DNA of 64,000 bases, from NCBI GenBank assembly GCA_963675665.1, contig OY776510.1, positions 640,001-704,000 of the forward strand, given 5' to 3'. The position numbers were made by a program, and so were the translations under genes. This DNA is from Spirochaetia bacterium. Lineage in GTDB: Bacteria; Spirochaetota; Spirochaetia; UBA9216. Position 1 is the first letter of the stretch. Each line of letters begins with the position of its first letter. Below, piece after piece: positions 1 through 64,000 of this stretch. The notes under the pieces were generated by a model. It was given only the letters and a program-made list of their open reading frames with translations. It made no database searches and was not told where the DNA came from.

Positions 1-514
1 AACTGCCGAACTGCGACAACAGCTCAATTGCGGTATAAATCATAACCAGCATTGCCGCCTTTACCGGAATTATCCCGAAAATGAAAATCCTCGAATCAGG
101 GAAAAAAACCGCGTATGCAAACAATACTGCGTAAACAGCCCCGGAAGCGCCTAGAAGAACAACATTTGTTCCGGTCATAAAATACACTATAAACGAAAAA
201 ACTCCGGCGAGGGTTCCGGTTAAAAGATAAAACAACAGGAATTCCCGGCTGCCCATCTGCCGCTCAACCGCCTGGCCGAAAAAAAACAGCGCCAGCATGT
301 TGAATGCAATGTGGGTTATTCCGGAATGAACAAACATATAGGTCATAAATTGCCAGACGAAACCGTTTAAAACAAACGAAGGAATCATAGCAAGATAATA
401 CATCGTTTTGGGGGCAATCATATTCACGATAAAAACCGCCAGGTTAAGACCTATCAGGATGAATGATACATTCGAAAATGTATACCTGAACTGTTTTCTC
501 AGCAAATTATTCAT
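1..514 (-). CDS. Rhomboid-family intramembrane serine protease (runs off the window's left edge)
   Basis: Not in the ORF track. Manual translation from the ATG at 514: MNNLLRKQFRYTF...VWQFMTYMFVHSGITHIAFNMLALFFFG..VE..MG...LLGASGAVYAVL. The HxxFNM and GASG motifs are rhomboid signatures. Confidence 0.9.
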   Translation of the reverse strand, partial: MNNLLRKQFRYTFSNVSFILIGLNLAVFIVNMIAPKTMYYLAMIPSFVLNGFVWQFMTYMFVHSGITHIAFNMLALFFFGQAVERQMGSREFLLFYLLTGTLAGVFSFIVYFMTGTNVVLLGASGAVYAVLFAYAVFFPDSRIFIFGIIPVKAAMLVMIYTAIELLSQFGS

Positions 515-640
515 ACTAAATAAGGTATAGCTTTTAGTTCATACGGTCAAGGAACAAGGCTGCAGGGAAAGACTGTTGGACAGCTTTATCGGGCCGGAAA
601 TAACCTTGATGCCTTTCCGCAGCAGTGCTATGTTTTTAAT

Positions 641-1954
641 ATGAGGTTTTACAGATTGCCGGCAATAATCCTGATCCCGTTTATTATTTTTATGTCCTGC
701 AATCATTCCGAAACTCCGACCGGATTCGGAGATCCCCCGGTTCCGGAAACCTGCTTCTGTGACCCCGACGGAGTGGAAGCCTACCTGCAGTGGATCAGTC
801 AGAATTACACCGGTATAACAGAGCTCAGAACAATCGGATACTCCGAAAACGACAGAAGTCTTTTCGTCCTTGAAATATCCGATAAACCCGGAATTACTGA
901 GGATGAACCTGCTGTTCTGATAAACGGAGGAATTCACGGCCATGAACAGATAGGCACAGGCATACCCATGAAACTGGCTGAATATCTGGTACAGGCTTAT
1001 TATACCGGAGACGCCGGGGCCGAATACATTGTCGACAACCTGAAACTTCATATTATGCCGACGCTGAACCCCGACGGACTGGCTGCATCACGCCGCTACA
1101 ACAGCAACTTCGTTGATCTTAACCGCAATTTCGGCTGGAACTGGGACAGCTCGCAATCCAACAATGGCGAATACCCCTTTGATCAGCGCGAAAGCCGGGC
1201 AGTCAGGGACGATTTTGCCGACTACGGATACTGCCTGTCTTTGAATCTTCATACCTCTTACAGCTGGGGAAGCTCAGGCACAACCGACGGTGGCGCAGGC
1301 ATTTATGCGCCGTGGGATGCAATTGAGACGAGCGAAACTGATTTTGAAAATCAGTATTTGCAGAATTATCCCTTTATAAAAACACTCGGCGAAGACTATG
1401 CCGACAGGGTTGTCGCTTCAGATATCTATCCGTTTGATTATTATTTCCATTACCAGGAAGGCGCCGACTGGTATCCGTTCTGGGGGTCAATGGGCGACTG
1501 GGCCCTTGGAGTACACGGCACGGCATCCTATTCAATCGAACTTTACGGAGATCAGTATTTTTCCGTCGAAGACTCGGATATTCTTGATTCAACCTGGGAA
1601 GCACATAAAGAGGCGCTTATTAATATAATCTTGTCTGCTGAAGCCGGCACCGGCGGGATTGTAGTTGATACGAACGGGCAACCGGTTGCCGGAGCAGAAA
1701 TAACTCTCGACAACACTTCAGGCAGCCGGAGTCTTGAGCCAATCCCGTATCCGGATTTGAAAACCCTGTCGGACGCCTCGGGACAATTCAGACTGCTGAC
1801 TGACGACGGTTCTTACAGCCTTACAATTTCCAAAAGCGGTTATGCCGATCTTTCAACCCAGATAACTGTATCAACCTCCAGCTCGAGAGGATTAACAGAT
1901 ACAGGCAGCGGAACCGATTACTTCTACCCTGAATACATCCTTTATGCTGATTAA
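641..1954 (+). CDS. M14 zinc carboxypeptidase lipoprotein with C-terminal carboxypeptidase-regulatory-like domain
   Basis: Lipobox-like IFMSC; GIHGHE, NPDG, RYN..VDLNRNF, NLHT and catalytic IEL motifs; C-terminal GxVVDxxGQPVAGA beta-sandwich. Confidence 0.88.
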   Translation: MRFYRLPAIILIPFIIFMSCNHSETPTGFGDPPVPETCFCDPDGVEAYLQWISQNYTGITELRTIGYSENDRSLFVLEISDKPGITEDEPAVLINGGIHGHEQIGTGIPMKLAEYLVQAYYTGDAGAEYIVDNLKLHIMPTLNPDGLAASRRYNSNFVDLNRNFGWNWDSSQSNNGEYPFDQRESRAVRDDFADYGYCLSLNLHTSYSWGSSGTTDGGAGIYAPWDAIETSETDFENQYLQNYPFIKTLGEDYADRVVASDIYPFDYYFHYQEGADWYPFWGSMGDWALGVHGTASYSIELYGDQYFSVEDSDILDSTWEAHKEALINIILSAEAGTGGIVVDTNGQPVAGAEITLDNTSGSRSLEPIPYPDLKTLSDASGQFRLLTDDGSYSLTISKSGYADLSTQITVSTSSSRGLTDTGSGTDYFYPEYILYAD

Positions 1955-2029
1955 TATTGTTTACATTTACTTCGATTTGCTCTAAGCTCTTCGGTTGGTG
2001 ATAAGCATAAATGGTAATTGGAGAATTTC

Positions 2030-3304
2030 ATGAATAAATATGACGTAATCATCGTCGGTTCGGGACCGGCCGGTCTGGGGGCCGCATTCCACCTGGCAAA
2101 AAAGAACGAGAAACTGAAAATTCTTATGCTGGAAAAGGAAAAGGTTTCCACCGGCGGACTTCGGAACGATTGTAAAATGAATTTCACCTTTCCCATAGGG
2201 TTTCCCCTCGAAAACTGGAACAGGGAGCAGGCCGAACATTACCTGGATGAAGTAATCAAAAAACTGAAACCGAATATGCTGGGCAAGAAAAACCTTTCCA
2301 CCTACTTTAAACGGGCACAAAACCTCGGAGTAGAGATGCTTGACATCAGGCAGACCCATCTGGGCACCGACGGTGGCCTGCAGCTTATAAAACAGCTCAC
2401 ATCGGAACTCGAACAGTTGGGAGTTGATATAAAACTTGAAACAGAGATGACCGATATCGATCCGTCTGGAAAAACAATTGTCACTGATCACGGGAATTTC
2501 GAATATGTAGACCTGATAATAGCGCCCGGACGCAAAGGTTTCCGTTTTCTTCAATCCGTTATGGACAAGCTTAAAGTCTCTTATATAGACCATATTGTCG
2601 ATATCGGCATCAGGATAGAAACAAGAATTGAAAATTACCCGATAGTCTCCGACTATTATGACCCCAAGTTTATTTTCCCCGATAAAGTACGAACGTTCTG
2701 CACAAACAGCGGCGCAGCCCACGTTGTTCGTGAGAAGTATATAACCGCATCCGGCAAACCTTATTTCAGCGTAAACGGCCATGCTTTTTCCAGCAACAAG
2801 GCTCCGAACGGCCTTGTAAATTTTGCCATGCTGAAAACGGTCACCTTTACCGAACCCCTTGCAAGCGGACAGGAGTTTGCTGAAAATCTGGGACTGCAGG
2901 CAATGCTGATGGGCGGAGGAAAACCCATAATGCAGCGGGTGGGAGATTTCAGGCTCGGTAAAAGATCAAAAGCCGAATCATTCAACGACGATCTTTACGA
3001 TTTTAAACCGACGCAGCCTGGATGTACCCCTGGAGACATCAGTCTTTCAATGCCGGCCAAAATTCTGAGGGGAATATGGAAATCGATGAAGGCGCTTGAC
3101 ACCATTATTCCCGGGGTCCTTCATCCGGGGACAATCATGTATTATCCCGAAATCAAGCTGTATGCCAATAAACCTGAATATCTCAACAGCAGTTTTAAGG
3201 CCTACGATAACATATACTTCGCCGGAGACGGGGCAGGCACCAGCCGCGGAATAACCGCAGCCTGGGCAAGCGGAATAAGGGCGGCGGAAGGAATTATCTG
3301 CTGA
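2030..3304 (+). CDS. NAD(P)/FAD-dependent oxidoreductase (uncharacterised FAD-dependent dehydrogenase family)
   Basis: GSGPAG dinucleotide motif, HLGTD, VRTFCTN, VNGH, YFAGDGAGTSRG. GGAGA SD precedes the ATG at 2030. Confidence 0.82.
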   Translation: MNKYDVIIVGSGPAGLGAAFHLAKKNEKLKILMLEKEKVSTGGLRNDCKMNFTFPIGFPLENWNREQAEHYLDEVIKKLKPNMLGKKNLSTYFKRAQNLGVEMLDIRQTHLGTDGGLQLIKQLTSELEQLGVDIKLETEMTDIDPSGKTIVTDHGNFEYVDLIIAPGRKGFRFLQSVMDKLKVSYIDHIVDIGIRIETRIENYPIVSDYYDPKFIFPDKVRTFCTNSGAAHVVREKYITASGKPYFSVNGHAFSSNKAPNGLVNFAMLKTVTFTEPLASGQEFAENLGLQAMLMGGGKPIMQRVGDFRLGKRSKAESFNDDLYDFKPTQPGCTPGDISLSMPAKILRGIWKSMKALDTIIPGVLHPGTIMYYPEIKLYANKPEYLNSSFKAYDNIYFAGDGAGTSRGITAAWASGIRAAEGIIC

Positions 3305-3358
3305 GCCTGAAAAGCTTAAATATTCAAAAATAAATATTAAAACTCTTGAATTATCACC

Positions 3359-3535
3359 CCGGCGGAATTAGATTTAAAGCAGAAGTACATACAGTCTTCA
3401 GCGCAGGGAGAGCACCGATTTCGGATCATTCCGGTTGTTACCCGGAGGATCAGGTTAAACTCGTCGGTGGTAAATCCTCCAAATAGTCTCCCTGCGCGTT
3501 TTTTTTATATTTTATTATTTTTCCGCCGGTTTTTT
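3359..3535. ncRNA. Candidate structured non-coding RNA (nested inverted repeats) upstream of ptsP
   Basis: CCGGCGGAA(3359-67)/TTCCGCCGG(3521-29); GCGCAGGGAGA(3401-11)/TCTCCCTGCGC(3487-97) followed by T8; CACCGA/TCGGTG; inner hairpin 3424-3451. Family not recognised. Confidence 0.5.
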
Positions 3536-3549
3536 ATTATATTAAAAAC

Positions 3550-5763
3550 ATGATTTTCAGACACCGATACAACATGCTCTTTGAATTCAGTGAACTGGAC
3601 TGGCTTTTTCATGATTCAGAGGATATTGAAACATTTTTAAAAAGAGTAATTGAATTAATATACAAACATATGAGCATAAGCGGATGTTCTGTCTACCTGC
3701 TTGACGAAAACTCCGATCAGCTTGTCTTTATGGCATCTGAAAAAACAGTTAACAAAGACAGCTCTGAAACTGACCGCCAGCCGCTTCATCTTAAAAAAGG
3801 CGATAGCCTGTGCGGAACAGCCGTTGAATCCGGAAGGATTCAATACGGTTCAAAACGAAGACTTACAATGGCCGTCCCGATTAAGCGCGGAAATATTCCG
3901 GTCGGCGCCCTGTTTCTGGAAAGAGTCAAGCGGTCGTTTAACAGGATCGATGAAGGAACGATAAGGGTATTAACCTCCCAGCTGGCGAACATTCTGGAAA
4001 ATGCAAGAATATTCTATACGGAGGCCATGAATACCAGCCTGGAACCCGGTGAAGGATCGCTGGAATTCAACACCCAGATGCTCCTTCAAGGAACAGGAGC
4101 CTCTCCGGGGCAGGCATTCGGAGAAAGCTTTATTCTCGACCGAAAGCGGAGTTTTACCGAGCTCAGACGCGTCAGGTTTGATCACATCTACACAAGCAAA
4201 GAACTGGAACAGGCTATCAGAAAAACCGAGAAACAGCTTCTTGATCTTCAGGAAGGTGTAGAAAAAAATCTGTCGGACAGTGCATCATTAATCTTCACAT
4301 CACATCTTATGATTCTGAAGGATCGAAGTTTTAACAATGAAATTAAAAACCGGATAAGCACCGGAATAAATCCCCCGACAGCACTATTGAACGTTGCAGA
4401 AAATTATATAAAAATCTTTATGGAGAGCGAGAATCCCTTTGTAAGAGAAAAGATCGAGGACATTGAAGATCTTGTTCAAAGAATCTTTTCCAACCTTCTT
4501 GGCGAAGAAACCGCTCCGGTAAATGCAAAGGGTAAAATTGTCATAACGAAGAAACTCTATCCGTCGGACATTCTGATGCTTGCAACCGAAAAGACTTCCG
4601 GCATTCTGATGGTATCCGGAGGGCTGACCGCCCACATCTCAATTCTGGCACAATCTCTCAAGTTGCCGCTTGTAATTGCAGATTTTCCGGATTTAATAAA
4701 AACAGACAGGCCTCTGCCGGTTGGAATTGACGGAGATTCAGGGAAAATCTGCATTAACCCTTCGCCGGAAATTATGAAGGATTTCAGAAATTTACAAAAC
4801 AGAAACTGGTCGAAAGAAGAAAGATTTCTGTCCGATGAAACCCGTACCCGTTGCGGGAAAAAAATCGGGCTGCTGACAAATATTAACCTGATACCGGACC
4901 TTGAAGAAGCTGTCAGATTAAACGCAGAAGGGATAGATCTTTACCGGACCGAGTTTCCATTTCTGCTTAGAAACAGCTTTCCGACCGAAGAGGAACAATT
5001 TTCAGTTTACAGGCAGATTATTGATCTTGCCGGAGACAGACCTGTAACATTCAGGACCCTGGACGTCGGCGGAGACAAGGTTTTATCCTACTATCGTGAT
5101 TATAACGAAGAAAATCCGTTTCTTGGTTTAAGATCGATTCGCTTCAGCCTTAAGAACCCGGCAATATTTCGTTCGCAAATTCGGGCCATTCTCCGGGCAG
5201 CAGGAAACCGGCGGATAAAACTTATGTTTCCGATGATTTCTACCATGGAAGAACTTAAAACGTCAAAAGAACTGGTCCTTCAGTCTTTTGAAGATCTTAA
5301 AAACAGCGGAACGGATGTTGTTATGCCGGAAATAGGCGCAATGGTGGAAATTCCGTCGCTGCTTGCAATACTTGATCATGTATGCACGGAAGTGGATTTT
5401 CTTTCCGTCGGTACAAACGATTTTATTCAGTATATGCTGGCAGTAGATCGAAATAATGAGAAGCTGAAAGATTATTATAATCCGCATAACCCGTCTGTTC
5501 TTCGGGGGCTGAAACATATTGCCGACGCAGCCGGAAGGCATAAGGTTGAACTGACATTATGCGGAGAGATGGCGCACCAGAAAGAATATATCCCGTTCCT
5601 GCTGGGCATCGGAATTGAAAACCTGAGCGTCTCAACAAGTTTTCTTTATGAAACCCAGAAGGCTATCGCAGAAATCGGGATGGTTGAAGCAAAAGCATTG
5701 GCTGATGAGATCCTGAACCACAGTTCCGTTAATGAGATTGAGCGATCCCTGGGAATCATATAA
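3550..5763 (+). CDS. ptsP: PEP-protein phosphotransferase with N-terminal GAF domain (EI-Ntr-like)
   Basis: GAF-like N-terminus, phospho-His motif GGLTAHISI, LYRTEF, RTLDVGGDK, ENPFLGLRSIR, GTND, CGEMA. Confidence 0.9.
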   Translation: MIFRHRYNMLFEFSELDWLFHDSEDIETFLKRVIELIYKHMSISGCSVYLLDENSDQLVFMASEKTVNKDSSETDRQPLHLKKGDSLCGTAVESGRIQYGSKRRLTMAVPIKRGNIPVGALFLERVKRSFNRIDEGTIRVLTSQLANILENARIFYTEAMNTSLEPGEGSLEFNTQMLLQGTGASPGQAFGESFILDRKRSFTELRRVRFDHIYTSKELEQAIRKTEKQLLDLQEGVEKNLSDSASLIFTSHLMILKDRSFNNEIKNRISTGINPPTALLNVAENYIKIFMESENPFVREKIEDIEDLVQRIFSNLLGEETAPVNAKGKIVITKKLYPSDILMLATEKTSGILMVSGGLTAHISILAQSLKLPLVIADFPDLIKTDRPLPVGIDGDSGKICINPSPEIMKDFRNLQNRNWSKEERFLSDETRTRCGKKIGLLTNINLIPDLEEAVRLNAEGIDLYRTEFPFLLRNSFPTEEEQFSVYRQIIDLAGDRPVTFRTLDVGGDKVLSYYRDYNEENPFLGLRSIRFSLKNPAIFRSQIRAILRAAGNRRIKLMFPMISTMEELKTSKELVLQSFEDLKNSGTDVVMPEIGAMVEIPSLLAILDHVCTEVDFLSVGTNDFIQYMLAVDRNNEKLKDYYNPHNPSVLRGLKHIADAAGRHKVELTLCGEMAHQKEYIPFLLGIGIENLSVSTSFLYETQKAIAEIGMVEAKALADEILNHSSVNEIERSLGII

Positions 5764-5772
5764 AATAGGCAT

Positions 5773-6195
5773 ATGAAAATAATTCAGAAAGAAGCGTCGC
5801 TGAAAGCCCGAAGCAGGGGATTTCATCTTGTTACAGCGGAAATTGAATCGCTGATTCCGGAAATTCGCGCCGTCGAAAAAGGTCTTGCATTCATTCACCT
5901 TAAACATACTTCAGCGTCTCTTACCATGAATGAAAACGCGGATCCGGATGTACGAACAGATATGGAATCAATATTCAGTAATTTAATCCGGGAAAACGAA
6001 CCATGGTATGAGCATACGCTTGAAGGTCCCGACGACATGCCTGCGCATGCAAAAAGTTCCATTCTCGGACCGCAGCTGACTGTTCCGGTAACAAACGGAA
6101 GGTTCAATATGGGCATATGGCAGGGAATATACCTGTGCGAACACCGCAACCGCGGAGGGTCACGAAAGGTAGTAATTACAATTCTGGCGGATTGA
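5773..6195 (+). CDS. yjbQ: YjbQ/UPF0047 family protein
   Basis: HTSASL.MNENADPDV, HTLEGPDDMPAHAKSS, GIWQGIYLCEHR. Confidence 0.92.
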   Translation: MKIIQKEASLKARSRGFHLVTAEIESLIPEIRAVEKGLAFIHLKHTSASLTMNENADPDVRTDMESIFSNLIRENEPWYEHTLEGPDDMPAHAKSSILGPQLTVPVTNGRFNMGIWQGIYLCEHRNRGGSRKVVITILAD

Positions 6196-6233
6196 TATCT
6201 CAATCCGCCCGGAATCGGCGAGTATTTAGTTTT

Positions 6234-8744
6234 TCAGATAAAAAGATTAACGTTGGCATCCTCTGCGGCATCCAGATAGGCTGCAACTCCTCCGAATTCA
6301 ATTCCATTAATCAGTTCTTCCGCTTTTATCCCCATAAGATCCATACTCATGTTACAGGCAATAAGCTTTGCTCCGCCGTCAACAGCCTGCTGAATTAATT
6401 CCTCAAGAAGCGGAACATTATGTTTGGTCATCAGCCCTTTAATCATTCCCGCGCCCATTCCGCCCATATTCATTTTGGACAGCTTCAGATTTTCAGCGCC
6501 CCTGGGCATCATTCCGCCGAACATTTTGCTTACAATATCCTTTTTTACAGGAACCTTTTCGGATTTTCGTATTATATTCAGCCCCCAAAAGGTGAAAAAC
6601 ATTGTAACCTTGCGGCCCATTGCAAGCGCGCCGTTTGCAATAATAAAAGATGCAATTGCCTTGTCCAGATCTCCGCTGAAACAAACCATAGTTTTGTCGT
6701 TTAAAACAGGCCGGGATTGTACCTGGTGGCGCCCGCCCAGATCGTGCAGAGCCTGATTAAGATCGCCCTTTCTGATTCTTGCCACAAAGGCCTTGTCCCG
6801 TTTTTCTATGTTAAGAAGCGTGTTCCCGGTTCGTTTGCACCAGGCGGCTATGTCGGATTTAAATCCCGGGTCGGTAACATGGATCTCAAGAACATCTCCC
6901 TCTTCAATATCAGCAATCTTCTCGTAGACCTTCTTTATAGGACCCGGACATGCAAGCCCGCATGCATCAATAACCAGTACGTTACCCTTATGTATATCAG
7001 CCATTTTTCCTGCTACCTCCTTTAAATCGACAGTTTTAAGTCCCGCATCCGCCGGACCGCATGTATCCGTTTTGTTCCACATTGCCGGCTGCCATGTGCT
7101 GAATCCGCCGGCCAGATTTTTAATATCTTTAAACCCGTGCTGGGTCATCATTCTGGCGGCAATATAACCGCGAAGCCCGGCGGCACAGTAAATTATGTAT
7201 TGCTTCTCCCTGTCCAGTTCTCCAAGCCTGCTTCGCAGTTCATACAGGGGAACAAGCACCGAACCGGGAATTGCGCCGAGTTCCTGCTCTTCCGGATCAC
7301 GAATATCAAGCAATACAGCGTCGGTGAAATTGTCCAGCTCGTTCCAGTTAACATTTTCAACAAGCCCTTCCAGCATATTCTCAGCAACATATCCGGCCAT
7401 ATTCACAGGATCCTTGGCTGAAGAGTAGGGAGGCGCGTAAGCCAGTTCAAGCTCAATCAAATCATCTATGGTGCCGCCCATGCGGATAACCGCTGCAAGT
7501 ACGTCGATTCGTTTGTCTACGCCTTCCCATCCGACAATCTGGGCTCCAAGGACCTTCCGGCTTGCAGGCTCAAAAATCATTTTCATATCCAGCGGAAAAG
7601 CTCCCGGATAGTAACCGGCATGTGATTTCGAATGGGTCATCGTAAAGAGGTAATCCTTGCCGTATTCTTTTCCGCCTGCTTTCAGGGCCTTCTCGTTCAA
7701 CCCGGTCGAAGCAGCAGTTATATCGAAAATCTTGACAATACTTGTTCCCTGGGTTCCGCTGTATTCTTCAGATCCTCCCAGAATATTCGCCGCTACCATC
7801 CTGCCCTGTTTGTTGGCAGGCCCGGCCAGGGGAATCATTGTAGGTTCACCGGTAATGAAATTTTCTATTTCGACAGCATCGCCTACGGCAAAAATATCCG
7901 GATCTGATGTTCGGAGGTTCTTGTCGACGACAATTCCGCACCGCTGGTTCAGCTTCAGGCCTGCAGCCTTCGCCAGATCCGTCTGGGGCTGGACGCCTAT
8001 TGCAAGCATTACAATATCCGCTTCCATCCTTGCGCCGTCGGCAAGCACAACAGCTGTTTTCCCGGGATCATCACAGGCTTCAAATGCTTTAACCATACTG
8101 CCCAGATGAACATCAACACCTTCTTCGAACAGGTGCCGATGGGTTATCTGCGCCATCTCAAAATCAAGCGGGGCCATTACCTGCTGCGCCGCTTCAACAA
8201 GTGTTACCTGGATGTTTCGCTCAACAAGGTTTTCAGCCATTTCAAGGCCTATAAACCCGCCGCCAACAACAACCGCGTGACAGGGTTCTTCCTCATCCAG
8301 CCAGGTCTTTATTTTATCAACATCCGGCACGGTCCAGAGCGTATGTACGTTATCACGGTCTATTCCCGGAATCGGCGGTTTCATCGGTTTTGAGCCCGGA
8401 GAAAGAATAATTTTATCGTAACTTTCGGTGTACTTTCTGACTATTTCACCTTCTGGGGTTTTTTCTTCTACCGAAACTTCTTTTGCTTCGCGGTCAATTG
8501 CGACAACTTCGTTTAAAACCCTTACGTCTATATTGAATCTTTCATTGAAGCTTTCCGGTGTCTGAAGAAGAAGGTTTTCCCGTTCTGAAATAGTCCCGCT
8601 TATGTAATACGGAAGCCCGCAATTCGCATAGGAAATGTACGGTCCCTTTTCAAACATTATTATTTCGACATGCTCATCAAGCCGCCTCAGTCTTGCGGCA
8701 GCACTTGCACCGCCTGCGACGCCTCCGATAACTATTACTTTCAT
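6234..8744 (-). CDS. CoA-disulfide/persulfide reductase fused to rhodanese, TusA/SirA and DsrE-like domains
   Basis: GGVAGG, SYANCGLPY, YAPPYSSAKDPVN; rhodanese YCAAGLRG; TusA DACGLACPGP; DsrE2 MFFTFWGL...IACNMSMDLMG. Confidence 0.9.
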   Translation of the reverse strand: MKVIVIGGVAGGASAAARLRRLDEHVEIIMFEKGPYISYANCGLPYYISGTISERENLLLQTPESFNERFNIDVRVLNEVVAIDREAKEVSVEEKTPEGEIVRKYTESYDKIILSPGSKPMKPPIPGIDRDNVHTLWTVPDVDKIKTWLDEEEPCHAVVVGGGFIGLEMAENLVERNIQVTLVEAAQQVMAPLDFEMAQITHRHLFEEGVDVHLGSMVKAFEACDDPGKTAVVLADGARMEADIVMLAIGVQPQTDLAKAAGLKLNQRCGIVVDKNLRTSDPDIFAVGDAVEIENFITGEPTMIPLAGPANKQGRMVAANILGGSEEYSGTQGTSIVKIFDITAASTGLNEKALKAGGKEYGKDYLFTMTHSKSHAGYYPGAFPLDMKMIFEPASRKVLGAQIVGWEGVDKRIDVLAAVIRMGGTIDDLIELELAYAPPYSSAKDPVNMAGYVAENMLEGLVENVNWNELDNFTDAVLLDIRDPEEQELGAIPGSVLVPLYELRSRLGELDREKQYIIYCAAGLRGYIAARMMTQHGFKDIKNLAGGFSTWQPAMWNKTDTCGPADAGLKTVDLKEVAGKMADIHKGNVLVIDACGLACPGPIKKVYEKIADIEEGDVLEIHVTDPGFKSDIAAWCKRTGNTLLNIEKRDKAFVARIRKGDLNQALHDLGGRHQVQSRPVLNDKTMVCFSGDLDKAIASFIIANGALAMGRKVTMFFTFWGLNIIRKSEKVPVKKDIVSKMFGGMMPRGAENLKLSKMNMGGMGAGMIKGLMTKHNVPLLEELIQQAVDGGAKLIACNMSMDLMGIKAEELINGIEFGGVAAYLDAAEDANVNLFI

Positions 8745-8750
8745 TGAAAC

Positions 8751-8806
8751 CTGCCTATATACAAAGATTGTGATATTAATATATAGGCAGATTATTACGC
8801 TGTCAA
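8751..8806 (-). promoter_or_regulatory. Sigma70-type promoter of the CoA-disulfide reductase gene, overlapped by a 10-bp inverted repeat
   Basis: Minus strand TTGACA(8806-01)-17 bp-TATATT; IR CTGCCTATAT(8751-60)/ATATAGGCAG(8781-90). Confidence 0.55.
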
Positions 8807-8844
8807 GTTATCGATAAAAAAATCTCCAAATCGTCAGCCGATAT

Positions 8845-10062
8845 TCAATTTTTTTCAAAAATCAGATCTATTGCTGTCGCCGCAAGAATCCTTGCCGCCC
8901 TGAACATGGCATCCGCAGCTTCTGCCGAATTTGCCGTATCTGCCGCCGCACGCGAATGCCAGCATGTTTGCTCATCATGAGTCTTATAAAGCAGAGAAAG
9001 AGAAGGAATCATCCGGCTTACATCACCAAAGTCGGATGAAGCTTCCCATACAGGCAGCCGTTCAAGCGTCTCGCCTGCGGCATTCATATTGGCTGCCGCA
9101 AGCTCAAAAAGTTTCGGGTTGAAAAGAATCGGTTTTACAGCTGCCATTGATACCAGATTATGGCTGCACCCGGCGCAAGCGGCAGACGCCGCTGCGCAAT
9201 CCCTGATCATGTTTTCACCGGTTTCCAGGTCTTCTACTTCGGTTGAGCGCAGCATCACCTCTGTTGCTGCGCTTTCGGGAATAATATTCAACAGTTTTCC
9301 GCCTTCAGGAATAATACAGTGAAGCTTCAATCCTTTCGGCAGCTGTTGCCGCATCATGCTTACCGAGTTATAAAACATAACTGCGGCATCCAGGGCATTA
9401 TGTCCGTTCCATGGGTCAGCTGCGGCATGGGCAGCTTTTCCCGAAAATTCTATCCTGAAGGCTTTTCCCCCAAGGTCCTTAACGGCGACGCCGGTTCTAA
9501 TCCAGGGATGAAACATCAGGCAGTTTCCGATATTGTTAAAAACCCCGGCTTCAATAAGCCTGTTTTTTCCTGCTGTTTCGGTAAGAACCTCTTCAGCCGG
9601 AGTACCAATTACCTTGAAAACAGGTCCGTTAAATTTGGGAAGATATTCATTTTCAGCAGTACGCCGAAAAGCCTTTAAAGCTGCCGCTGTACCGGTCGCT
9701 GCAGCCGCGGCGGCGGCCGCTATCAGGTTATGACCACAGCCGTGACCGATACCTTCAAGAGCATCATATTCCGCAATAAATGCAACCGGTGTTATATGCT
9801 CTTCTGCTGTATCCCGTCTTCCGGAGCCGGAAGTTTCTTCCGTATGGAAACAATCGGCAATAAAAGCCGTTTCAAGCCCCCCGGCCGGTGTAGTTATCCT
9901 GAAGCCCCGGGCTTCCAGATACCCGACAAGCGCAGCTGATGCCTTTTTTTCTTTATACGCTGTTTCGGGGTTTTCATTTATATATCTGCTCAGAGCAATC
10001 AAGGAATCCCGTTCGGACTCTATTGCTTCGGATGCCGCCTGTTTTATCCCGGAATGTTTCAT
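8845..10062 (-). CDS. M20 family amidohydrolase (AbgB/ACY1L2-like)
   Basis: NPETAYKE, AEYDAL, GHGCGHNLI, GTPAEE, GKAAHAA..PW.G.NALDA, SSDFGDVS. Confidence 0.88.
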   Translation of the reverse strand: MKHSGIKQAASEAIESERDSLIALSRYINENPETAYKEKKASAALVGYLEARGFRITTPAGGLETAFIADCFHTEETSGSGRRDTAEEHITPVAFIAEYDALEGIGHGCGHNLIAAAAAAAATGTAAALKAFRRTAENEYLPKFNGPVFKVIGTPAEEVLTETAGKNRLIEAGVFNNIGNCLMFHPWIRTGVAVKDLGGKAFRIEFSGKAAHAAADPWNGHNALDAAVMFYNSVSMMRQQLPKGLKLHCIIPEGGKLLNIIPESAATEVMLRSTEVEDLETGENMIRDCAAASAACAGCSHNLVSMAAVKPILFNPKLFELAAANMNAAGETLERLPVWEASSDFGDVSRMIPSLSLLYKTHDEQTCWHSRAAADTANSAEAADAMFRAARILAATAIDLIFEKN

Positions 10063-10077
10063 ATTTATATTTTGCTT

Positions 10078-12087
10078 CTAACAGCGTTCAATGTCAACAA
10101 AAGTTGAATGAGTTCTTGAGCCGCCGGAAGGCATTGTCGGTTCTGTTGAAGTAAGTATATTTGAATAACTGCAATCCAGGCAGGCTGTTCCGGGAATAAT
10201 ATCTTCCGAAAGTTCTACGCCTATAGTCAGGCATCCGTCTTTGCTCTTAACTTCTACCGTATCTCCATCGACAATTCCCCTCGCCAGTGCGTCGGTAGTA
10301 TTCATAAGCAGCAGCGGCTGATTTTTTTCCATTATTATAAACTGCGAATTGATCCGTTTTCGCTGGTGCGGCGTGATCAGCTGAATTTTACCGGGCGGCC
10401 GGTAATCGGTGTAAACAGGAAACGGGCTTCCGCCGAGTTTAGAATATTCACCTGAACTTATTTCAATCCTGCCCGAGGGAGTATTCAGCGGGGAACCGTC
10501 CGGATCGGCTATAAAATCCGCGAGCGCAACGCGGGAATCATCCGCGCCGAACCAGATGCCGCGTTCTTTAAATTCGTCCGGTTTGTCAACTTCCGAATTC
10601 CTTAAAAAATGATCCAGCCATGCGGCTTCATCGCGGCCTTCGGTAAACAAGTCCCTGAAGCCGAGCCGTTCAGCGAGCAGGCTGTATATTTCATAATCGG
10701 TCTTCACCCCGGGCGGCGGCTCAACGGCTTTTGCAGAATACAAGAGGAAATTGCCTTCGGGAAAGACTATATCATTGCGTTCCAGAAAATCAGCCGCGGG
10801 CAGCACAACATCGGCCAGTTCGGCGGTCGGGGTCAGAAACATATCATGGGTTACAAAAAAATCAAGCGACGTCAGCGCCTTTGCTGATTTTTTGCTGTCG
10901 GCTCCCTGAAGCATATAATTTCCGCCGCAGTTATAAGCCGCCTTTACAGGAGGACCGTCCGGCAGCCCGGTTAAAACTGCATCCGGCCAGCTGTAAACCG
11001 GAACATACCGCATGTCGGCAAAAGATCCTTTCGGCACGGAGCTGATTTTTCCGCATCGGACCTTTGTCATAGGCCCCCAGATGTTTGCACCGCTCGATCC
11101 GCCTTTTACGCCGGTATTTCCCGTAACAGCCTGCAGAACCATTGCCGACCTGGCTGAATCCTCCCCGCCGAGGGTCCTCTGAATCGACAGACCGGGAATT
11201 AAGGCGGCCGGCTTGTATCGTCTGTAGCAGTCGGCAACCTCCCTGACCGAATCTTCGGATGTTCCGCAGACGACTGATGCCCATTTCGGACTTTTCACCG
11301 GATGCTCGTAGAGCCATTCTTTATATTCGCTGAAACCATGGCAGTATTTGGATATAAAGGCTGAATCTGTTCCGCCGTCCTCGCAGAGATCATATATCAC
11401 CCCGGCAATAAAGGCCGAATCTGTACCGGGTCTGATTGGTATCCATTCGGCATTCAGAGCATCAACCGTGCGGCTTTTTCTCGGATCAACCACAATCATT
11501 TTTACACCCTGATTTCTCAGGAATTTCAATCGGTTAAAAAGCTCGCATCCGAAACGCAGGTCGGCGATATTGGCCCCAAGCAAAAGTACAAAGCGCGTCT
11601 GCATCAGGCTGCCGGCGTCTATTGCGGCATTTGAGGTTCCAAACACATAGGGGGTTACAAAACTTGCCGCGGCGGAACTGTATGACGCCGTTGTTTCGGT
11701 ATATCCGCCGAAAAGTTTCAAAAACCGCTGCGTCAGCGTTGAGGTATTATGAAGCGCGCCCCTGCAGGACCCGCTGCCTCCCAGTCGTATTACCGTAGAG
11801 GCCCCGTAAAGCTTTCGAAGCTGCAACAGCTTTTCCGCAGTATAATCAAGAGCGGCATCCCAGGAGGCCTTTTCCAGCCGGTCCGTTCTGCGGTTAAGCA
11901 AAAGGGGGCTGACGAGACGTTCCGGATGATTTGTAAGCCTGTGTGCATTGTATCCCCTCGCACAGCCGCTCATCCACCTGCCCTTGCGGGGATTGTCGGC
12001 AATTCGTATAACTCTGTTGTCTTTTATTTCGGCAACAAGAGGACAACCCGCCCCGCAGTCTTTGTTGCAGCTAACCGGAACCTTCAT
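10078..12087 (-). CDS. Molybdopterin (Mo-bisPGD) oxidoreductase, DmsA/BisC-like catalytic subunit without Tat signal
   Basis: N-terminal CxxxCxxxC...C cluster, SYSSAA (likely Ser ligand), VDPR, PIRPGTD, TAELADVVLPA, LNTPSGRIE. Start placed at ATG 12087, 6 nt after a -10 box. Confidence 0.85.
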   Translation of the reverse strand: MKVPVSCNKDCGAGCPLVAEIKDNRVIRIADNPRKGRWMSGCARGYNAHRLTNHPERLVSPLLLNRRTDRLEKASWDAALDYTAEKLLQLRKLYGASTVIRLGGSGSCRGALHNTSTLTQRFLKLFGGYTETTASYSSAAASFVTPYVFGTSNAAIDAGSLMQTRFVLLLGANIADLRFGCELFNRLKFLRNQGVKMIVVDPRKSRTVDALNAEWIPIRPGTDSAFIAGVIYDLCEDGGTDSAFISKYCHGFSEYKEWLYEHPVKSPKWASVVCGTSEDSVREVADCYRRYKPAALIPGLSIQRTLGGEDSARSAMVLQAVTGNTGVKGGSSGANIWGPMTKVRCGKISSVPKGSFADMRYVPVYSWPDAVLTGLPDGPPVKAAYNCGGNYMLQGADSKKSAKALTSLDFFVTHDMFLTPTAELADVVLPAADFLERNDIVFPEGNFLLYSAKAVEPPPGVKTDYEIYSLLAERLGFRDLFTEGRDEAAWLDHFLRNSEVDKPDEFKERGIWFGADDSRVALADFIADPDGSPLNTPSGRIEISSGEYSKLGGSPFPVYTDYRPPGKIQLITPHQRKRINSQFIIMEKNQPLLLMNTTDALARGIVDGDTVEVKSKDGCLTIGVELSEDIIPGTACLDCSYSNILTSTEPTMPSGGSRTHSTFVDIERC

Positions 12088-12163
12088 CCTGCTAATATAC
12101 ATTCATTTAAATATCAAAGCAATCTCGACAAAGTCATCCAGCCTTGGTAATATAAGCGCGGAT

Positions 12164-14101
12164 ATGAATACAAGAATTAACAAAGCCTATTTTCTGATCC
12201 CGATAGTATATATTGCGGTGATCGGTTTTTTATTATACATGCAATTTTCCGGTTCCAGATCTTTTCAGGCGGAGGTTTCCGGAATATCGATGAACGGCAG
12301 AACACATGCCGGGGCTCCGGGCAAAGATGATGAAATTACCGAACTGTCGGTCCACTGTAACGGTATTAATTTTTCTTTCGGCAAAAACAACCCGCTGCTG
12401 GTGTTCTCGCAGGACGGACTTACCCACAAAACAGTACCGCAGGATTACCGTGTTACAGCATCCGGAATTGACATCAGACTTACAAAAGGCATCAGCGTCA
12501 GCTTTTATTATTCTCCGAACGACAATGAAATAATTCATATATCCATTACGGCAGAAGATCCGGAATCTATTAAGTACATACATCTTCCGGTAGCTGAAAA
12601 GGAAACCGAACTCAGTTCCATGGAGGGCGTTCCGGTACTCTCGGCCGAATCGGAGACTCTCGGAAGCTTTTTTCTCACCCTTCCGGAATCAGGTACATTC
12701 AATGCTGATAATAATGTCATCGTCATATATCCTGAAGAAACGGAAACAAATGAACTTACCTTTGAAAAAGCTTCTGTTTCAGGACTGGACGCCTTCACCT
12801 ACTGGGTAAGCGGAAATGCCGATCTCATTACGCCGGAACAGCTCTCGCTTAAAATAACCGCCTATATTGAAAATGCCAACGAAAAACTTATGAACGCCCG
12901 TTACAACCAGACCAGGGGCACATGGGCAACCGGAACAGGATTATCCGCTTTCAGTGAAAAAGCGCTGATCATGGCCGCTACCGAAAGCATAGGGACCGCA
13001 TCATATGCCCGCACCATGGAGCTGCTTAACCAGGCGGCGGCAAGCCACAGCCGCGAACTTACCGGTTACAGCTCCGCGCTGTTCGGAAATATAGTAAACA
13101 CAATATGGAGTTACGACGAAGAACTTGATGATAAACCTGCGGAATTGCTGAGAAAAACTGATTCATTTGATTATTCCGTTTTTGAAGAAGACAAACTGAC
13201 GGCTGCTGTTCTGACGGAAGATTCCGCAAAACTGATTGATTCTCTTGTAAAAATGTCTGAAGAGATTAACGGGCACGATCTTACACTTGGCCAGGCCGCA
13301 GCAATGCTTGCCTTTTACTCGGAACTCTCGCTAAAGCAGCCGGAACTTGCTTTGCGCTTCGATAATCTTGAAAATATAATTGAATTATCGATTCTGCCTT
13401 CTCTTAAGGTGCTTTCAGACAGGCTTTTCATAGCAAACAGCAATAATACTTCACAGGTGTATCTTTCACTCAAAACCGGAATGCTGCTCATGAATATGCC
13501 CGGCAAAGATTCCGAAAATAAATATCAGTCAATAGGAGGGGAGCTTGTAAATTCGGTATTGCAGCTCTCGAATGATGAAGGGTATCTGCCTGAAACTGTA
13601 AGCCTGTCCGATACCGGCGATCTTCTTACCGAGGGAATTATTACCCCGGAAACGGTATATCCGCTTTTATCCGGCAGTCCGTACGCTCCGGCTGAAGATT
13701 ATTTTTACGCGGAAACCGGAGAGAAGATCTGCGTGCTTAACCAGGCTGAAACCTTTACTGTTGAGAAAAATGAAACCGGCTACAGAATAGCTTTCGATTT
13801 CCCTGCCGGGCTGACCCATACTTTCGCCGTCAGAAACATCCCGCCGTTCTACCAGATGAATATGCTCGGATACCGATGGAACTCTGATCATCGTTTTCAA
13901 AATTATTCAAGCGGCTGGTGGTATGATCGACAGCACAATACATTATTTGTTAAAATCCGTCACCGGGAAAAAACGGAAGAGCTGGTGATACGAACAGAGA
14001 GACCGCCCGAACCGGCGGCGCCTCCCGTTTCTGAAACTGAAACTCCGGAAACCTCTTCCGGAAATGAAGCAGGAACTGATGCTGCAGAAGCCAACGGCTA
14101 A
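12164..14101 (+). CDS. Membrane-anchored hypothetical protein
   Basis: Long ORF with an N-terminal hydrophobic helix after Met at 12164 and a Pro/Glu-rich tail. The track start (11948) overlaps the divergent gene. Confidence 0.75.
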   Translation: MNTRINKAYFLIPIVYIAVIGFLLYMQFSGSRSFQAEVSGISMNGRTHAGAPGKDDEITELSVHCNGINFSFGKNNPLLVFSQDGLTHKTVPQDYRVTASGIDIRLTKGISVSFYYSPNDNEIIHISITAEDPESIKYIHLPVAEKETELSSMEGVPVLSAESETLGSFFLTLPESGTFNADNNVIVIYPEETETNELTFEKASVSGLDAFTYWVSGNADLITPEQLSLKITAYIENANEKLMNARYNQTRGTWATGTGLSAFSEKALIMAATESIGTASYARTMELLNQAAASHSRELTGYSSALFGNIVNTIWSYDEELDDKPAELLRKTDSFDYSVFEEDKLTAAVLTEDSAKLIDSLVKMSEEINGHDLTLGQAAAMLAFYSELSLKQPELALRFDNLENIIELSILPSLKVLSDRLFIANSNNTSQVYLSLKTGMLLMNMPGKDSENKYQSIGGELVNSVLQLSNDEGYLPETVSLSDTGDLLTEGIITPETVYPLLSGSPYAPAEDYFYAETGEKICVLNQAETFTVEKNETGYRIAFDFPAGLTHTFAVRNIPPFYQMNMLGYRWNSDHRFQNYSSGWWYDRQHNTLFVKIRHREKTEELVIRTERPPEPAAPPVSETETPETSSGNEAGTDAAEANG

Positions 14102-14113
14102 ACGCCGGTTAAG

Positions 14114-14440
14114 TTAATCAGTTTCACAACTGCATTTTACATTGCCTTTTATAATTTCTTTCCAGTCGCCTAAAACATCATGAGTCCAGCAGTCATCTGC
14201 GCCGGCAGCTTCCCTCATTACCAGCGCAAGGATATAAGACAATTCCTTGACTGTTGCCCCGGCGTCAAGGGCGCCTTTAAAATGCTTTAGCACACAGGGT
14301 TTTGATCTTGCCTTTATCGATAATGCAAAACAGATAAACTGATAGGTTTTTTCATCAATCAGTCGTTTTTCCTTATATAATGCATCTATATCGTCCAGCT
14401 TCTCGCTAAATTCGGGAAAAAAATTTTCCAGCATTCTCAT
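14114..14440 (-). CDS. Carboxymuconolactone decarboxylase/AhpD-like protein
   Basis: IDEKTYQFICFALSI...CVLKHFKGALDAGAT..EL pattern; AGGAG SD. Confidence 0.8.
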   Translation of the reverse strand: MRMLENFFPEFSEKLDDIDALYKEKRLIDEKTYQFICFALSIKARSKPCVLKHFKGALDAGATVKELSYILALVMREAAGADDCWTHDVLGDWKEIIKGNVKCSCETD

Positions 14441-14508
14441 TTCGTTTCTCCTTACAGGGTTCTTTTTGCTGGTTATATAATATATTACATGAGCATTTTG
14501 GTATACTA

Positions 14509-15282
14509 TTATTTTCGTTTCAGCAACGGATTTATGAAGGCTTTGATTCTGCTGTATGTCGGCTGAACCTTTGATTTCTGCTGATTAAGATCTTTAAGCT
14601 TGCCGGCAAAAAAACTTGTTTCGAATTCCCATATACAGAATTGAACCGAGTTGTTCCTGTCGAAAACCGGGGTACAGATTATTCCGGAATCTTCAGATTC
14701 TTTCCATGACGCTCTCTGCTTTTCCATAAACACAAGAATTTCCGAAAGTTTCAGATCGGATCTGAGTTCAAGAATGTTTCCAATTAATTTGCCTTCATTG
14801 TCCTTCAGTATACGGCTTTTCAGCTTGTTGCTTATTGCAAACAAAACACCGTTTACATCAGTAACGGCGACAGGTTCGGAATAGCCTTCGCACAACGAGC
14901 CGGCAAGGCTGTTTAATGCCGAGATTCTTTCGGATCTCATGGCCGACAACTGGTTTTCATGCTTCAGAACCTTTTTTATTTCTTCTCCCAGAGAACCCAT
15001 TTCCCTGAATGCCTTCTCTGCATTTGCGCTGTGTATTTCGTCGAACGAGGTCAGCCTTCTGATAGTCTTCAATATTTTTTTATGATTTAACAGAAGAGAA
15101 ACTCCGACCCAAACCTGTATGATGAGCGCCGCCAATCCCCAGAAGAAAAAATTCTGAAGTTCAAGATCAAGAGACCATGATTTTCCGCCGTTTATGGAAA
15201 GCCCGGATACAACCAGCAGAAGAGTAACCAGGATAATAATAACTAAAGATATTACCAATCGTTTTAACCGTACTACAATCAT
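14509..15282 (-). CDS. Two-TM hypothetical membrane protein in the ktr operon
   Basis: ATG immediately follows the ktrA stop; two hydrophobic segments and a PAS-like C-terminal region. Confidence 0.65.
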   Translation of the reverse strand: MIVVRLKRLVISLVIIILVTLLLVVSGLSINGGKSWSLDLELQNFFFWGLAALIIQVWVGVSLLLNHKKILKTIRRLTSFDEIHSANAEKAFREMGSLGEEIKKVLKHENQLSAMRSERISALNSLAGSLCEGYSEPVAVTDVNGVLFAISNKLKSRILKDNEGKLIGNILELRSDLKLSEILVFMEKQRASWKESEDSGIICTPVFDRNNSVQFCIWEFETSFFAGKLKDLNQQKSKVQPTYSRIKAFINPLLKRK

Positions 15283-15283
15283 A

Positions 15284-15979
15284 TCAGTTGTCCGTACTCT
15301 TTTGGAATGCTTCAAGATCTTCTTCGGTCCCTATTAAAATAAGAACGTCCCCTTCCAGAAGCTTGTCTTCCGGATCAGGGAAAAGCAGTGACTCCTTTCT
15401 TACCGCCGAACCTTCGGTATTCAATTCGGACACTGTTCTCCTGACACTGGTAAGCCTGAGATGAAACCGGTTAACAAGATCCAGTGAAGCCACACTGCTG
15501 TTTTCCAGCCCGTCGGGAAGATACATCTCGGCCAGAAAGATATGCTTGGAGAGCGCAACCTTTTCCATTACCGACGGCGCAATCAGGTTCAAAGCGACTC
15601 GCCGGCCCTGTTCCTCTTCGATATTTATTACCTCGTCGGCGCCCAGCTGTCTCAGTACCTGGAAATGAGTTTTGTTTACCGCCCTTGCAACAATATAAGG
15701 AACTCCGGTTTGTTTAAGAAGGTTTGTTGTGAGTATGCTTGCTTCTATATTGTCGCCTATTGCAACTATTGCGGCATCAACCTGATCAAACGGGGCCTCT
15801 CTGATTGAGTCTTCATCGGTTGCATCAAGCAGAATGGCCTGCGTTACGGAGTCCCTGATTTTATTAATCTGTTCAGGCCGGTTGTCGAGGGCTATAACCT
15901 GCCCGCCCTTCTCCATCAGGACCTGGCAGACTTTCCATCCGAACATTCCCAGGCCTATTACAGCAAAGGTTTTTTCCAT
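15284..15979 (-). CDS. ktrA: K+ uptake RCK regulatory subunit (KtrA/TrkA)
   Basis: FAVIGLGMFG, DATD, VAIGDNIEASIL, LGADEVI, C-terminal TrkA-C. Confidence 0.9.
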   Translation of the reverse strand: MEKTFAVIGLGMFGWKVCQVLMEKGGQVIALDNRPEQINKIRDSVTQAILLDATDEDSIREAPFDQVDAAIVAIGDNIEASILTTNLLKQTGVPYIVARAVNKTHFQVLRQLGADEVINIEEEQGRRVALNLIAPSVMEKVALSKHIFLAEMYLPDGLENSSVASLDLVNRFHLRLTSVRRTVSELNTEGSAVRKESLLFPDPEDKLLEGDVLILIGTEEDLEAFQKSTDN

Positions 15980-15990
15980 ACCCTAACCTC

Positions 15991-17691
15991 CTATCCTATT
16001 AATATCGAAGCTTCAGGAAAAGTTATATTGGATTTCTTCTCCCGGCCTGAAGATGCCGTTAATAATGTCAGCGGGCCAATTCTGCCGGCGAACATAAGGC
16101 ATATTATACATATTTTACCGGCAATACTTAAAAACGGCGTTAATCCGGTTGATAATCCGACTGTTGCAAATGCCGACACGGTTTCAAAAATGATATTTAT
16201 CGGTTCAGCATTTTCAGTGATCATCAGAATAAATGAAACAGTAAAAATTGATACTACTGCAAAAGCAATAACAATAAACGCCTGCTGTATTTTAACCTGG
16301 GCAACCTGGTGTTTATACAGAAGTATTTCATCTCTTTCTCGTCGAAATGAATGAATGTACGCCCAGACAACACCGAGAGTATTAACCTTTATGCCCCCGG
16401 CTGTGCTTCCGGACGCTCCGCCGATAAACATTATGCCTATCATAAACATCAGGGTGCTGCTTCTAAGTACTCCGAAGTTGACAGTATTGAAACCGGCGGT
16501 TCTCAGTGTTACGGCCTGAAAAAAGGCGGAAAGGTATTGCCGGCCCAGGTCAATACCGTACAACAGGGATTCATGCTCAAGCTTGTATATAAAAAGCATT
16601 GATATTAATATCAGCCCTCCGGAAACCTTGAGGACAACCCTGGTATTGACCGAGAATGCCGGCTTATCACCGGAAAACAACTTTTTAAGACCCGCAGCCG
16701 TATCAATAATAACTATAAAACTGATGCCTCCGAGAATAATCAGCGCAGAGATAATCAGATTCAACGGTATGTTTCCCTGTAAAGATTCGAAACTGTCCGA
16801 ATAAAGAGAAAAGCCGGCGTTGCAGAACGCGCTGATTGAGTGAAAAACCGAATAAAAAACGGCCGAACCGGGAGCAAGGTCCGTATTTATAAAAACGGGA
16901 AACAGCAACACCGCTCCGGCGGCTTCTATAGAAAAGGTTAATGTTATTATTCTTTTTACGCTTTTTCTGATTGAGGCGATGTCCTTTTCTTCAAGCATAA
17001 AACTTAAAACGCTCCTGTCTTTCAGGCTTACCGAGCGCCTCAGCATAAGCACCATAAAGGATGAAAGAAGCATTATACCCAGGCCCCCTATCTGAATAAG
17101 CAGCATGATTACGGTTTTTCCCCAGATTGTGTAATGGGACGCTGTATCAACTACGGCAAGCCCGGTTACGCACACGGCTGAGGTAGCAGTAAAAAGAGCA
17201 TCAATAAGCCTTATGTGGCCTGACGTACTCATAAACGGCAGCAACAGAAGCAGCGCACCGGCCAGTATTACAATAAAAAAACTGAGAACTACCGTCTGCG
17301 CCGGTTTTGTAGCTATTGAGTTAAGGTATCCTGTAAATTTTCTGAATCGTCCGTACATTTTAAGTATCAGAAGAATATTTCTTATAATGATAAAGAAAAA
17401 ATTCAGCCCTGATGTTGTATCGGGAGAGAAGATCAGATTCAGTTTGTTAACAATAAAGAAGAAGCTGTATACGCCCAGAAAAACAACCGAGGGCAGATGG
17501 GCTTTGATATATCCTGATTTATACGGCGATTTTATGAAGCTGACAGCAGTTTCCGATATGATAAACAAAAACAGCAGATAATCAATCAGATTCACAATCC
17601 AGGGAAAGCCGGAGACAACATACGGCTGTTGCTCAAGATAAAGGCCTGCGACTCCCAGAAACAGAAGCAGAAATACGCCGAGTTTACTCAT
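15991..17691 (-). CDS. ktrB: K+ uptake membrane subunit (KtrB/TrkH) with extra N-terminal TM segments
   Basis: SAVCVTGL, IQIGGLG, SAFCNAGF, RTAGF, GSTAGGIK, SAFATVGLS, GRIGPLT. Confidence 0.92.
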   Translation of the reverse strand: MSKLGVFLLLFLGVAGLYLEQQPYVVSGFPWIVNLIDYLLFLFIISETAVSFIKSPYKSGYIKAHLPSVVFLGVYSFFFIVNKLNLIFSPDTTSGLNFFFIIIRNILLILKMYGRFRKFTGYLNSIATKPAQTVVLSFFIVILAGALLLLLPFMSTSGHIRLIDALFTATSAVCVTGLAVVDTASHYTIWGKTVIMLLIQIGGLGIMLLSSFMVLMLRRSVSLKDRSVLSFMLEEKDIASIRKSVKRIITLTFSIEAAGAVLLFPVFINTDLAPGSAVFYSVFHSISAFCNAGFSLYSDSFESLQGNIPLNLIISALIILGGISFIVIIDTAAGLKKLFSGDKPAFSVNTRVVLKVSGGLILISMLFIYKLEHESLLYGIDLGRQYLSAFFQAVTLRTAGFNTVNFGVLRSSTLMFMIGIMFIGGASGSTAGGIKVNTLGVVWAYIHSFRRERDEILLYKHQVAQVKIQQAFIVIAFAVVSIFTVSFILMITENAEPINIIFETVSAFATVGLSTGLTPFLSIAGKICIICLMFAGRIGPLTLLTASSGREKKSNITFPEASILIG

Positions 17692-17856
17692 AGACTAAGT
17701 ATACTCTTTTTATTTTGCAGATCAATAAACCATTCCTTCATTTTTATTTTAACAGGTTTCACACCGCTTGATATACTTATGCTGAACGAGGATAAATAAC
17801 ACGGGGCATCGTCAAGCCTGATGCCCCGGTTAACAGAATTATGAAGATATTATAAA

Positions 17857-18051
17857 CTATCTTATTCTTTTTCTTTTCAGGCCTATTATCAGCCCGCCGG
17901 AAATAAATCCCAGGATAAATATTATCAGGTACATTACCGCTCTCGACATGCTGAACGTCCATGCCAGAAATGTAATATCAACAACCTGCGGATTCTGCGC
18001 CATAAAGATCAGAACCAGTATTCCAAAGATTATTCCAAGAATAAATTTCAT
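17857..18051 (-). CDS. LapA/DUF1049-like small membrane protein
   Basis: IFMAQN..V.I.FL.W pattern between two TM helices, basic C-terminus; AGGTG SD. Confidence 0.7.
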   Translation of the reverse strand: MKFILGIIFGILVLIFMAQNPQVVDITFLAWTFSMSRAVMYLIIFILGFISGGLIIGLKRKRIR

Positions 18052-18066
18052 GTTCGATACACCTCT

Positions 18067-20517
18067 CTATTTTTTTATCAGTATAAACTCTACCCTCCGG
18101 TTTTTCCACCTGTTTGTAATATCACTGTGCGGAACTACCGGCCTGTTACCGCCGTATCCCATGGTTGTAAGTCTTGTTGCATTGATTCCCCTTGCAATAA
18201 GAGCTTCCTTTATTACTTCAGCTCGTTCTACAGAGAGCGGCAGGAGGACTTCGTCCTGTTCCGTTTGAAGCCTGGCGGGATTGTCCCAGTAAACCCTGGC
18301 TGTATGCCCTTCAAGACGAATACGGTATTGGCTGTATTTCTTCAGAATCTCGGCAAGCCTGTCAAGTGTGGCAAGATTTTTCATCTTCTCTTCCGGATCA
18401 ACATTCAGATAATCCGCCTTGTTGGGTACAAAGTAAATGCTTGATATTATTATCTTTAAATTCTCACCATCCTTCATAACCAGAATATCTATGGGAACAG
18501 TGGTTTCGGCCACAGTTGAATTTCCCATTTTATCGGTTACGGTATACTGAATTGAATAATCAGACGCAGATTGAACCAGCTCGTTTTTATCGGAGAGGCC
18601 GTTCCATTTTATGACATCCCTTGATTCGCCGGTCCCTGCAAAAGTACGAAAGTTGTTTCCGGCAGGATCGATTATCCTGATTTTCCAGAAATCTATTCCG
18701 GAGACGTCTTTTGCCGTCGCTTTAATACTCAGAATATCATCAACACCGTCCTGATCCGGGGAGAAAATTGCAGGAGAAACCGATACTTCAGCTTCCGGCC
18801 CGGTAATATCCACTCTGAAGGTTTTTTCCGTTATTGAAGTAATATAGTTTCCTTTAAGATACTCAACATTTAACCGGGCTGTATATTCATCCTCCCGGAT
18901 AATTCCTTTTTCGTCTACACCGTCCCAATCAATACGGGAAGGAAGCGCACTGGTAATTTCATTTGAACCAAATGATTTCGTCAGATCTCCGTTATGGTTT
19001 ATAATCTCCAGACCCCAGGTCCCAATTTCTTCAGGCATATTGGTAGTGAGATCAAATGATATAAAGTCGTTCATACCGTCGCCGTCGGGAGAAGCACCCT
19101 TGTTATTCGAAGAAATCCTGACCACGGGAATTCTTGTATCTACCCTGATACTCTTCAGCTCTTTCACAGTCTGATTATCTGCTTTGTCGGTGCATTCAAT
19201 CCGATAACTGTAAGTACCGTCCGGAACCTTAATCCCGTTACTGTCCAAAGCGTTCCATTCAAACTGAGATGCCCGGCCGGTCCAGGTTTGTTTTCTTATT
19301 TCATTTCCCGAATTATTAAGAATTGATGCAGACCACAGATCTTCCTGGCTTGTACTCTGGTTAATTTTCAGCGTGTCGCGTCTTCCGTCTCCGTCAGGTG
19401 AAAATAAAAGGTAAGCTGCAGATAAATAAACAAGCGGCGGGGCATTGTCTATTTCGAAAAGCTGTGACACATTCTCCGGCATACTACCGTTTTTAAAAGT
19501 AAGGCTGATATGCCCTTTATAGAAGCCGTCGGGAAGGATTCTGCCGTTATTATCTTTACCGTCAAAAAGGATTGACGCTGGAAGAGATTTTTCACCGCTA
19601 TAGCTTCTGACCGTTTCGCCTTTACTGTTATGGATCGAAACAGTCCATGAGGTTAAATCCGTTGTGCTTACTGCATCAGTTGTCAGCAACAGGGTATCTT
19701 TCTTTCCGTCGTTATTCGGCGAAAATGATTCAAGATTCCTGCTGATTGAAACCGGGGACCTTTCGGTATTCACGGTTATTCCATCCAGACTGAAAACAGA
19801 CTTGTTTGAAGCCTCGTCAGTACTGCTGATAATATAGGAATACTCGCCGTCCGGAACATATTTCTCGCTTGTGTCTTTACCGTTCCAGACAAAATCGGTG
19901 GCTATTCCTTTCCAAACAAAAGTCTTAACGCTTGTTCCGGCGCTGTTGATTATTTTGCCTTCCCATTTAGCTTCGATACTTGAAAACCGCTGAAATATTC
20001 TAACTGTATCCAGCCGGCCGTCGCCATCGGGAGAAAATAACGGATATGCAGCGGAAATTTCAACTGAAGGCGCGGTATTGTCTATTATCACCATGAAGGA
20101 TGGAGATTTGTAAGATTGTTCATTTCCGTAGAAAATATCGATATGATAGAAATAATCTCCGTCCGGCAGATATTTTCCATTTTGATCTACCCCGGCCCAG
20201 CTGAAACTTTCGGGTATTTTCACTCCGGGTTTTTTCTTTCTGGCTGATACTTCACCCTGTTTGTAGACGGTCTTTCCGGTCTGATCTTCAATGATGATCC
20301 TGTATTCTGAAATTACAAGATCCTTATAGGGCGGGAGGCTGAACTCTACCTTAAGTTCATCATTAAGCCCGTCCTGATTAACTGGCGAAATCCATGTAAC
20401 ATCTTTAGGCAGATTTTCCAGGTCTATTTGACCTTCAAACGTTGCGCAGCCGGCAATTACTGATATTGCAGTTATTGCAACCATAAATTTCAGATATTTT
20501 CTTAGTCTATTAGTCAT
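18067..20517 (-). CDS. OmpA-family lipoprotein with six FlgD-Ig/CHU_C-like repeats
   Basis: Lipobox IAGC; six SPxxDGxxD repeats; C-terminal OmpA domain (EGHT, LS..RA, GYG..RP, NRRVEF). AGGAGG SD before ATG 20517. Confidence 0.85.
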   Translation of the reverse strand: MTNRLRKYLKFMVAITAISVIAGCATFEGQIDLENLPKDVTWISPVNQDGLNDELKVEFSLPPYKDLVISEYRIIIEDQTGKTVYKQGEVSARKKKPGVKIPESFSWAGVDQNGKYLPDGDYFYHIDIFYGNEQSYKSPSFMVIIDNTAPSVEISAAYPLFSPDGDGRLDTVRIFQRFSSIEAKWEGKIINSAGTSVKTFVWKGIATDFVWNGKDTSEKYVPDGEYSYIISSTDEASNKSVFSLDGITVNTERSPVSISRNLESFSPNNDGKKDTLLLTTDAVSTTDLTSWTVSIHNSKGETVRSYSGEKSLPASILFDGKDNNGRILPDGFYKGHISLTFKNGSMPENVSQLFEIDNAPPLVYLSAAYLLFSPDGDGRRDTLKINQSTSQEDLWSASILNNSGNEIRKQTWTGRASQFEWNALDSNGIKVPDGTYSYRIECTDKADNQTVKELKSIRVDTRIPVVRISSNNKGASPDGDGMNDFISFDLTTNMPEEIGTWGLEIINHNGDLTKSFGSNEITSALPSRIDWDGVDEKGIIREDEYTARLNVEYLKGNYITSITEKTFRVDITGPEAEVSVSPAIFSPDQDGVDDILSIKATAKDVSGIDFWKIRIIDPAGNNFRTFAGTGESRDVIKWNGLSDKNELVQSASDYSIQYTVTDKMGNSTVAETTVPIDILVMKDGENLKIIISSIYFVPNKADYLNVDPEEKMKNLATLDRLAEILKKYSQYRIRLEGHTARVYWDNPARLQTEQDEVLLPLSVERAEVIKEALIARGINATRLTTMGYGGNRPVVPHSDITNRWKNRRVEFILIKK

Positions 20518-20737
20518 TGAAATCCTCCTGAATTTCTTTTTCGTTAGATTCAACTTTCAGTATCCTGATCCCAAGATTCCTGAATCTGTTCAAAACACCG
20601 AAAAGCTCCGCCTGGTCCCTGACAGAGCCTTTAATTACAGTTGTCCCTTCCGGGGTTTTAAGAGTTTTTGCATCATCAAGCCATTCTTTCCAATCCCTTT
20701 CAATATGGCCTTTTACAACAATTTCTATGTTTTCCAT
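20510..20737 (-). CDS. Small ACT-like hypothetical protein of the type found downstream of MalT-like regulators
   Basis: EI.VKGH...W.EW...T.I.G.V.DQAEL.GVL..F.NLG pattern; overlaps the start of the OmpA gene. Confidence 0.7.
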   Translation of the reverse strand: MENIEIVVKGHIERDWKEWLDDAKTLKTPEGTTVIKGSVRDQAELFGVLNRFRNLGIRILKVESNEKEIQEDFND

Positions 20738-20832
20738 ATAGATCTCTTCATAGGTAATATTGATAATACGTCAGATTTGGATGAGAGAACCCTGCCGAAA
20801 GTTAGGTTTTTTGATTGTTAAGGTATGGTTTT

Positions 20833-22944
20833 TTAACGAATATTCAGGTTGCCGGCTTTCAGGATAGCCTGCATTCTGCTGTCGACATTCAATTTTCCGA
20901 AAATATTATTCAGGTGCCATTTTACGGTTCCGGTACTTATATAAAGAAGTTCTCCGATTTCCCTGTTTGAATGACCCCTGGAAAGCAGGGTAAGGATTTC
21001 TTTCTCTCTTTTACTGAGTTCTTCAACCGGCGGAATATCATTTTTCATCCGTCCGTCCGGATCAGGGCTGTTATTTTTATATTTTTCCCTGATGTCATCC
21101 AGAAGAACAGTGCTGTCTTCTACAAGAAACCTGCAGACTTCCATTAAATGAATGGATTCCAAAGCCTGCTCAGCATATTCAGCCGCCTTCTTTAAATTTC
21201 CGCTGTCCAGGCAGATTCTTGCCATGGCAGTCAGGATAAAACTTTCTTCGGGTATATAGGCTGTATCAGAAATTTCACCGGACAAGACTCTTTCTCCAAT
21301 TTTCAAAGCCGCCCCGGAATTTCCGGAAGCTGAAAGAGCATACATCAGGTTGTTTATAACAACGCAGTAAATGAAGATCTTCCCCGAGTCTTTCAGTTCC
21401 GCTGCTGCTGCTGATAATATTTCCGCCGCTTCTTTAGCCCGGCCGGAAAGGAAAAGATTCTTTCCATGAAGAATTATTGCCATATAAGAGTAAAATGTTT
21501 TTTCACTTCGTAAAAGTAAAAAGCTGTCTTCAGCATATTTTTTAAATGACGAATTGCCTGTTCTGTAAAGAACCCAGGCTTTAAGACATAAAACAGGGCC
21601 GGGTATTTCGGAATTTGTAAAATCAAAACTTTCATCCAGATGTTCATTAAAGATTTCCATGCTGATAAAATTGCCTGCAAGATAGTCAGCCCAGAGTTTA
21701 ACCTTTAAAACTGACGGATTATTTAAAAGAGCTTTTTCTGAATCATCCAGAAAATCGCTTATAATTTCAAATTTTCCAGTCAGAAACATGTTCTCAGACT
21801 CTCTGACCGTCAGTTCCTCAATTCTTGATGATCTGCCTGACAAAACTGCGTATTTAAATGCCGCATTAAGATGATTGTGATTTTCAAACCATTCCGAAGC
21901 CCGAAAATAAATCCCGTATTTATCAGGGTTTTTATATCTTGAATTTATGTATTCTGAAAAAAGCGTATGGTACCTGTACCATTGCTGATCAGTTTCCTGA
22001 ACAAGAAACGGAAGATGCTTCTTTTTTAGCTGCCGAATCACTGATTCGCTGTCTGTTTTCTGTCGCACAAAATCCGCTAACGTTGAATTAAAAGATTCCA
22101 TTAAAACCGTATCAACAATAAAATCCAGCACATCTTTGTCAATGTCCGATACAATCCAGTCGGAAAAGTAATCAATAACATAGTTATAACTGGCTAATGA
22201 ATTATCAATAGTTTTCATCCGGCTTTCGTCATCAAGTTTTAAAAGCGACAATGCGCATAATGACACGGCCGCCGGCCAGCCTTCAGTTTTCTTTTCAATT
22301 TTCCTGATATACTCTTCCGAAAGTGAAACACCCGCTTTATTAGTAACAACATCATTAATTTCTTCTAAACTGAAAACAAGATCATCTTGCCGCAATTCAT
22401 TAATACTCTGCGTTAATCTTCGCCTGGAAATGGAAAACTCGGGATCTTCCTGTGATAACACCATAAAATTAAGGTTGCCCGGCATATTATCCAGAATGGA
22501 TGAAATAAACTCCGTTATCCTCCCGTCATTTATATCCTGATAATTATCAATTACCAAAGTCAGATTATCGTTCAGTTTTTCAATTTCATAGGCAAAGACT
22601 TCCGAATAATATTCAGGCGTCCTGCTTATCGGAGAAGCGGCCGTCATTGAAATCAAATCACCGAAATCAGGAAAAGGCCTTCTTATACTTGAATTGAGAT
22701 AGCGGATAAATGAGAGAAAAATATTATCCGCCTTGCCTATGGTTAGCCATGCACAGTGAGAGTTCTCCGAAATCCAGGAAGAAACCAGCGAAGTTTTTCC
22801 GTATCCGGGAGGCGCAATTACCAGCGAAACGGACGGCGGATCTGAAATAAACCCTGTAAGTTTCTCTTCAAGTTTTTTCCTTGAAATAAATATACCGCGC
22901 GACTTCGGCGGAGTAACTTTTGACAATAAAACAAAAGAATTCAT
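20833..22944 (-). CDS. MalT-like STAND ATPase / LuxR transcriptional regulator
   Basis: APPGYGKT, TEGWPAA, WYRYHTLF, C-terminal LSKREKEIL...SNREI..L.IS.GTVKWH. Confidence 0.88.
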   Translation of the reverse strand: MNSFVLLSKVTPPKSRGIFISRKKLEEKLTGFISDPPSVSLVIAPPGYGKTSLVSSWISENSHCAWLTIGKADNIFLSFIRYLNSSIRRPFPDFGDLISMTAASPISRTPEYYSEVFAYEIEKLNDNLTLVIDNYQDINDGRITEFISSILDNMPGNLNFMVLSQEDPEFSISRRRLTQSINELRQDDLVFSLEEINDVVTNKAGVSLSEEYIRKIEKKTEGWPAAVSLCALSLLKLDDESRMKTIDNSLASYNYVIDYFSDWIVSDIDKDVLDFIVDTVLMESFNSTLADFVRQKTDSESVIRQLKKKHLPFLVQETDQQWYRYHTLFSEYINSRYKNPDKYGIYFRASEWFENHNHLNAAFKYAVLSGRSSRIEELTVRESENMFLTGKFEIISDFLDDSEKALLNNPSVLKVKLWADYLAGNFISMEIFNEHLDESFDFTNSEIPGPVLCLKAWVLYRTGNSSFKKYAEDSFLLLRSEKTFYSYMAIILHGKNLFLSGRAKEAAEILSAAAAELKDSGKIFIYCVVINNLMYALSASGNSGAALKIGERVLSGEISDTAYIPEESFILTAMARICLDSGNLKKAAEYAEQALESIHLMEVCRFLVEDSTVLLDDIREKYKNNSPDPDGRMKNDIPPVEELSKREKEILTLLSRGHSNREIGELLYISTGTVKWHLNNIFGKLNVDSRMQAILKAGNLNIR

Positions 22945-23027
22945 AATCGATTATATATTTTCAGTCAGTTTTTAGCCTGTGTCAATCCAAAAACAGAGTA
23001 AATAAAAAAGAGCTGATGTTTTTGCTG

Positions 23028-24056
23028 TTATACGGCAAAAGCAAGCTTAATATTGGCTCCCGGGCCATCCCGTACTTCAACAGCAGCCTTCAGCTGATTT
23101 GACAGCATTTTTACCAGGGTAATTCCGAAACCGCTACTGGAACCTGTAAAAATATCCTGAGGAATACCGATTCCGTTGTCAAAATATTCTATATACACCA
23201 TGTTTTCTTTCTGTGTGATTTTCACATGTATTTCACAGTCGCACTGATCTTTAAACGCATGCTTAATGGAATTGGTGGATAATTCATTTATAATTATCCC
23301 TATATTGGATGCAATATTAGCATCAAGGTTTATATCATCAATTTCTGTCTTAATGGTGATGGGGTTCTCTTTTGATATTATATTTTCCATTTCAGCCATC
23401 AATGAATCAATATAAGTCTTTAATGAAATATCAAGAAAATTTTCCGACTGATAGAGCTTTTCATAAAGAACCATCATACTCTGAATTCTCACTGCGGCGT
23501 TATTCAGAATGCTCCTGGCCCGATCGTCAGTCTGGGATTCGGATTGAAGTTTTAATAATGAGTAAGTGATATTCATGTTGTTTTTTATTCTATGATGTAC
23601 TTCTTTCAAAATCAGAGTCTTTTCCTCAAGAAGCATCTTAACCTTTTCTTCAGCCTGTCTTTGCTTTGTATTATTCAAAACAAAGCATGATAAACCGATA
23701 ACTGAACCGTCAGGCAAAATCAGCGGAGAATAATAATCGATCCAATAAAGACGGGAGAGTTTATCGTCGCCGTATACTTCTTCCAAAACAAAAGATTCTC
23801 CGGCAAGGGCACGATCAAAGTTGGTTTTTGCATTTTCTCGGTCAGATTCCAGGCTGATAACCTCAAGCATATTAATACCTGTTGAAATATCTTTTCCCCA
23901 TATCTGTTTCATGGTTTTTTTATGATTTTCATTAAAGGAAATATATTTGTATTCTTTATCCAAAGCAAAAACAATCACGTCCGGAGAGCTTTCAATGATT
24001 GCATCCAGCATGCTGTTTTTCTGAATCAGAAGTTCTTTAATTTCTTCAGTTCTCAT
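23028..24056 (-). CDS. Cytoplasmic PAS sensor histidine kinase (HisKA_2 type)
   Basis: EVHHRIKNN H-box, NELSTNSIKHAF, DNGIG, GFG. Confidence 0.88.
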   Translation of the reverse strand: MRTEEIKELLIQKNSMLDAIIESSPDVIVFALDKEYKYISFNENHKKTMKQIWGKDISTGINMLEVISLESDRENAKTNFDRALAGESFVLEEVYGDDKLSRLYWIDYYSPLILPDGSVIGLSCFVLNNTKQRQAEEKVKMLLEEKTLILKEVHHRIKNNMNITYSLLKLQSESQTDDRARSILNNAAVRIQSMMVLYEKLYQSENFLDISLKTYIDSLMAEMENIISKENPITIKTEIDDINLDANIASNIGIIINELSTNSIKHAFKDQCDCEIHVKITQKENMVYIEYFDNGIGIPQDIFTGSSSGFGITLVKMLSNQLKAAVEVRDGPGANIKLAFAV

Positions 24057-24196
24057 AACTAAATCTTCCGTCCTGCCTAAAACCGTTGGAATCGTTTACT
24101 GCATCCGGTTAAAATTACTGTTCTTTTCCACAAATGTAATTCTATGTAATTCAAATTATAGTCTATTCATATTTCATAATCAAATCTGCTCATGGA

Positions 24197-25078
24197 TTAT
24201 TTCGCCAGCTCGTCTATTACAAGTGAAGCAATTCCAAGCACGCCTGCATCATTTTTATTTTCCGCATTAAGAAATTTTACATTTTCCCCGCTTACAGAAA
24301 AGGCTTTTTTCTTAACTTCCTTTTCAAGCGGCTTCAACAGGAAATCTCCGAGATTTGACAGCCCGCCGCCGATAATAACCGCCCCGGGATTAAACAGCGT
24401 TACCGCGTTTGCGATGCCTATGCTGAGATAATGTAAAAGATGCTCATACGCCTTTACGGCTGTTGAATTTCCACTGTTGTACTGATCTTTCAGCTCTTCG
24501 GCAGGAATGGAAAAAAGATTCTGCAAAGCCTTTCCCGAAGCAAGAGAATAAAGTTCCCGACCGTCAGAAAAAATAACATGACTGAGTTCTCCGGCAGCGC
24601 CGTCGGCTCCCCGGTACAATTTTCCGTCGATTACAACCCCGCAGCCGATACCTGTGCTTATAGTGATATAAAGAAAATTCCTGATGTTTTTTCCGGCCCC
24701 GCAACAGGCCTCTCCTGCAGCGGCAGCCCGCGCATCGTTTTCAATAAAAACAAATGTTCCGTATTTTTCCTGCAGTATCTTTTTTATCTCAACATTTACC
24801 CAACCTTTCAGATTCGGGCATTCAAAAGAGATACCGGAACCATTATCAACAGGACCCGGCAGGGCAATCCCAATCCCGGATAAATCATTTTCCGTCAAAT
24901 TACATCTTTTTAAAATAAAATCCACGGAACCGAAGATATTTTCGATAATATGCGCCTTGCCCTTTTCTGCTTCGGTATTTATCCTGTTTTTACCCAGTAC
25001 TTTGAGGTTTCGTTCAGGATCAACAAGTATCGTAGCAATTTTCGTCCCGCCAACATCTATTCCGAGGATTTTATTCAT
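24197..25078 (-). CDS. ROK-family sugar kinase
   Basis: GIDVGGTK, PGPVD, ENDARAAA.GE, STGIGCG, GAAGELSH, GGG. Confidence 0.88.
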   Translation of the reverse strand: MNKILGIDVGGTKIATILVDPERNLKVLGKNRINTEAEKGKAHIIENIFGSVDFILKRCNLTENDLSGIGIALPGPVDNGSGISFECPNLKGWVNVEIKKILQEKYGTFVFIENDARAAAAGEACCGAGKNIRNFLYITISTGIGCGVVIDGKLYRGADGAAGELSHVIFSDGRELYSLASGKALQNLFSIPAEELKDQYNSGNSTAVKAYEHLLHYLSIGIANAVTLFNPGAVIIGGGLSNLGDFLLKPLEKEVKKKAFSVSGENVKFLNAENKNDAGVLGIASLVIDELAK

Positions 25079-25101
25079 ATGTCTCTCCTGTTGAAACCCA
25101 A

Positions 25102-26433
25102 CTACAGTTTATTCTTTTGATTAAACTGAGGCAGATATTTCTTATGTGCTTCCAGCATTTCATTATAAATCTTTTTAGCCATTTTATCATTGGAAACAAG
25201 CGGATTTATTACCAGTGCAAGCAGCCCGGTATTATAATCCCCGGTTACCGCAGCTTCTGCAGAAAGCCTTTCAAAGGATTTTATCTGCTGAATAAGCCCT
25301 TTAACAGGAACAGGAAGCTCACCTACCGGAACCGGAATTGGACCCTTGTCAGTTATTTTACAGGTTATTTCTATTGCAGATTCATCCGGAAGATCCGAAA
25401 TGGCACCATTATTCATTGTATTGACGGTTTGCAGATCGCCCTTGTTATTGTATATGGAATTGATCAAACTGCATGCCGCATCACTGTAATAAGCCCCGCC
25501 CCTGCTTTCCAGTTGTTTCGGTTTTTCAGCAAGCTCAATGTTTTTATAAATCTCAAACAGTTCGCCTTCCATGGCTTTAACCTTTTCCGCTCTTGTTCCG
25601 TTATGCTTATACTCTTCAACAGCTTCCTCAACCATTTCTGCTGTTTTGTAGTAATATCGATGATACGGACAGGGCAGAATCTTAAGCGCTTTTAAAAACT
25701 CCGGTTCCCATTCTACCGGAGGAATATTACTCATGGTAATCTTCCCTTTCGATTCAATCATTATTTCGGGCACCTGATCAGAAATATCCTTTCCGTCCAG
25801 ATATGTTTTCAATCCGTAAACCATATGGTTCAATCCGGCAAAATGAATTTGAAGACGTTCCGGCTCAATATTCATGACTCCGGCCATGGCCCGATGAACA
25901 CCGACGGGGACATTGCAAAGGCCTATTACTTTTTTATGCACCGAATATCTTAAAAGCGCCTCGGTGACCATGCCCGCCGGATTGGAGAAGTTTATAAGCC
26001 ATGAGTCCGGACAAAGCTCTGCCATATCTTTTGCTATTTCAAGAATCACAGGAATTGTTCTAAGCCCCAGGAAAAGGCCGCCGGCGCCGTTTGTTTCCTG
26101 TCCCAAAACACCGTATGACAGGGGAATTTTTTCATCCTTTATCCGGCCGTCCATTCCGCCGACCCTGATCTGTGTAGTAACAAAATCAGCGTCTTTCAGC
26201 GCGGCCCTTCTGTCTGTTGTAGTGAAAATTTTCATCGGAACTTCTGCTTTTTTAACCATTCTTTCCGCCAGGGCCCCGATGATCTCCAGTTTTTTTTGGC
26301 CTTCTTCGATATCCACCAGCCAAAGTTCTTTTACCGGCAATTCATTATATCTTTTTATGAAACCCTCAATCAGTTCGGGAGTATAGCTGGATCCCCCTCC
26401 GATTGTTACAATTTTAATTCCGCTATCGTTCAT
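25102..26433 (-). CDS. 6-phospho-beta-glucosidase, glycoside hydrolase family 4
   Basis: IGGGSSYTPE, GQETNGAGG, NFSNP, GLCN, GLNH, RGGAYYSDAA. Confidence 0.93.
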   Translation of the reverse strand: MNDSGIKIVTIGGGSSYTPELIEGFIKRYNELPVKELWLVDIEEGQKKLEIIGALAERMVKKAEVPMKIFTTTDRRAALKDADFVTTQIRVGGMDGRIKDEKIPLSYGVLGQETNGAGGLFLGLRTIPVILEIAKDMAELCPDSWLINFSNPAGMVTEALLRYSVHKKVIGLCNVPVGVHRAMAGVMNIEPERLQIHFAGLNHMVYGLKTYLDGKDISDQVPEIMIESKGKITMSNIPPVEWEPEFLKALKILPCPYHRYYYKTAEMVEEAVEEYKHNGTRAEKVKAMEGELFEIYKNIELAEKPKQLESRGGAYYSDAACSLINSIYNNKGDLQTVNTMNNGAISDLPDESAIEITCKITDKGPIPVPVGELPVPVKGLIQQIKSFERLSAEAAVTGDYNTGLLALVINPLVSNDKMAKKIYNEMLEAHKKYLPQFNQKNKL

Positions 26434-26465
26434 ATAAGCTCCTTATATTTATTATTTCATATTCA

Positions 26466-26522
26466 ACAAATGTGACCGCACACATTTGTGTATAATATTA
26501 TCATTTTTTTCAAACATGTCAA
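26466..26522 (-). promoter_or_regulatory. LacI-type operator and promoter for the GH4-ROK operon
   Basis: Perfect 9-bp IR ACAAATGTG-ACCGCA-CACATTTGT (26466-89), resembling TGTGAGCGCTCACA; minus-strand TTGACA(26522-17)-16 bp-TAATAT upstream. Confidence 0.7.
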
Positions 26523-26562
26523 CAGGAAGAATTGGTTTGGTCTGAATTTTGGCTTGAAACAA

Positions 26563-27579
26563 TCATATTGCAGGTATTTCTTTACATGAACTTCTGATTA
26601 TAAAATCGGAATCAAGAATGACTTTTTTCAATTCATAATCTTTATTTTCAATGCGGTTTACAATCATATCCGAGGCCTCTACCGCCATCCCCCCGATTGG
26701 CTGGGACATTGTAGTCAAAGCCGGGGTAATGAATGATGAATACTGCAGGTCATCAAACCCGACAACTGAAAGATCTTCCGGTATTAAAATATTCCTGTCA
26801 TGGGCGGCTTTTATCACTCCCATTGCCATATAGTCGTTTGAGCAGAAAATTGCCGTAGGGGGATTTTCCAGATCCATAAGGGAGTTTAATGCATTATACC
26901 CGCTTTCCAGAGACCAGTCGCCGTAATAAACCAGATCTTCTCTGTATACAATACCGTTGGCTTCAAGCTCAGTTCTATAACCGGTCAGCCTGTCTGCTGC
27001 ATTAACTTCAATCAGATTTCCGCTGACAAACCCGATTTTTCGGTGGTTAAGCCCCAAAAGGTATCTGATTATTGTTGCCGCACTTTTCAGGTTATCTACG
27101 TCGACATAGCCGTATTCAACGTCATCACTTCTTCCGAGAACAACAGTAAAAGGAATATCATCTTCAACCAGTTTTGTTATAAACGGATCATTTCCCGCCG
27201 GTGCGAATACAATAAGCCCGTCAACTTTCCCTTCCTTATACAAACTGGAACAATCCTTTGTCTTTTCGTCGCTGTGCATGGAGCCGAGAAAAAGACTGTA
27301 GCCCTTAATTCTCAGATGCATCTCAATTGATAAAAGCAATTCAATATAAAAAGGGGCGGTTAACAGGTATTCCTTTTTCGGCAGAATTATTCCTATGTTA
27401 TTCGTTCTTTTTTTATTAAGCGCCCTTGCGGCGGCATTCGGGTAATAGGAAAGTTCCTTGATTGCCGCAAGAACCCTGTCCCTTGTTTCAGGCCTGACGT
27501 TGTCGGTCCCGTTAACAACTCTTGAAACCGTCATATATGAGACATTTGCCATTTTTGCGACATCCTGTTGTGAAGCCAA
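26563..27579 (-). CDS. LacI-family transcriptional regulator
   Basis: DVAK.ANVS..TVSRV.N HTH, YPNAAARAL hinge, SVVGFDD. Start at TTG 27579 with AGAGG SD. Confidence 0.92.
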   Translation of the reverse strand: MASQQDVAKMANVSYMTVSRVVNGTDNVRPETRDRVLAAIKELSYYPNAAARALNKKRTNNIGIILPKKEYLLTAPFYIELLLSIEMHLRIKGYSLFLGSMHSDEKTKDCSSLYKEGKVDGLIVFAPAGNDPFITKLVEDDIPFTVVLGRSDDVEYGYVDVDNLKSAATIIRYLLGLNHRKIGFVSGNLIEVNAADRLTGYRTELEANGIVYREDLVYYGDWSLESGYNALNSLMDLENPPTAIFCSNDYMAMGVIKAAHDRNILIPEDLSVVGFDDLQYSSFITPALTTMSQPIGGMAVEASDMIVNRIENKDYELKKVILDSDFIIRSSCKEIPAI

Positions 27580-27660
27580 GCGAAACCTCTTTATACGAAT
27601 ATTAAATATAGAATACCATATTTCAATATTCAATTCGATAGCTATATTCTTTTCGGATAA

Positions 27661-27708
27661 CTCTTTTATCCCGACAGCCGATGCAATATCTCTAATTTCT
27701 GTTCCCTT
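27661..27708 (-). pseudogene. Possible TetR HTH remnant
   Basis: KGTEIRDIASAVGIKE resembles the TetR HTH (G...TSIRDIA..VGI), with no intact gene around it. Confidence 0.35.
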
Positions 27709-27836
27709 GTTACTCTGCTGCAAACCCGGGATGATCGGCAATCTTTGCTGCAGGGCCCGGATTCGCCGAAACGCAAGCTATTTATTAATAATAATAAAAG
27801 TGTTATCGTATAATGTTTTTTTTTGGGGAGTATACT

Positions 27837-28589
27837 ATGCCTTCTTCTTATAACATACCGGTTCTGGTAAAAACCTTTTCAGTAATTAAATGTATCTCAG
27901 AGTATAACAATGGTTTAACCCTAAGCGATATATCAAAAAAAATAGAAACTCCCAAATCTACAGTATTCAGAATACTTTACACTTTACAAAAAGAATTGAT
28001 TATTGAAAAAAAGAATGATTTATACTTCCTGGGAAGTATGTTGATCCATTTCGGCCTTCACACGCTTTCACAAAGAGAGCTCAAAGATATTGCGAGACCC
28101 TTTTTAATTTCCCTGATGGAAGAAACCGGAGAAACGGCTCACATTGCAATACCAGTGGGAACACAGAGCATGATACTGGACGTAGTACTGACAACGCATT
28201 CAATCCGGTTCTCGTCGCCTGTGGGGAGCCTTTTTCCCCTGTATTGCACATCTCACGGAAAGGTCTTTCTGGCCTTTTCAGATCACCTGGATTTGGACAG
28301 TTATTTGGAAGTTGCGCCGCTTCAGTATCGTACTGATAAAACATTAATAACCCGTGAGGCCCTGTCGGCCGAATTGGACAAAATCCGTGACCAGGGATAT
28401 TCCATGGATGAACTTGAATTCACCGATGATATAAGATGCTGTGCGGCTCCGGTTCCGGACAAGGAAGGCCGTTGCGTCGCTGCAGTCGGCGTTACGTCTA
28501 CAACAATTACATTTAAAAAGGAACGTATTAAAGAAATATCTGATGCTGTGAAAAAATACGCATTGAAGATATCTGCCGAATTGGATTAA
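27837..28589 (+). CDS. IclR-family regulator (paralogue 1)
   Basis: PKSTVFRIL HTH, TGETAHI, PLYCTSHGK, GYS.D..E...IRCCAAP; GGGGAG SD. Confidence 0.9.
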   Translation: MPSSYNIPVLVKTFSVIKCISEYNNGLTLSDISKKIETPKSTVFRILYTLQKELIIEKKNDLYFLGSMLIHFGLHTLSQRELKDIARPFLISLMEETGETAHIAIPVGTQSMILDVVLTTHSIRFSSPVGSLFPLYCTSHGKVFLAFSDHLDLDSYLEVAPLQYRTDKTLITREALSAELDKIRDQGYSMDELEFTDDIRCCAAPVPDKEGRCVAAVGVTSTTITFKKERIKEISDAVKKYALKISAELD

Positions 28590-28631
28590 ACAGGTTAAAC
28601 CGATTCGACAGATTATTTAATTCTGATTCTT

Positions 28632-28756
28632 TGAAGAAAAAAATTACAATTTTAAGTTATTATATACAGCATAAGAAGTTGTAATTTTTTCTTCAGTTAC
28701 ATTATGGAAACTCTTTCAGAAACTCTGAGACTAAAGTCTCTTGAGTTTTGAAAGAG
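28632..28756. terminator. Two long hairpins between the convergent iclR and uxaA-like genes
   Basis: IR 28632-49/28679-95 and IR 28711-28756. Confidence 0.55.
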
Positions 28757-28762
28757 CCTCCT

Positions 28763-29938
28763 TTAATTTTTATTAATAAAATATTCCAGTCTCGGGTCTT
28801 TTTTATATATTGCAAATCCTGAATAGCCTAAACCTTCCAGTTTTGTTTTTTCACCTTCGGCAACCTTTATGACCTTTTCAAGAATATATTCAGATACTGA
28901 ATCCAGTGAGTCTTCACCTGTAATTATCTTTCCTGCATTTATATCCATATCTTCTTCCATTTCAATAAATGATTCAGGATTTCCGCATACTCTGATTGTC
29001 GGCATTAATTGACTGTTCACCGACGCGCCTATTCCCGTTGTGAACAGCATTAATTGACACCCGGCTGCAGCCAAATGTGTTATGCAGTGTGAAAAAAGCA
29101 TTGTTCCGTCCTGCAGATAGACTCCGCCCTTTTCCGGTTTTTCCAGAATTCTGTCGCTGTATTCCAGAACTCCCTGTATGGGGCGTGTTCCTGATTTATG
29201 AATTGCACCGATGGATTTTTCTTCAATTGTAGACAACCCTCCCTGAACATTGCCTATACACATAAACTCCACTTCTGTTCCGGGAACCGTCCATCTTTTC
29301 TGCTCTAATTCAATCGTTTTTTTGATTTGGTCAGCAACTTCCGGATTGACGGCCCTGGAAATCAACTCTTCTTCACCGCCGATACATTCAATCGGTTCGG
29401 TAAAAATAACCGTTGCACCAAGATCCGCCAATTTGTCCACTGCCGCGCCGACACTTGTATTTGAAGCAATACCGGAAGTAGTATCCGATCCGCCGCACTT
29501 TACAGCAACGGACAATTTATCAATACCTACAGGAACTCTTTCGGGATTGCCGAAGTCGGCTTTCATTTTTTTGATTATATTTATACCTTTTTCTATTGTT
29601 TTCCTTGTTCCCTTTTCTTCTACAACCTCAATTACCTCAACCGGCTTTTTAGTATTAATCAGTTCTATAATCATCTCCGGTTTGACCCCTTCGCAACCGA
29701 TACCAATGATAATAACTCCCACAACATTCGGATTGTTGGCCAGTCCGGCAAAATTATTTATCACCTGCTCGTTTCCGGCGGCGGGACATCCGTGCGCCGA
29801 AGTAACTGTAATCACATCGTCAAATTCTTTGGCTATATTTCTTACTATTCCTTCGACGGCATCACATACGCCCAGAACAAGATAGTTGTTCCTTACACCC
29901 ACTGAACCGTCTTCTCTTAAATATCCTTTGAACTGCAT
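28763..29938 (-). CDS. UxaA/GarD-family sugar-acid dehydratase, large subunit
   Basis: GYLREDGSVGVRN, HGC, GIGCE, KCGGSD.TSG.ASN, GN..GGLSTIEEKS.GA, FTTG. Confidence 0.88.
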   Translation of the reverse strand: MQFKGYLREDGSVGVRNNYLVLGVCDAVEGIVRNIAKEFDDVITVTSAHGCPAAGNEQVINNFAGLANNPNVVGVIIIGIGCEGVKPEMIIELINTKKPVEVIEVVEEKGTRKTIEKGINIIKKMKADFGNPERVPVGIDKLSVAVKCGGSDTTSGIASNTSVGAAVDKLADLGATVIFTEPIECIGGEEELISRAVNPEVADQIKKTIELEQKRWTVPGTEVEFMCIGNVQGGLSTIEEKSIGAIHKSGTRPIQGVLEYSDRILEKPEKGGVYLQDGTMLFSHCITHLAAAGCQLMLFTTGIGASVNSQLMPTIRVCGNPESFIEMEEDMDINAGKIITGEDSLDSVSEYILEKVIKVAEGEKTKLEGLGYSGFAIYKKDPRLEYFINKN

Positions 29939-29991
29939 GAAGATTCCCCCTTGCTATTTGTTTCTTGCTGTTTATACTTTATCTGAAAAAC

Positions 29992-30321
29992 CTAGATCCC
30001 CATGCCTTTAATCATCGAATCTATTCTATCCCTTGGAATACCGATACGGTCGCTTTCAATATTTTGTATATGAACCATCTCGCCTTTTTTGATGTCCCTG
30101 TAGCACAGACCAATTTTTGATCCGTACTTAATTATTTTCTCTCCTGTTGAAATATCATCAAGTGATATCTTGAAGCCGAACCTGTTATCCTGTTCGGCAA
30201 TTATATTTTTAACAACTTTCCCGTCGCTGTATATTATGGAGACTTCTTCTCCTTTTTTTACTTCCGCCAATACGGTTGCAACGTTGTCCTTTTCATTCAT
30301 CATTAATGCTTTCTTTTCCAT
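29992..30321 (-). CDS. UxaA-family dehydratase small (SAF domain) subunit
   Basis: DNVATVL, GFKISL.DI..GE.IIKYG..IG, GE.VH..N. Confidence 0.88.
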   Translation of the reverse strand: MEKKALMMNEKDNVATVLAEVKKGEEVSIIYSDGKVVKNIIAEQDNRFGFKISLDDISTGEKIIKYGSKIGLCYRDIKKGEMVHIQNIESDRIGIPRDRIDSMIKGMGI

Positions 30322-30351
30322 ACGTCTTTATCCTCCCGGTCTTTTATTTAT

Positions 30352-31623
30352 CTACCCCATAAGCAGGTTTGGTACGAACAGTATTATTTGAGGAAAAATT
30401 ATTAATAATACAAGAACACCAAACAGCAGAAGATAGAAAGGCAGCAATTCCTTGATCAGATTTTCAATCTTGACCTTGCCGATGTTCGCGACAGTGTACA
30501 GGCTCATACCCACAGGAGGGGTCAAAAGTCCGATCATAAGATTCAGAATCATTATTATTCCGAAGTGAACCGGATCAATTCCGACATTAAGAATAATCGG
30601 CATTATTATGGGTGTAACTATCAATATTGAAGCAGTAGGATCCATAAACATCCCCAGTATAAAAAAGAAAACATTCAGAATAAGCAGGATCAAAATCGGA
30701 TTTGTTGTAACGCCGGTCAGCACCCCAGCCAAAGTCTGCGGGACCTGGCTTAAGGTTAAAAGAAAGCTTAATCCGAATGAAACTGCAATAATACAGCCTA
30801 CAACAGCGGATGTAACCAAAGAATTCAACAGGATTCTGTAAAGCTTCTTTAAATTAAGCTCTTTATACACAAATTTGGATACTATTAAAGCATATACTAC
30901 TGCCACCGCAGCAGCTTCCGTCGGCGTAAAAATCCCGCTGAAAATTCCTCCCAAAAGGATAACCGGTGTCAATAAAGCCCAGAACGCGTTTACAAAAGAT
31001 GAAACCAGTTCCCTGAAAGCAACCTTGCTGTTGCTTCCGTAGTTTCTTTTGACCGAGATATAATAAACCAGCCCCACCATCAGCAACGCTATCAGCAGTC
31101 CCGGTAAAAATCCTGCAAGAAACAATCTTCCTACTGAAACGCCGCCGCTTGCAGCATATATAACCGCCGGAACACTGGGCGGGATTATCGGCCCTATAGT
31201 AGCCGACGCTGCGGTTACAGCCGACGAGAATTCAGGCTCGTAGCCGTTATCGTTCATCGCCTTAATCTCAATCGAACCAAGTCCCCCCGCGTCCGCAATA
31301 GCCGAACCCGACATGCCGGCAAAGATTATGCTGCACAGAATATTTGTATGCGCAAGCCCTCCGCGAATATGACCAACCGAACAATTGGCAAAATTAAAAA
31401 GACGTTTTGTTATTCCGCCCTCATTCATAATATTGCCGGCCAGGATAAAAGCCGGCACCGAAACCAGCACAAAACTGTCAAGGCCTCTTACCATCTGCTG
31501 CAAAAGGGCGTTGAGAGGCACCTGATTGGTAATGGCGTTTATAAAAACCGGCGTGCCTATAGCAAAAAAGACAGGAATTCCTATTATAACTCCTGCAAGT
31601 AATAATATTAGCAATAAAACCAT
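30352..31623 (-). CDS. dctM: TRAP transporter large permease
   Basis: PAFILAG..MN.GG, GMSGSA.AD, IIPPS, TPTEAAA, LTPPVG. Confidence 0.93.
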   Translation of the reverse strand: MVLLLILLLAGVIIGIPVFFAIGTPVFINAITNQVPLNALLQQMVRGLDSFVLVSVPAFILAGNIMNEGGITKRLFNFANCSVGHIRGGLAHTNILCSIIFAGMSGSAIADAGGLGSIEIKAMNDNGYEPEFSSAVTAASATIGPIIPPSVPAVIYAASGGVSVGRLFLAGFLPGLLIALLMVGLVYYISVKRNYGSNSKVAFRELVSSFVNAFWALLTPVILLGGIFSGIFTPTEAAAVAVVYALIVSKFVYKELNLKKLYRILLNSLVTSAVVGCIIAVSFGLSFLLTLSQVPQTLAGVLTGVTTNPILILLILNVFFFILGMFMDPTASILIVTPIIMPIILNVGIDPVHFGIIMILNLMIGLLTPPVGMSLYTVANIGKVKIENLIKELLPFYLLLFGVLVLLIIFPQIILFVPNLLMG

Positions 31624-32117
31624 TATTTATTTTCCTTTTGGGCAATGAAATCAAGAATGATAAAATTGATTTGATTTATCATCATAACAACAGCTGCAAT
31701 AGGAATTGCTATATACACATATAACTGCGATATTCCTGTTGTCGACATCGATACGGTTCTCAGCCTGGTTGCCAGATTAAATCCGTAAACCATCATAAGA
31801 ACAAGAAAACCCAGTATAGAGACATTCAGTAAAATCTTTATGAAGATTTTTGTGAAATTTGGGAAATACCGTTCTGTAAAAAACTCAACCCTCGGATGGG
31901 CCAGTTTACTATGCGCGACGATGCTCCCCATAAAAATCATCCAGATAAAGAAAATTCTGGTAACTTCCTCAATCCATATTAAAGGGTTCCTGAGAACATA
32001 GCGAAAGATAACCTGTGTTGAAATAGAGGCTATTACAAGGACTAACAATAAAACAGAATAGAATTCAAAGACCTTGTTTATATAGTTTAAAACCCTTTGA
32101 AATTTGAATACTTGCAT
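31623..32117 (-). CDS. dctQ: TRAP transporter small permease
   Basis: QVIFRYV...WIEEV.R..FIW..F.G; TAATG coupling to dctM. Confidence 0.88.
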   Translation of the reverse strand: MQVFKFQRVLNYINKVFEFYSVLLLVLVIASISTQVIFRYVLRNPLIWIEEVTRIFFIWMIFMGSIVAHSKLAHPRVEFFTERYFPNFTKIFIKILLNVSILGFLVLMMVYGFNLATRLRTVSMSTTGISQLYVYIAIPIAAVVMMINQINFIILDFIAQKENK

Positions 32118-32148
32118 TGTACAACACTCTTCCTGATAAAAATTATTA

Positions 32149-32179
32149 AAACAGTGGTAATCTGATATTACCACTGTTT
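32149..32179 (-). terminator. 13-bp hairpin after dctP (partial terminator or mRNA stabiliser)
   Basis: AAACAGTGGTAAT-CTGAT-ATTACCACTGTTT. Confidence 0.55.
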
Positions 32180-32218
32180 ATTGATATCTATTTATTTTTT
32201 TTATAAATTTGGGGGTGC

Positions 32219-33238
32219 TTACATTTTCTGAATTTCATCAAAAAATTTCTGCTGATCTTCATTAAACCAGTCTTTCAGCCCCTGCATGGCTTTTGCTCTG
32301 AAAGCCTCAACATCCGGCTCTACAACTGTCATGCCGAGTTCTTCCAAAGTCGCCAGGGTTTCCGATTCGCTTTTTTCTATCAGTTCATCGTTGTAACGGC
32401 CTGCTTCAACTATAGCATCCTTTACAATCTTCTGGTTTTCAGGCGAGAGTTTCTCCAATGATTTCATACTCATATAAACCGTATTTTTGCTGAGTATATG
32501 CCCTGTTAAATTCAAATATTTCTGTGCTTCATAAAATTTGTTTAAATGAATAACTCCCACCGGGTTTTCCTGCCCGTCAACAACTCCCTGCTTAAGTGCA
32601 AGATACAGATCCGCAAAACTTAAAGGAGTCGGTGATCCGCCGATAACTTCGATTGCTTTTATAAAACCGGGAATATCCGGAGTTCTAATCTTGAGACCGA
32701 CAAGATCGTCCGGTGTTTTAACTGGGGTATTCGCCGTTGTTAAATGGCGCATTCCGTAAAACCAGATAGGATCAATAACTGCAATTCCGAGCTGATCTTC
32801 CAGATCATCGTACATTTTCTGCATCATATCGGAATGCGCAACCTTATAAGCATGAGCATAATCGCGATACATAAAAGGTCCCATTACGGTATCCCATAAA
32901 GGAATATCTGAAAAAGCGGGCGCGCCCGGATCTGTCAGGATTATATCGAGAGAACCCATTAATAAATTCTCATAAATCTGGTGGGAATTACCCATCTGGT
33001 TATTCGGATATAACTGAACCTCTATCTCCCCGTTTGATCTCTCTTCAACCAGTTCCTTAAAATATTCCGCTCCCAAAGTATGAGGATGCCCCATGGGATA
33101 GTGGTGAGCAAATTTCAGCACTGTTACCTTTTTGGCAACCGGCGCATCCGCACTGGTACCATCTTCGCCCTGACCTCCTGCAAATACAGCAACTGTGACA
33201 ATTGACAGAATCATCATCATCAAAAAAAACCGTTTCAT
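32219..33238 (-). CDS. dctP: TRAP transporter substrate-binding protein
   Basis: Signal peptide, YPNNQMG, GLKIR, AL.QGVVDGQENP; GGAGG SD before ATG 33238. Confidence 0.92.
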   Translation of the reverse strand: MKRFFLMMMILSIVTVAVFAGGQGEDGTSADAPVAKKVTVLKFAHHYPMGHPHTLGAEYFKELVEERSNGEIEVQLYPNNQMGNSHQIYENLLMGSLDIILTDPGAPAFSDIPLWDTVMGPFMYRDYAHAYKVAHSDMMQKMYDDLEDQLGIAVIDPIWFYGMRHLTTANTPVKTPDDLVGLKIRTPDIPGFIKAIEVIGGSPTPLSFADLYLALKQGVVDGQENPVGVIHLNKFYEAQKYLNLTGHILSKNTVYMSMKSLEKLSPENQKIVKDAIVEAGRYNDELIEKSESETLATLEELGMTVVEPDVEAFRAKAMQGLKDWFNEDQQKFFDEIQKM

Positions 33239-33256
33239 ACGTCCTCCGTGTTTCTC

Positions 33257-33537
33257 ATTTGAAATCATGTTTCAAATCATGTTTTTCATTATCATAAATG
33301 GGAATTATTTTCCTGTCAACAAAAAAACACGATAGTTTTTAATATAGAAAATAACTGATAATTTATATCATATTTTAAATTATTTCTTATCTTATTGTTT
33401 TTATAATATATATCTCACAATATTATTATTAGTAAATACCATATAACAAAAAGTCGTGATAATTTATCCCTAATTATATTTGACAGGAATTTAATCATAT
33501 GATAACATGTTTTTTATATGGAATTGTGTTTCAAATA
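33257..33537. promoter_or_regulatory. Divergent promoters with KdgR-like IclR operators
   Basis: Minus: TTGACA(33319-14)-17-TATGAT, then palindrome ATTTGAAA-TCATG-TTTCAAAT (33257-77). Plus: TTGACA(33480-85)-17-TAACAT, then a related site TATGGAATTGTGTTTCAAATA (about 33517-37). Confidence 0.65.
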
Positions 33538-33649
33538 AGAAACTTTGTACGCTAATTTCTTTTAATAAATTTTATTGTTCAACATAACTTTTATACCGCA
33601 GCATAAATTACAGTTGCAGTCACTATTTATATTACTTAAGGAGCTTTAA

Positions 33650-34480
33650 ATGGATATAAGATATCCCGCACATCCGGAACACGGAAAAACTATGGACACG
33701 GAGAAACTCAGAAAAGAATTTCTGATTCAGAATCTGTTTGTAAAAGACAAGGTAAATCTAACCTACAGCCATGTAGACAGAATAATAACCGCAGGGATTT
33801 GTCCTGCATCAAAACCTCTATCTCTTGACGGCGGAACTGAACTGGCCAGTGATTTCTTCTTTGAACGTCGTGAAGGCGGGGTTATTAACATTGGCGGAGA
33901 CGGTTTGCTGATTCTTGAGGGCAAATCCTTTGAAATGAAAAAGAACGACGGTTACTATATAGGAATGGGAACAAAAGAGATTTCTTTTTCAAGCAAATCA
34001 GAAGAAGATCCCGCAAAATTCTATCTGCTTTCAGGTCCGGCACATAAGGCATATCCTTCAAAATGGATACCGCTTTCAGAGACAAAGGAAGTGCATCTCG
34101 GCTCCCTGGAAGAATCAAACGAAAGAACAATCCATCAGTATGTACATCCTGCGGTTGTTGAAAGCTGTCAGCTCTGTATGGGCATGACAATTCTGGAACC
34201 CAATTGCATCTGGAACACCATGCCCGTTCACACTCACGAACGCAGAATGGAAGTTTATATGTATTTCAATATGGATGAAGATACCGTTGTATTCCATCTA
34301 ATGGGGACCCCGGACGAAACCAGACATGTCGTAATGCGGAATGAGGAAGCAATAATTTCACCAAGCTGGTCCATACACGCAGGGGCCGGAACCAGGAACT
34401 ATACTTTCATATGGGGTATGGTAGGTGAAAACCAGACATTTACCGATATGGACCATGTCGACATGAAGGATTTAAAATAA
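33650..34480 (+). CDS. kduI: 5-dehydro-4-deoxy-D-glucuronate isomerase
   Basis: YSHVDRI, RREGGVINIGG, WNTMP.HTHERRMEVY.YF, SPSWSIH.G.GT.NY.FIW.M.GEN. Confidence 0.96.
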   Translation: MDIRYPAHPEHGKTMDTEKLRKEFLIQNLFVKDKVNLTYSHVDRIITAGICPASKPLSLDGGTELASDFFFERREGGVINIGGDGLLILEGKSFEMKKNDGYYIGMGTKEISFSSKSEEDPAKFYLLSGPAHKAYPSKWIPLSETKEVHLGSLEESNERTIHQYVHPAVVESCQLCMGMTILEPNCIWNTMPVHTHERRMEVYMYFNMDEDTVVFHLMGTPDETRHVVMRNEEAIISPSWSIHAGAGTRNYTFIWGMVGENQTFTDMDHVDMKDLK

Positions 34481-34490
34481 GGAGTAAACA

Positions 34491-35249
34491 ATGGCAATAA
34501 GCTTTGATTTAAGTGGAAAAACCGCAATAGTAACCGGATGCAGTACAGGCCTGGGACAGGGAATCTGTCTCGGAATGGCGGACGCGGGGGCAAATGTAGT
34601 AGGTGTTGACTATGTTGATGCACCGGAAACCGAAAAGATGATAAAAGACACAGGCGGTAAATTCCTGGGAATAAAAGCCGACCTTCTGACGATTGAACCT
34701 GTGCAAAGTATAATAGACAAATCTATAGAAACTTTCGGGGAACTCAATATCCTCGTAAACAACGCGGGAATCATCAGACGTGAAGATTCAATCAACTTTT
34801 CAGAAAAAGACTGGGATGATGTCATGAATATCAATATAAAGACTGTGTTCTTTTTCTGCCAGGCTGCTGCAAAACAATTTTTAAAACAGGGGAAAGGCGG
34901 GAAGATAATTAATATAGCATCAATGCTTTCGTTCCAGGGGGGAATCAGGGTCCCGTCATATACCGCTTCAAAAAGCGGCGTAATGGGTCTTACAAGGCTT
35001 CTTGCCTGCGAATGGGCCAAAGACAACATCAATGTTAACGCTATTGCGCCCGGATATATGAATACAAACAATACGGAACAGCTTCGCAAAGATCCCAAAA
35101 GATCTGCTGAAATACTCAGCAGGATTCCTGCCGACAGATGGGGACTGCCTTTTGATGTAGCAGGACCAGCGGTGTTCCTTGCCTCTCCGGCAGCTGATTA
35201 TGTGAACGGATATACTATTGCAGTCGACGGCGGCTGGCTTGCCAGGTAA
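34491..35249 (+). CDS. kduD: 2-dehydro-3-deoxy-D-gluconate 5-dehydrogenase
   Basis: SDR motifs NNAGIIRR, ASMLSFQGGIRVPSYTASK, VDGGWLAR; follows kduI. Confidence 0.96.
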   Translation: MAISFDLSGKTAIVTGCSTGLGQGICLGMADAGANVVGVDYVDAPETEKMIKDTGGKFLGIKADLLTIEPVQSIIDKSIETFGELNILVNNAGIIRREDSINFSEKDWDDVMNINIKTVFFFCQAAAKQFLKQGKGGKIINIASMLSFQGGIRVPSYTASKSGVMGLTRLLACEWAKDNINVNAIAPGYMNTNNTEQLRKDPKRSAEILSRIPADRWGLPFDVAGPAVFLASPAADYVNGYTIAVDGGWLAR

Positions 35250-35336
35250 TCCCTATTAGCGTCCGGCTTCATGCCGGACTTGTTTAATGTTACACGAATA
35301 AAAACTATCACTATTTTTTCATGTATGGAGAACTCC

Positions 35337-36095
35337 ATGGCCATATCATATACAATACCGGTACTTGAAAAGACATTCTCAATAATTAAATGTATATTGG
35401 AAAAAGAGGATGGCATCACCCTCAGTAATATCGTCAAGGAACTTGAAGCTCCGAAGTCCACTGTTTTTAAAATTCTTCATACACTTGAAAACGAATTGAT
35501 TGTTGAGAAAAAGAATGATCGTTATTTTCTGGGAAACATGCTTATTCATTACGGACTGCATACTCTTACACAACGGGATTTAAAAGCGGTAGCAAAACCG
35601 TTTTTAACATCATTAATGGAAAAAACCGGAGAAACAGCCCATTTGACTGTTGAAGTAGGGATGCAGAGCATGGTTCTTGATGTTGTAATAACCAACAATC
35701 CGATTAACTATACATCACCTGTCGGCACTCTTTTCCCGCTGCATTGTACATCACACGGTAAACTTGTTCTGGCACATACCAAAAATTTTTCATTGGATGA
35801 ATATTTTGAAAATAATAAACTGGTTCAGCGCACAGAGAATACGATCACTCTCTTTGAAGATCTTCAGGAGGAAATTGAAATTATCCGTAAACAGGGATAT
35901 TCAATGGACGAAAAAGAATTCGATAACAATATAAGATGTTGTGCTGCTCCAATAAAAGATAATTATGATAATTTTATCGGAACCGTCGGGATTACTTCAA
36001 CAATTATTACCTTTAATAAAAATAGAATTCCTGAAATAGCACAAGAAGTAAAATACGCAGCCCAAAAGATATCTGTTGAAATGGGCTATCAATAA
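35337..36095 (+). CDS. IclR-family regulator (paralogue 2, KdgR-like role)
   Basis: Same motifs as 27837-28589; GGAGA SD before ATG 35337. Confidence 0.9.
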   Translation: MAISYTIPVLEKTFSIIKCILEKEDGITLSNIVKELEAPKSTVFKILHTLENELIVEKKNDRYFLGNMLIHYGLHTLTQRDLKAVAKPFLTSLMEKTGETAHLTVEVGMQSMVLDVVITNNPINYTSPVGTLFPLHCTSHGKLVLAHTKNFSLDEYFENNKLVQRTENTITLFEDLQEEIEIIRKQGYSMDEKEFDNNIRCCAAPIKDNYDNFIGTVGITSTIITFNKNRIPEIAQEVKYAAQKISVEMGYQ

Positions 36096-36122
36096 TATCA
36101 GCTTATTTCAGATATCCATATT

Positions 36123-36152
36123 AAAAACCGCCCGACACAATGTCGGACGGCT
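36123..36152. terminator. Hairpin between convergent iclR and tkt
   Basis: AAAAACCGCCCGACA-CAA-TGTCGGACGG, with the T-run on the minus strand. Confidence 0.55.
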
Positions 36153-36173
36153 ATAAACTTGTTTGATTATTTT

Positions 36174-38144
36174 TTATCTTTCTATTACGGCTTTCAAATC
36201 CGAGGCTGCAAACCCCAGGTGCTCGGCAACCTTTGTTGCCGGTCCTGATTCGCCGAAACGATCAATGCTGAAAATATCATCGCTTGATGTGGCAAGCTTT
36301 TCCCATCCGTAAGAAACGCCTGCTTCGGCAGTTACAACCCGAACTCCCGCAGGTATAATACTCTCGCGGAAAGCCTTGTCCTGTGAAAGAAATGTATTAA
36401 GATCTGCAATTGAAACGATCCTGACTTTCTTCGAAGAACCTTTAACTGCGTCAAGCGCAAGGTTTACTTCCGAACCGGTTGCAGCAACTACCACGTCCGG
36501 TTTGCCGTCGCAGTCTTTTACAACATAGGCGCCTTTTCGCATATTTGTCTTCCAGTTCGGATCAGCTTTTTCAAATACGGTAAGGTTCTGTCGGGTTAAA
36601 GCAAGCGCCGTCGGCTTATCGGTGGTTTCGGCAGCCATCTGCCATGCAACATTCGTCTCTTCACCGTCGGCCGGTCTAAGGACCTGAAGGTTAGGAATTA
36701 TTCTCATTGAAGCCATATGTTCGATCGGCTGATGCGTCGGCCCGTCCTCTCCGACAAAGATTGAATCGTGGGTAAAAACCCAGATCGACGGAATACCCAT
36801 AAGCGCCGACAATCTGACTGCCGGCCGCATATAATCGACAAAAACAAGAAAGGTCGAACCGTAACTGCGAAGCCCGCCGTGAAGGACCATTCCGTTTACA
36901 ACGCCTCCCATGCCGTGCTCGCGAATACCGAAATGGAAATTGCGTCCGCTGCGATCTGATGCCGAGTAGTCGCCTTTTCCTTTAAGCGTGGTCTTGTTTG
37001 ACGGACCGAGGTCGGCCGAACCGCCGAAGAGATTCGGCATAACTTCAGCTACCGCGTTTATTGCCTTTTCCCCGGAAGATCGAGTGGCTATGCTGTCGCC
37101 GACTTTGTATTCCGGCATGGCGCTGTCCGCAACGGCTACTCCGTCTGCAAACCAGGCGTCCCATTCGGCCTTGAGATCTTTATTGGCGGCAGCCCATGCC
37201 TCAAATGTCGAATTCCATTCAGTATAGGTTTTAGCGCATTTTCCCCTGACCGTCTTAAAATATTCGATTGCCGCCGGATCAACATAGAACTCCTGATCAA
37301 CAGGTATTCCGAGTTTTTCCCGGGTGGCCCTGATTTCTTCAACTCCGAGGGGCGCCCCGTGGGTGTTGTGACTGCCTTCCATTGTGGCGGCCCCTTTTCC
37401 GATAATCCCCTTCATGATAATCATCGTCGGTTTTTTTGTTTCCGCTTTTGCATCGGCAACAAGTCCGGCCAGCTGTTCCGCATCAAAGGCGTCTCCGTTC
37501 AGAACCTGCCAACCGTATGATTCGAACCTTTTCCCGACATCTTCAGAGAAAGCAATACCTGTTTCCCCCTCAATTGTAATCCGGTTTGAGTCATAAAACA
37601 GAATCAGCTTGCCGAGGCCCAAATGTCCGGCAAGAGACGCAGCCTCTGAAGCTACGCCTTCCATCATGCAGCCGTCGCCGTTTATTGCATAAGTGTAGTG
37701 GTCTATTACTTTATGATCGGCAGTGTTGAATTTTTCTGCGAGGATGGTTTCGGCTATCGCCATACCGACAGCGTTGCTGATTCCGGCGCCAAGCGGCCCG
37801 GTAGTTGTATCAACCCCGTCGGTAAAACCGTATTCCGGGTGTCCGGGAGTATTTGAACCGATCTGTCTGAAGTTTTTCAAATCATCGAGCGAGACCTTGT
37901 ATCCGGCCAGATGCAGTATTGAATATATAAGCATTGATCCGTGACCGGCCGATAAAACAAATCTGTCCCTGTCAATCCATTTCGAGTCGGCAGGATTGTG
38001 CTTCATTATTTCGCCGTAAAGCAACGATGCTATTTCAGCATTGCCCATGGGCATTCCCGGATGTCCGGAGTTAGCCTTCTGTACGCCGTCCATCGACAGA
38101 GCCCTGATGCTCTTCGCGGACGCTTTAATTCCTTCCAAATTCAT
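36174..38144 (-). CDS. tkt: Transketolase
   Basis: SGHPG, DRDRFVLSAGHGSM, TPGHPE, GDGC.MEG, FGIREH, GEDGPTHQP. Confidence 0.97.
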   Translation of the reverse strand: MNLEGIKASAKSIRALSMDGVQKANSGHPGMPMGNAEIASLLYGEIMKHNPADSKWIDRDRFVLSAGHGSMLIYSILHLAGYKVSLDDLKNFRQIGSNTPGHPEYGFTDGVDTTTGPLGAGISNAVGMAIAETILAEKFNTADHKVIDHYTYAINGDGCMMEGVASEAASLAGHLGLGKLILFYDSNRITIEGETGIAFSEDVGKRFESYGWQVLNGDAFDAEQLAGLVADAKAETKKPTMIIMKGIIGKGAATMEGSHNTHGAPLGVEEIRATREKLGIPVDQEFYVDPAAIEYFKTVRGKCAKTYTEWNSTFEAWAAANKDLKAEWDAWFADGVAVADSAMPEYKVGDSIATRSSGEKAINAVAEVMPNLFGGSADLGPSNKTTLKGKGDYSASDRSGRNFHFGIREHGMGGVVNGMVLHGGLRSYGSTFLVFVDYMRPAVRLSALMGIPSIWVFTHDSIFVGEDGPTHQPIEHMASMRIIPNLQVLRPADGEETNVAWQMAAETTDKPTALALTRQNLTVFEKADPNWKTNMRKGAYVVKDCDGKPDVVVAATGSEVNLALDAVKGSSKKVRIVSIADLNTFLSQDKAFRESIIPAGVRVVTAEAGVSYGWEKLATSSDDIFSIDRFGESGPATKVAEHLGFAASDLKAVIER

Positions 38145-38259
38145 TTTTTACCCCTTTTAACGAAACGAATAACCCGGAATACGGCCCATCCGCTTCGTTA
38201 ACAATCATGTTGACTTTAAAAACTGCCGTCTTTAAAGATTTAAATTCATTTAACCGGCA

Positions 38260-40326
38260 TTAAACGGGCTGCGCTTCTTTTTTCATCATAACTGCCGCAG
38301 TCGGACAGACTTTAACGCATTCGCCGCAGCCGTCGCAGGTTGTATTAACAAGAGATTTTCCGAACGGCGCCCTCATCCTGGTTACAAAACCGCGGTTTAC
38401 GTATGCAAGGACATCAAGGCCCTTGATTTCAGCACAGGCCCTGACACAGTTGCCGCAGTTGATACATTTACTGAATTCCATCTTTACAAGTTCATGGCTT
38501 TTATCAACTTCGTATTCGCGTCTTTCTCCGCCGAAATAATTCTGATCCGCCCCGTATCGGGTTGCATAATCACGAAGCTTGCAATCGTCTGCAGCGTCGC
38601 ATCCGCATTTCAGGCATCGCTCAGCTTCTTTTCGGGCGGCTTCGACAGAAAAGCCTGTTTCAATTTCAGTAAATGTTGAAACACGGACATCATCGGTAAT
38701 TTCAGGCATTACAACCTTGTCCTGCTTTTCTACGTCTTCAAATAATTTTTCGCTTACGTCTTTTAATTCACCCATCCGGGAGTTGAAAAGTTCTTTTTCT
38801 CCGACGACTTTTTCGCCTTTCAGATACTGATCCATTGAGACGGCAGCCTTTCTTCCGGCGCCTACGGCCCTGACTGCAATATCGGCACCGGTCTGACAGT
38901 CGCCGCATGTAAAAATTCCCGGGCGGTTGGTCATAAAGGTTTTTTCATCGCAAAGGACAGTTCCCCATCTTGTAAGCTCAACGCCTATTTCATCTACAAA
39001 ATCAGCCTTGACCTTCTGACCGATAGCGGCGATAACCGAACTTACCTTTATCTTGTACCCGGACCCTTCAACCGGAACCGGGCGTCTTCTGCCGCTGGCA
39101 TCAGGCTCACCGAGTTCCATTTTAATACATTCAACAACAAGCTCGCTGCCTGATTTCTCAATGGCCGTCGGAGCGTTAAGGTATTCGATTTTAACACCTT
39201 CATGAAGCGCTTCATCAATTTCCCATTCGCTTGCAGGCATTTCAGCGCGGGTCCGGCGATAAAGAATTGTTACGTCGGCGCCCTTCCTGATTGCCGAACG
39301 GGCGGCATCAATGGCAGTATTTCCTCCGCCTATAACAACAACTTTGTTTCCTATTTCAGGTTCTTCACCCTCGGCAAGTTTTCCAAGGTAATCGATTCCG
39401 GAATATACACCTTCAAGGTCCTCTCCAGGCACACGGGCTGAAGAAGCAGCCTGGGCGCCTACAGCAATCAGCAGTGAATCGAAACCTGTTTCAAGTTCCT
39501 TGACGCTGATATCTTTTCCCACCTCGTTTTCGTATTTTACTTCAACGCCAAGTTTTTCAACATCTCCGAACTGATCATTGAGAACATCGTCCGGCAGGCG
39601 GTAATACGGTATGCCGTAACGAAGCATTCCGCCGGATTTTTTATGCGCTTCAAACACGGTAACATCATGACCCTGCAACCTTAAAAAATAAGCTGCCGTC
39701 ATACCGGCAGGACCGGCGCCTATGATTGCCACCTTTTTACCGGTTGGAGCGCCGACCGGCGGCAGATCGCGCTTTCCGTCGAGTTCATTGTACTCATAGT
39801 CGGAAATATAGCGCTTCATGTAGCAGATCGACATTGAATCTTCAACGCGGTTTCTTCGGCATGCATCCTCGCAGGGCCTGGGACAGATGCGTCCGAGCGC
39901 TCCGCCTATGGGTGCTTTTTCACGTATAAGCTTTGCAGCCTCAAGTTCCTTTCCTTCGGCGACAAGCGACATAAAACCTTTAATATCAATTGACGCCGGG
40001 CAGGCGTCCTCACAGGGCGGCAGACAGTCTCCGCAATGATCTGAAAGAAGCAGGTTCAGACACATCCGTCTGGCTGCGTCGATTTCTTCCGATTCCACCG
40101 TTACGGTCATTCCGTCGCGGACCTTTGTTGAACAGGACGGCACAAGATTTCCCTTTCCACCTTCAACCTTTACCGCACAGATAAAACAGCTTGTGAACGG
40201 CTTCAGATTCTCCGAATGGCAAAAGGTCGGCAGGTCAAACCCTGCTTTCCGTGCAGCATCCAGAATCGTGGAGTCTGCTTCAACCTGTACATCTATATTG
40301 TTAATCTTTACTGTAACTTCAGACAT
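38260..40326 (-). CDS. NADPH-linked FAD/Fe-S oxidoreductase (NuoG-like N-terminus, GltD-like core, 2x[4Fe-4S]); StnC/NfnA-like
   Basis: 2Fe-2S Cys set, HCGDC..PC...CP, GAGPAG, GGGNTA.D..., YRR, C-terminal CINCGNC/CDGCGEC. No H-cluster or Mo domain. Confidence 0.85.
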   Translation of the reverse strand: MSEVTVKINNIDVQVEADSTILDAARKAGFDLPTFCHSENLKPFTSCFICAVKVEGGKGNLVPSCSTKVRDGMTVTVESEEIDAARRMCLNLLLSDHCGDCLPPCEDACPASIDIKGFMSLVAEGKELEAAKLIREKAPIGGALGRICPRPCEDACRRNRVEDSMSICYMKRYISDYEYNELDGKRDLPPVGAPTGKKVAIIGAGPAGMTAAYFLRLQGHDVTVFEAHKKSGGMLRYGIPYYRLPDDVLNDQFGDVEKLGVEVKYENEVGKDISVKELETGFDSLLIAVGAQAASSARVPGEDLEGVYSGIDYLGKLAEGEEPEIGNKVVVIGGGNTAIDAARSAIRKGADVTILYRRTRAEMPASEWEIDEALHEGVKIEYLNAPTAIEKSGSELVVECIKMELGEPDASGRRRPVPVEGSGYKIKVSSVIAAIGQKVKADFVDEIGVELTRWGTVLCDEKTFMTNRPGIFTCGDCQTGADIAVRAVGAGRKAAVSMDQYLKGEKVVGEKELFNSRMGELKDVSEKLFEDVEKQDKVVMPEITDDVRVSTFTEIETGFSVEAARKEAERCLKCGCDAADDCKLRDYATRYGADQNYFGGERREYEVDKSHELVKMEFSKCINCGNCVRACAEIKGLDVLAYVNRGFVTRMRAPFGKSLVNTTCDGCGECVKVCPTAAVMMKKEAQPV

Positions 40327-40339
40327 ATTATTACTCCCA

Positions 40340-40404
40340 AATAATCATTCTGCCACGATGGCAGATTATTGAAATGAAGTTTGACAAACGATTGTCAAAC
40401 TTCA
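40340..40404. other. Two intergenic hairpins inside the Stn/Nfn-like operon
   Basis: TCTGCCA-CGA-TGGCAGA and a perfect 13-bp TGAAGTTTGACAA-ACGA-TTGTCAAACTTCA (40375-404). Confidence 0.6.
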
Positions 40405-40434
40405 AAATAATAAAAGTACAGGGAAGTACTTTTA

Positions 40435-42192
40435 TTATTCAATATCTATCGCATCAAATTTACATGTATCACGGCAGATTCCGCATTTAACACATTTTTC
40501 CTGGTCGATAATATGAACTTCTTTCCGTTCGCCGCTTATGCAGTTGGTCGGACAGGCCTTTGCACATGCTGTACAGCCGATACATTTATCCGGGTTAATG
40601 GTGAACTTTATCAGCGGTTTGCAGACTCCGGCAGGACATTTCTTGTCAAGGATATGAGCTTCATATTCATCCCTGAAGTATTTCAGGGTAGTCAGAACAG
40701 GGTTCGGCGCAAGCTGGCCCAGACCGCAAAGCGAGGTCTTGTTGACATGGCCGGCAAGTTCTTCAAGAAGACTTAAATCGCTCTCGACGCCTTTGCCTTC
40801 GGTAATTCTTGTCAGAATTTCCATCATCCTTTTGGTCCCGATTCGGCAAAACGTACATTTTCCGCAGCTTTCCTTCTGGGTAAAAGCCAGGAAATACTGT
40901 GCAACGTCAACCATACATGTCTGATCATCCATAACAACCATTCCGCCCGAACCCATAATGGCCCCGGTTGCATTGATTGAATCATAATCAATCGGCGTAT
41001 CGAACAGTCTTTCAGGTATACATCCGCCGGCGGGACCGCCCATCTGCACAGCCTTGATTGGTCTGCCGGTTGAGCTTCCGCCGCCTATTTCCTCGACGAT
41101 TTCGCGGATGGTAATACCCATGGGCACTTCGACAAGACCTACGCGTTTTATTTTCCCGGCAAGTGCAAACACCTTTGTGCCGACGCTGCTTCCGTAACTG
41201 TATTTGTTAAAAGCCTCGGGCCCTTCCCTCATTATAAATGGAACATTCGCGTATGTTTCAACATTGTTGATATTGGTCGGTTTGCGGTTTATACCCGCTT
41301 CCGCCGGGAAAGGAGGTCTTAAGGCGGGCATTCCGCGGCGGCCTTCGATTGAAGCCATCAGCGCGGTTTCTTCTCCGCAGACAAAGGCTCCGGCTCCTTC
41401 TTTTACCTTTAAATGGAACGAAAACCCCGTTCCCTGAATATTGTCGCCAAGCAGGTTCTTTTCAATAGCCGCATTAATTGCGATTTTCAAACGCTTGATT
41501 GCCAGCGGATATTCCGCACGGCAATAAACATATCCCAGAGTAGCTCCGGTTGCATATGCGGCGGTCAGCATTCCTTCAATTACAGCATGAGGATCTCCCT
41601 CGAGGACTGCCCTGTCCATAAAGGCTCCGGGATCACCCTCATCAGCATTACAGACAAGATATTTAGGCTCATTTTTCGCGCCTGCAAGAAAGGACCACTT
41701 CATTCCCGTGGTAAATCCGGCTCCTCCGCGTCCTCTCAGGCCCGATACTTTTACAGCCTCAATAACCTCTTCGGGCTTCATGGAACTGATCGCCTTCTTT
41801 ATTCCGTCGTAACCGCCGGCGGCGAGATATTCGTCAATACTTTCCGGGTTAATTACGCCGCAGTTTTTCAGTGCTATTTTGACCTGGCGTTCCAGGTATT
41901 TTTTACCGGAATCTTCTTCCTTGATCCGGTTTTCCGCCGGAAGCCCGCTTCCGGTTTTTACCGCATCTACCAGCTTTTCGGTGAATTTGGAATCCACATT
42001 CCCGAACATTATTCTGCCGGCGTCCGATTCCACTTCAACTATCGGTTCGGCGTAGCACATTCCCACACAGGAGGTCATGCATAATTCAACGTCGAGATCA
42101 GCCTTCTCCAGCTGCTCATATACAGCTTTGGCTCCGGCGGCAATACCGCAGGAACCCATTCCTACTATTACCCTGCTATTCCCCATCTGCAT
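40435..42192 (-). CDS. NuoF/HydB-like FMN-NADH subunit (BfuB/StnB type)
   Basis: SGLRGRGGAGF, NADEGDPGAFMDR, GAFVCGEETAL, ESCGKCTFCR.G, SLCGLG, HI..KKCPAGVC, C-terminal 2x[4Fe-4S]. Confidence 0.92.
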   Translation of the reverse strand: MQMGNSRVIVGMGSCGIAAGAKAVYEQLEKADLDVELCMTSCVGMCYAEPIVEVESDAGRIMFGNVDSKFTEKLVDAVKTGSGLPAENRIKEEDSGKKYLERQVKIALKNCGVINPESIDEYLAAGGYDGIKKAISSMKPEEVIEAVKVSGLRGRGGAGFTTGMKWSFLAGAKNEPKYLVCNADEGDPGAFMDRAVLEGDPHAVIEGMLTAAYATGATLGYVYCRAEYPLAIKRLKIAINAAIEKNLLGDNIQGTGFSFHLKVKEGAGAFVCGEETALMASIEGRRGMPALRPPFPAEAGINRKPTNINNVETYANVPFIMREGPEAFNKYSYGSSVGTKVFALAGKIKRVGLVEVPMGITIREIVEEIGGGSSTGRPIKAVQMGGPAGGCIPERLFDTPIDYDSINATGAIMGSGGMVVMDDQTCMVDVAQYFLAFTQKESCGKCTFCRIGTKRMMEILTRITEGKGVESDLSLLEELAGHVNKTSLCGLGQLAPNPVLTTLKYFRDEYEAHILDKKCPAGVCKPLIKFTINPDKCIGCTACAKACPTNCISGERKEVHIIDQEKCVKCGICRDTCKFDAIDIE

Positions 42193-42658
42193 ATTCCTTC
42201 AGTATTTTATTCATTTTGGCCGGAGTAAGCTTTCCGTAGATGTTATCATCTATCATTACAACCGGCGCCAGAGAGCAGCAGCCGAGGCAGGCCACGGATT
42301 CAAGGGTGAACTTGCGGTCTTCGGTTGTTTCACCTTCCTTTACGCTGAGGTTCTCGGATATGATCGAAAAAACTTTTTCTGCTCCTGCAACATGGCAGGC
42401 TGTCCCCTTACACACCCTGATAAGATGCTTTCCAATCGGTTCAAATCGAAACTGCGAATAAAAGGTCGCAACTCCGTACAATCTTGACGCGGGCAGTTTG
42501 ATTTCCTCTGCTACTGCCTCCACTATTTCCTGGGAGAGATAACCATGGCGCTTCTGGATTTCCTGAAGCAGGGGGATCACCTTTTCCGGCTCCGATCCGA
42601 CAACCTCGACTATTTCCCGGGCTTCTTTTGCGGCGTTGCCGCATTCAGCACAAGACAT
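42176..42658 (-). CDS. NuoE/HydC-like [2Fe-2S] subunit (BfuC/StnA type)
   Basis: GVATFYSQF, VCKGTACH, ACLGCCSLAPV; AGGAGG SD. Confidence 0.92.
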   Translation of the reverse strand: MSCAECGNAAKEAREIVEVVGSEPEKVIPLLQEIQKRHGYLSQEIVEAVAEEIKLPASRLYGVATFYSQFRFEPIGKHLIRVCKGTACHVAGAEKVFSIISENLSVKEGETTEDRKFTLESVACLGCCSLAPVVMIDDNIYGKLTPAKMNKILKEYADGE

Positions 42659-42883
42659 ACGTCCTCCTTTCTAAAATCATGTATTCCGCGCAATGCACCT
42701 CCGGCATAAGCGCTTAACCAGGTAATACAGCGTTGCTGTATCAGGGACTCTCTGAAATACTGTTTGGCGGATAGTATAACAAATGAATAAAGTTTGTTCT
42801 ATAATCCCGATAAAAATGGGCAGCAACAATTTACAGTGATCCCGCTATTTCAATTCCTGATTCTTTGCTTTATAATGTTACTA

Positions 42884-43906
42884 ATGAAAGAATCAATAGC
42901 AATATTATGGGATATTGAAAACGTTACCCCAAGGTCGGACTCTTTATTTGTCAACGGCCTGATAGAATACGCAAACGAAATCGGCAAGGTTTCGGTCGCA
43001 ACTGCCTACGGAGACTGGGCCCGCGGGTCAATCCGCAAAACCTCCGAGGCGCTCGCCGAAAATTCATTCGAAATGGTGCATGTTCCGTATAACAAGAAAC
43101 AGAAAAACTCCGCCGATATGGCCCTCAGTACACATGCCGTCGAACTTATTTATCAGTACCCTCATATAAGAAAAATAATACTGGTTACCGGCGATGCAGA
43201 TTTCAGGCCCCTTCTGCAAAGCCTGCGAAAACACGGCATAGAAACCATAATCATTTGCGACTCTCAAAGCGCAAGCGAAGATTTGCTGCTGCTTGCAGAC
43301 GACTACAAGGATTTTCGGGATATTATACCCGATCCGGAAGACGATGCCTCTTATACGCATGACAGCAGCAGAAAGCATACTATCAGCCTGCCGGAGGCAA
43401 TGGACCTTCTGAAAGAAGCAATTGCCGTAATGAACCGACGAAAAAAGCTGACGACCCTCGGCGCGGTGAAAGTCAGGATGAAGCTTCTTAACGATACCTT
43501 TAATGAAAACGATCTGGGATTCAGAAGCTGGAAGAAATTCATTATGCACGCCGAACGCGAGGGCGTTATAGAACTTGAACATACCGAAAACGACCAGATA
43601 ATAAAACTGCCCGGGCTGGACCAGAAGGATCCGGAAAAGAATCTTGTTCGCCTGCCGAACATCATGTACAGCATGCTTAAAGCCACGCGCGAATGCGCTG
43701 TAAAAACCGGGAAAATCCAGGTCCCGTTCTCTACCGTCAACAATCTTATGCTGGAACAGAATTACGATATCAAGCATTCGGAATATTCGCAGATGAAACG
43801 CCTGGTAAAGGACGCGGAAAAACGCGGACTGGTTCGCAGTTCAAACAAGGGCAAATACTGGTTTGTCGAGATGACCGACGAGGGAAATGAATATTTTGTA
43901 AAATAA
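42884..43906 (+). CDS. NYN-domain ribonuclease (LabA/DUF88) with OST-HTH/LOTUS domains
   Basis: WDIEN, AYGDW, KNSADM, LVTGDADF.PL, plus two C-terminal 'F....LGF..' winged-helix-like repeats. Confidence 0.85.
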   Translation: MKESIAILWDIENVTPRSDSLFVNGLIEYANEIGKVSVATAYGDWARGSIRKTSEALAENSFEMVHVPYNKKQKNSADMALSTHAVELIYQYPHIRKIILVTGDADFRPLLQSLRKHGIETIIICDSQSASEDLLLLADDYKDFRDIIPDPEDDASYTHDSSRKHTISLPEAMDLLKEAIAVMNRRKKLTTLGAVKVRMKLLNDTFNENDLGFRSWKKFIMHAEREGVIELEHTENDQIIKLPGLDQKDPEKNLVRLPNIMYSMLKATRECAVKTGKIQVPFSTVNNLMLEQNYDIKHSEYSQMKRLVKDAEKRGLVRSSNKGKYWFVEMTDEGNEYFVK

Positions 43907-43947
43907 TCAACCGGAAAGTTTTCCTGTCTCCAAAGATTTTACAGCTG

Positions 43948-44994
43948 TCAGTATATTATTTTCTGCTCCTCAACAGCCCGTTTAATCTGGTCGTACTGGG
44001 CTTCAAGGTCCTGTACTTCTTTCTGCCAGAAGGCTTTGCCGCCCCAGTCGGGAAAGCTGTGCTGAAACCGGAAATCATTCTTCTGCCTGCCACACCAGCA
44101 CAGGAAATATACCATGCGCATAGCCCTAAGAGGCTCGATAAGCATCAGGGACCGGGTATTGAATGATCTGAATTCGCGGTAACCTTCAATTATAGCCGAC
44201 AGTTCCTTTCCGGATTCGGGGGCATGATCAGGCAGCAGCAGCCAGATATCCTGGACCGGAAGCGACATGGCCATGTCGTCAAAGTCCATCAGCATTAATC
44301 CCTCTCCGGGGCGTTCGAGGATGTTTCCGCTGTGAAAATCGCCGTGTACCCTTATCAGGCAGTCGGAAAAACTGTTTTCGTAACAATTCCCAAACTCTTC
44401 GAACATTGTTTCAACTGTTGACCGCAGCCTGTTTAAAACCGAATCCATTTCATCTTTCACATCAGGATGGATCCAGTCTGAGGCGGCAAGCTCTTCAATA
44501 TCATTGTCAAAACTGTTTTTTGAGGATATCACGGGTCTGTGTTTTGCCTGTCTTCGCGCACCCGTATTGTGAAGTCTGCCGAGCAGCCGTCCGATTCTCA
44601 GCCATGAATCAAAATCTTCAGCTTCCCACAGCCTGCCGCCTTTTCGTTCGAACACTGCAAAGGGAAAACCCTCTATGCTGCCGAGGGTAGGCGCTTCGGC
44701 GGGCTCTTCAACCAGGCCGGTCATCGGAAGGGGTGCGGCCAGCGGTATATCGTCTTCGGCGCAGTCAAGCATAAAGCGGTGCTCTTCAAGCAGGGCTGCA
44801 CGGCTCCATCGACCGGGGCGATAGAATTTTACAATATAATATTTATCATCATCCGATTTCAATTCATAAACCCTGTTGATATAGCTAGGCATGGGCTGGG
44901 TATAATTTGTAAGCTCAATATCAAGGGCTGCCTCAACAGCTTCCATTACCAAATCAGGGGTTAAATTATCAAAATCGGCAAGCTTCGTTTCCAT
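43948..44994 (-). CDS. srkA: RdoA/YihE (SrkA) Ser/Thr protein kinase
   Basis: SYINRVY, KFYRPGRWS...EEH.F, HGDFH.GNIL, DFDD, QD.W.LL, EPLRAMR, F...FP.W. Confidence 0.88.
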   Translation of the reverse strand: METKLADFDNLTPDLVMEAVEAALDIELTNYTQPMPSYINRVYELKSDDDKYYIVKFYRPGRWSRAALLEEHRFMLDCAEDDIPLAAPLPMTGLVEEPAEAPTLGSIEGFPFAVFERKGGRLWEAEDFDSWLRIGRLLGRLHNTGARRQAKHRPVISSKNSFDNDIEELAASDWIHPDVKDEMDSVLNRLRSTVETMFEEFGNCYENSFSDCLIRVHGDFHSGNILERPGEGLMLMDFDDMAMSLPVQDIWLLLPDHAPESGKELSAIIEGYREFRSFNTRSLMLIEPLRAMRMVYFLCWCGRQKNDFRFQHSFPDWGGKAFWQKEVQDLEAQYDQIKRAVEEQKIIY

Positions 44995-45045
44995 CAGCTC
45001 ATAATAAAATTTAGCATACTAACAATCAAGCATTAATATGATAGG

Positions 45046-45882
45046 ATGATTTCAAGAGTACATGTAATGAAGTCGTTTATCCGCATATTAATACTGTCTA
45101 TGCTGTTTGCTCTTTTACTCTCCGCTTGCAGCTCTTTCGGTGTAAAACCGCAACCGGATGTTCCCAGGATTTTATTTTGCGGAAACAGCATAACCCGGGG
45201 AGAACTGGGCTGCAGCTACGTCAAATTGCTTGAAAAGCAGTTTCCGGATTACGAAATGACAAATCTGGGCCTGGACGGAGATACCGTGTCCGGAATAATG
45301 AACCGTACGCTTTCCCTGCTTGAAAAGGACGATGATTATGATCTGATTGTCATTTCAGCCGGGCATAACGATATTCTTCTGCCGGCTTTCCGTAAGCAGT
45401 CAGCCGCTTACAGATCAATCGTCATGTTAAAAAAGCTGCAGGGCAGTATCCCGGCAGACAGCTATACCGGGTTCATTTCAACATATGAAAAATTTATTGA
45501 TTCCGTCAGGGACATTTCCGCGGCACCCGTTGTACTGGTCACGCTCAGCTGTATAAATGAAGACCTGCAGACCCCGACTAACCTTGAAAGACAGGTTTAC
45601 AACCGGGGGATAATCAAACTTGCGGCAGATAAAAACACATATCTTGCTGACGCCGGCAGGATCTTCGATGATCAACTTGAAAATTATGATTGCCGTGATT
45701 ATCTGATGAGTGATCTTCTGGAATCCGCGTTTTCAGACAGGCGCAGAAGCAGAACTGCCGCCGGCTGCGATAAACTCAGTACAGGACGCGGGCTTCACCT
45801 GACGATTGACGGCGTGCACCTTAATTCAGCCGGCGCGGAGATTTACTTAAAGATTTTGACGCCGTTTCTGGAAAAATTATAA
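45046..45882 (+). CDS. SGNH/GDSL hydrolase-family lipoprotein
   Basis: Lipobox LSAC, GNSIT, G..GD, GHND, DGVH.N. Confidence 0.82.
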   Translation: MISRVHVMKSFIRILILSMLFALLLSACSSFGVKPQPDVPRILFCGNSITRGELGCSYVKLLEKQFPDYEMTNLGLDGDTVSGIMNRTLSLLEKDDDYDLIVISAGHNDILLPAFRKQSAAYRSIVMLKKLQGSIPADSYTGFISTYEKFIDSVRDISAAPVVLVTLSCINEDLQTPTNLERQVYNRGIIKLAADKNTYLADAGRIFDDQLENYDCRDYLMSDLLESAFSDRRRSRTAAGCDKLSTGRGLHLTIDGVHLNSAGAEIYLKILTPFLEKL

Positions 45883-45895
45883 AATAAAAACGGTT

Positions 45896-46969
45896 TTACT
45901 CTTCCAGAATGTGTATGGAATTCGGGTCCATTGAAAACGAAAGGTCTTCTCCGACCCCGATAATGACTTTGCGCATCGGGTTGTTTTCTGAAATTTCAAA
46001 AATCTTGCCGAATAATTCAACTTCATATTCATGGTGAGATCCCATGAAAACGCTCTTTGTTACAGGCGCCCTGAAATCCTTTCCGCCTATATTGAAAGAC
46101 TCGGGTCGAATCATAAACTGCACTTTTTCTCCGACCGAATGACCGGTGGTTTTTTCGGTCTCGTAAAGCACTCCGTGAACGTCCAGTGTTACTGTCTCGC
46201 CTTTTTCGGCAACAATCTTTCCTTCAAGAATATTCGCCCTTCCGATAAACTGTGCGACAAATTCATTTATGGGTTTCTGGTAGATCTCGCGCGGAGATCC
46301 GACCTGCTGAATTGTTCCGTCTTTCATAATTACAATTTTATCGGACAAACCCATAGCTTCTTCCTGATCATGGGTGACATATATTGAAGAAATTCCAACC
46401 TGTTTCTGAATCTTTCTTATCTCATCCCTCATATGCAGCCTTAATTTTGCATCAAGGTTTGAAAGCGGCTCATCAAATAAAAGAACCCCTGATTCCATTA
46501 TCAATGCCCTTGCAAGAGAAACCCGCTGTTGCTGTCCTCCCGACATTTCCGACGGCACCCTGTCGGCAAAGTCTTCCATTTTCATCAGTTTAAGTATTTT
46601 ACGGACTCTCTCGGCTATCTCCTTTTTAGGCAGCTTCTGCAGCTTGAGTCCGTAGGCAATATTGTCATAGACATTCATATGAGGAAACAATGCATAATTC
46701 TGAAAAACCATTGCCGTATCGCGTTTATCGGGAGTAAAAGACGCGACATTCCTGTCGCCGATATAAATTTCTCCCGATGTCGGGATCTCAAACCCGGCAA
46801 GCATTCTGAGGGTTGTAGTCTTGCCGCAGCCTGAAGGCCCGAGCAGGCAGACAAACTCTCCCGGATTTATTGTTAAATCTATATTGTTTACAGCCTTCAC
46901 CTGTTCGTTTTTATTAGTCACAAAGGTTTTAGTCAGATTTTTCAGTTCGACTTTTATTTTCTCATTCAT
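45896..46969 (-). CDS. ABC transporter ATPase (AfuC/FbpC/PotA-like)
   Basis: [29 protein letters not shown]-like tail. Confidence 0.92.
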   Translation of the reverse strand: MNEKIKVELKNLTKTFVTNKNEQVKAVNNIDLTINPGEFVCLLGPSGCGKTTTLRMLAGFEIPTSGEIYIGDRNVASFTPDKRDTAMVFQNYALFPHMNVYDNIAYGLKLQKLPKKEIAERVRKILKLMKMEDFADRVPSEMSGGQQQRVSLARALIMESGVLLFDEPLSNLDAKLRLHMRDEIRKIQKQVGISSIYVTHDQEEAMGLSDKIVIMKDGTIQQVGSPREIYQKPINEFVAQFIGRANILEGKIVAEKGETVTLDVHGVLYETEKTTGHSVGEKVQFMIRPESFNIGGKDFRAPVTKSVFMGSHHEYEVELFGKIFEISENNPMRKVIIGVGEDLSFSMDPNSIHILEE

Positions 46970-46988
46970 CAGGTGTTGTCTCCTCGTT

Positions 46989-48689
46989 TTATTCGGTGCT
47001 GATATTTTTTATTGCAAGTTTTATAATGATCATCGCCGCGCTTACTATCAGGATCAGGATTGTACAGAAAGCTGAAGCTACGCCCATCCGGCCGACGTCT
47101 ATCTGCGCCATTATGGATGTCGTTAAAAGCTTGTAACGGGCTGAAATCAGAAAGATTACCGTGCTGACCAGGGTCATGCTTCGGGCAAATGTAAAAATCA
47201 ACCCGTTTAAAAAGGCATTCTTAATCATGGGAATTGTGATGCTTGTAAAAACCTTCCTGCTCGAAGCGCCGAGCACATTTGCAGCTTCCTCAATTGTGGG
47301 ATCTATCTGCTGAAGAGACGTGATTCCGGAGCGGACCCCGACCGGCAGGCTTCGTATGATAAACGCCATAATGATTATAAAAGCCGTTCCCGTTATAGGA
47401 GGGATGATTGTCAGCCCGAAGATCCCGTAGGTCTTGTTATAACTGATTACGTATCCGAGACCGATAATTGTTCCCGGAATGGCCAGCGCCATAATAGTTA
47501 AAAATTCTATAAACGACTTGCCGAAGAATTTTTTCCTTACAATAAGGAACGCAATTATCATGGCGAGAGTTCCGGATACCGGCGTTGCGATAGCGGCAAG
47601 AGTTGTTGTCGTTATAACCGGCTGAAACAGCTTGGGCTTAAAAATATACCTGTAATGATCCAGCGTCGGCGTATAATTGACGCCCCAGAGCTTTACAAAC
47701 GATCCTATGGGGATCAGAATGTACATCATAATAACAAAGACGGTAAAAACCAAAAGAATAATTGTTGCAGTAACTACAATTCCCCTGGAACTTATAAGGT
47801 CCCTGTGTCTTGAAACCTTTCCGGTAACAGTTACGTAAGATTTCTTGCTGACATAGTATTTCTGAAACACAAATATCGAAATTGAAACAGTCAACAGAAT
47901 CATCGCAAGGGCCGTTGCGGTTCCGAACTGGTAATTTCCTATTCCCTCCTGGTAAATCTTCACAGCCACAGTAGTAAAATTACCGCCGATAACAACCGGA
48001 TTGGCAAAATCAGCTATAGACTGAATAAAGACAAGAAGAAAAGCATTCGCCAGCCCCGGGACCATCAGGGGAAGAGTTACCGAGGTAAAAACCTTAAACC
48101 TTGTAGCCCCCAAATCTCTTGACGCCTCTTCAACCGACGGATCGATTCTCTGAAGCAATGACACAAGCATCATATATGCTATCGGAAAAAAACTGAGCGA
48201 CTGGACAAGAACAAGACCGTGAAAACCGTAGATTTCGGCATCTTTCATGCCCAGCAAGCCTCTTGTAATTAACCCTACCCGGCCGAAAAGAAGAATGGCG
48301 GAAAGTGCAACAACAAACGGCGGTGAAATAATCGGAAGAATGGCAATAAAATCAAAGATTTTCTTGAAACGAATCTTCATATAGGTTGTTACATAGGCAA
48401 AAATAAACCCTACAAAAACCGAAATCGACGCTGTAACAACCCCGAGAAAAATCGTATTGATTAAAATTTTTGTATTTCCATGCATCAGAAATACATCTTT
48501 ATAATTACCCAGAGAAACTCCGTTGTCGGTCGTAAGGCTTTCAACAAGGATATTATAAAGCGGTATCAGGATAAAAAAGACTACCAGCAAAAGGGTAAAA
48601 ATAATCACGGCAAGAAGGGTCGGATCATTTTTTAAATTAGTCAGGGTCCTAAGATTACTTTGAAATTTCAATTTCCCGGTATTTGTCAT
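46989..48689 (-). CDS. ABC permease, duplicated domain (AfuB/FbpB-like)
   Basis: Two EEA...LGA loops; ISPPFV; ADFANP. Confidence 0.9.
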   Translation of the reverse strand: MTNTGKLKFQSNLRTLTNLKNDPTLLAVIIFTLLLVVFFILIPLYNILVESLTTDNGVSLGNYKDVFLMHGNTKILINTIFLGVVTASISVFVGFIFAYVTTYMKIRFKKIFDFIAILPIISPPFVVALSAILLFGRVGLITRGLLGMKDAEIYGFHGLVLVQSLSFFPIAYMMLVSLLQRIDPSVEEASRDLGATRFKVFTSVTLPLMVPGLANAFLLVFIQSIADFANPVVIGGNFTTVAVKIYQEGIGNYQFGTATALAMILLTVSISIFVFQKYYVSKKSYVTVTGKVSRHRDLISSRGIVVTATIILLVFTVFVIMMYILIPIGSFVKLWGVNYTPTLDHYRYIFKPKLFQPVITTTTLAAIATPVSGTLAMIIAFLIVRKKFFGKSFIEFLTIMALAIPGTIIGLGYVISYNKTYGIFGLTIIPPITGTAFIIIMAFIIRSLPVGVRSGITSLQQIDPTIEEAANVLGASSRKVFTSITIPMIKNAFLNGLIFTFARSMTLVSTVIFLISARYKLLTTSIMAQIDVGRMGVASAFCTILILIVSAAMIIIKLAIKNISTE

Positions 48690-48723
48690 CTAACCTCCAG
48701 ATATTCACCAGTCGGATTAACAA

Positions 48724-48749
48724 GGGGATATTCCCGAAAGAACATCCCC
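48724..48749 (-). terminator. Hairpin downstream of the solute-binding gene
   Basis: GGGGATATTC-CCGAAA-GAACATCCCC. Confidence 0.45.
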
Positions 48750-48756
48750 CTTGATA

Positions 48757-49803
48757 TTATTCAGTTGGAGCAGTTGTGCTTGTTTCTACGCTGAAACGTT
48801 CAACCAGTCTTTTCTTGTTTTCACCGGCCCACTGAAAATTGTAATCTATCAGTTTTGTATCCTTAATCGGCATGGCTTCCTCAGGCGGCATTGCATCCTT
48901 GTTTGTAAGAAACTGGAAAGATCCTACCGTTTTGCCCATTTCCTGAACATCTTTGGTTAAAACCCAGTCGATAAACATTTTTGCATTTTCCTGATCCGGT
49001 CCGTTCTTGAGGAGCGCTACTCCGCCAATCTCATAACCTGTACCTTCAACCGGCGCAGAAATAATTATGTCTTTATAACCTTCTTTTTTATACTTGATTG
49101 CATCATGAAGAAATGTGATTCCTATAGTTGCTTCGCCCAAACCGGCCATTCTTCCCGGGGCAGTACCTGATTTGGTATACTGTCTGACCTGGGGACTGAA
49201 TTTCTTGAAGTATTCCATTGCTTCATCTTCACCCACCATCTGAACCATGGTAGCAAGCATTGTATATGCCGTTCCTGATGATCCAGGATGTGCAACAACT
49301 ATTTCCTGGTTATATTCCGGTTTCAGGAAGTCCGACCATGATGTCGGCATTTTAAGACCTTTCTCTTTCAGTATTGCCTGATTTCCGACAAAACCGAGGT
49401 ATCCGATATAAATTCCGGTCCATATCCCGTTGGGGTCCTTAAACCCTTCCCTGATATTAACAGCTTCCGGTGAAATATACGGCTCAATGATTCCTTCTTC
49501 ATTTGCAGCAACAATTCCGTCAACCGGACCGCCGTACCATACAGACGCCGTCATATTGTCTTTTTCCGCTTTCAGACGTGCAAGAATTTCCCCGCTGCTC
49601 ATCCTGACAAACTCTGTTTTAATTCCGGTAAGAGCTTCAAATTCCTCGGCTATCATGGCTGCATGATCTTCCTGGAGTCCCGCGTAAAAAACCAGAGAAC
49701 CTTTGTCTTGCGCAGCCGAATCCTGAGATCCGCTGGCAAAAACAACTCCGGATGCAAGCACGGCCAGAAGAACAGAGAGAATGACAATTCTTTTTCCAAA
49801 CAT
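48757..49803 (-). CDS. ABC solute-binding protein (AfuA-like; Fe3+/sugar-phosphate family)
   Basis: RMSSGE, WYGG, HPGSSGTAYT, YTKSG, FLHD, EGTGYEIG. Confidence 0.85.
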   Translation of the reverse strand: MFGKRIVILSVLLAVLASGVVFASGSQDSAAQDKGSLVFYAGLQEDHAAMIAEEFEALTGIKTEFVRMSSGEILARLKAEKDNMTASVWYGGPVDGIVAANEEGIIEPYISPEAVNIREGFKDPNGIWTGIYIGYLGFVGNQAILKEKGLKMPTSWSDFLKPEYNQEIVVAHPGSSGTAYTMLATMVQMVGEDEAMEYFKKFSPQVRQYTKSGTAPGRMAGLGEATIGITFLHDAIKYKKEGYKDIIISAPVEGTGYEIGGVALLKNGPDQENAKMFIDWVLTKDVQEMGKTVGSFQFLTNKDAMPPEEAMPIKDTKLIDYNFQWAGENKKRLVERFSVETSTTAPTE

Positions 49804-49876
49804 TTCAATTCCTCCTATTAATTATGAATAATACTATAAAACAGCTTTTTGCTGTTGAATACAGCGGGAACCCAAT

Positions 49877-49915
49877 TGTTACCAGACTGTTACAGCATTG
49901 TAACCATATTGTTAC
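49877..49915. promoter_or_regulatory. Four TGT(T/A)AC direct repeats at 11-bp period; probable OmpR/PhoB-family binding site
   Basis: TGTTAC 49877, TGTTAC 49888, TGTAAC 49899, TGTTAC 49910. Confidence 0.72.
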
Positions 49916-49991
49916 TTGCGGAATTATGCTTTTCATGCAATTTTCTATAAATCAATTATTATTTATAGACAGCACAGGTATTAATAGTAAA

Positions 49992-51230
49992 ATGAAAAGC
50001 GATATGGCCAGCAGCAGCGGCAATAAAGCAAATATTGAATTCACCGTTAAAAAAATTAAACTCCTGCGATCCGGAGTTTTTACAGCAATTATTATCCTTT
50101 TTATGATTATCAACTCCGCAGAAAACCTGATTGTACTCCTGTCCATGACGGCAGGTTATTCAATAGTGGCAATTTTTCACGGCTACTGCGTTCTGAGCAG
50201 AAAGCAGCATCTTCTTAATTCCGCTGTATTGATTTTACCAGAGCTGATTATTTCCAACGCATTCCTTCTTTTTATAAACCCGGGTCTGCTGCTGCCTTTT
50301 ACATGTCTGCAGACTGTTGAACTTGCCGTTGAAAACCGCGGCCTTAAATATATCTATGCCCTGGCGGGAACCGCAGCAGCGGGAATGGCCGCCGGGTTTA
50401 TTATAAGAAACGAACAGAAATTCATCATTTATACCATTCCTGCAATATTAATTGTCATCCTGATATTCAAACTCATTCATCTGCAGGATTTCAGAAATAA
50501 AAATAAATATGAGTATATGAAAAAACTTGTTGATAACAAAAACAAGCTGTTATCCACACTTACCCATGAACTGAGAACGCCGCTGGCTGTAATAAAAACC
50601 TCAAACGAGCTGATCATGGAAGAACGGCCCGGCCCGATAAACGAAACACAAAGAACCCTGATTTTTTCATCACTCGAGAATACAAAACGGCTGAATTCCC
50701 TGGTTGAGAATATTCTTTCACAGGTGAAAGTTGAATTTGCGTGGTTTTCCATGAAACAGCAGCCGCTGGACATACGCAACCTTATTCGCAAAACAGCTGT
50801 CGATATAAACCCATATCTTGAAACCAAAAAGCAGCAGCTTAAATATAATTATCCGTCGCTTATGTCAAAAACCATAGGTGATAAACGATGGCTTGAACAG
50901 GTTTTGCTGAACCTTATCCACAACGGAAGCAAAAACAGCCCCGACAATTCGGAAATTACGATTTCGGTACAGGAAAATGAACAGTGCATAGTAATATCAG
51001 TCCACGACAGGGGCTCCGGAATAAAAAGCCGTGAAATCCCGAATGTATTCAACGAGTTTTACCAGTCGACTGATCCGGCGAAAAACCTTAACGAAGGCGC
51101 CGGCCTGGGGCTGACCATTGTAAGGGATATTATTGAGAAACATAAAGGCGAAGTATATATCAGTTCGCTTCCCCAAACAGGAACAACAGTTTCATTCACA
51201 TTGCCTATATACAAAGGAGTCTTTTTATGA
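49992..51230 (+). CDS. Multi-TM sensor histidine kinase
   Basis: HELRTPL, NLIHN, DRGSG, GAGLGL. Start codon uncertain (49992 or 50004). Confidence 0.85.
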   Translation: MKSDMASSSGNKANIEFTVKKIKLLRSGVFTAIIILFMIINSAENLIVLLSMTAGYSIVAIFHGYCVLSRKQHLLNSAVLILPELIISNAFLLFINPGLLLPFTCLQTVELAVENRGLKYIYALAGTAAAGMAAGFIIRNEQKFIIYTIPAILIVILIFKLIHLQDFRNKNKYEYMKKLVDNKNKLLSTLTHELRTPLAVIKTSNELIMEERPGPINETQRTLIFSSLENTKRLNSLVENILSQVKVEFAWFSMKQQPLDIRNLIRKTAVDINPYLETKKQQLKYNYPSLMSKTIGDKRWLEQVLLNLIHNGSKNSPDNSEITISVQENEQCIVISVHDRGSGIKSREIPNVFNEFYQSTDPAKNLNEGAGLGLTIVRDIIEKHKGEVYISSLPQTGTTVSFTLPIYKGVFL

Positions 51231-51910
51231 AACAGACGGTTCTGATAATTGAAGATGATCCCCACCTTGTAACCATCCTTGATTTTCTAATGCGCGATGA
51301 AGGCTATAACGTCGTTACTTCACCGTCGGGAGAGGAGGGTCTTGCAATAATTAAAAGAGAAAAAATCGATTTGGTTATTCTTGATATTAACCTGCCCGGA
51401 ATGAACGGGCTTGACGTATGCAACAGAATAAAGATTTCAGAACAAATCCCGGTAATTTTTCTCAGCTGCAGAGACCAGGACAGCGACGTTATTTCCGGAC
51501 TGGAAAACGGCGCCGAGGATTATATGCGTAAACCCTTTAACCACAGGGAACTTGCGTTAAGAGTTAAAAAACTGCTTGAAAGATCATCCGATCAGAACAT
51601 GAAAACAGCAATAGAAACCGGTCAATTATTTATAAAAACCGATCGGGAAGAGGTTTACTTCAATTCGCAGGAGATCAAACTGACTCCCGTTGAGTATAAA
51701 CTTCTTGAAGTGCTGTTCAGAAGACTTGACTGGGTGCAGTCCTGGCAGGTCCTTCTGAAAGACGCCTGGGGCTATGAAGACTGGGAAGGGGGCAGGGAAA
51801 TGGTCAAGGTCAACATCAGGCGATTGCGAAAAAAAATTGAGCCGGATCCTTCTCAACCGGTTTATCTTCTGACCGAAAGAGGCAGGGGCTATAAACTGGC
51901 CAGACTATAG
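51227..51910 (+). CDS. OmpR-family response regulator
   Basis: IEDD, LDINLP, KPF, LTPVEY, V.IRRLRKKIE.DP, RG.GY. Confidence 0.93.
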   Translation: MKQTVLIIEDDPHLVTILDFLMRDEGYNVVTSPSGEEGLAIIKREKIDLVILDINLPGMNGLDVCNRIKISEQIPVIFLSCRDQDSDVISGLENGAEDYMRKPFNHRELALRVKKLLERSSDQNMKTAIETGQLFIKTDREEVYFNSQEIKLTPVEYKLLEVLFRRLDWVQSWQVLLKDAWGYEDWEGGREMVKVNIRRLRKKIEPDPSQPVYLLTERGRGYKLARL

Positions 51911-52996
51911 ATGAACGCATATTTGACGCTTAAAAATCTTACGAAAATTTTCAATCCCGGCAGAGAAGACCAGGTGGCGGCCCTTAATCATTTCAGCATG
52001 ACGGTTAACAAGGGCGATTTTGTTACAATTCTGGGACCGTCGGGCTGCGGGAAAACTACAGCATTGCGGATGATTGCAGGGTTTGAAATTCCTACATCCG
52101 GAGAAATCTATATTGATAATAAAAACATCTCCAACCTGACTCCGGATAAGCGCAATACTGCAATGGTTTTTCAGAATTATGCCCTGTTTCCTCATCTTAC
52201 TGTATTTGAAAACATTGCTTACGGATTAAAAGTTCGGGGAGCGTCCAGGGATATTATTAAAAACGATGTTGCCATGGCCTGCCAGGTGGTAAATATGGTG
52301 GGCCTTGAAAAACGATACCCGGGAGAACTGTCGGGGGGGCAGCAGCAGCGTGTTGCTCTTGCTCGGGCCCTGGTAATGAAACCGAAAATGATTCTTTTCG
52401 ACGAACCCCTGTCAAATCTTGATTTGAAACTGAGACTGCAGACCAGAACCGAAATTAAACGGGTCCAGCAGATGCTCGGCATAACTGTACTTTATGTAAC
52501 CCATGATCAGTCCGAGGCGCTCAGTATGTCGGATAAAATAATAATAATGAATCACGGCAAGGTAGTTCAAACAGGAACACCCGAAGAAATCTACAACAAC
52601 CCGGCAAACGCTTTTGTAGCCGACTTTATCGGGAATGCAAATTTCATATCCGCCTATGCAGAAGAAATCGAAGGAAAAAGAATTACTGTCAGACTCGGAA
52701 AAAGAATCATCGTTGTTAAAAATGAAAACCCGGAAGAAGTTTTCAGCGAAGGCGAGGAAGTTTACCTTTCAATTAAGCCCGAAGCAATACAAATAAGCGG
52801 AAAAGAAACCGATTTTTCCGGTACAGTCCAGGTTAAATCATTTCTTGGTCCGCATACCGAATACAAGATCGAATTTGAGGGATCTTTTATAAATGTATAC
52901 CAGCACAATACAGGCGGAGACTCAAAAATTTATAAGCCGGGAGACAGGGTCTGTCTGAAATTCGATAAGGCGCTTTGTCACGTTTACAAGAGATAA
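51911..52996 (+). CDS. Second ABC ATPase paralogue
   Basis: [25 protein letters not shown]; near-identical motifs to 45896-46969. Confidence 0.9.
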
Positions 52997-53039
52997 TTAC
53001 GACCTGATCGATTTTTTTCACAGTCTTTTATAATATCTA

Positions 53040-53107
53040 TTGACTATATAACATAACTATTATATATTACTAACAGTTGCCAGGCGCAACAGTTGCGCAA
53101 AACAACT
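53040..53107 (+). promoter_or_regulatory. Promoter and tandem MarR-type operators
   Basis: TTGACT(53040)-17-TATATT; GTTGC-N5-GCAAC (53076-90) and AGTTG-N7-CAACT (53091-107). Confidence 0.65.
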
Positions 53108-53121
53108 TTACGGAGTAATAT

Positions 53122-53517
53122 GTGATAGAATTAATCCTTGAACTGAAACAGAAATGCCGATTCGACAGTGAGATTGGAGAATCTTTCAGCCTGAAAGAAC
53201 GCGAAGTAGCGTTTCTTTCAACGATTGCCGCCAATAAAAGCTTAACATCAAAGGAACTGTCTTCTCTTTCCGGCCTTTCTCCCTCCAGAAGCAGCCGTGT
53301 AATCTCTGCGCTATATGAAAAAGGCTATATTTTAATGGAGCATAACCGCTCCGATCGCAGACTGATCAATATCAGTCTTACACAAAAGGGTAAAGACTGT
53401 GTCGACGGTATTGAAAAAGAAAAAAGGAATTGTGAATTCGATTTACTGGCCGGACTGTCGGATGATGAAAAAGCAACCGTTAAAAAAGGCCTTAATATTC
53501 TTCTGAGGAAAATGTAA
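53122..53517 (+). CDS. MarR-family regulator
   Basis: HTH plus DRR..I.LT.KG wing; GTG start after GGAG; three Cys. Confidence 0.85.
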   Translation: MIELILELKQKCRFDSEIGESFSLKEREVAFLSTIAANKSLTSKELSSLSGLSPSRSSRVISALYEKGYILMEHNRSDRRLINISLTQKGKDCVDGIEKEKRNCEFDLLAGLSDDEKATVKKGLNILLRKM

Positions 53518-53580
53518 TATTTTGACCTTTTTAGAGGAGAAATAATAAAATTGAATCTTCATATTCAATTTTAAGGGGGA

Positions 53581-54243
53581 ATGATGACTGAAACAAATAC
53601 GGTAAAGGCAATTAATATACGTTATTCGGATCTTGCCGAAACAAGCTGCTGCCTTTCATGCGGCGGAGCTGTAAATCACAGCAAGGTCTCGAAAGGTGAA
53701 ATTTGTGTGGATCTCGGCAGCGGACGGGGAACGGATGCAATCCGCATGGCTGAAGAAGTCGGAGCCGAAGGAATGGTCTACGGTCTGGATCTGTCGGACG
53801 GGATGATCAGGAAAGCTGAAAAAACCGCAAACCGGCTCGGTGTAGAGAACGTGAAATTTATTCAGACTGATCTGGAAAAAATGCCGTTAGGCGACAATTC
53901 GGCAGATCTTGTTATTTCAAACTGCGTCATTAATCACGCGGAAAATAAACAGAACGTCTGGAACGAGGTTTACAGGATTCTGAAGACCGGGGGACGGTTT
54001 GTAGTCAGCGATATCTACTCCAGTGAACCGGTGCCTGAAGAATACCGCACAGATCCGGAGGCTGTAGCTGAATGCTGGGCAGGATCCGTAACACGCGAAA
54101 TCTATCTCAGCCAGCTTGAAAAAGCCGGATTCAGGAATATCGAAATTCTTGAAGAGAGTAATCCCTATCCCAAGGGAAAAATAGAAGTCAGCAGCTGGAC
54201 GATACTCGGCTACAAATCCGGGTGTTGCTGTTGTAACACTTAA
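53581..54243 (+). CDS. SAM-dependent methyltransferase, arsenite methyltransferase (ArsM)-like
   Basis: SCCLSCGG, DLGSGRG.D, ISNCVINH, GGRFVVSD, ECWAG (the ArsM-type Cys positions); C-terminal GCCCC. Confidence 0.78.
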   Translation: MMTETNTVKAINIRYSDLAETSCCLSCGGAVNHSKVSKGEICVDLGSGRGTDAIRMAEEVGAEGMVYGLDLSDGMIRKAEKTANRLGVENVKFIQTDLEKMPLGDNSADLVISNCVINHAENKQNVWNEVYRILKTGGRFVVSDIYSSEPVPEEYRTDPEAVAECWAGSVTREIYLSQLEKAGFRNIEILEESNPYPKGKIEVSSWTILGYKSGCCCCNT

Positions 54244-54285
54244 AACCTTCCATGGAAGGCAAGAAATATTTTTAACGGAGGTTTC

Positions 54286-54381
54286 ATGAAATCACTGATC
54301 AAAAAGAAACCGGAAGGCAAAAAAGAAACAGCGCAATGTTGTGCAAAGCTTTCCAAGGTTGTGGCAGGCTGCCACGACTAG
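54286..54381 (+). CDS. 31-aa Cys-containing peptide, putative RiPP precursor: MKSLIKKKPEGKKETAQCCAKLSKVVAGCHD
   Basis: Strong GGAGG SD just upstream, ATG...TAG, directly upstream of the radical SAM/SPASM gene and followed by a hairpin. Confidence 0.8.
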   Translation: MKSLIKKKPEGKKETAQCCAKLSKVVAGCHD

Positions 54382-54389
54382 ACTCGTCC

Positions 54390-54424
54390 CCGGACCGGGG
54401 GATTTTCCACCGGTCCGGATTTTT
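54390..54424 (+). terminator. GC-rich hairpin plus T5 between the peptide gene and the maturase
   Basis: CCGGACCGG...CCGGTCCGG-A-TTTTT. Confidence 0.7.
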
Positions 54425-54457
54425 ACCTGACACATGGACAATAACGGAGAAAAACTG

Positions 54458-55774
54458 ATGCAGTTGTCGAAACATAATATAATATCCGAAATAAAAGACT
54501 CTGATGATTACTATATCATCAATCCTCTCAGTAAAAACGCTGATATTCTTGATGCCGATACAGCAAAAGCGCTGCTTAACGGTGAATTTACAAACCGTGA
54601 CGAGCTTATCGAAAAAGGCTATCTGGCAGATGCCGACGAGGAAGAGAAACGTTTTAAATCGGGGTATCTTGATTTTCTCGACAACCGTGAAGATGACGAA
54701 ATTCAGATATTTTATGTTCCGACCTATTCCTGTAACTTCAATTGTACTTACTGTTATCAGGAAGGTTACGGCAATGAACAATTCGGTGATGCCGGGGCGG
54801 TAACAGAGGCTTTTTTCAGATATGTTGATACTGAATTCGCAGGGAAGCGGAAATATATCACCGTTTTCGGCGGCGAGCCCCTTCTTCCGGACAATGTCAC
54901 ACGTAATAAAATCGAACTTATTATCAGGGAAGCAAATAAACGAAATCTGTCGCTGGCATTCGTAACAAACGGATGGGCTCTGGAAAGCTATGTCCCGCTT
55001 CTTAAAACCGCTTCTGTTCGTGAGGTTCAGGTGACCCTGGACGGCCCGGAAGAAGTTCATAATAAACGAAGACCGCTTCACAGCGGAGCAGGGACTTTTA
55101 AAAAGGTCGTTAACGGCATAAATTCCGCTCTTGAAGCCGGCATACCGATAAACCTTCGCGCTGTTATTGATAAAGAAAATCTTCCGCACCTTCCTGAACT
55201 GGCCCAATTCGCTGTAGATCAGGGCTGGACCGGCAGATCGAACTTTAAAACACAGCTGGGACGTAATTATGAACTGCATTATTGTCAGGAAAATGCAGCA
55301 AAACTCTACGACAGGCTTTCAATGTATGAAGATTTATACGAACTGATAAAGAATAATCCTGTCGTAATGGAGTTTCACCGGCCGGCATTTTCTATAAGCC
55401 GTTTTCTTTTTGACAACGGTGATATGCCTGACCCGCTGTATGATTCCTGCCCCGGATGTAAAACCGAATGGGCTTTTGATTACAGCGGAAACATTTTTTC
55501 ATGTACGGCCACTGTCGGTAAACCGGGGGAAAGCCTGGGAACCTTCTACCCGGAAATTACCACCAGGGAAGAAGCGATTGAGGCATGGCAGGAACGTGAT
55601 GTAACAACAATACCCGAATGCCTTAACTGCGAACTCAGGCTTGCGTGCGGAGGAGGTTGTGCATCAGCAGCAAAAAACAGAACAGGGACACTGAATTCGC
55701 CGGACTGCAGACCGGTAAAAGGTTTATTGACATTGGGTCTTTCGCTGTATTTCAACGAAGCGAAAGCAGAATAA
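54458..55774 (+). CDS. Radical SAM/SPASM-domain peptide maturase with RRE-like N-terminus
   Basis: CNFNCTYC, FGGEPL, TNG, TLDGP...H..RR; SPASM C...C and CxxC-x5-CGGGC...C; N-terminal ~55-aa region ending L..KGYL; GGAGA SD before ATG 54458. Confidence 0.88.
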   Translation: MQLSKHNIISEIKDSDDYYIINPLSKNADILDADTAKALLNGEFTNRDELIEKGYLADADEEEKRFKSGYLDFLDNREDDEIQIFYVPTYSCNFNCTYCYQEGYGNEQFGDAGAVTEAFFRYVDTEFAGKRKYITVFGGEPLLPDNVTRNKIELIIREANKRNLSLAFVTNGWALESYVPLLKTASVREVQVTLDGPEEVHNKRRPLHSGAGTFKKVVNGINSALEAGIPINLRAVIDKENLPHLPELAQFAVDQGWTGRSNFKTQLGRNYELHYCQENAAKLYDRLSMYEDLYELIKNNPVVMEFHRPAFSISRFLFDNGDMPDPLYDSCPGCKTEWAFDYSGNIFSCTATVGKPGESLGTFYPEITTREEAIEAWQERDVTTIPECLNCELRLACGGGCASAAKNRTGTLNSPDCRPVKGLLTLGLSLYFNEAKAE

Positions 55775-55804
55775 CACGTTAGACAATTTTATAGGAGTGA
55801 AAAT

Positions 55805-57088
55805 ATGGCTGGAAAGATTAAGGAAATACAGGCAGCAGATTTTGAAAAAGAGGTGCTCGGTAAAGAACGCGTAGTAGTGGATTTTTATTCCACGGAATGT
55901 CCGCCCTGTGAAGCGCTGGCATCAAAATATGAAACGCTGAGCTACATTTACGGTGATGATATAAGCTTTATAAAAATATTCAGACAGGGAAACCGGGAAC
56001 TCTCCGAAAAGCTGGACGTCAGCGGCTCTCCTACGGTAATCTTTTACAAAAACGGAGAAAGAGTCGGAGACACTCTTACCGGCGGCATTAAACGCTCGGA
56101 TCTGATGAAAAACCTCGATGCGCTTCTGCCTGCAGAAAAAGCCGAAGAAATACACAACGAAATTAAACCTGTTGTAACCAACACCGATGTCGTTGTCCTG
56201 GGCGGAGGCCCGGCCGGCCTGACAGCAGGAATATATCTTGCGCAGGCGCATCTTAAAACAATACTGATAGACACCGCCCTTCCCGGGGGCTATGTAGCAA
56301 CAACCCACCAGGTATCAAATTACCCGGGCTTTATCGAACCTCAGCAGGGATTTATGCTCAGCCATTTCATGAGCGAACAGGCAAAAGCCAACGGCGTGGA
56401 ATTCAGAAGCGCGGTAGAAGTATCAAAAGTCGATCTGCGCAACAAGAGCCTTCTTGTAGACGGGTATGAAACAATTGAGGCAAAAAAGATAGTTATTGCG
56501 ACAGGCTCCAGACCGCGTCCGCTTGATATTCCGGGAGAAAAAGAGTATGCCGGGCAGGGCATAAGTTACTGCGCGACCTGTGACGGAAAATATTTTGAGG
56601 ACAAGGAAATAGTGGTAATTGGAGGCGGCAATTCAGCTATTGAAGAATCGCTGTTCCTGTCAAGGTTTGCAAAGAAAATAACCATTGTCCACCAGTTTGA
56701 TACCCTGCAGGCCAATAAAGAAGCGCAGAAAAAAATATTTGCCGACAAAAAAATCAATTTCATGTTTGAACATGAACCCCGTGAGTTTAAAAAATACGGA
56801 AACATGGACATGGGAGTAATTGTTGAAAACCTGAAAACCGGTGAAAAGTCAGAAGTACGAACCAACGGCATCTTTGTCTTTGTGGGTTTTATTCCGAACC
56901 TGGACGTTATTCATGACGAAATGGAGCTGGACCAATGGGGATACCTCAAAACCAGTGAGACTATGGAAACAAATCTGCCCGGGGTTTTCGCTGCAGGTGA
57001 CGTACGTACAAAACAGTACCGCCAGATAACAACCGCCGTATCAGACGGCACAATTGCGGCAATAACAATATCCAAAGAACTTACTTAA
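55805..57088 (+). CDS. trxB: Thioredoxin-thioredoxin reductase fusion
   Basis: N-terminal VDFYSTECPPC Trx domain; GGGPAG, SYCATCDG, GGGNSA, AAGD, RQI.TA..DG. Confidence 0.88.
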   Translation: MAGKIKEIQAADFEKEVLGKERVVVDFYSTECPPCEALASKYETLSYIYGDDISFIKIFRQGNRELSEKLDVSGSPTVIFYKNGERVGDTLTGGIKRSDLMKNLDALLPAEKAEEIHNEIKPVVTNTDVVVLGGGPAGLTAGIYLAQAHLKTILIDTALPGGYVATTHQVSNYPGFIEPQQGFMLSHFMSEQAKANGVEFRSAVEVSKVDLRNKSLLVDGYETIEAKKIVIATGSRPRPLDIPGEKEYAGQGISYCATCDGKYFEDKEIVVIGGGNSAIEESLFLSRFAKKITIVHQFDTLQANKEAQKKIFADKKINFMFEHEPREFKKYGNMDMGVIVENLKTGEKSEVRTNGIFVFVGFIPNLDVIHDEMELDQWGYLKTSETMETNLPGVFAAGDVRTKQYRQITTAVSDGTIAAITISKELT

Positions 57089-57095
57089 TAAACGG

Positions 57096-57125
57096 TATCG
57101 GCGGCGGGAGGCCCTGCTGCCGATA
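57096..57125. terminator. Hairpin between convergent trxB and lspA
   Basis: TATCGGCGGCGGG-AGG-CCCTGCTGCCGATA. Confidence 0.6.
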
Positions 57126-57129
57126 TCAA

Positions 57130-57663
57130 TTATTCCAGATCAGATACAGTCTTTCCTTTTTTTTCTTTTCCGTTCTCGGCTTTCAGCATCAGTATCACAA
57201 AAACCAGCGCTCCGAATGTAACCGACAAATCTGCAACATTAAGAATACCGGTACGAAACCGTCCTATACCGAAATTCATAAAATCGATTACGATACCGCT
57301 GTTGAATATCCGATCATACAGGTTTCCCACTCCCCCGCCGATAACACATGATAAACATGCCAGCTGCCCGGGGGGAATATTTCCGCTGAAAGCAGTATAG
57401 AAAATCGCTACAGCAACGATAAGAGAGGGAAGCAATACCAGCAGAACCGATTTTAACGGTACCGGCATACTGCCCCCGAACCCCAGGAATGCTCCGTCGT
57501 TTTCCGCATAATGCAGAATAAATAAATTCCCGACTATTTGAATTGTTCCTTCGCCTTTAATATGTTCAACTGCATAAATCTTTGTTACGCGGTCAACTGC
57601 AAAATTTGCAGCAGAAATAAGAATTACAACTATCAGCAGAAAGAAGCCTTTTTTAATGCTCAT
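57130..57663 (-). CDS. lspA: Lipoprotein signal peptidase II
   Basis: D..TK, N.GAF, GG..GNL.DR, V.DF, NVAD. Confidence 0.92.
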   Translation of the reverse strand: MSIKKGFFLLIVVILISAANFAVDRVTKIYAVEHIKGEGTIQIVGNLFILHYAENDGAFLGFGGSMPVPLKSVLLVLLPSLIVAVAIFYTAFSGNIPPGQLACLSCVIGGGVGNLYDRIFNSGIVIDFMNFGIGRFRTGILNVADLSVTFGALVFVILMLKAENGKEKKGKTVSDLE

Positions 57664-57720
57664 GCGAATAATATAGCACAATCACTGCTTATTTCTCAAC
57701 AGCAATATCTGCAAACAATA

Positions 57721-57749
57721 TTGACGCCCGGGCTGAACAACTGTAATAT
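57721..57749 (+). promoter_or_regulatory. tRNA promoter
   Basis: TTGACG-17 bp-TAATAT. Confidence 0.65.
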
Positions 57750-57767
57750 GCATATTAGAATAACACC

Positions 57768-57841
57768 GGGGCTGTAGCTCAGATGGCTAGAGCGGTTGGT
57801 TCGCAATCAACAGGCCGTGGGTTCGACTCCCATCAGCTCCA
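57768..57841 (+). tRNA. tRNA-Ala (anticodon CGC), CCA not encoded
   Basis: Acceptor GGGGCTG/CAGCTCC with G3:U70, D arm GCTC/GAGC, anticodon stem GTTGG-TTCGCAA-TCAAC, T arm GTGGG-TTCGACT-CCCAT. Confidence 0.96.
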
Positions 57842-58179
57842 ATATAAATAAAAGGCTTTATTCCGCAAGGAAAAAAGCCTTCATAAATTCAGGAGCTGTG
57901 GGAGGAGAACCTGTGAGATGGGGAGTTTGACGCAGACAAACTCCTGAAAGAAAGCCGCAAGGCTTTCTTTACCCATCAGCTCCAATATAAATAAAAGGCT
58001 TTATTCCGCAAGGAAAAAAGCCTTCATAAATTCAGGAGCTGTGGGAGGAGAACCTGTGAGATGGGGAGTTTGACGCAGACAAACTCCTGAAAGAAAGCCG
58101 CAAGGCTTTCTTTACCCATCAGCTCCAATATAAATAAAAGGCTTTATTTCGCAAGGAATAAAGCCTTCATAAATTCAGG
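57829..58179 (+). repeat. tRNA-linked tandem repeat, 143-bp unit, about 2.5 copies
   Basis: Units start at 57829, 57972 and 58115, each with the tRNA 3' end CCCATCAGCTCCA. Copies 1 and 2 appear identical; copy 3 is 65 bp with 2 substitutions. Confidence 0.93.
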
Positions 58180-58304
58180 GACCCGCGGGGGAGGACCCGA
58201 ACCGAAAAATTCCGTATTAATTTGCATATTAAAACCTCATTTCCTATAATTTTACTGGAAGACTGATTAATTAACACTAAAACTGATCATGGAGGTCTTT
58301 ATCA

Positions 58305-60344
58305 GTGAAGAAATTGAACGATTTGAAAATAGGCTTGCGGATGATACTTGTACTGTCAATCGTGACCATTGTCTCGCTCGGAGGGGTAATATTATTCGTT
58401 CAGAACAGGATAAGCAGGCTTGCCGAATCGGAAGCGGCAAGCATAGCCAATTCCGTTGCCGGTGAGTTCGGTGAAAATGCCGTTAACGAACTTAACACGG
58501 CAATGATAATCGCAACGACTATGGCGGAAAGCGCTGAAGGAATGCTTTCCGCCGGAAACGGACAGTTTACCAGAGAACAGGGAAACAACCTTCTGACAAA
58601 GGTCCTTGAAAACCACCCGGAGCTTCTTGGAACCTATTTTTGTTTTGAACCCGACAAGTTCGACGCAAAAGACTCTGAATATATAAATTCGGACGGACAT
58701 GATTCAACCGGCCGCTATATTCCGTATTACAGCCGCGGAGCAAACGATGAAATCACGCTGTCCGCGCTTGCCGGCTATGAAGATCCTGTTGCGGGAGCAT
58801 ACTATCAGGACCCGAAGCGTACGAACAGCCTGCATATTTTCGAGCCTTATACATATGAAATTGACGGAGTTGACGTACTGCTTACTTCAACTGTTGCGCC
58901 GATCCGCGACGGCAGCGGTAAATTCATCGGTATTGCCGGCTGCGATATTGCAATAAATGAACTCGACAACAAGATAAGGACTTATAAACCCTACAAGAAT
59001 TCCGGTTACCTGACGGTATTCTTTGATACAGGCATGGTAATTGCAGGCGGCAGCAAAGACATGAAGCCGGGAACCAATATGAAAGATCCGGACAATGCAA
59101 ATCAAAGGATTATTGATGGGATAACCGGCGATAATGATTTCATTGCGGAAATGTACGATCAGGGTTCCGGTGAAACCTATCTGAGTTCTGGGCGGCATTT
59201 CCCTGTTCCAGGAACCGGCCGGTCAATATGCCTTACCGTCAGCATTCCGGCTTCGGTAATCTATGAAGAATCGCGACTGGCTATTTTTATCATCACCCTG
59301 ATCAGTATAGCCGCGCTGATAGCCATTATCCTTTCAGTGGTAATTATTTCACACGGTATCAGCAAACAGCTGAACAAGGGAATTACCTTCGCCAAGGAGC
59401 TTTCCGCCGGAAATCTGACCATTTCAATTGATATCGAGCAAAAAGACGAAGTAGGAATTCTGGCGGGGGCATTGAACAACATGAGAGACGTTCTCAGCCG
59501 GGTTGTCGGAGAAGTAAGATCCTCGGCTGAAACGGTTTCAAACGGAAGCCGGGAAATGTCTTCTACTGCAGAACAGATTTCACAGGGCGCAACCGAGCAG
59601 GCGGCAACCGCAGAAGAAGTATCTTCTTCGATGGAACAGATTGGGGCCTCGATAAGGCAGAACACCGACAATTCATCACAGACGGAAAAGATTGCTTCAA
59701 AAGCGGCAGAAGACGTACAAAACGGCGGAGAGGCGGTCCTTGAGACTGTTACCGCGATGAAAGAAATCGCGGAAAAGATTAAGGTCATTGAGGAAATTGC
59801 CAGAAACACCAATATGCTTTCATTAAACGCGGCAATAGAAGCAGCCAGGGCCGGAGAACACGGCAAGGGCTTTGCAGTTGTAGCAGCAGAGGTCGGAAAA
59901 CTGGCGGCAAACAGTCAGGCTGCCGCCAATGAAATCCTCAACCTTGCCACAACCAGCGTAGATACAGCCAATAAAGCGGGAGAAATGATACAGGCCGTTA
60001 TCCCGGACATCAGGCGAACGGCTGATCTGGTACAGGAAATCAACGCCACAAGCCAGGAGCAGAATGCCGGGACCGAACAGGTCAACCAGGTAATGATCGA
60101 ACTTGACAAGGTAATCCAGATGAATGCCGCTTCAGCGGAGGAATCAACTTCGATGTCGGAAGAATTGTCAAGTCAGGCCCAAAACCTTCTTGAAATGATA
60201 GAATTCTTCAGGATTGATCAATCTGATACCGGATACAGAACAGGGGTCAAACTGAAATTAGATAAACCCGGGCTTCCTTCCCCTTCCGGAAATAAACCAG
60301 CACGTACCGGAGGCAGGTCTGAAGTCAAGTTTGAAGAATTCTGA
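58305..60344 (+). CDS. Methyl-accepting chemotaxis protein (dCache, HAMP)
   Basis: Two TMs, YY..PK/EPY Cache motif, DEVG.L HAMP, TNMLSLNAAIEAARAGEHGKGFAVVA; ends KFEEF. Confidence 0.94.
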   Translation: MKKLNDLKIGLRMILVLSIVTIVSLGGVILFVQNRISRLAESEAASIANSVAGEFGENAVNELNTAMIIATTMAESAEGMLSAGNGQFTREQGNNLLTKVLENHPELLGTYFCFEPDKFDAKDSEYINSDGHDSTGRYIPYYSRGANDEITLSALAGYEDPVAGAYYQDPKRTNSLHIFEPYTYEIDGVDVLLTSTVAPIRDGSGKFIGIAGCDIAINELDNKIRTYKPYKNSGYLTVFFDTGMVIAGGSKDMKPGTNMKDPDNANQRIIDGITGDNDFIAEMYDQGSGETYLSSGRHFPVPGTGRSICLTVSIPASVIYEESRLAIFIITLISIAALIAIILSVVIISHGISKQLNKGITFAKELSAGNLTISIDIEQKDEVGILAGALNNMRDVLSRVVGEVRSSAETVSNGSREMSSTAEQISQGATEQAATAEEVSSSMEQIGASIRQNTDNSSQTEKIASKAAEDVQNGGEAVLETVTAMKEIAEKIKVIEEIARNTNMLSLNAAIEAARAGEHGKGFAVVAAEVGKLAANSQAAANEILNLATTSVDTANKAGEMIQAVIPDIRRTADLVQEINATSQEQNAGTEQVNQVMIELDKVIQMNAASAEESTSMSEELSSQAQNLLEMIEFFRIDQSDTGYRTGVKLKLDKPGLPSPSGNKPARTGGRSEVKFEEF

Positions 60345-60365
60345 ATTTATAACAGGAGCGTAAAA

Positions 60366-60863
60366 ATGCAGAGTATTAGCCTTAGTAACCAGTTTGTAAC
60401 ATTTAAAATTGAAAACGAAGTATATGCCATAGACGTATTCAAAATCCGGGAAATTCTCGAGGTTCCGGATATAACAAAGGTTCCCGGTATGCCGCCCATG
60501 ATCAGAGGAGTAATAAATATCCGGGGCTCAGTTGTTCCGGTGCTCGATTTGAAAATGCAGTTCGGTCAGGAACGAACTGAACAAACCCAGGATACAGCTG
60601 TAATAGTCACTGAAATAGTCAATGACGAGGATGTTATCCAGATTGGAATAATGGTGGATGCGGCCAATGAAGTGATAACTCTTGAGCCGGATGAAATAGA
60701 GGAACCGCCCAGGCTGGGCATTTTTATCGACAATAAATATCTGAGCGGTATGGGAAAGATCAATGACGATTTTGTAATCATTCTTAATATTGACAAAATT
60801 CTGTCCGAGGAAGAAATAACACAGGTTGCCGCGACAAACCCGCAGGCGAAAACAACAGAATAA
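60366..60863 (+). CDS. cheW: Chemotaxis coupling protein CheW
   Basis: FVTF, YAIDV..IREI, GVINIRG.VVPV.DL, GIMVD. Confidence 0.94.
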   Translation: MQSISLSNQFVTFKIENEVYAIDVFKIREILEVPDITKVPGMPPMIRGVINIRGSVVPVLDLKMQFGQERTEQTQDTAVIVTEIVNDEDVIQIGIMVDAANEVITLEPDEIEEPPRLGIFIDNKYLSGMGKINDDFVIILNIDKILSEEEITQVAATNPQAKTTE

Positions 60864-60937
60864 GTATTCCCGGAACAAACAGAAAGATCCGGCTGATTTT
60901 CCTTAAAGAATAATTGCAAACAGTCGAAAAAAAAGTT

Positions 60938-61441
60938 ATGACCTATCAAAAAGAAAGCAGAATAGCTGAAGCCTGCAGTCTTCTCTTCGGAGAAGATTTC
61001 AGTGTGGAATCAACAACTATAGACTATCTTCAACTTTCCGGGATCAAGCATGCATTCCGGGAAAAGGTTAAAGAATGCCATCCGGACATTTCCGGTTCGG
61101 CATCCGGTTCAGCTGAAAACTTCATCAAGGTTAAAGATGCCTATGACTTTCTGATTTCTGTTAAATCTTCGGGAATGAAACCGTCAGAGGCAGCCGGCAA
61201 AGCCGGTAAACCAAGGACATATGCTGTTCCCCTCAGAAAACTCAGACTGGGCGAATACCTTTATTATACCGGAAAAATCAGCTGGAAAGAACTGATATCG
61301 GCAATCACATGGCAGAAACAGAATTCGAACAGGAACAGATCATTTTTATTCGGACTATATTTTATTAAATTCGGGATTCTTTCATCGGCAGAGATAGGGT
61401 TCTCCATTTTTAAACTGAACATTCACAACTCCAATTATTAG
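60938..61441 (+). CDS. J-domain protein
   Basis: IK.AFR......HPD...F..V..AY..L; C-terminal LRLGEYLYY.G.I region. Confidence 0.78.
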   Translation: MTYQKESRIAEACSLLFGEDFSVESTTIDYLQLSGIKHAFREKVKECHPDISGSASGSAENFIKVKDAYDFLISVKSSGMKPSEAAGKAGKPRTYAVPLRKLRLGEYLYYTGKISWKELISAITWQKQNSNRNRSFLFGLYFIKFGILSSAEIGFSIFKLNIHNSNY

Positions 61442-62028
61442 GAATCCTCACCGAATATAACTGTTTTGCTGCCGCTGCCTGCATCATGTTCAAGTTTTTT
61501 CGTATAATCCTGCATCTGTCTCGTCAACTCCCTGGTAGGTATAATTCTTCTGAGCAGAACCTTGAAGGTCTGAGGAAATAAATAAATTCGTCTGGCCTGT
61601 TCCCCGCCGGTATCGCTGCTGATTACGGGAATTTTTTCTGTTTTTAAATATAATTTTGCAAATTCAATATTTGCAGGACCGATATTGCTTTTGGTTCTTG
61701 TTTCAAATACGCTGCTTCCGCCGAAAATTTTTGCCTGCAAGCGTCCTTTCCGGCATCCACGTTTAATCATATCATTAAGAACAGCCTCCATTGCATATAG
61801 CCCGTACCGTTCAATATTGAAAAAACTTTCGTTTTGATGCTGAAAATTTGATTCCGCCAGCATGAAATGGTTTAAACCGCTTATTCTGAGTTCAGGATCG
61901 TATAAAGCTACTGCAACACATGAGCCCAGAACGGTGTTAATGATAATATCATCCCCGGAAACATGGAACTCTCCGGGAGCAAGGTTTGTCGAAGATTTTT
62001 TAAACTTGGTGTCAAAATAGCTATACAT
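61438..62028 (-). CDS. cheD: Chemoreceptor glutamine deamidase CheD
   Basis: TVLGSCVAV, GLNHFML, RYG, AKIFGG, IG..N, DTGG..AR. Confidence 0.93.
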   Translation of the reverse strand: MYSYFDTKFKKSSTNLAPGEFHVSGDDIIINTVLGSCVAVALYDPELRISGLNHFMLAESNFQHQNESFFNIERYGLYAMEAVLNDMIKRGCRKGRLQAKIFGGSSVFETRTKSNIGPANIEFAKLYLKTEKIPVISSDTGGEQARRIYLFPQTFKVLLRRIIPTRELTRQMQDYTKKLEHDAGSGSKTVIFGEDS

Positions 62029-62042
62029 TATTGATCATCGGA

Positions 62043-62408
62043 TCAGCCAAGAACCTTTTTTATTGTTGCTATCAGCTTATCATTGGAAAAAGGTTTTACT
62101 ATCCAGCCGGTTGCCCCCGCACCTTTTCCTTCCTGCATAATTGAGGCCTGTGATTCCGTAGTTAGAACCAGTATCGGTGTAAATTTATGGGTATCGGTTC
62201 CCCGAAGTTCTTTAACCATAGAAATACCGTCCATATTCGGCATATTAACATCTGTAATTATCAAATCAACCTTCTGATCCTTCAGTTTTTCAAAGCCGTC
62301 ACGGCCGTCTACAGCTTCCAAGGTTTCATAACCGTTCTCTTTCAGAATGAAGCTGACGCTTTGTCTTATTGCGTTTGAATCATCTACTATCATTATTGTC
62401 TGGCCCAT
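62043..62408 (-). CDS. cheY: Chemotaxis response regulator CheY
   Basis: VDDS, TDVNMPNMDG, LTTES, GATGWIVKPF; AGGAGG SD before ATG 62408. Confidence 0.92.
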   Translation of the reverse strand: MGQTIMIVDDSNAIRQSVSFILKENGYETLEAVDGRDGFEKLKDQKVDLIITDVNMPNMDGISMVKELRGTDTHKFTPILVLTTESQASIMQEGKGAGATGWIVKPFSNDKLIATIKKVLG

Positions 62409-62424
62409 CTTTTTCCTCCTGTAA

Positions 62425-64000
62425 TCAAAACAAAGTAACCTCTCCCGCCTCAAGGACAGATGCTTCAACATCAAGTCCGCTCACTTCTCCGGCGGTTTTT
62501 TTATGGCTGTAAATTGTAAATTTTTCAATCATGGTATTCATATTATCGTCAGAAAGCTCCCAGTCATTGATATTACGGCCCTGCAACCGCTGTTCAACAA
62601 AAGGTTGTATTCTGTTTCTCGTTTCATTAAGCTCATTTCTGACTTTCACGAGATCTTCCGATATTTCCTTTAACAGATCAAGTTCTTTTTCTGATTGATC
62701 AAACTGCCTATGAAAAGTATCGCTGAAAAAGTCAAATCTCTTGAGTTCTTCAGTAAAAGACTGGTTTGACGAACTGATTTTTTCAATATTCTGAAGAAAA
62801 ATATTATTAAAATCCGTTAGAAAATTAATCTCTTCTCCTGCGAATTTTCTGTATTCTTCGGAAAGGTCTGCCGTTTTACCTATAAAATTCCCTGTTTCTT
62901 TCTCACCCAGCACTATTTGCTGCTGAATACGTTCCACCAGTTTAGACATATCATCCACAGACTCGCGCATCCCACCCAGACTTTTACTTCTGGATAATTC
63001 AATCCTTGAAAGCACGGCTACGTTTTGAAGCCACCCGGAGATCTTGTTAAAGGATTCAAATTCTTCAGCAATACCTTCAACGTGATTGATAATTTTAAAA
63101 ATCAGTTTAATCAGCTCCTGTCTCATCATCGAAAACTCGCCGGTTTCAATTCTGATGCCCTTTCCGGCAGTTGCAAGATCTTCAAACGATTCGGAATTCT
63201 GTATAAACCCGGCTACAGCCTTGTTTTTCTCATTCTGAATAAATTCCAGTTTTTTTCGGGCCGTATTAAAGTTTTCATTAAACAGTCTGATTGTTTTTTC
63301 AAGAATATTTATAACTTCTTCAATCATGGAAACGGACAGTTCAATAATTCTGATACAGAATACTGCGGAATCAATATTCTCATCCGTTACCTCTGATATT
63401 TGCGGCTGTTCGCTTATGGAGAGAATTATCTGATCAATAGTCTGACGGATAAGATCCTGCTGCTGCAGCTCTTCCATTATATTAAGAATACAGCTCCTCA
63501 CTTCCTCCGATTCCGAGTTCAGCCCGCCAAGAAGATTTCCTGTTATATCCGACTGATAACGATAGCTGTTTATTCCCTTAAGAACCTTCTCTTCCAGTAT
63601 CGTCAGGATTTTGCGCCGTTTGGAATCTATCATGCTCTCAGTATCATAGAATTCATCCAGGGCCAATTGTACCGTATTACCCTTCCTTCCGAGCGTACGG
63701 GTTTTCTCAATTGTATCTACAGTTACATCCTTAAGGTTTTCCGTAATTACCGAAAAACCTTCACCTCCCTTACCGGCTTTTACAGCATTGCACAATGCAT
63801 TCAGTGAGACTATCTGCAGAGATTCCGAAATGTCCCTTATTTCCTCAATATACTGCTGTGAATTGCTGTATTCATCGATAGCGTCCGACAGTCTTTTTAT
63901 TATTTCGCTGTTCTTTTCCTTGAATTCTTTCAATTCGCTTAATTTCTGCCTGGATTCAGATTCGCTTCTTTGCAGATATTCGTTCAAATTTACAAAACCC
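62425..64000 (-). CDS. Atypical MCP-like chemotaxis protein (starts beyond the window)
   Basis: Frame open to the window edge; SLNA...A.KAG..G.GF.VI, LQ.QD..RQ...I, C-terminal GEVTLF. Confidence 0.75.
   Translation of the reverse strand, partial: GFVNLNEYLQRSESESRQKLSELKEFKEKNSEIIKRLSDAIDEYSNSQQYIEEIRDISESLQIVSLNALCNAVKAGKGGEGFSVITENLKDVTVDTIEKTRTLGRKGNTVQLALDEFYDTESMIDSKRRKILTILEEKVLKGINSYRYQSDITGNLLGGLNSESEEVRSCILNIMEELQQQDLIRQTIDQIILSISEQPQISEVTDENIDSAVFCIRIIELSVSMIEEVINILEKTIRLFNENFNTARKKLEFIQNEKNKAVAGFIQNSESFEDLATAGKGIRIETGEFSMMRQELIKLIFKIINHVEGIAEEFESFNKISGWLQNVAVLSRIELSRSKSLGGMRESVDDMSKLVERIQQQIVLGEKETGNFIGKTADLSEEYRKFAGEEINFLTDFNNIFLQNIEKISSSNQSFTEELKRFDFFSDTFHRQFDQSEKELDLLKEISEDLVKVRNELNETRNRIQPFVEQRLQGRNINDWELSDDNMNTMIEKFTIYSHKKTAGEVSGLDVEASVLEAGEVTLF

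Follow-up and report, generated by a model that had tools for sequence, protein, structure and literature searches.

The window, a stretch of 64,000 nucleotides from a Spirochaetia bacterium, contains five forward-strand genes that are the core of one operon: (i) marR (53122-53517), which starts with GTG and encodes a MarR-family regulator of 131 amino acids (Pfam PF01047, 32.6 bits); (ii) the gene for an ArsM-like SAM methyltransferase, here called mini-ArsM (53581-54243, a 220-amino-acid ORF); (iii) a precursor peptide gene of 31 codons (54286-54381); (iv) the gene for a radical SAM/SPASM maturase of 446 amino acids with an RRE-like N-terminal domain (54434-55774; PF04055); and (v) a gene encoding a Trx::TrxR fusion, thioredoxin joined to thioredoxin-disulfide reductase, of 427 amino acids (55805-57088; PF00085 and PF07992). 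The cassette appears to be a widely conserved, undescribed RiPP-like system; full-text searching of the literature turned up no account of it, and no curated family was found for it.

Upstream of marR, on the forward strand, lies a candidate sigma-70-like promoter, TTGACT-17-TATATT (53040-53068), recognized by consensus match only and separated from marR by two copies of the direct repeat AACAGTTGC (53072-53096). The spacer between marR and the methyltransferase gene holds a second promoter-like site (53522-53551), the -10-like hexamer of which is overlapped by an unstranded, perfect 11-nt inverted repeat, TAAAATTGAAT-N6-ATTCAATTTTA (53546-53573). This inverted repeat was considered as a MarR operator and rejected, since none of 10 related loci has it in the corresponding spacer, which makes it lineage-specific. 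In relatives, marR stops approximately 10-20 nt short of the methyltransferase gene. Between the peptide stop codon and the start of the radical SAM gene, a GC-rich 9-bp hairpin followed by ATTTTT (54390-54424, forward strand; minimum free energy -26.3 kcal/mol, z -2.74) is a candidate partial terminator (attenuator). A hairpin with a T-run follows the peptide gene in 29 of 77 related loci, as counted by a crude rule without a shuffled control. An Rfam scan of positions 52800-57800, at E-values of up to 1, gave only a chance-level match (HOTAIR_3, E 0.52), and thus no riboswitch.

The MarR protein has the three cysteines ascribed to it in the original prediction (C12, C93 and C104), and among 12 cassette-linked orthologues these are conserved in 12, 7 and 11 proteins, respectively. 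MarR is present here as the likely regulator of the locus, but this arrangement is lineage-specific: in the Bacteroidales copies, the genes upstream encode a kinase and a sigma-54 response regulator instead. The cassette regulators are either MarR or this two-component pair, and ArsR occurs only in the ars operon neighboring one locus, L101.

Precursor peptide and its maturase

The peptide gene encodes the 31-amino-acid sequence MKSLIKKKPEGKKETAQCCAKLSKVVAGCHD, with GGAGG at 54277-54281, 4 nt 5' of the ATG. A Lys-rich leader (MKSLIKK...) precedes the core, AQCCAKLSKVVAGCHD, which runs to the stop codon, and the expected three cysteines are present (C18, C19 and C29). Across 57 distinct sequences, the core takes the form AQCCAK-x-S-x4-GCHD-stop with nine invariant positions, and it is better conserved than the cassette enzymes; in a divergent subfamily whose enzymes are 34-43% identical, VAQCC[AST]K...GCHD is still kept. 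Minor-base counts at codon positions 1, 2 and 3 in 74 distinct core DNAs are 96, 118 and 564, and all synonymous codons are in use at the invariant residues. This pattern marks the ORF as a protein-coding gene on which purifying selection acts strongly. A search of the peptide against NCBIfam gave no match at E-values of up to 10. A SCIFF precursor (six Cys in forty-five) was also considered and rejected: with three Cys among its 31 residues, the peptide lacks the six-Cys C-terminal pattern.

All 83 maturase sequences compared retain the CX3CX2C cysteines (C100, C104 and C107) and seven SPASM cysteines (C339, C357, C396, C399, C405, C409 and C425). An eighth cysteine of the SPASM region, C342, occurs in just 60 of the 83, and full ligation of auxiliary cluster I was dropped on this account. 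The enzyme falls in no curated, named maturase family, every NCBIfam score being far under its cut-off (in brackets): TIGR04463, 129.3 (525); CefB, 128.6 (600); geopeptide, 123.4 (400); PapB, 102.6 (340); SCIFF TIGR03974, 76.2 (425); and mycofactocin radical SAM, 58 (265). The ESM Atlas gave generic radical-SAM cluster names only. The AlphaFold2 (AF2) model (pLDDT 89) has CteB (PDB 5wgg, 475 columns in Foldseek) as its top PDB match. Residues 16-85 of the model form three strands and then three helices, and comparison of folds suggests that this N-terminus, aligned with that of CteB, is a RiPP recognition element.

The maturase thus shares with thioether maturases of the CteB/SCIFF and PapB/freyrasin types an RRE-like N-terminus, CX3CX2C, a seven-Cys SPASM domain and a short Cys-containing precursor encoded alongside. 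However, it is only 16% identical to CteB in the structural alignment, its precursor has three Cys in 31 residues and ends in GCHD, and its partners include a methyltransferase and a reductase. The original prediction had likened the locus to the pairing of ArsM with radical SAM enzymes in the ArsS and ArsL pathways. This analogy holds conceptually only. The enzyme is a CteB-like RRE and SPASM maturase: BLASTP against the ArsM-ArsL fusion P0246 (best E 0.77) found no detectable similarity to the ArsL domain, and neither ArsL (NF040542) nor ArsS (TIGR04167) is among the best 25 of its 72 NCBIfam matches. The Trx::TrxR protein has CPPC in its Trx part and CATC in its TrxR part, with all four redox cysteines in 72 of 72 sequences, and scores 322.7 bits against TIGR01292, just below the cut-off of 343.45.

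A short ArsM-like methyltransferase

The ArsM-like motifs LSCG, SNCVIN and ECWAG named in the original prediction are all present. In a phmmer alignment to CmArsM (PDB 4fr0/4kw7), LSCGG corresponds to YGCGS, SNCVIN to SNCVCN and ECWAG to ECLGG, which places C27, C115 and C165 against Cys72, Cys174 and Cys224, the As(III) site of CmArsM. All 77 cassette methyltransferases compared keep these three cysteines, as do 58 of 58 in another comparison. The additional cysteines that had been pointed out, a CC pair (C23 and C24) and a CCCC tail (C215-C218), are both present, but the tail is variable: each of its positions is kept in 24-42 of the 77, and it is therefore not essential. The N-terminal CC pair is kept in 67-68 of the 77, and the full CCLSC (C23, C24 and C27) in 66. 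Among 150 family representatives, CCLxC was found only in the short family and, as CCLRC, in the tail of one ArsM-ArsL fusion. The Cys spacing of CCLSC is that of RCCLKC, the As(III)-binding tail of ArsL. CmArsM has a fourth, N-terminal cysteine, Cys44, which is needed for the first methylation step. The segment bearing its equivalent is absent from the N-terminus of mini-ArsM, and the CC pair at positions 23-24 could be a substitute for it.

Against NF008823 (arsenite methyltransferase), mini-ArsM scores 199.3 bits, under the 263-bit cut-off, and the match spans model positions 59-233 of 272, so that the first ~58 and the last ~39 are missing; a profile search of its own genome gave 197.8 bits, again under the cut-off. 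The AF2 model (pLDDT 92) has only ArsM/AS3MT structures among its top PDB matches (TMq 0.71-0.79). In trees with 104 or 45 long canonical representatives, the cassette methyltransferases form a clade of short proteins beside, not inside, canonical ArsM; these are quick trees with long outgroup branches, and the SH-aLRT values for the separation (83 and 88) are below 95. The ArsM-type identity first proposed for this protein is thus upheld by the invariant Cys triad and by a fold nearest to ArsM/AS3MT, but not by the sub-cut-off score or by the position of the clade outside canonical ArsM.

Like ArsM/AS3MT (CmArsM, PDB 4fr0/4fsd; NF008823), mini-ArsM has a Rossmann SAM domain followed by an As(III)-binding domain, with Cys72, Cys174 and Cys224 aligned and the nearest fold at TMq 0.79, and the fused Trx::TrxR gene of the cassette matches the need of ArsM for a reductant of the Trx/TrxR type. 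However, mini-ArsM is of 220 amino acids, lacks the C-terminal domain of CmArsM, bears CCLSC at its N-terminus, and adjoins a peptide gene and a radical SAM maturase gene, almost never ars genes. Prediction of a complex of the methyltransferase, the peptide and SAM gave ipSAE values of 0.02 and 0.17, against a mark of 0.32, and speaks neither for nor against such a complex.

Co-inheritance and genomic context

The methyltransferase gene lies directly upstream of the radical SAM gene in 72 of the 73 related loci with enough flank, and in the remaining one it is frameshifted. The peptide is kept in all 83 loci having upstream flank. Trx::TrxR accompanies the cassette in 70 of 80 loci, and seven loci with ample flank are without it. 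In a reciprocal test on 301 genomes sampled from the phylum of the window, 33 of 35 short-type methyltransferase genes adjoin a radical SAM gene, compared with only one of 28 canonical-length ArsM genes that is near one. A lack of co-occurrence with the radical SAM gene and the peptide had been named in the original prediction as counting against it; homologues of the methyltransferase do co-occur with both, and this co-inheritance supports the proposed functional coupling of an ArsM-type methyltransferase to a peptide and its maturase.

The radical SAM gene has a patchy distribution (34 of the 301 genomes). At least 275 cassette-related loci were found in one-genome-per-species data; the carriers include many anaerobic bacteria across phyla, the cassette is common in uncultured anaerobes, and it is present in single copy. 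Seven loci of the Ignavibacteria/Melioribacter type have a second small methyltransferase gene 3' of the radical SAM gene. When 145 flank ORFs, taken from 17 loci, were scanned with Pfam, no extra gene common across phyla emerged. Genes for AhpC/TSA, OsmC, rhodanese, YeeE-type sulfur transport and SOD stand beside single loci and differ between loci. The conserved gene set includes no protease or leader peptidase, exporter or immunity gene, and the product therefore probably stays and acts in the cell.

As predicted, no arsR, arsB, acr3 or arsC was found near the locus, in this window. The whole 5.15-Mb genome yielded no Acr3, one ArsB-family match 2.9 Mb away and one sub-threshold ArsC-like match. 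Among 91 loci, ars genes flank only three (L049, L053 and L101, the first two of which are related), where the cassette is bordered by a complete or partial set of ars genes. Seven of the 34 cassette genomes have canonical ArsM as well, so that one probably does not duplicate the other. A search for gshA (PF04262) in the genome of the window, which is 96% complete, found none, and a peptide that carries thiols would thus not be superfluous there.

Possible roles of the cassette

We tentatively read the locus as a RiPP-like cassette in which a radical SAM-modified Cys peptide is combined with a mini-ArsM that methylates a thiophilic metalloid and with a Trx::TrxR that recycles the thiols, and we rate this metalloid reading as possible, at somewhat less than an even chance. 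The gene set, its co-inheritance, the invariant residues and the folds are as described above; the substrate and the nature of the cross-link are presumed, as are the order of the steps and the contact between peptide and methyltransferase. The Lys-rich leader would be bound by the RRE-like domain of the maturase, which would then modify the core, AQCCAK-x-S-x4-GCHD, most likely through Cys-centered C-S (thioether-type) chemistry of the kind known from CteB. The three-Cys site of mini-ArsM, as in ArsM, together with CCLSC in most copies, would bind the metalloid, for which As(III) or MAs(III) is the prime candidate and Sb, Se and Te are alternatives. Brought by the Cys peptide, or still on it, the metalloid would be methylated with SAM. 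ArsM turnover generates disulfides that are reduced by Trx/TrxR, and here the disulfide left by each reductive methylation would be reduced by the dedicated Trx::TrxR with NAD(P)H.

The metalloid reading is favored because of the strict co-inheritance, the invariant Cys triad, CCLSC, the ArsM/AS3MT fold and the invariant redox cysteines of Trx::TrxR, and also because the maturase is CteB-like, an ars set abuts the cassette in three loci and no gshA was found. Against it, thioether formation would use up the very thiols proposed as metalloid carriers, and arsenic chemistry of the cassette is something that we infer: ars neighbors occur in those three loci only, and ArsR is not the regulator. 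The sub-cut-off ArsM score, the missing model ends, the separate clade and the co-resident canonical ArsM likewise speak against it, and the Cys tail, the N-terminal CC pair and Trx::TrxR are not universal.

A less likely but still realistic explanation involves no metalloid. An ArsM-like enzyme could have been recruited for S-, N- or O-methylation of the cross-linked core, yielding a methylated intracellular peptide, with Trx::TrxR merely holding the cysteines reduced before maturation. The tight linkage of methyltransferase, peptide and maturase fits this case, as do the position of the methyltransferase outside canonical ArsM by both score and tree and the rarity of an ars context, and the loci with a second small methyltransferase resemble RiPP tailoring clusters. 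However, peptide methylation has no evident need for an As(III)-site Cys triad that stays invariant through 34-43% identity, nor for a CCLSC resembling the ArsL tail, and the presence of a dedicated disulfide reductase driven by NAD(P)H implies that every turnover forms a disulfide, as would not happen in plain methyl transfer.

It is rather unlikely that the product is a peptide-derived redox cofactor or thiol buffer, comparable to mycofactocin or PQQ, which Trx::TrxR would cycle under oxidative or reactive-sulfur stress and to which the methyltransferase would contribute one tailoring step. Nine core positions invariant across phyla are typical of cofactors, not of antibiotics, and the lack of export, protease or immunity genes fits, as do the stress and sulfur genes beside single loci and the two conserved cysteines of MarR; thiol-sensing MarR proteins likewise have conserved cysteines. 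Systems of the mycofactocin and PQQ types also have a small conserved precursor with key residues at its extreme C-terminus, an RRE-bearing radical SAM/SPASM enzyme and no exporter. In contrast to them, the conserved set here is without a peptidase or a cofactor-using dehydrogenase; no partner oxidoreductase is conserved beside it, the stress and sulfur neighbors vary by locus, and the distribution is patchy.

The peptide may also be compared with ArsL, which, together with ArsM, acts in arsinothricin biosynthesis and so likewise pairs a radical SAM enzyme with an ArsM-type methyltransferase. According to a preprint, As(III) is bound by the ArsL tail, which the enzyme needs to form the C-As bond, a flexible CC..C motif holding As(III) for the radical chemistry (bioRxiv 10.1101/2024.02.01.577332); in the cassette, CCLSC is on the methyltransferase and QCCAK...C on the free peptide. 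ArsL differs from the maturase in lacking both a SPASM domain and an RRE, and its Cys tail is within the enzyme, not on a separate ribosomal peptide. That the peptide is a detached As(III)-binding tail of the ArsL type, with CC...C thiolates that would offer As(III), or else Sb or Se, to the SPASM radical SAM enzyme, and on which this enzyme would forge a carbon-metalloid bond before methylation by mini-ArsM and resetting of the thiols by Trx::TrxR, seems improbable to us; if true, this would be the first ribosomal organo-arsenical (organo-metalloid) peptide.

We consider it very improbable that the product is a secreted, bacteriocin-like antimicrobial RiPP (a ranthipeptide or sactipeptide): a CteB-like maturase with an RRE, a short Cys-containing precursor and a terminator-like hairpin after the precursor gene are all as in such systems, but genes for transport, leader cleavage by a peptidase or immunity are missing from the conserved set, the cassette is single-copy, and the core does not vary from phylum to phylum, in contrast to antimicrobial cores, which diversify. 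Least credible of all is the view that the arsM serves ordinary arsenic resistance and simply neighbors an unrelated RiPP locus, or that the pathway is an organoarsenical one of the ArsS/ArsL type, since, although some members are labeled arsenite methyltransferase in databases and NF008823 is the best NCBIfam match, co-inheritance across phyla excludes chance adjacency and the maturase resembles neither ArsL nor ArsS in the searches described above.

The cassette unites radical-SAM peptide maturation with ArsM-type thiol-metalloid methylation, two well-studied chemistries never shown working together, and equips them with a private reductase driven by NAD(P)H. Should the metalloid reading be true, the cassette would show how anaerobes lacking glutathione present arsenic-like elements for methylation, a matter of relevance to the cycling of arsenic in sediments, groundwater and paddy soils. 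Should it be false, the cassette would still make a new peptide-derived intracellular molecule, with a function that has frozen nine residues across phyla.

Gene layout and the peptide gene

Five closely spaced genes lie on the + strand of the window: a MarR-family regulator gene (53122-53517), the gene for a 220-aa SAM methyltransferase (53581-54243), a 31-codon peptide ORF (54286-54381) with GGAGG 4 nt upstream and the translation MKSLIKKKPEGKKETAQCCAKLSKVVAGCHD, the gene for a 446-aa radical SAM (rSAM) protein (54434-55774) and that for a 427-aa thioredoxin::thioredoxin-reductase (Trx::TrxR) fusion (55805-57088). The convergent lspA gene (57130-57681, - strand) marks the end of the unit. 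A GC-rich 9-bp hairpin followed by ATTTTT (54390-54424; minimum free energy -26.3 kcal/mol, z -2.74) separates the stop codon of the peptide gene from the start of the rSAM gene. Two repeats are candidate operators: a perfect 11-nt inverted repeat (53546-53573) overlapping a -10-like box before the methyltransferase gene, which is absent from the equivalent region of the relatives, and the 9-nt direct repeat AACAGTTGC, present twice with 16-nt spacing upstream of marR (53072-53096). Just upstream of marR, a related pair of ABC ATPase genes (45896-46969, - strand, and 51911-52996, + strand) encloses genes for an iron(III)-type ABC permease, a binding protein and a histidine kinase/response regulator pair; the genes of this stretch (45896-52996) showed no tie to the cassette in other loci. 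An antisense ORF of 326 aa inside the rSAM gene (54299-55279, - strand) is unsupported and almost certainly spurious.

The peptide gene is present in all 83 related loci that have flanking sequence upstream of the rSAM gene; four more loci, which start at the rSAM gene, were left out of this count. Among 57 distinct peptide sequences, nine positions never vary (A16, Q17, C18, C19, K21, G28, C29, H30, D31), and the Asp is in every case the last residue before the stop codon. In the 16-codon core (74 distinct DNAs) the minor-base counts at codon positions 1, 2 and 3 are 96, 118 and 564, respectively, and all four codons are used for Ala, and likewise for Gly. Judged by its sequences, the peptide ORF is a real gene under strong constraint. 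A 40-aa ORF, MLCKAFQGCGRLPRL..., overlaps it in another frame (54336-54458, + strand) and has look-alikes in the relatives, but the codon-position pattern marks it as a side effect of conservation in the peptide frame. The peptide matched none of the NCBIfam models, which include no curated family for it, for the methyltransferase or for the rSAM enzyme, and full-text literature searches found no description of the cassette.

Co-inheritance and distribution of the cassette

A scan using one genome per species yielded 275 loci with an rSAM relative. In the best 80 of these 275, the methyltransferase gene is directly upstream of the rSAM gene, on the same strand, in 72 of the 73 loci with at least 900 nt upstream, the 73rd (L027) having it in three frameshifted pieces; Trx::TrxR occurs in 70 of the 80 (63 downstream and seven upstream of the methyltransferase gene) and is absent from seven despite ample flank (L014, L046, L052, L061, L063, L074 and L077). 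The reciprocal test covered 301 genomes of the window's phylum. Outside the genome that the window comes from, 35 short-type methyltransferase matches were found (28 at 50-69% and seven at 36-46% identity), 33 of which have an rSAM match beside them in the same orientation. One exception, L098 (G040:C132), is a deletion remnant in which nothing follows the methyltransferase but the final 80 residues of TrxR; the other, L099 (G115:C16), is an orphan second copy whose genome contains a complete cassette elsewhere. L098, L099, L027 and L014 are decayed cassettes; Trx::TrxR, missing from L014, is retained in its close relative L021. Only one of the 28 canonical-length ArsM matches in the 301 genomes, that of genome G057, is near an rSAM gene. 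The identities of the three cassette enzymes to the window's proteins covary across loci (methyltransferase versus rSAM, Spearman 0.61, n = 77, a value that is descriptive only, the loci being kin). The coupling of methyltransferase, peptide and maturase in the original prediction, which spanned these three genes and whose named motifs are all found in the sequence, is borne out by this co-occurrence.

By record title the cassette occurs in Spirochaetota, Bacteroidota, Ignavibacteriota, Gemmatimonadota, Myxococcota and Bacillota. The Bacillota labels (L026 and L044, whose contigs are labelled Syntrophomonadaceae and Bacillota) probably reflect mis-binning, since the contigs encode proteins with Por_Secre_tail, the type IX secretion sorting domain, and the methyltransferases pair with Ignavibacteria ones (supports 99 and 93), the cassette genes being nearly identical. 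When 145 ORFs flanking 17 diverse loci were scanned with Pfam, no additional gene proved to be conserved across phyla. In Bacteroidales the cassette is preceded by genes for a sigma-54 response regulator and a kinase (15-18 loci) and followed by a YceI-like gene (16 loci). A second small methyltransferase is encoded in seven loci of the Ignavibacteria/Melioribacter type, and MarR accompanies the cassette in spirochaetes and in a few other cases.

The methyltransferase and the radical SAM enzyme

The best NCBIfam model for the methyltransferase is the arsenite methyltransferase model NF008823; the score, 199.3 bits, falls short of the curated 263-bit cut-off, and the match covers model positions 59-233 of 272 only. 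In a phmmer search of PDB sequences, ArsM/AS3MT chains ranked top (E 1e-22 to 7e-20), and LSCGG, SNCVIN and ECWAG aligned with the CmArsM segments containing Cys72, Cys174 and Cys224. The best Foldseek matches of the AlphaFold2 model (pLDDT 92.1, 58-row alignment) are all ArsM/AS3MT structures (4fr0, TMq 0.79). C27, C115 and C165 are invariant in 77 cassette-linked homologues. By this evidence the enzyme is a miniature ArsM, in which the SAM and As(III)-site domains are present and the N-terminal ~58 residues and the C-terminal domain of ArsM are missing. Of the other Cys features originally pointed out, the N-terminal CC is retained in 67-68 of the 77 homologues, whereas the C-terminal CCCC tail is not general (24-42 of 77 per position).

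Searching all of 1.84 billion representatives with HMMER gave 333 methyltransferase matches at E <= 1e-30, the best 150 of which were scored with NCBIfam; most proteins of at least ~240 aa pass the ArsM cut-off, and a set of ~200-228 aa fails it. In a tree of 160 rows, the 32 methyltransferases from cassettes all group with 16 short and two long representatives, parted by a branch of SH-aLRT 83 from 104 long and six short ones. A second tree, with six unrelated methyltransferases of the window's own genome added as outgroup and five divergent-subfamily cassette members, placed all 22 cassette proteins and 13 short representatives in one clade (support 83) and all 45 sampled canonical ArsM proteins in another (support 88). 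The 'short' representative P0253 has the same sequence as the cassette protein of L094. In both trees the cassette enzymes, ArsM-like as predicted, fall outside the canonical clade. A sister relationship to canonical ArsM is only moderately supported by these trees and not settled, because both came from quick searches, supports are below 95 and the outgroup branches are long.

In 66 of 77 cassette methyltransferases the Cys region starts with CCLSC, the final Cys corresponding to Cys72 of CmArsM. In the set of 150 family representatives, CCLxC was found only in eight short-family members and at the C-terminus of an ArsM-ArsL fusion (CCLRC). The C-terminal RCCLKC of ArsL, the arsinothricin-pathway rSAM enzyme, has been shown in a preprint to bind As(III) rather than an Fe-S cluster and to be needed for C-As bond formation (10.1101/2024.02.01.577332). 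This resemblance, one of motif and not of homology, is the most specific arsenic link found at the sequence level.

The rSAM enzyme itself is a peptide maturase and not a relative of ArsS/ArsL, and the parallel with those pathways is a conceptual one. Its best NCBIfam matches (TIGR04463, CefB, geopeptide, Clo7bot, PapB, DynA and SCIFF), all far under the cut-offs, are to uncharacterised or thioether-type RiPP maturases, and the ArsM-ArsL fusion gave no BLASTP match (best E 0.77). Its closest solved relative in both sequence and fold is the thioether synthase CteB, with a fold alignment of 475 columns that includes the N-terminal three-strand/three-helix RRE-type domain. Every one of the 83 sequences keeps the CX3CX2C motif and seven SPASM cysteines, and only 60 have an eighth Cys (C342).

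Arsenic genes and possible chemistry

Arsenic genes abut the cassette in three of 91 loci, which is above the expectation for random loci, yet far from a rule. L049 has Trx_3, Acr3, ArsP, Trx and DsbD_TM upstream, and L053 has ArsR-like, Trx_3, ArsP, Trx and DsbD_TM downstream. In L101 (G057:C75; 507-6443 and 6878-13714), from a genome of 63% GC within the window's phylum, arsP ... arsR-arsM-acr3-arsC is convergent on rSAM-methyltransferase; this arsM is canonical (287 aa), and arsC is of the LMW-PTP type. Both the peptide gene (10401-10499) and Trx::TrxR (12458-13714) lie away from their usual places, with a Trx fragment remaining at 6397-6864. The genome of the window, a 5.15-Mb contig of 96% completeness, carries a single cassette, one ArsB-family match, one sub-threshold ArsC-like match and selD; no second ArsM-like gene above E 1e-15, no Acr3 and no gshA (PF04262) were found in it. 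Canonical ArsM occurs in seven of 34 cassette genomes, six of them from one genus, and in 20 of 267 others. In five complete genomes of one genus (G015, G042, G065, G085 and G215; 2.7-2.9 Mb), the canonical-length ArsM matches contain one in-frame TGA, which fits the selenocysteine form of the enzyme tabulated in a review (PMC13188914).

The arsenic-type chemistry originally proposed is in keeping with the invariant As(III)-type triad and the coupled Trx::TrxR, and is weakened by the rarity of ars neighbours. We favour, tentatively, a metalloid-thiol function, for which the strongest internal argument is coherence: ArsM chemistry needs both a thiol triad of the As(III) type, here invariant, and a disulfide reductase, here a private one, and simple peptide methylation needs neither. 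The strongest points against it are the rare ars neighbours, regulators that are not ArsR, the separate methyltransferase clade, and thioether formation, which would consume thiols. Methylation of the peptide with no metalloid is rated less likely. Synthesis of a redox cofactor is more improbable again, and the remaining explanations rank lower.

In a divergent subfamily of six loci (L091-L096) the enzymes are only 34-43% identical to the window's (TrxR, 48-53%); the peptides retain VAQCC[AST]K-x7-GCHD, the methyltransferases lack the N-terminal CC (SLGC...), and an additional CC appears ~ten residues upstream of the peptide core. In Gemmatimonadota-labelled loci the enzyme CC is shifted and the peptide has an additional CC; L068, L076 and L078 show a CCTT-type string twice, at the N-terminus of the enzyme and in the leader of the peptide. 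This relocation is not strict compensation, since L097 has neither CC, but the pattern suggests that the cysteines of peptide and enzyme share one thiol network. In a metalloid-thiol cassette, the RRE-bearing rSAM enzyme would modify the core, most likely by cysteine C-S chemistry, the mini-ArsM, with its intact thiol site, would carry out reductive methyl transfer to a thiophilic metalloid delivered or carried by the peptide, and Trx::TrxR would re-reduce the disulfide left by each turnover.
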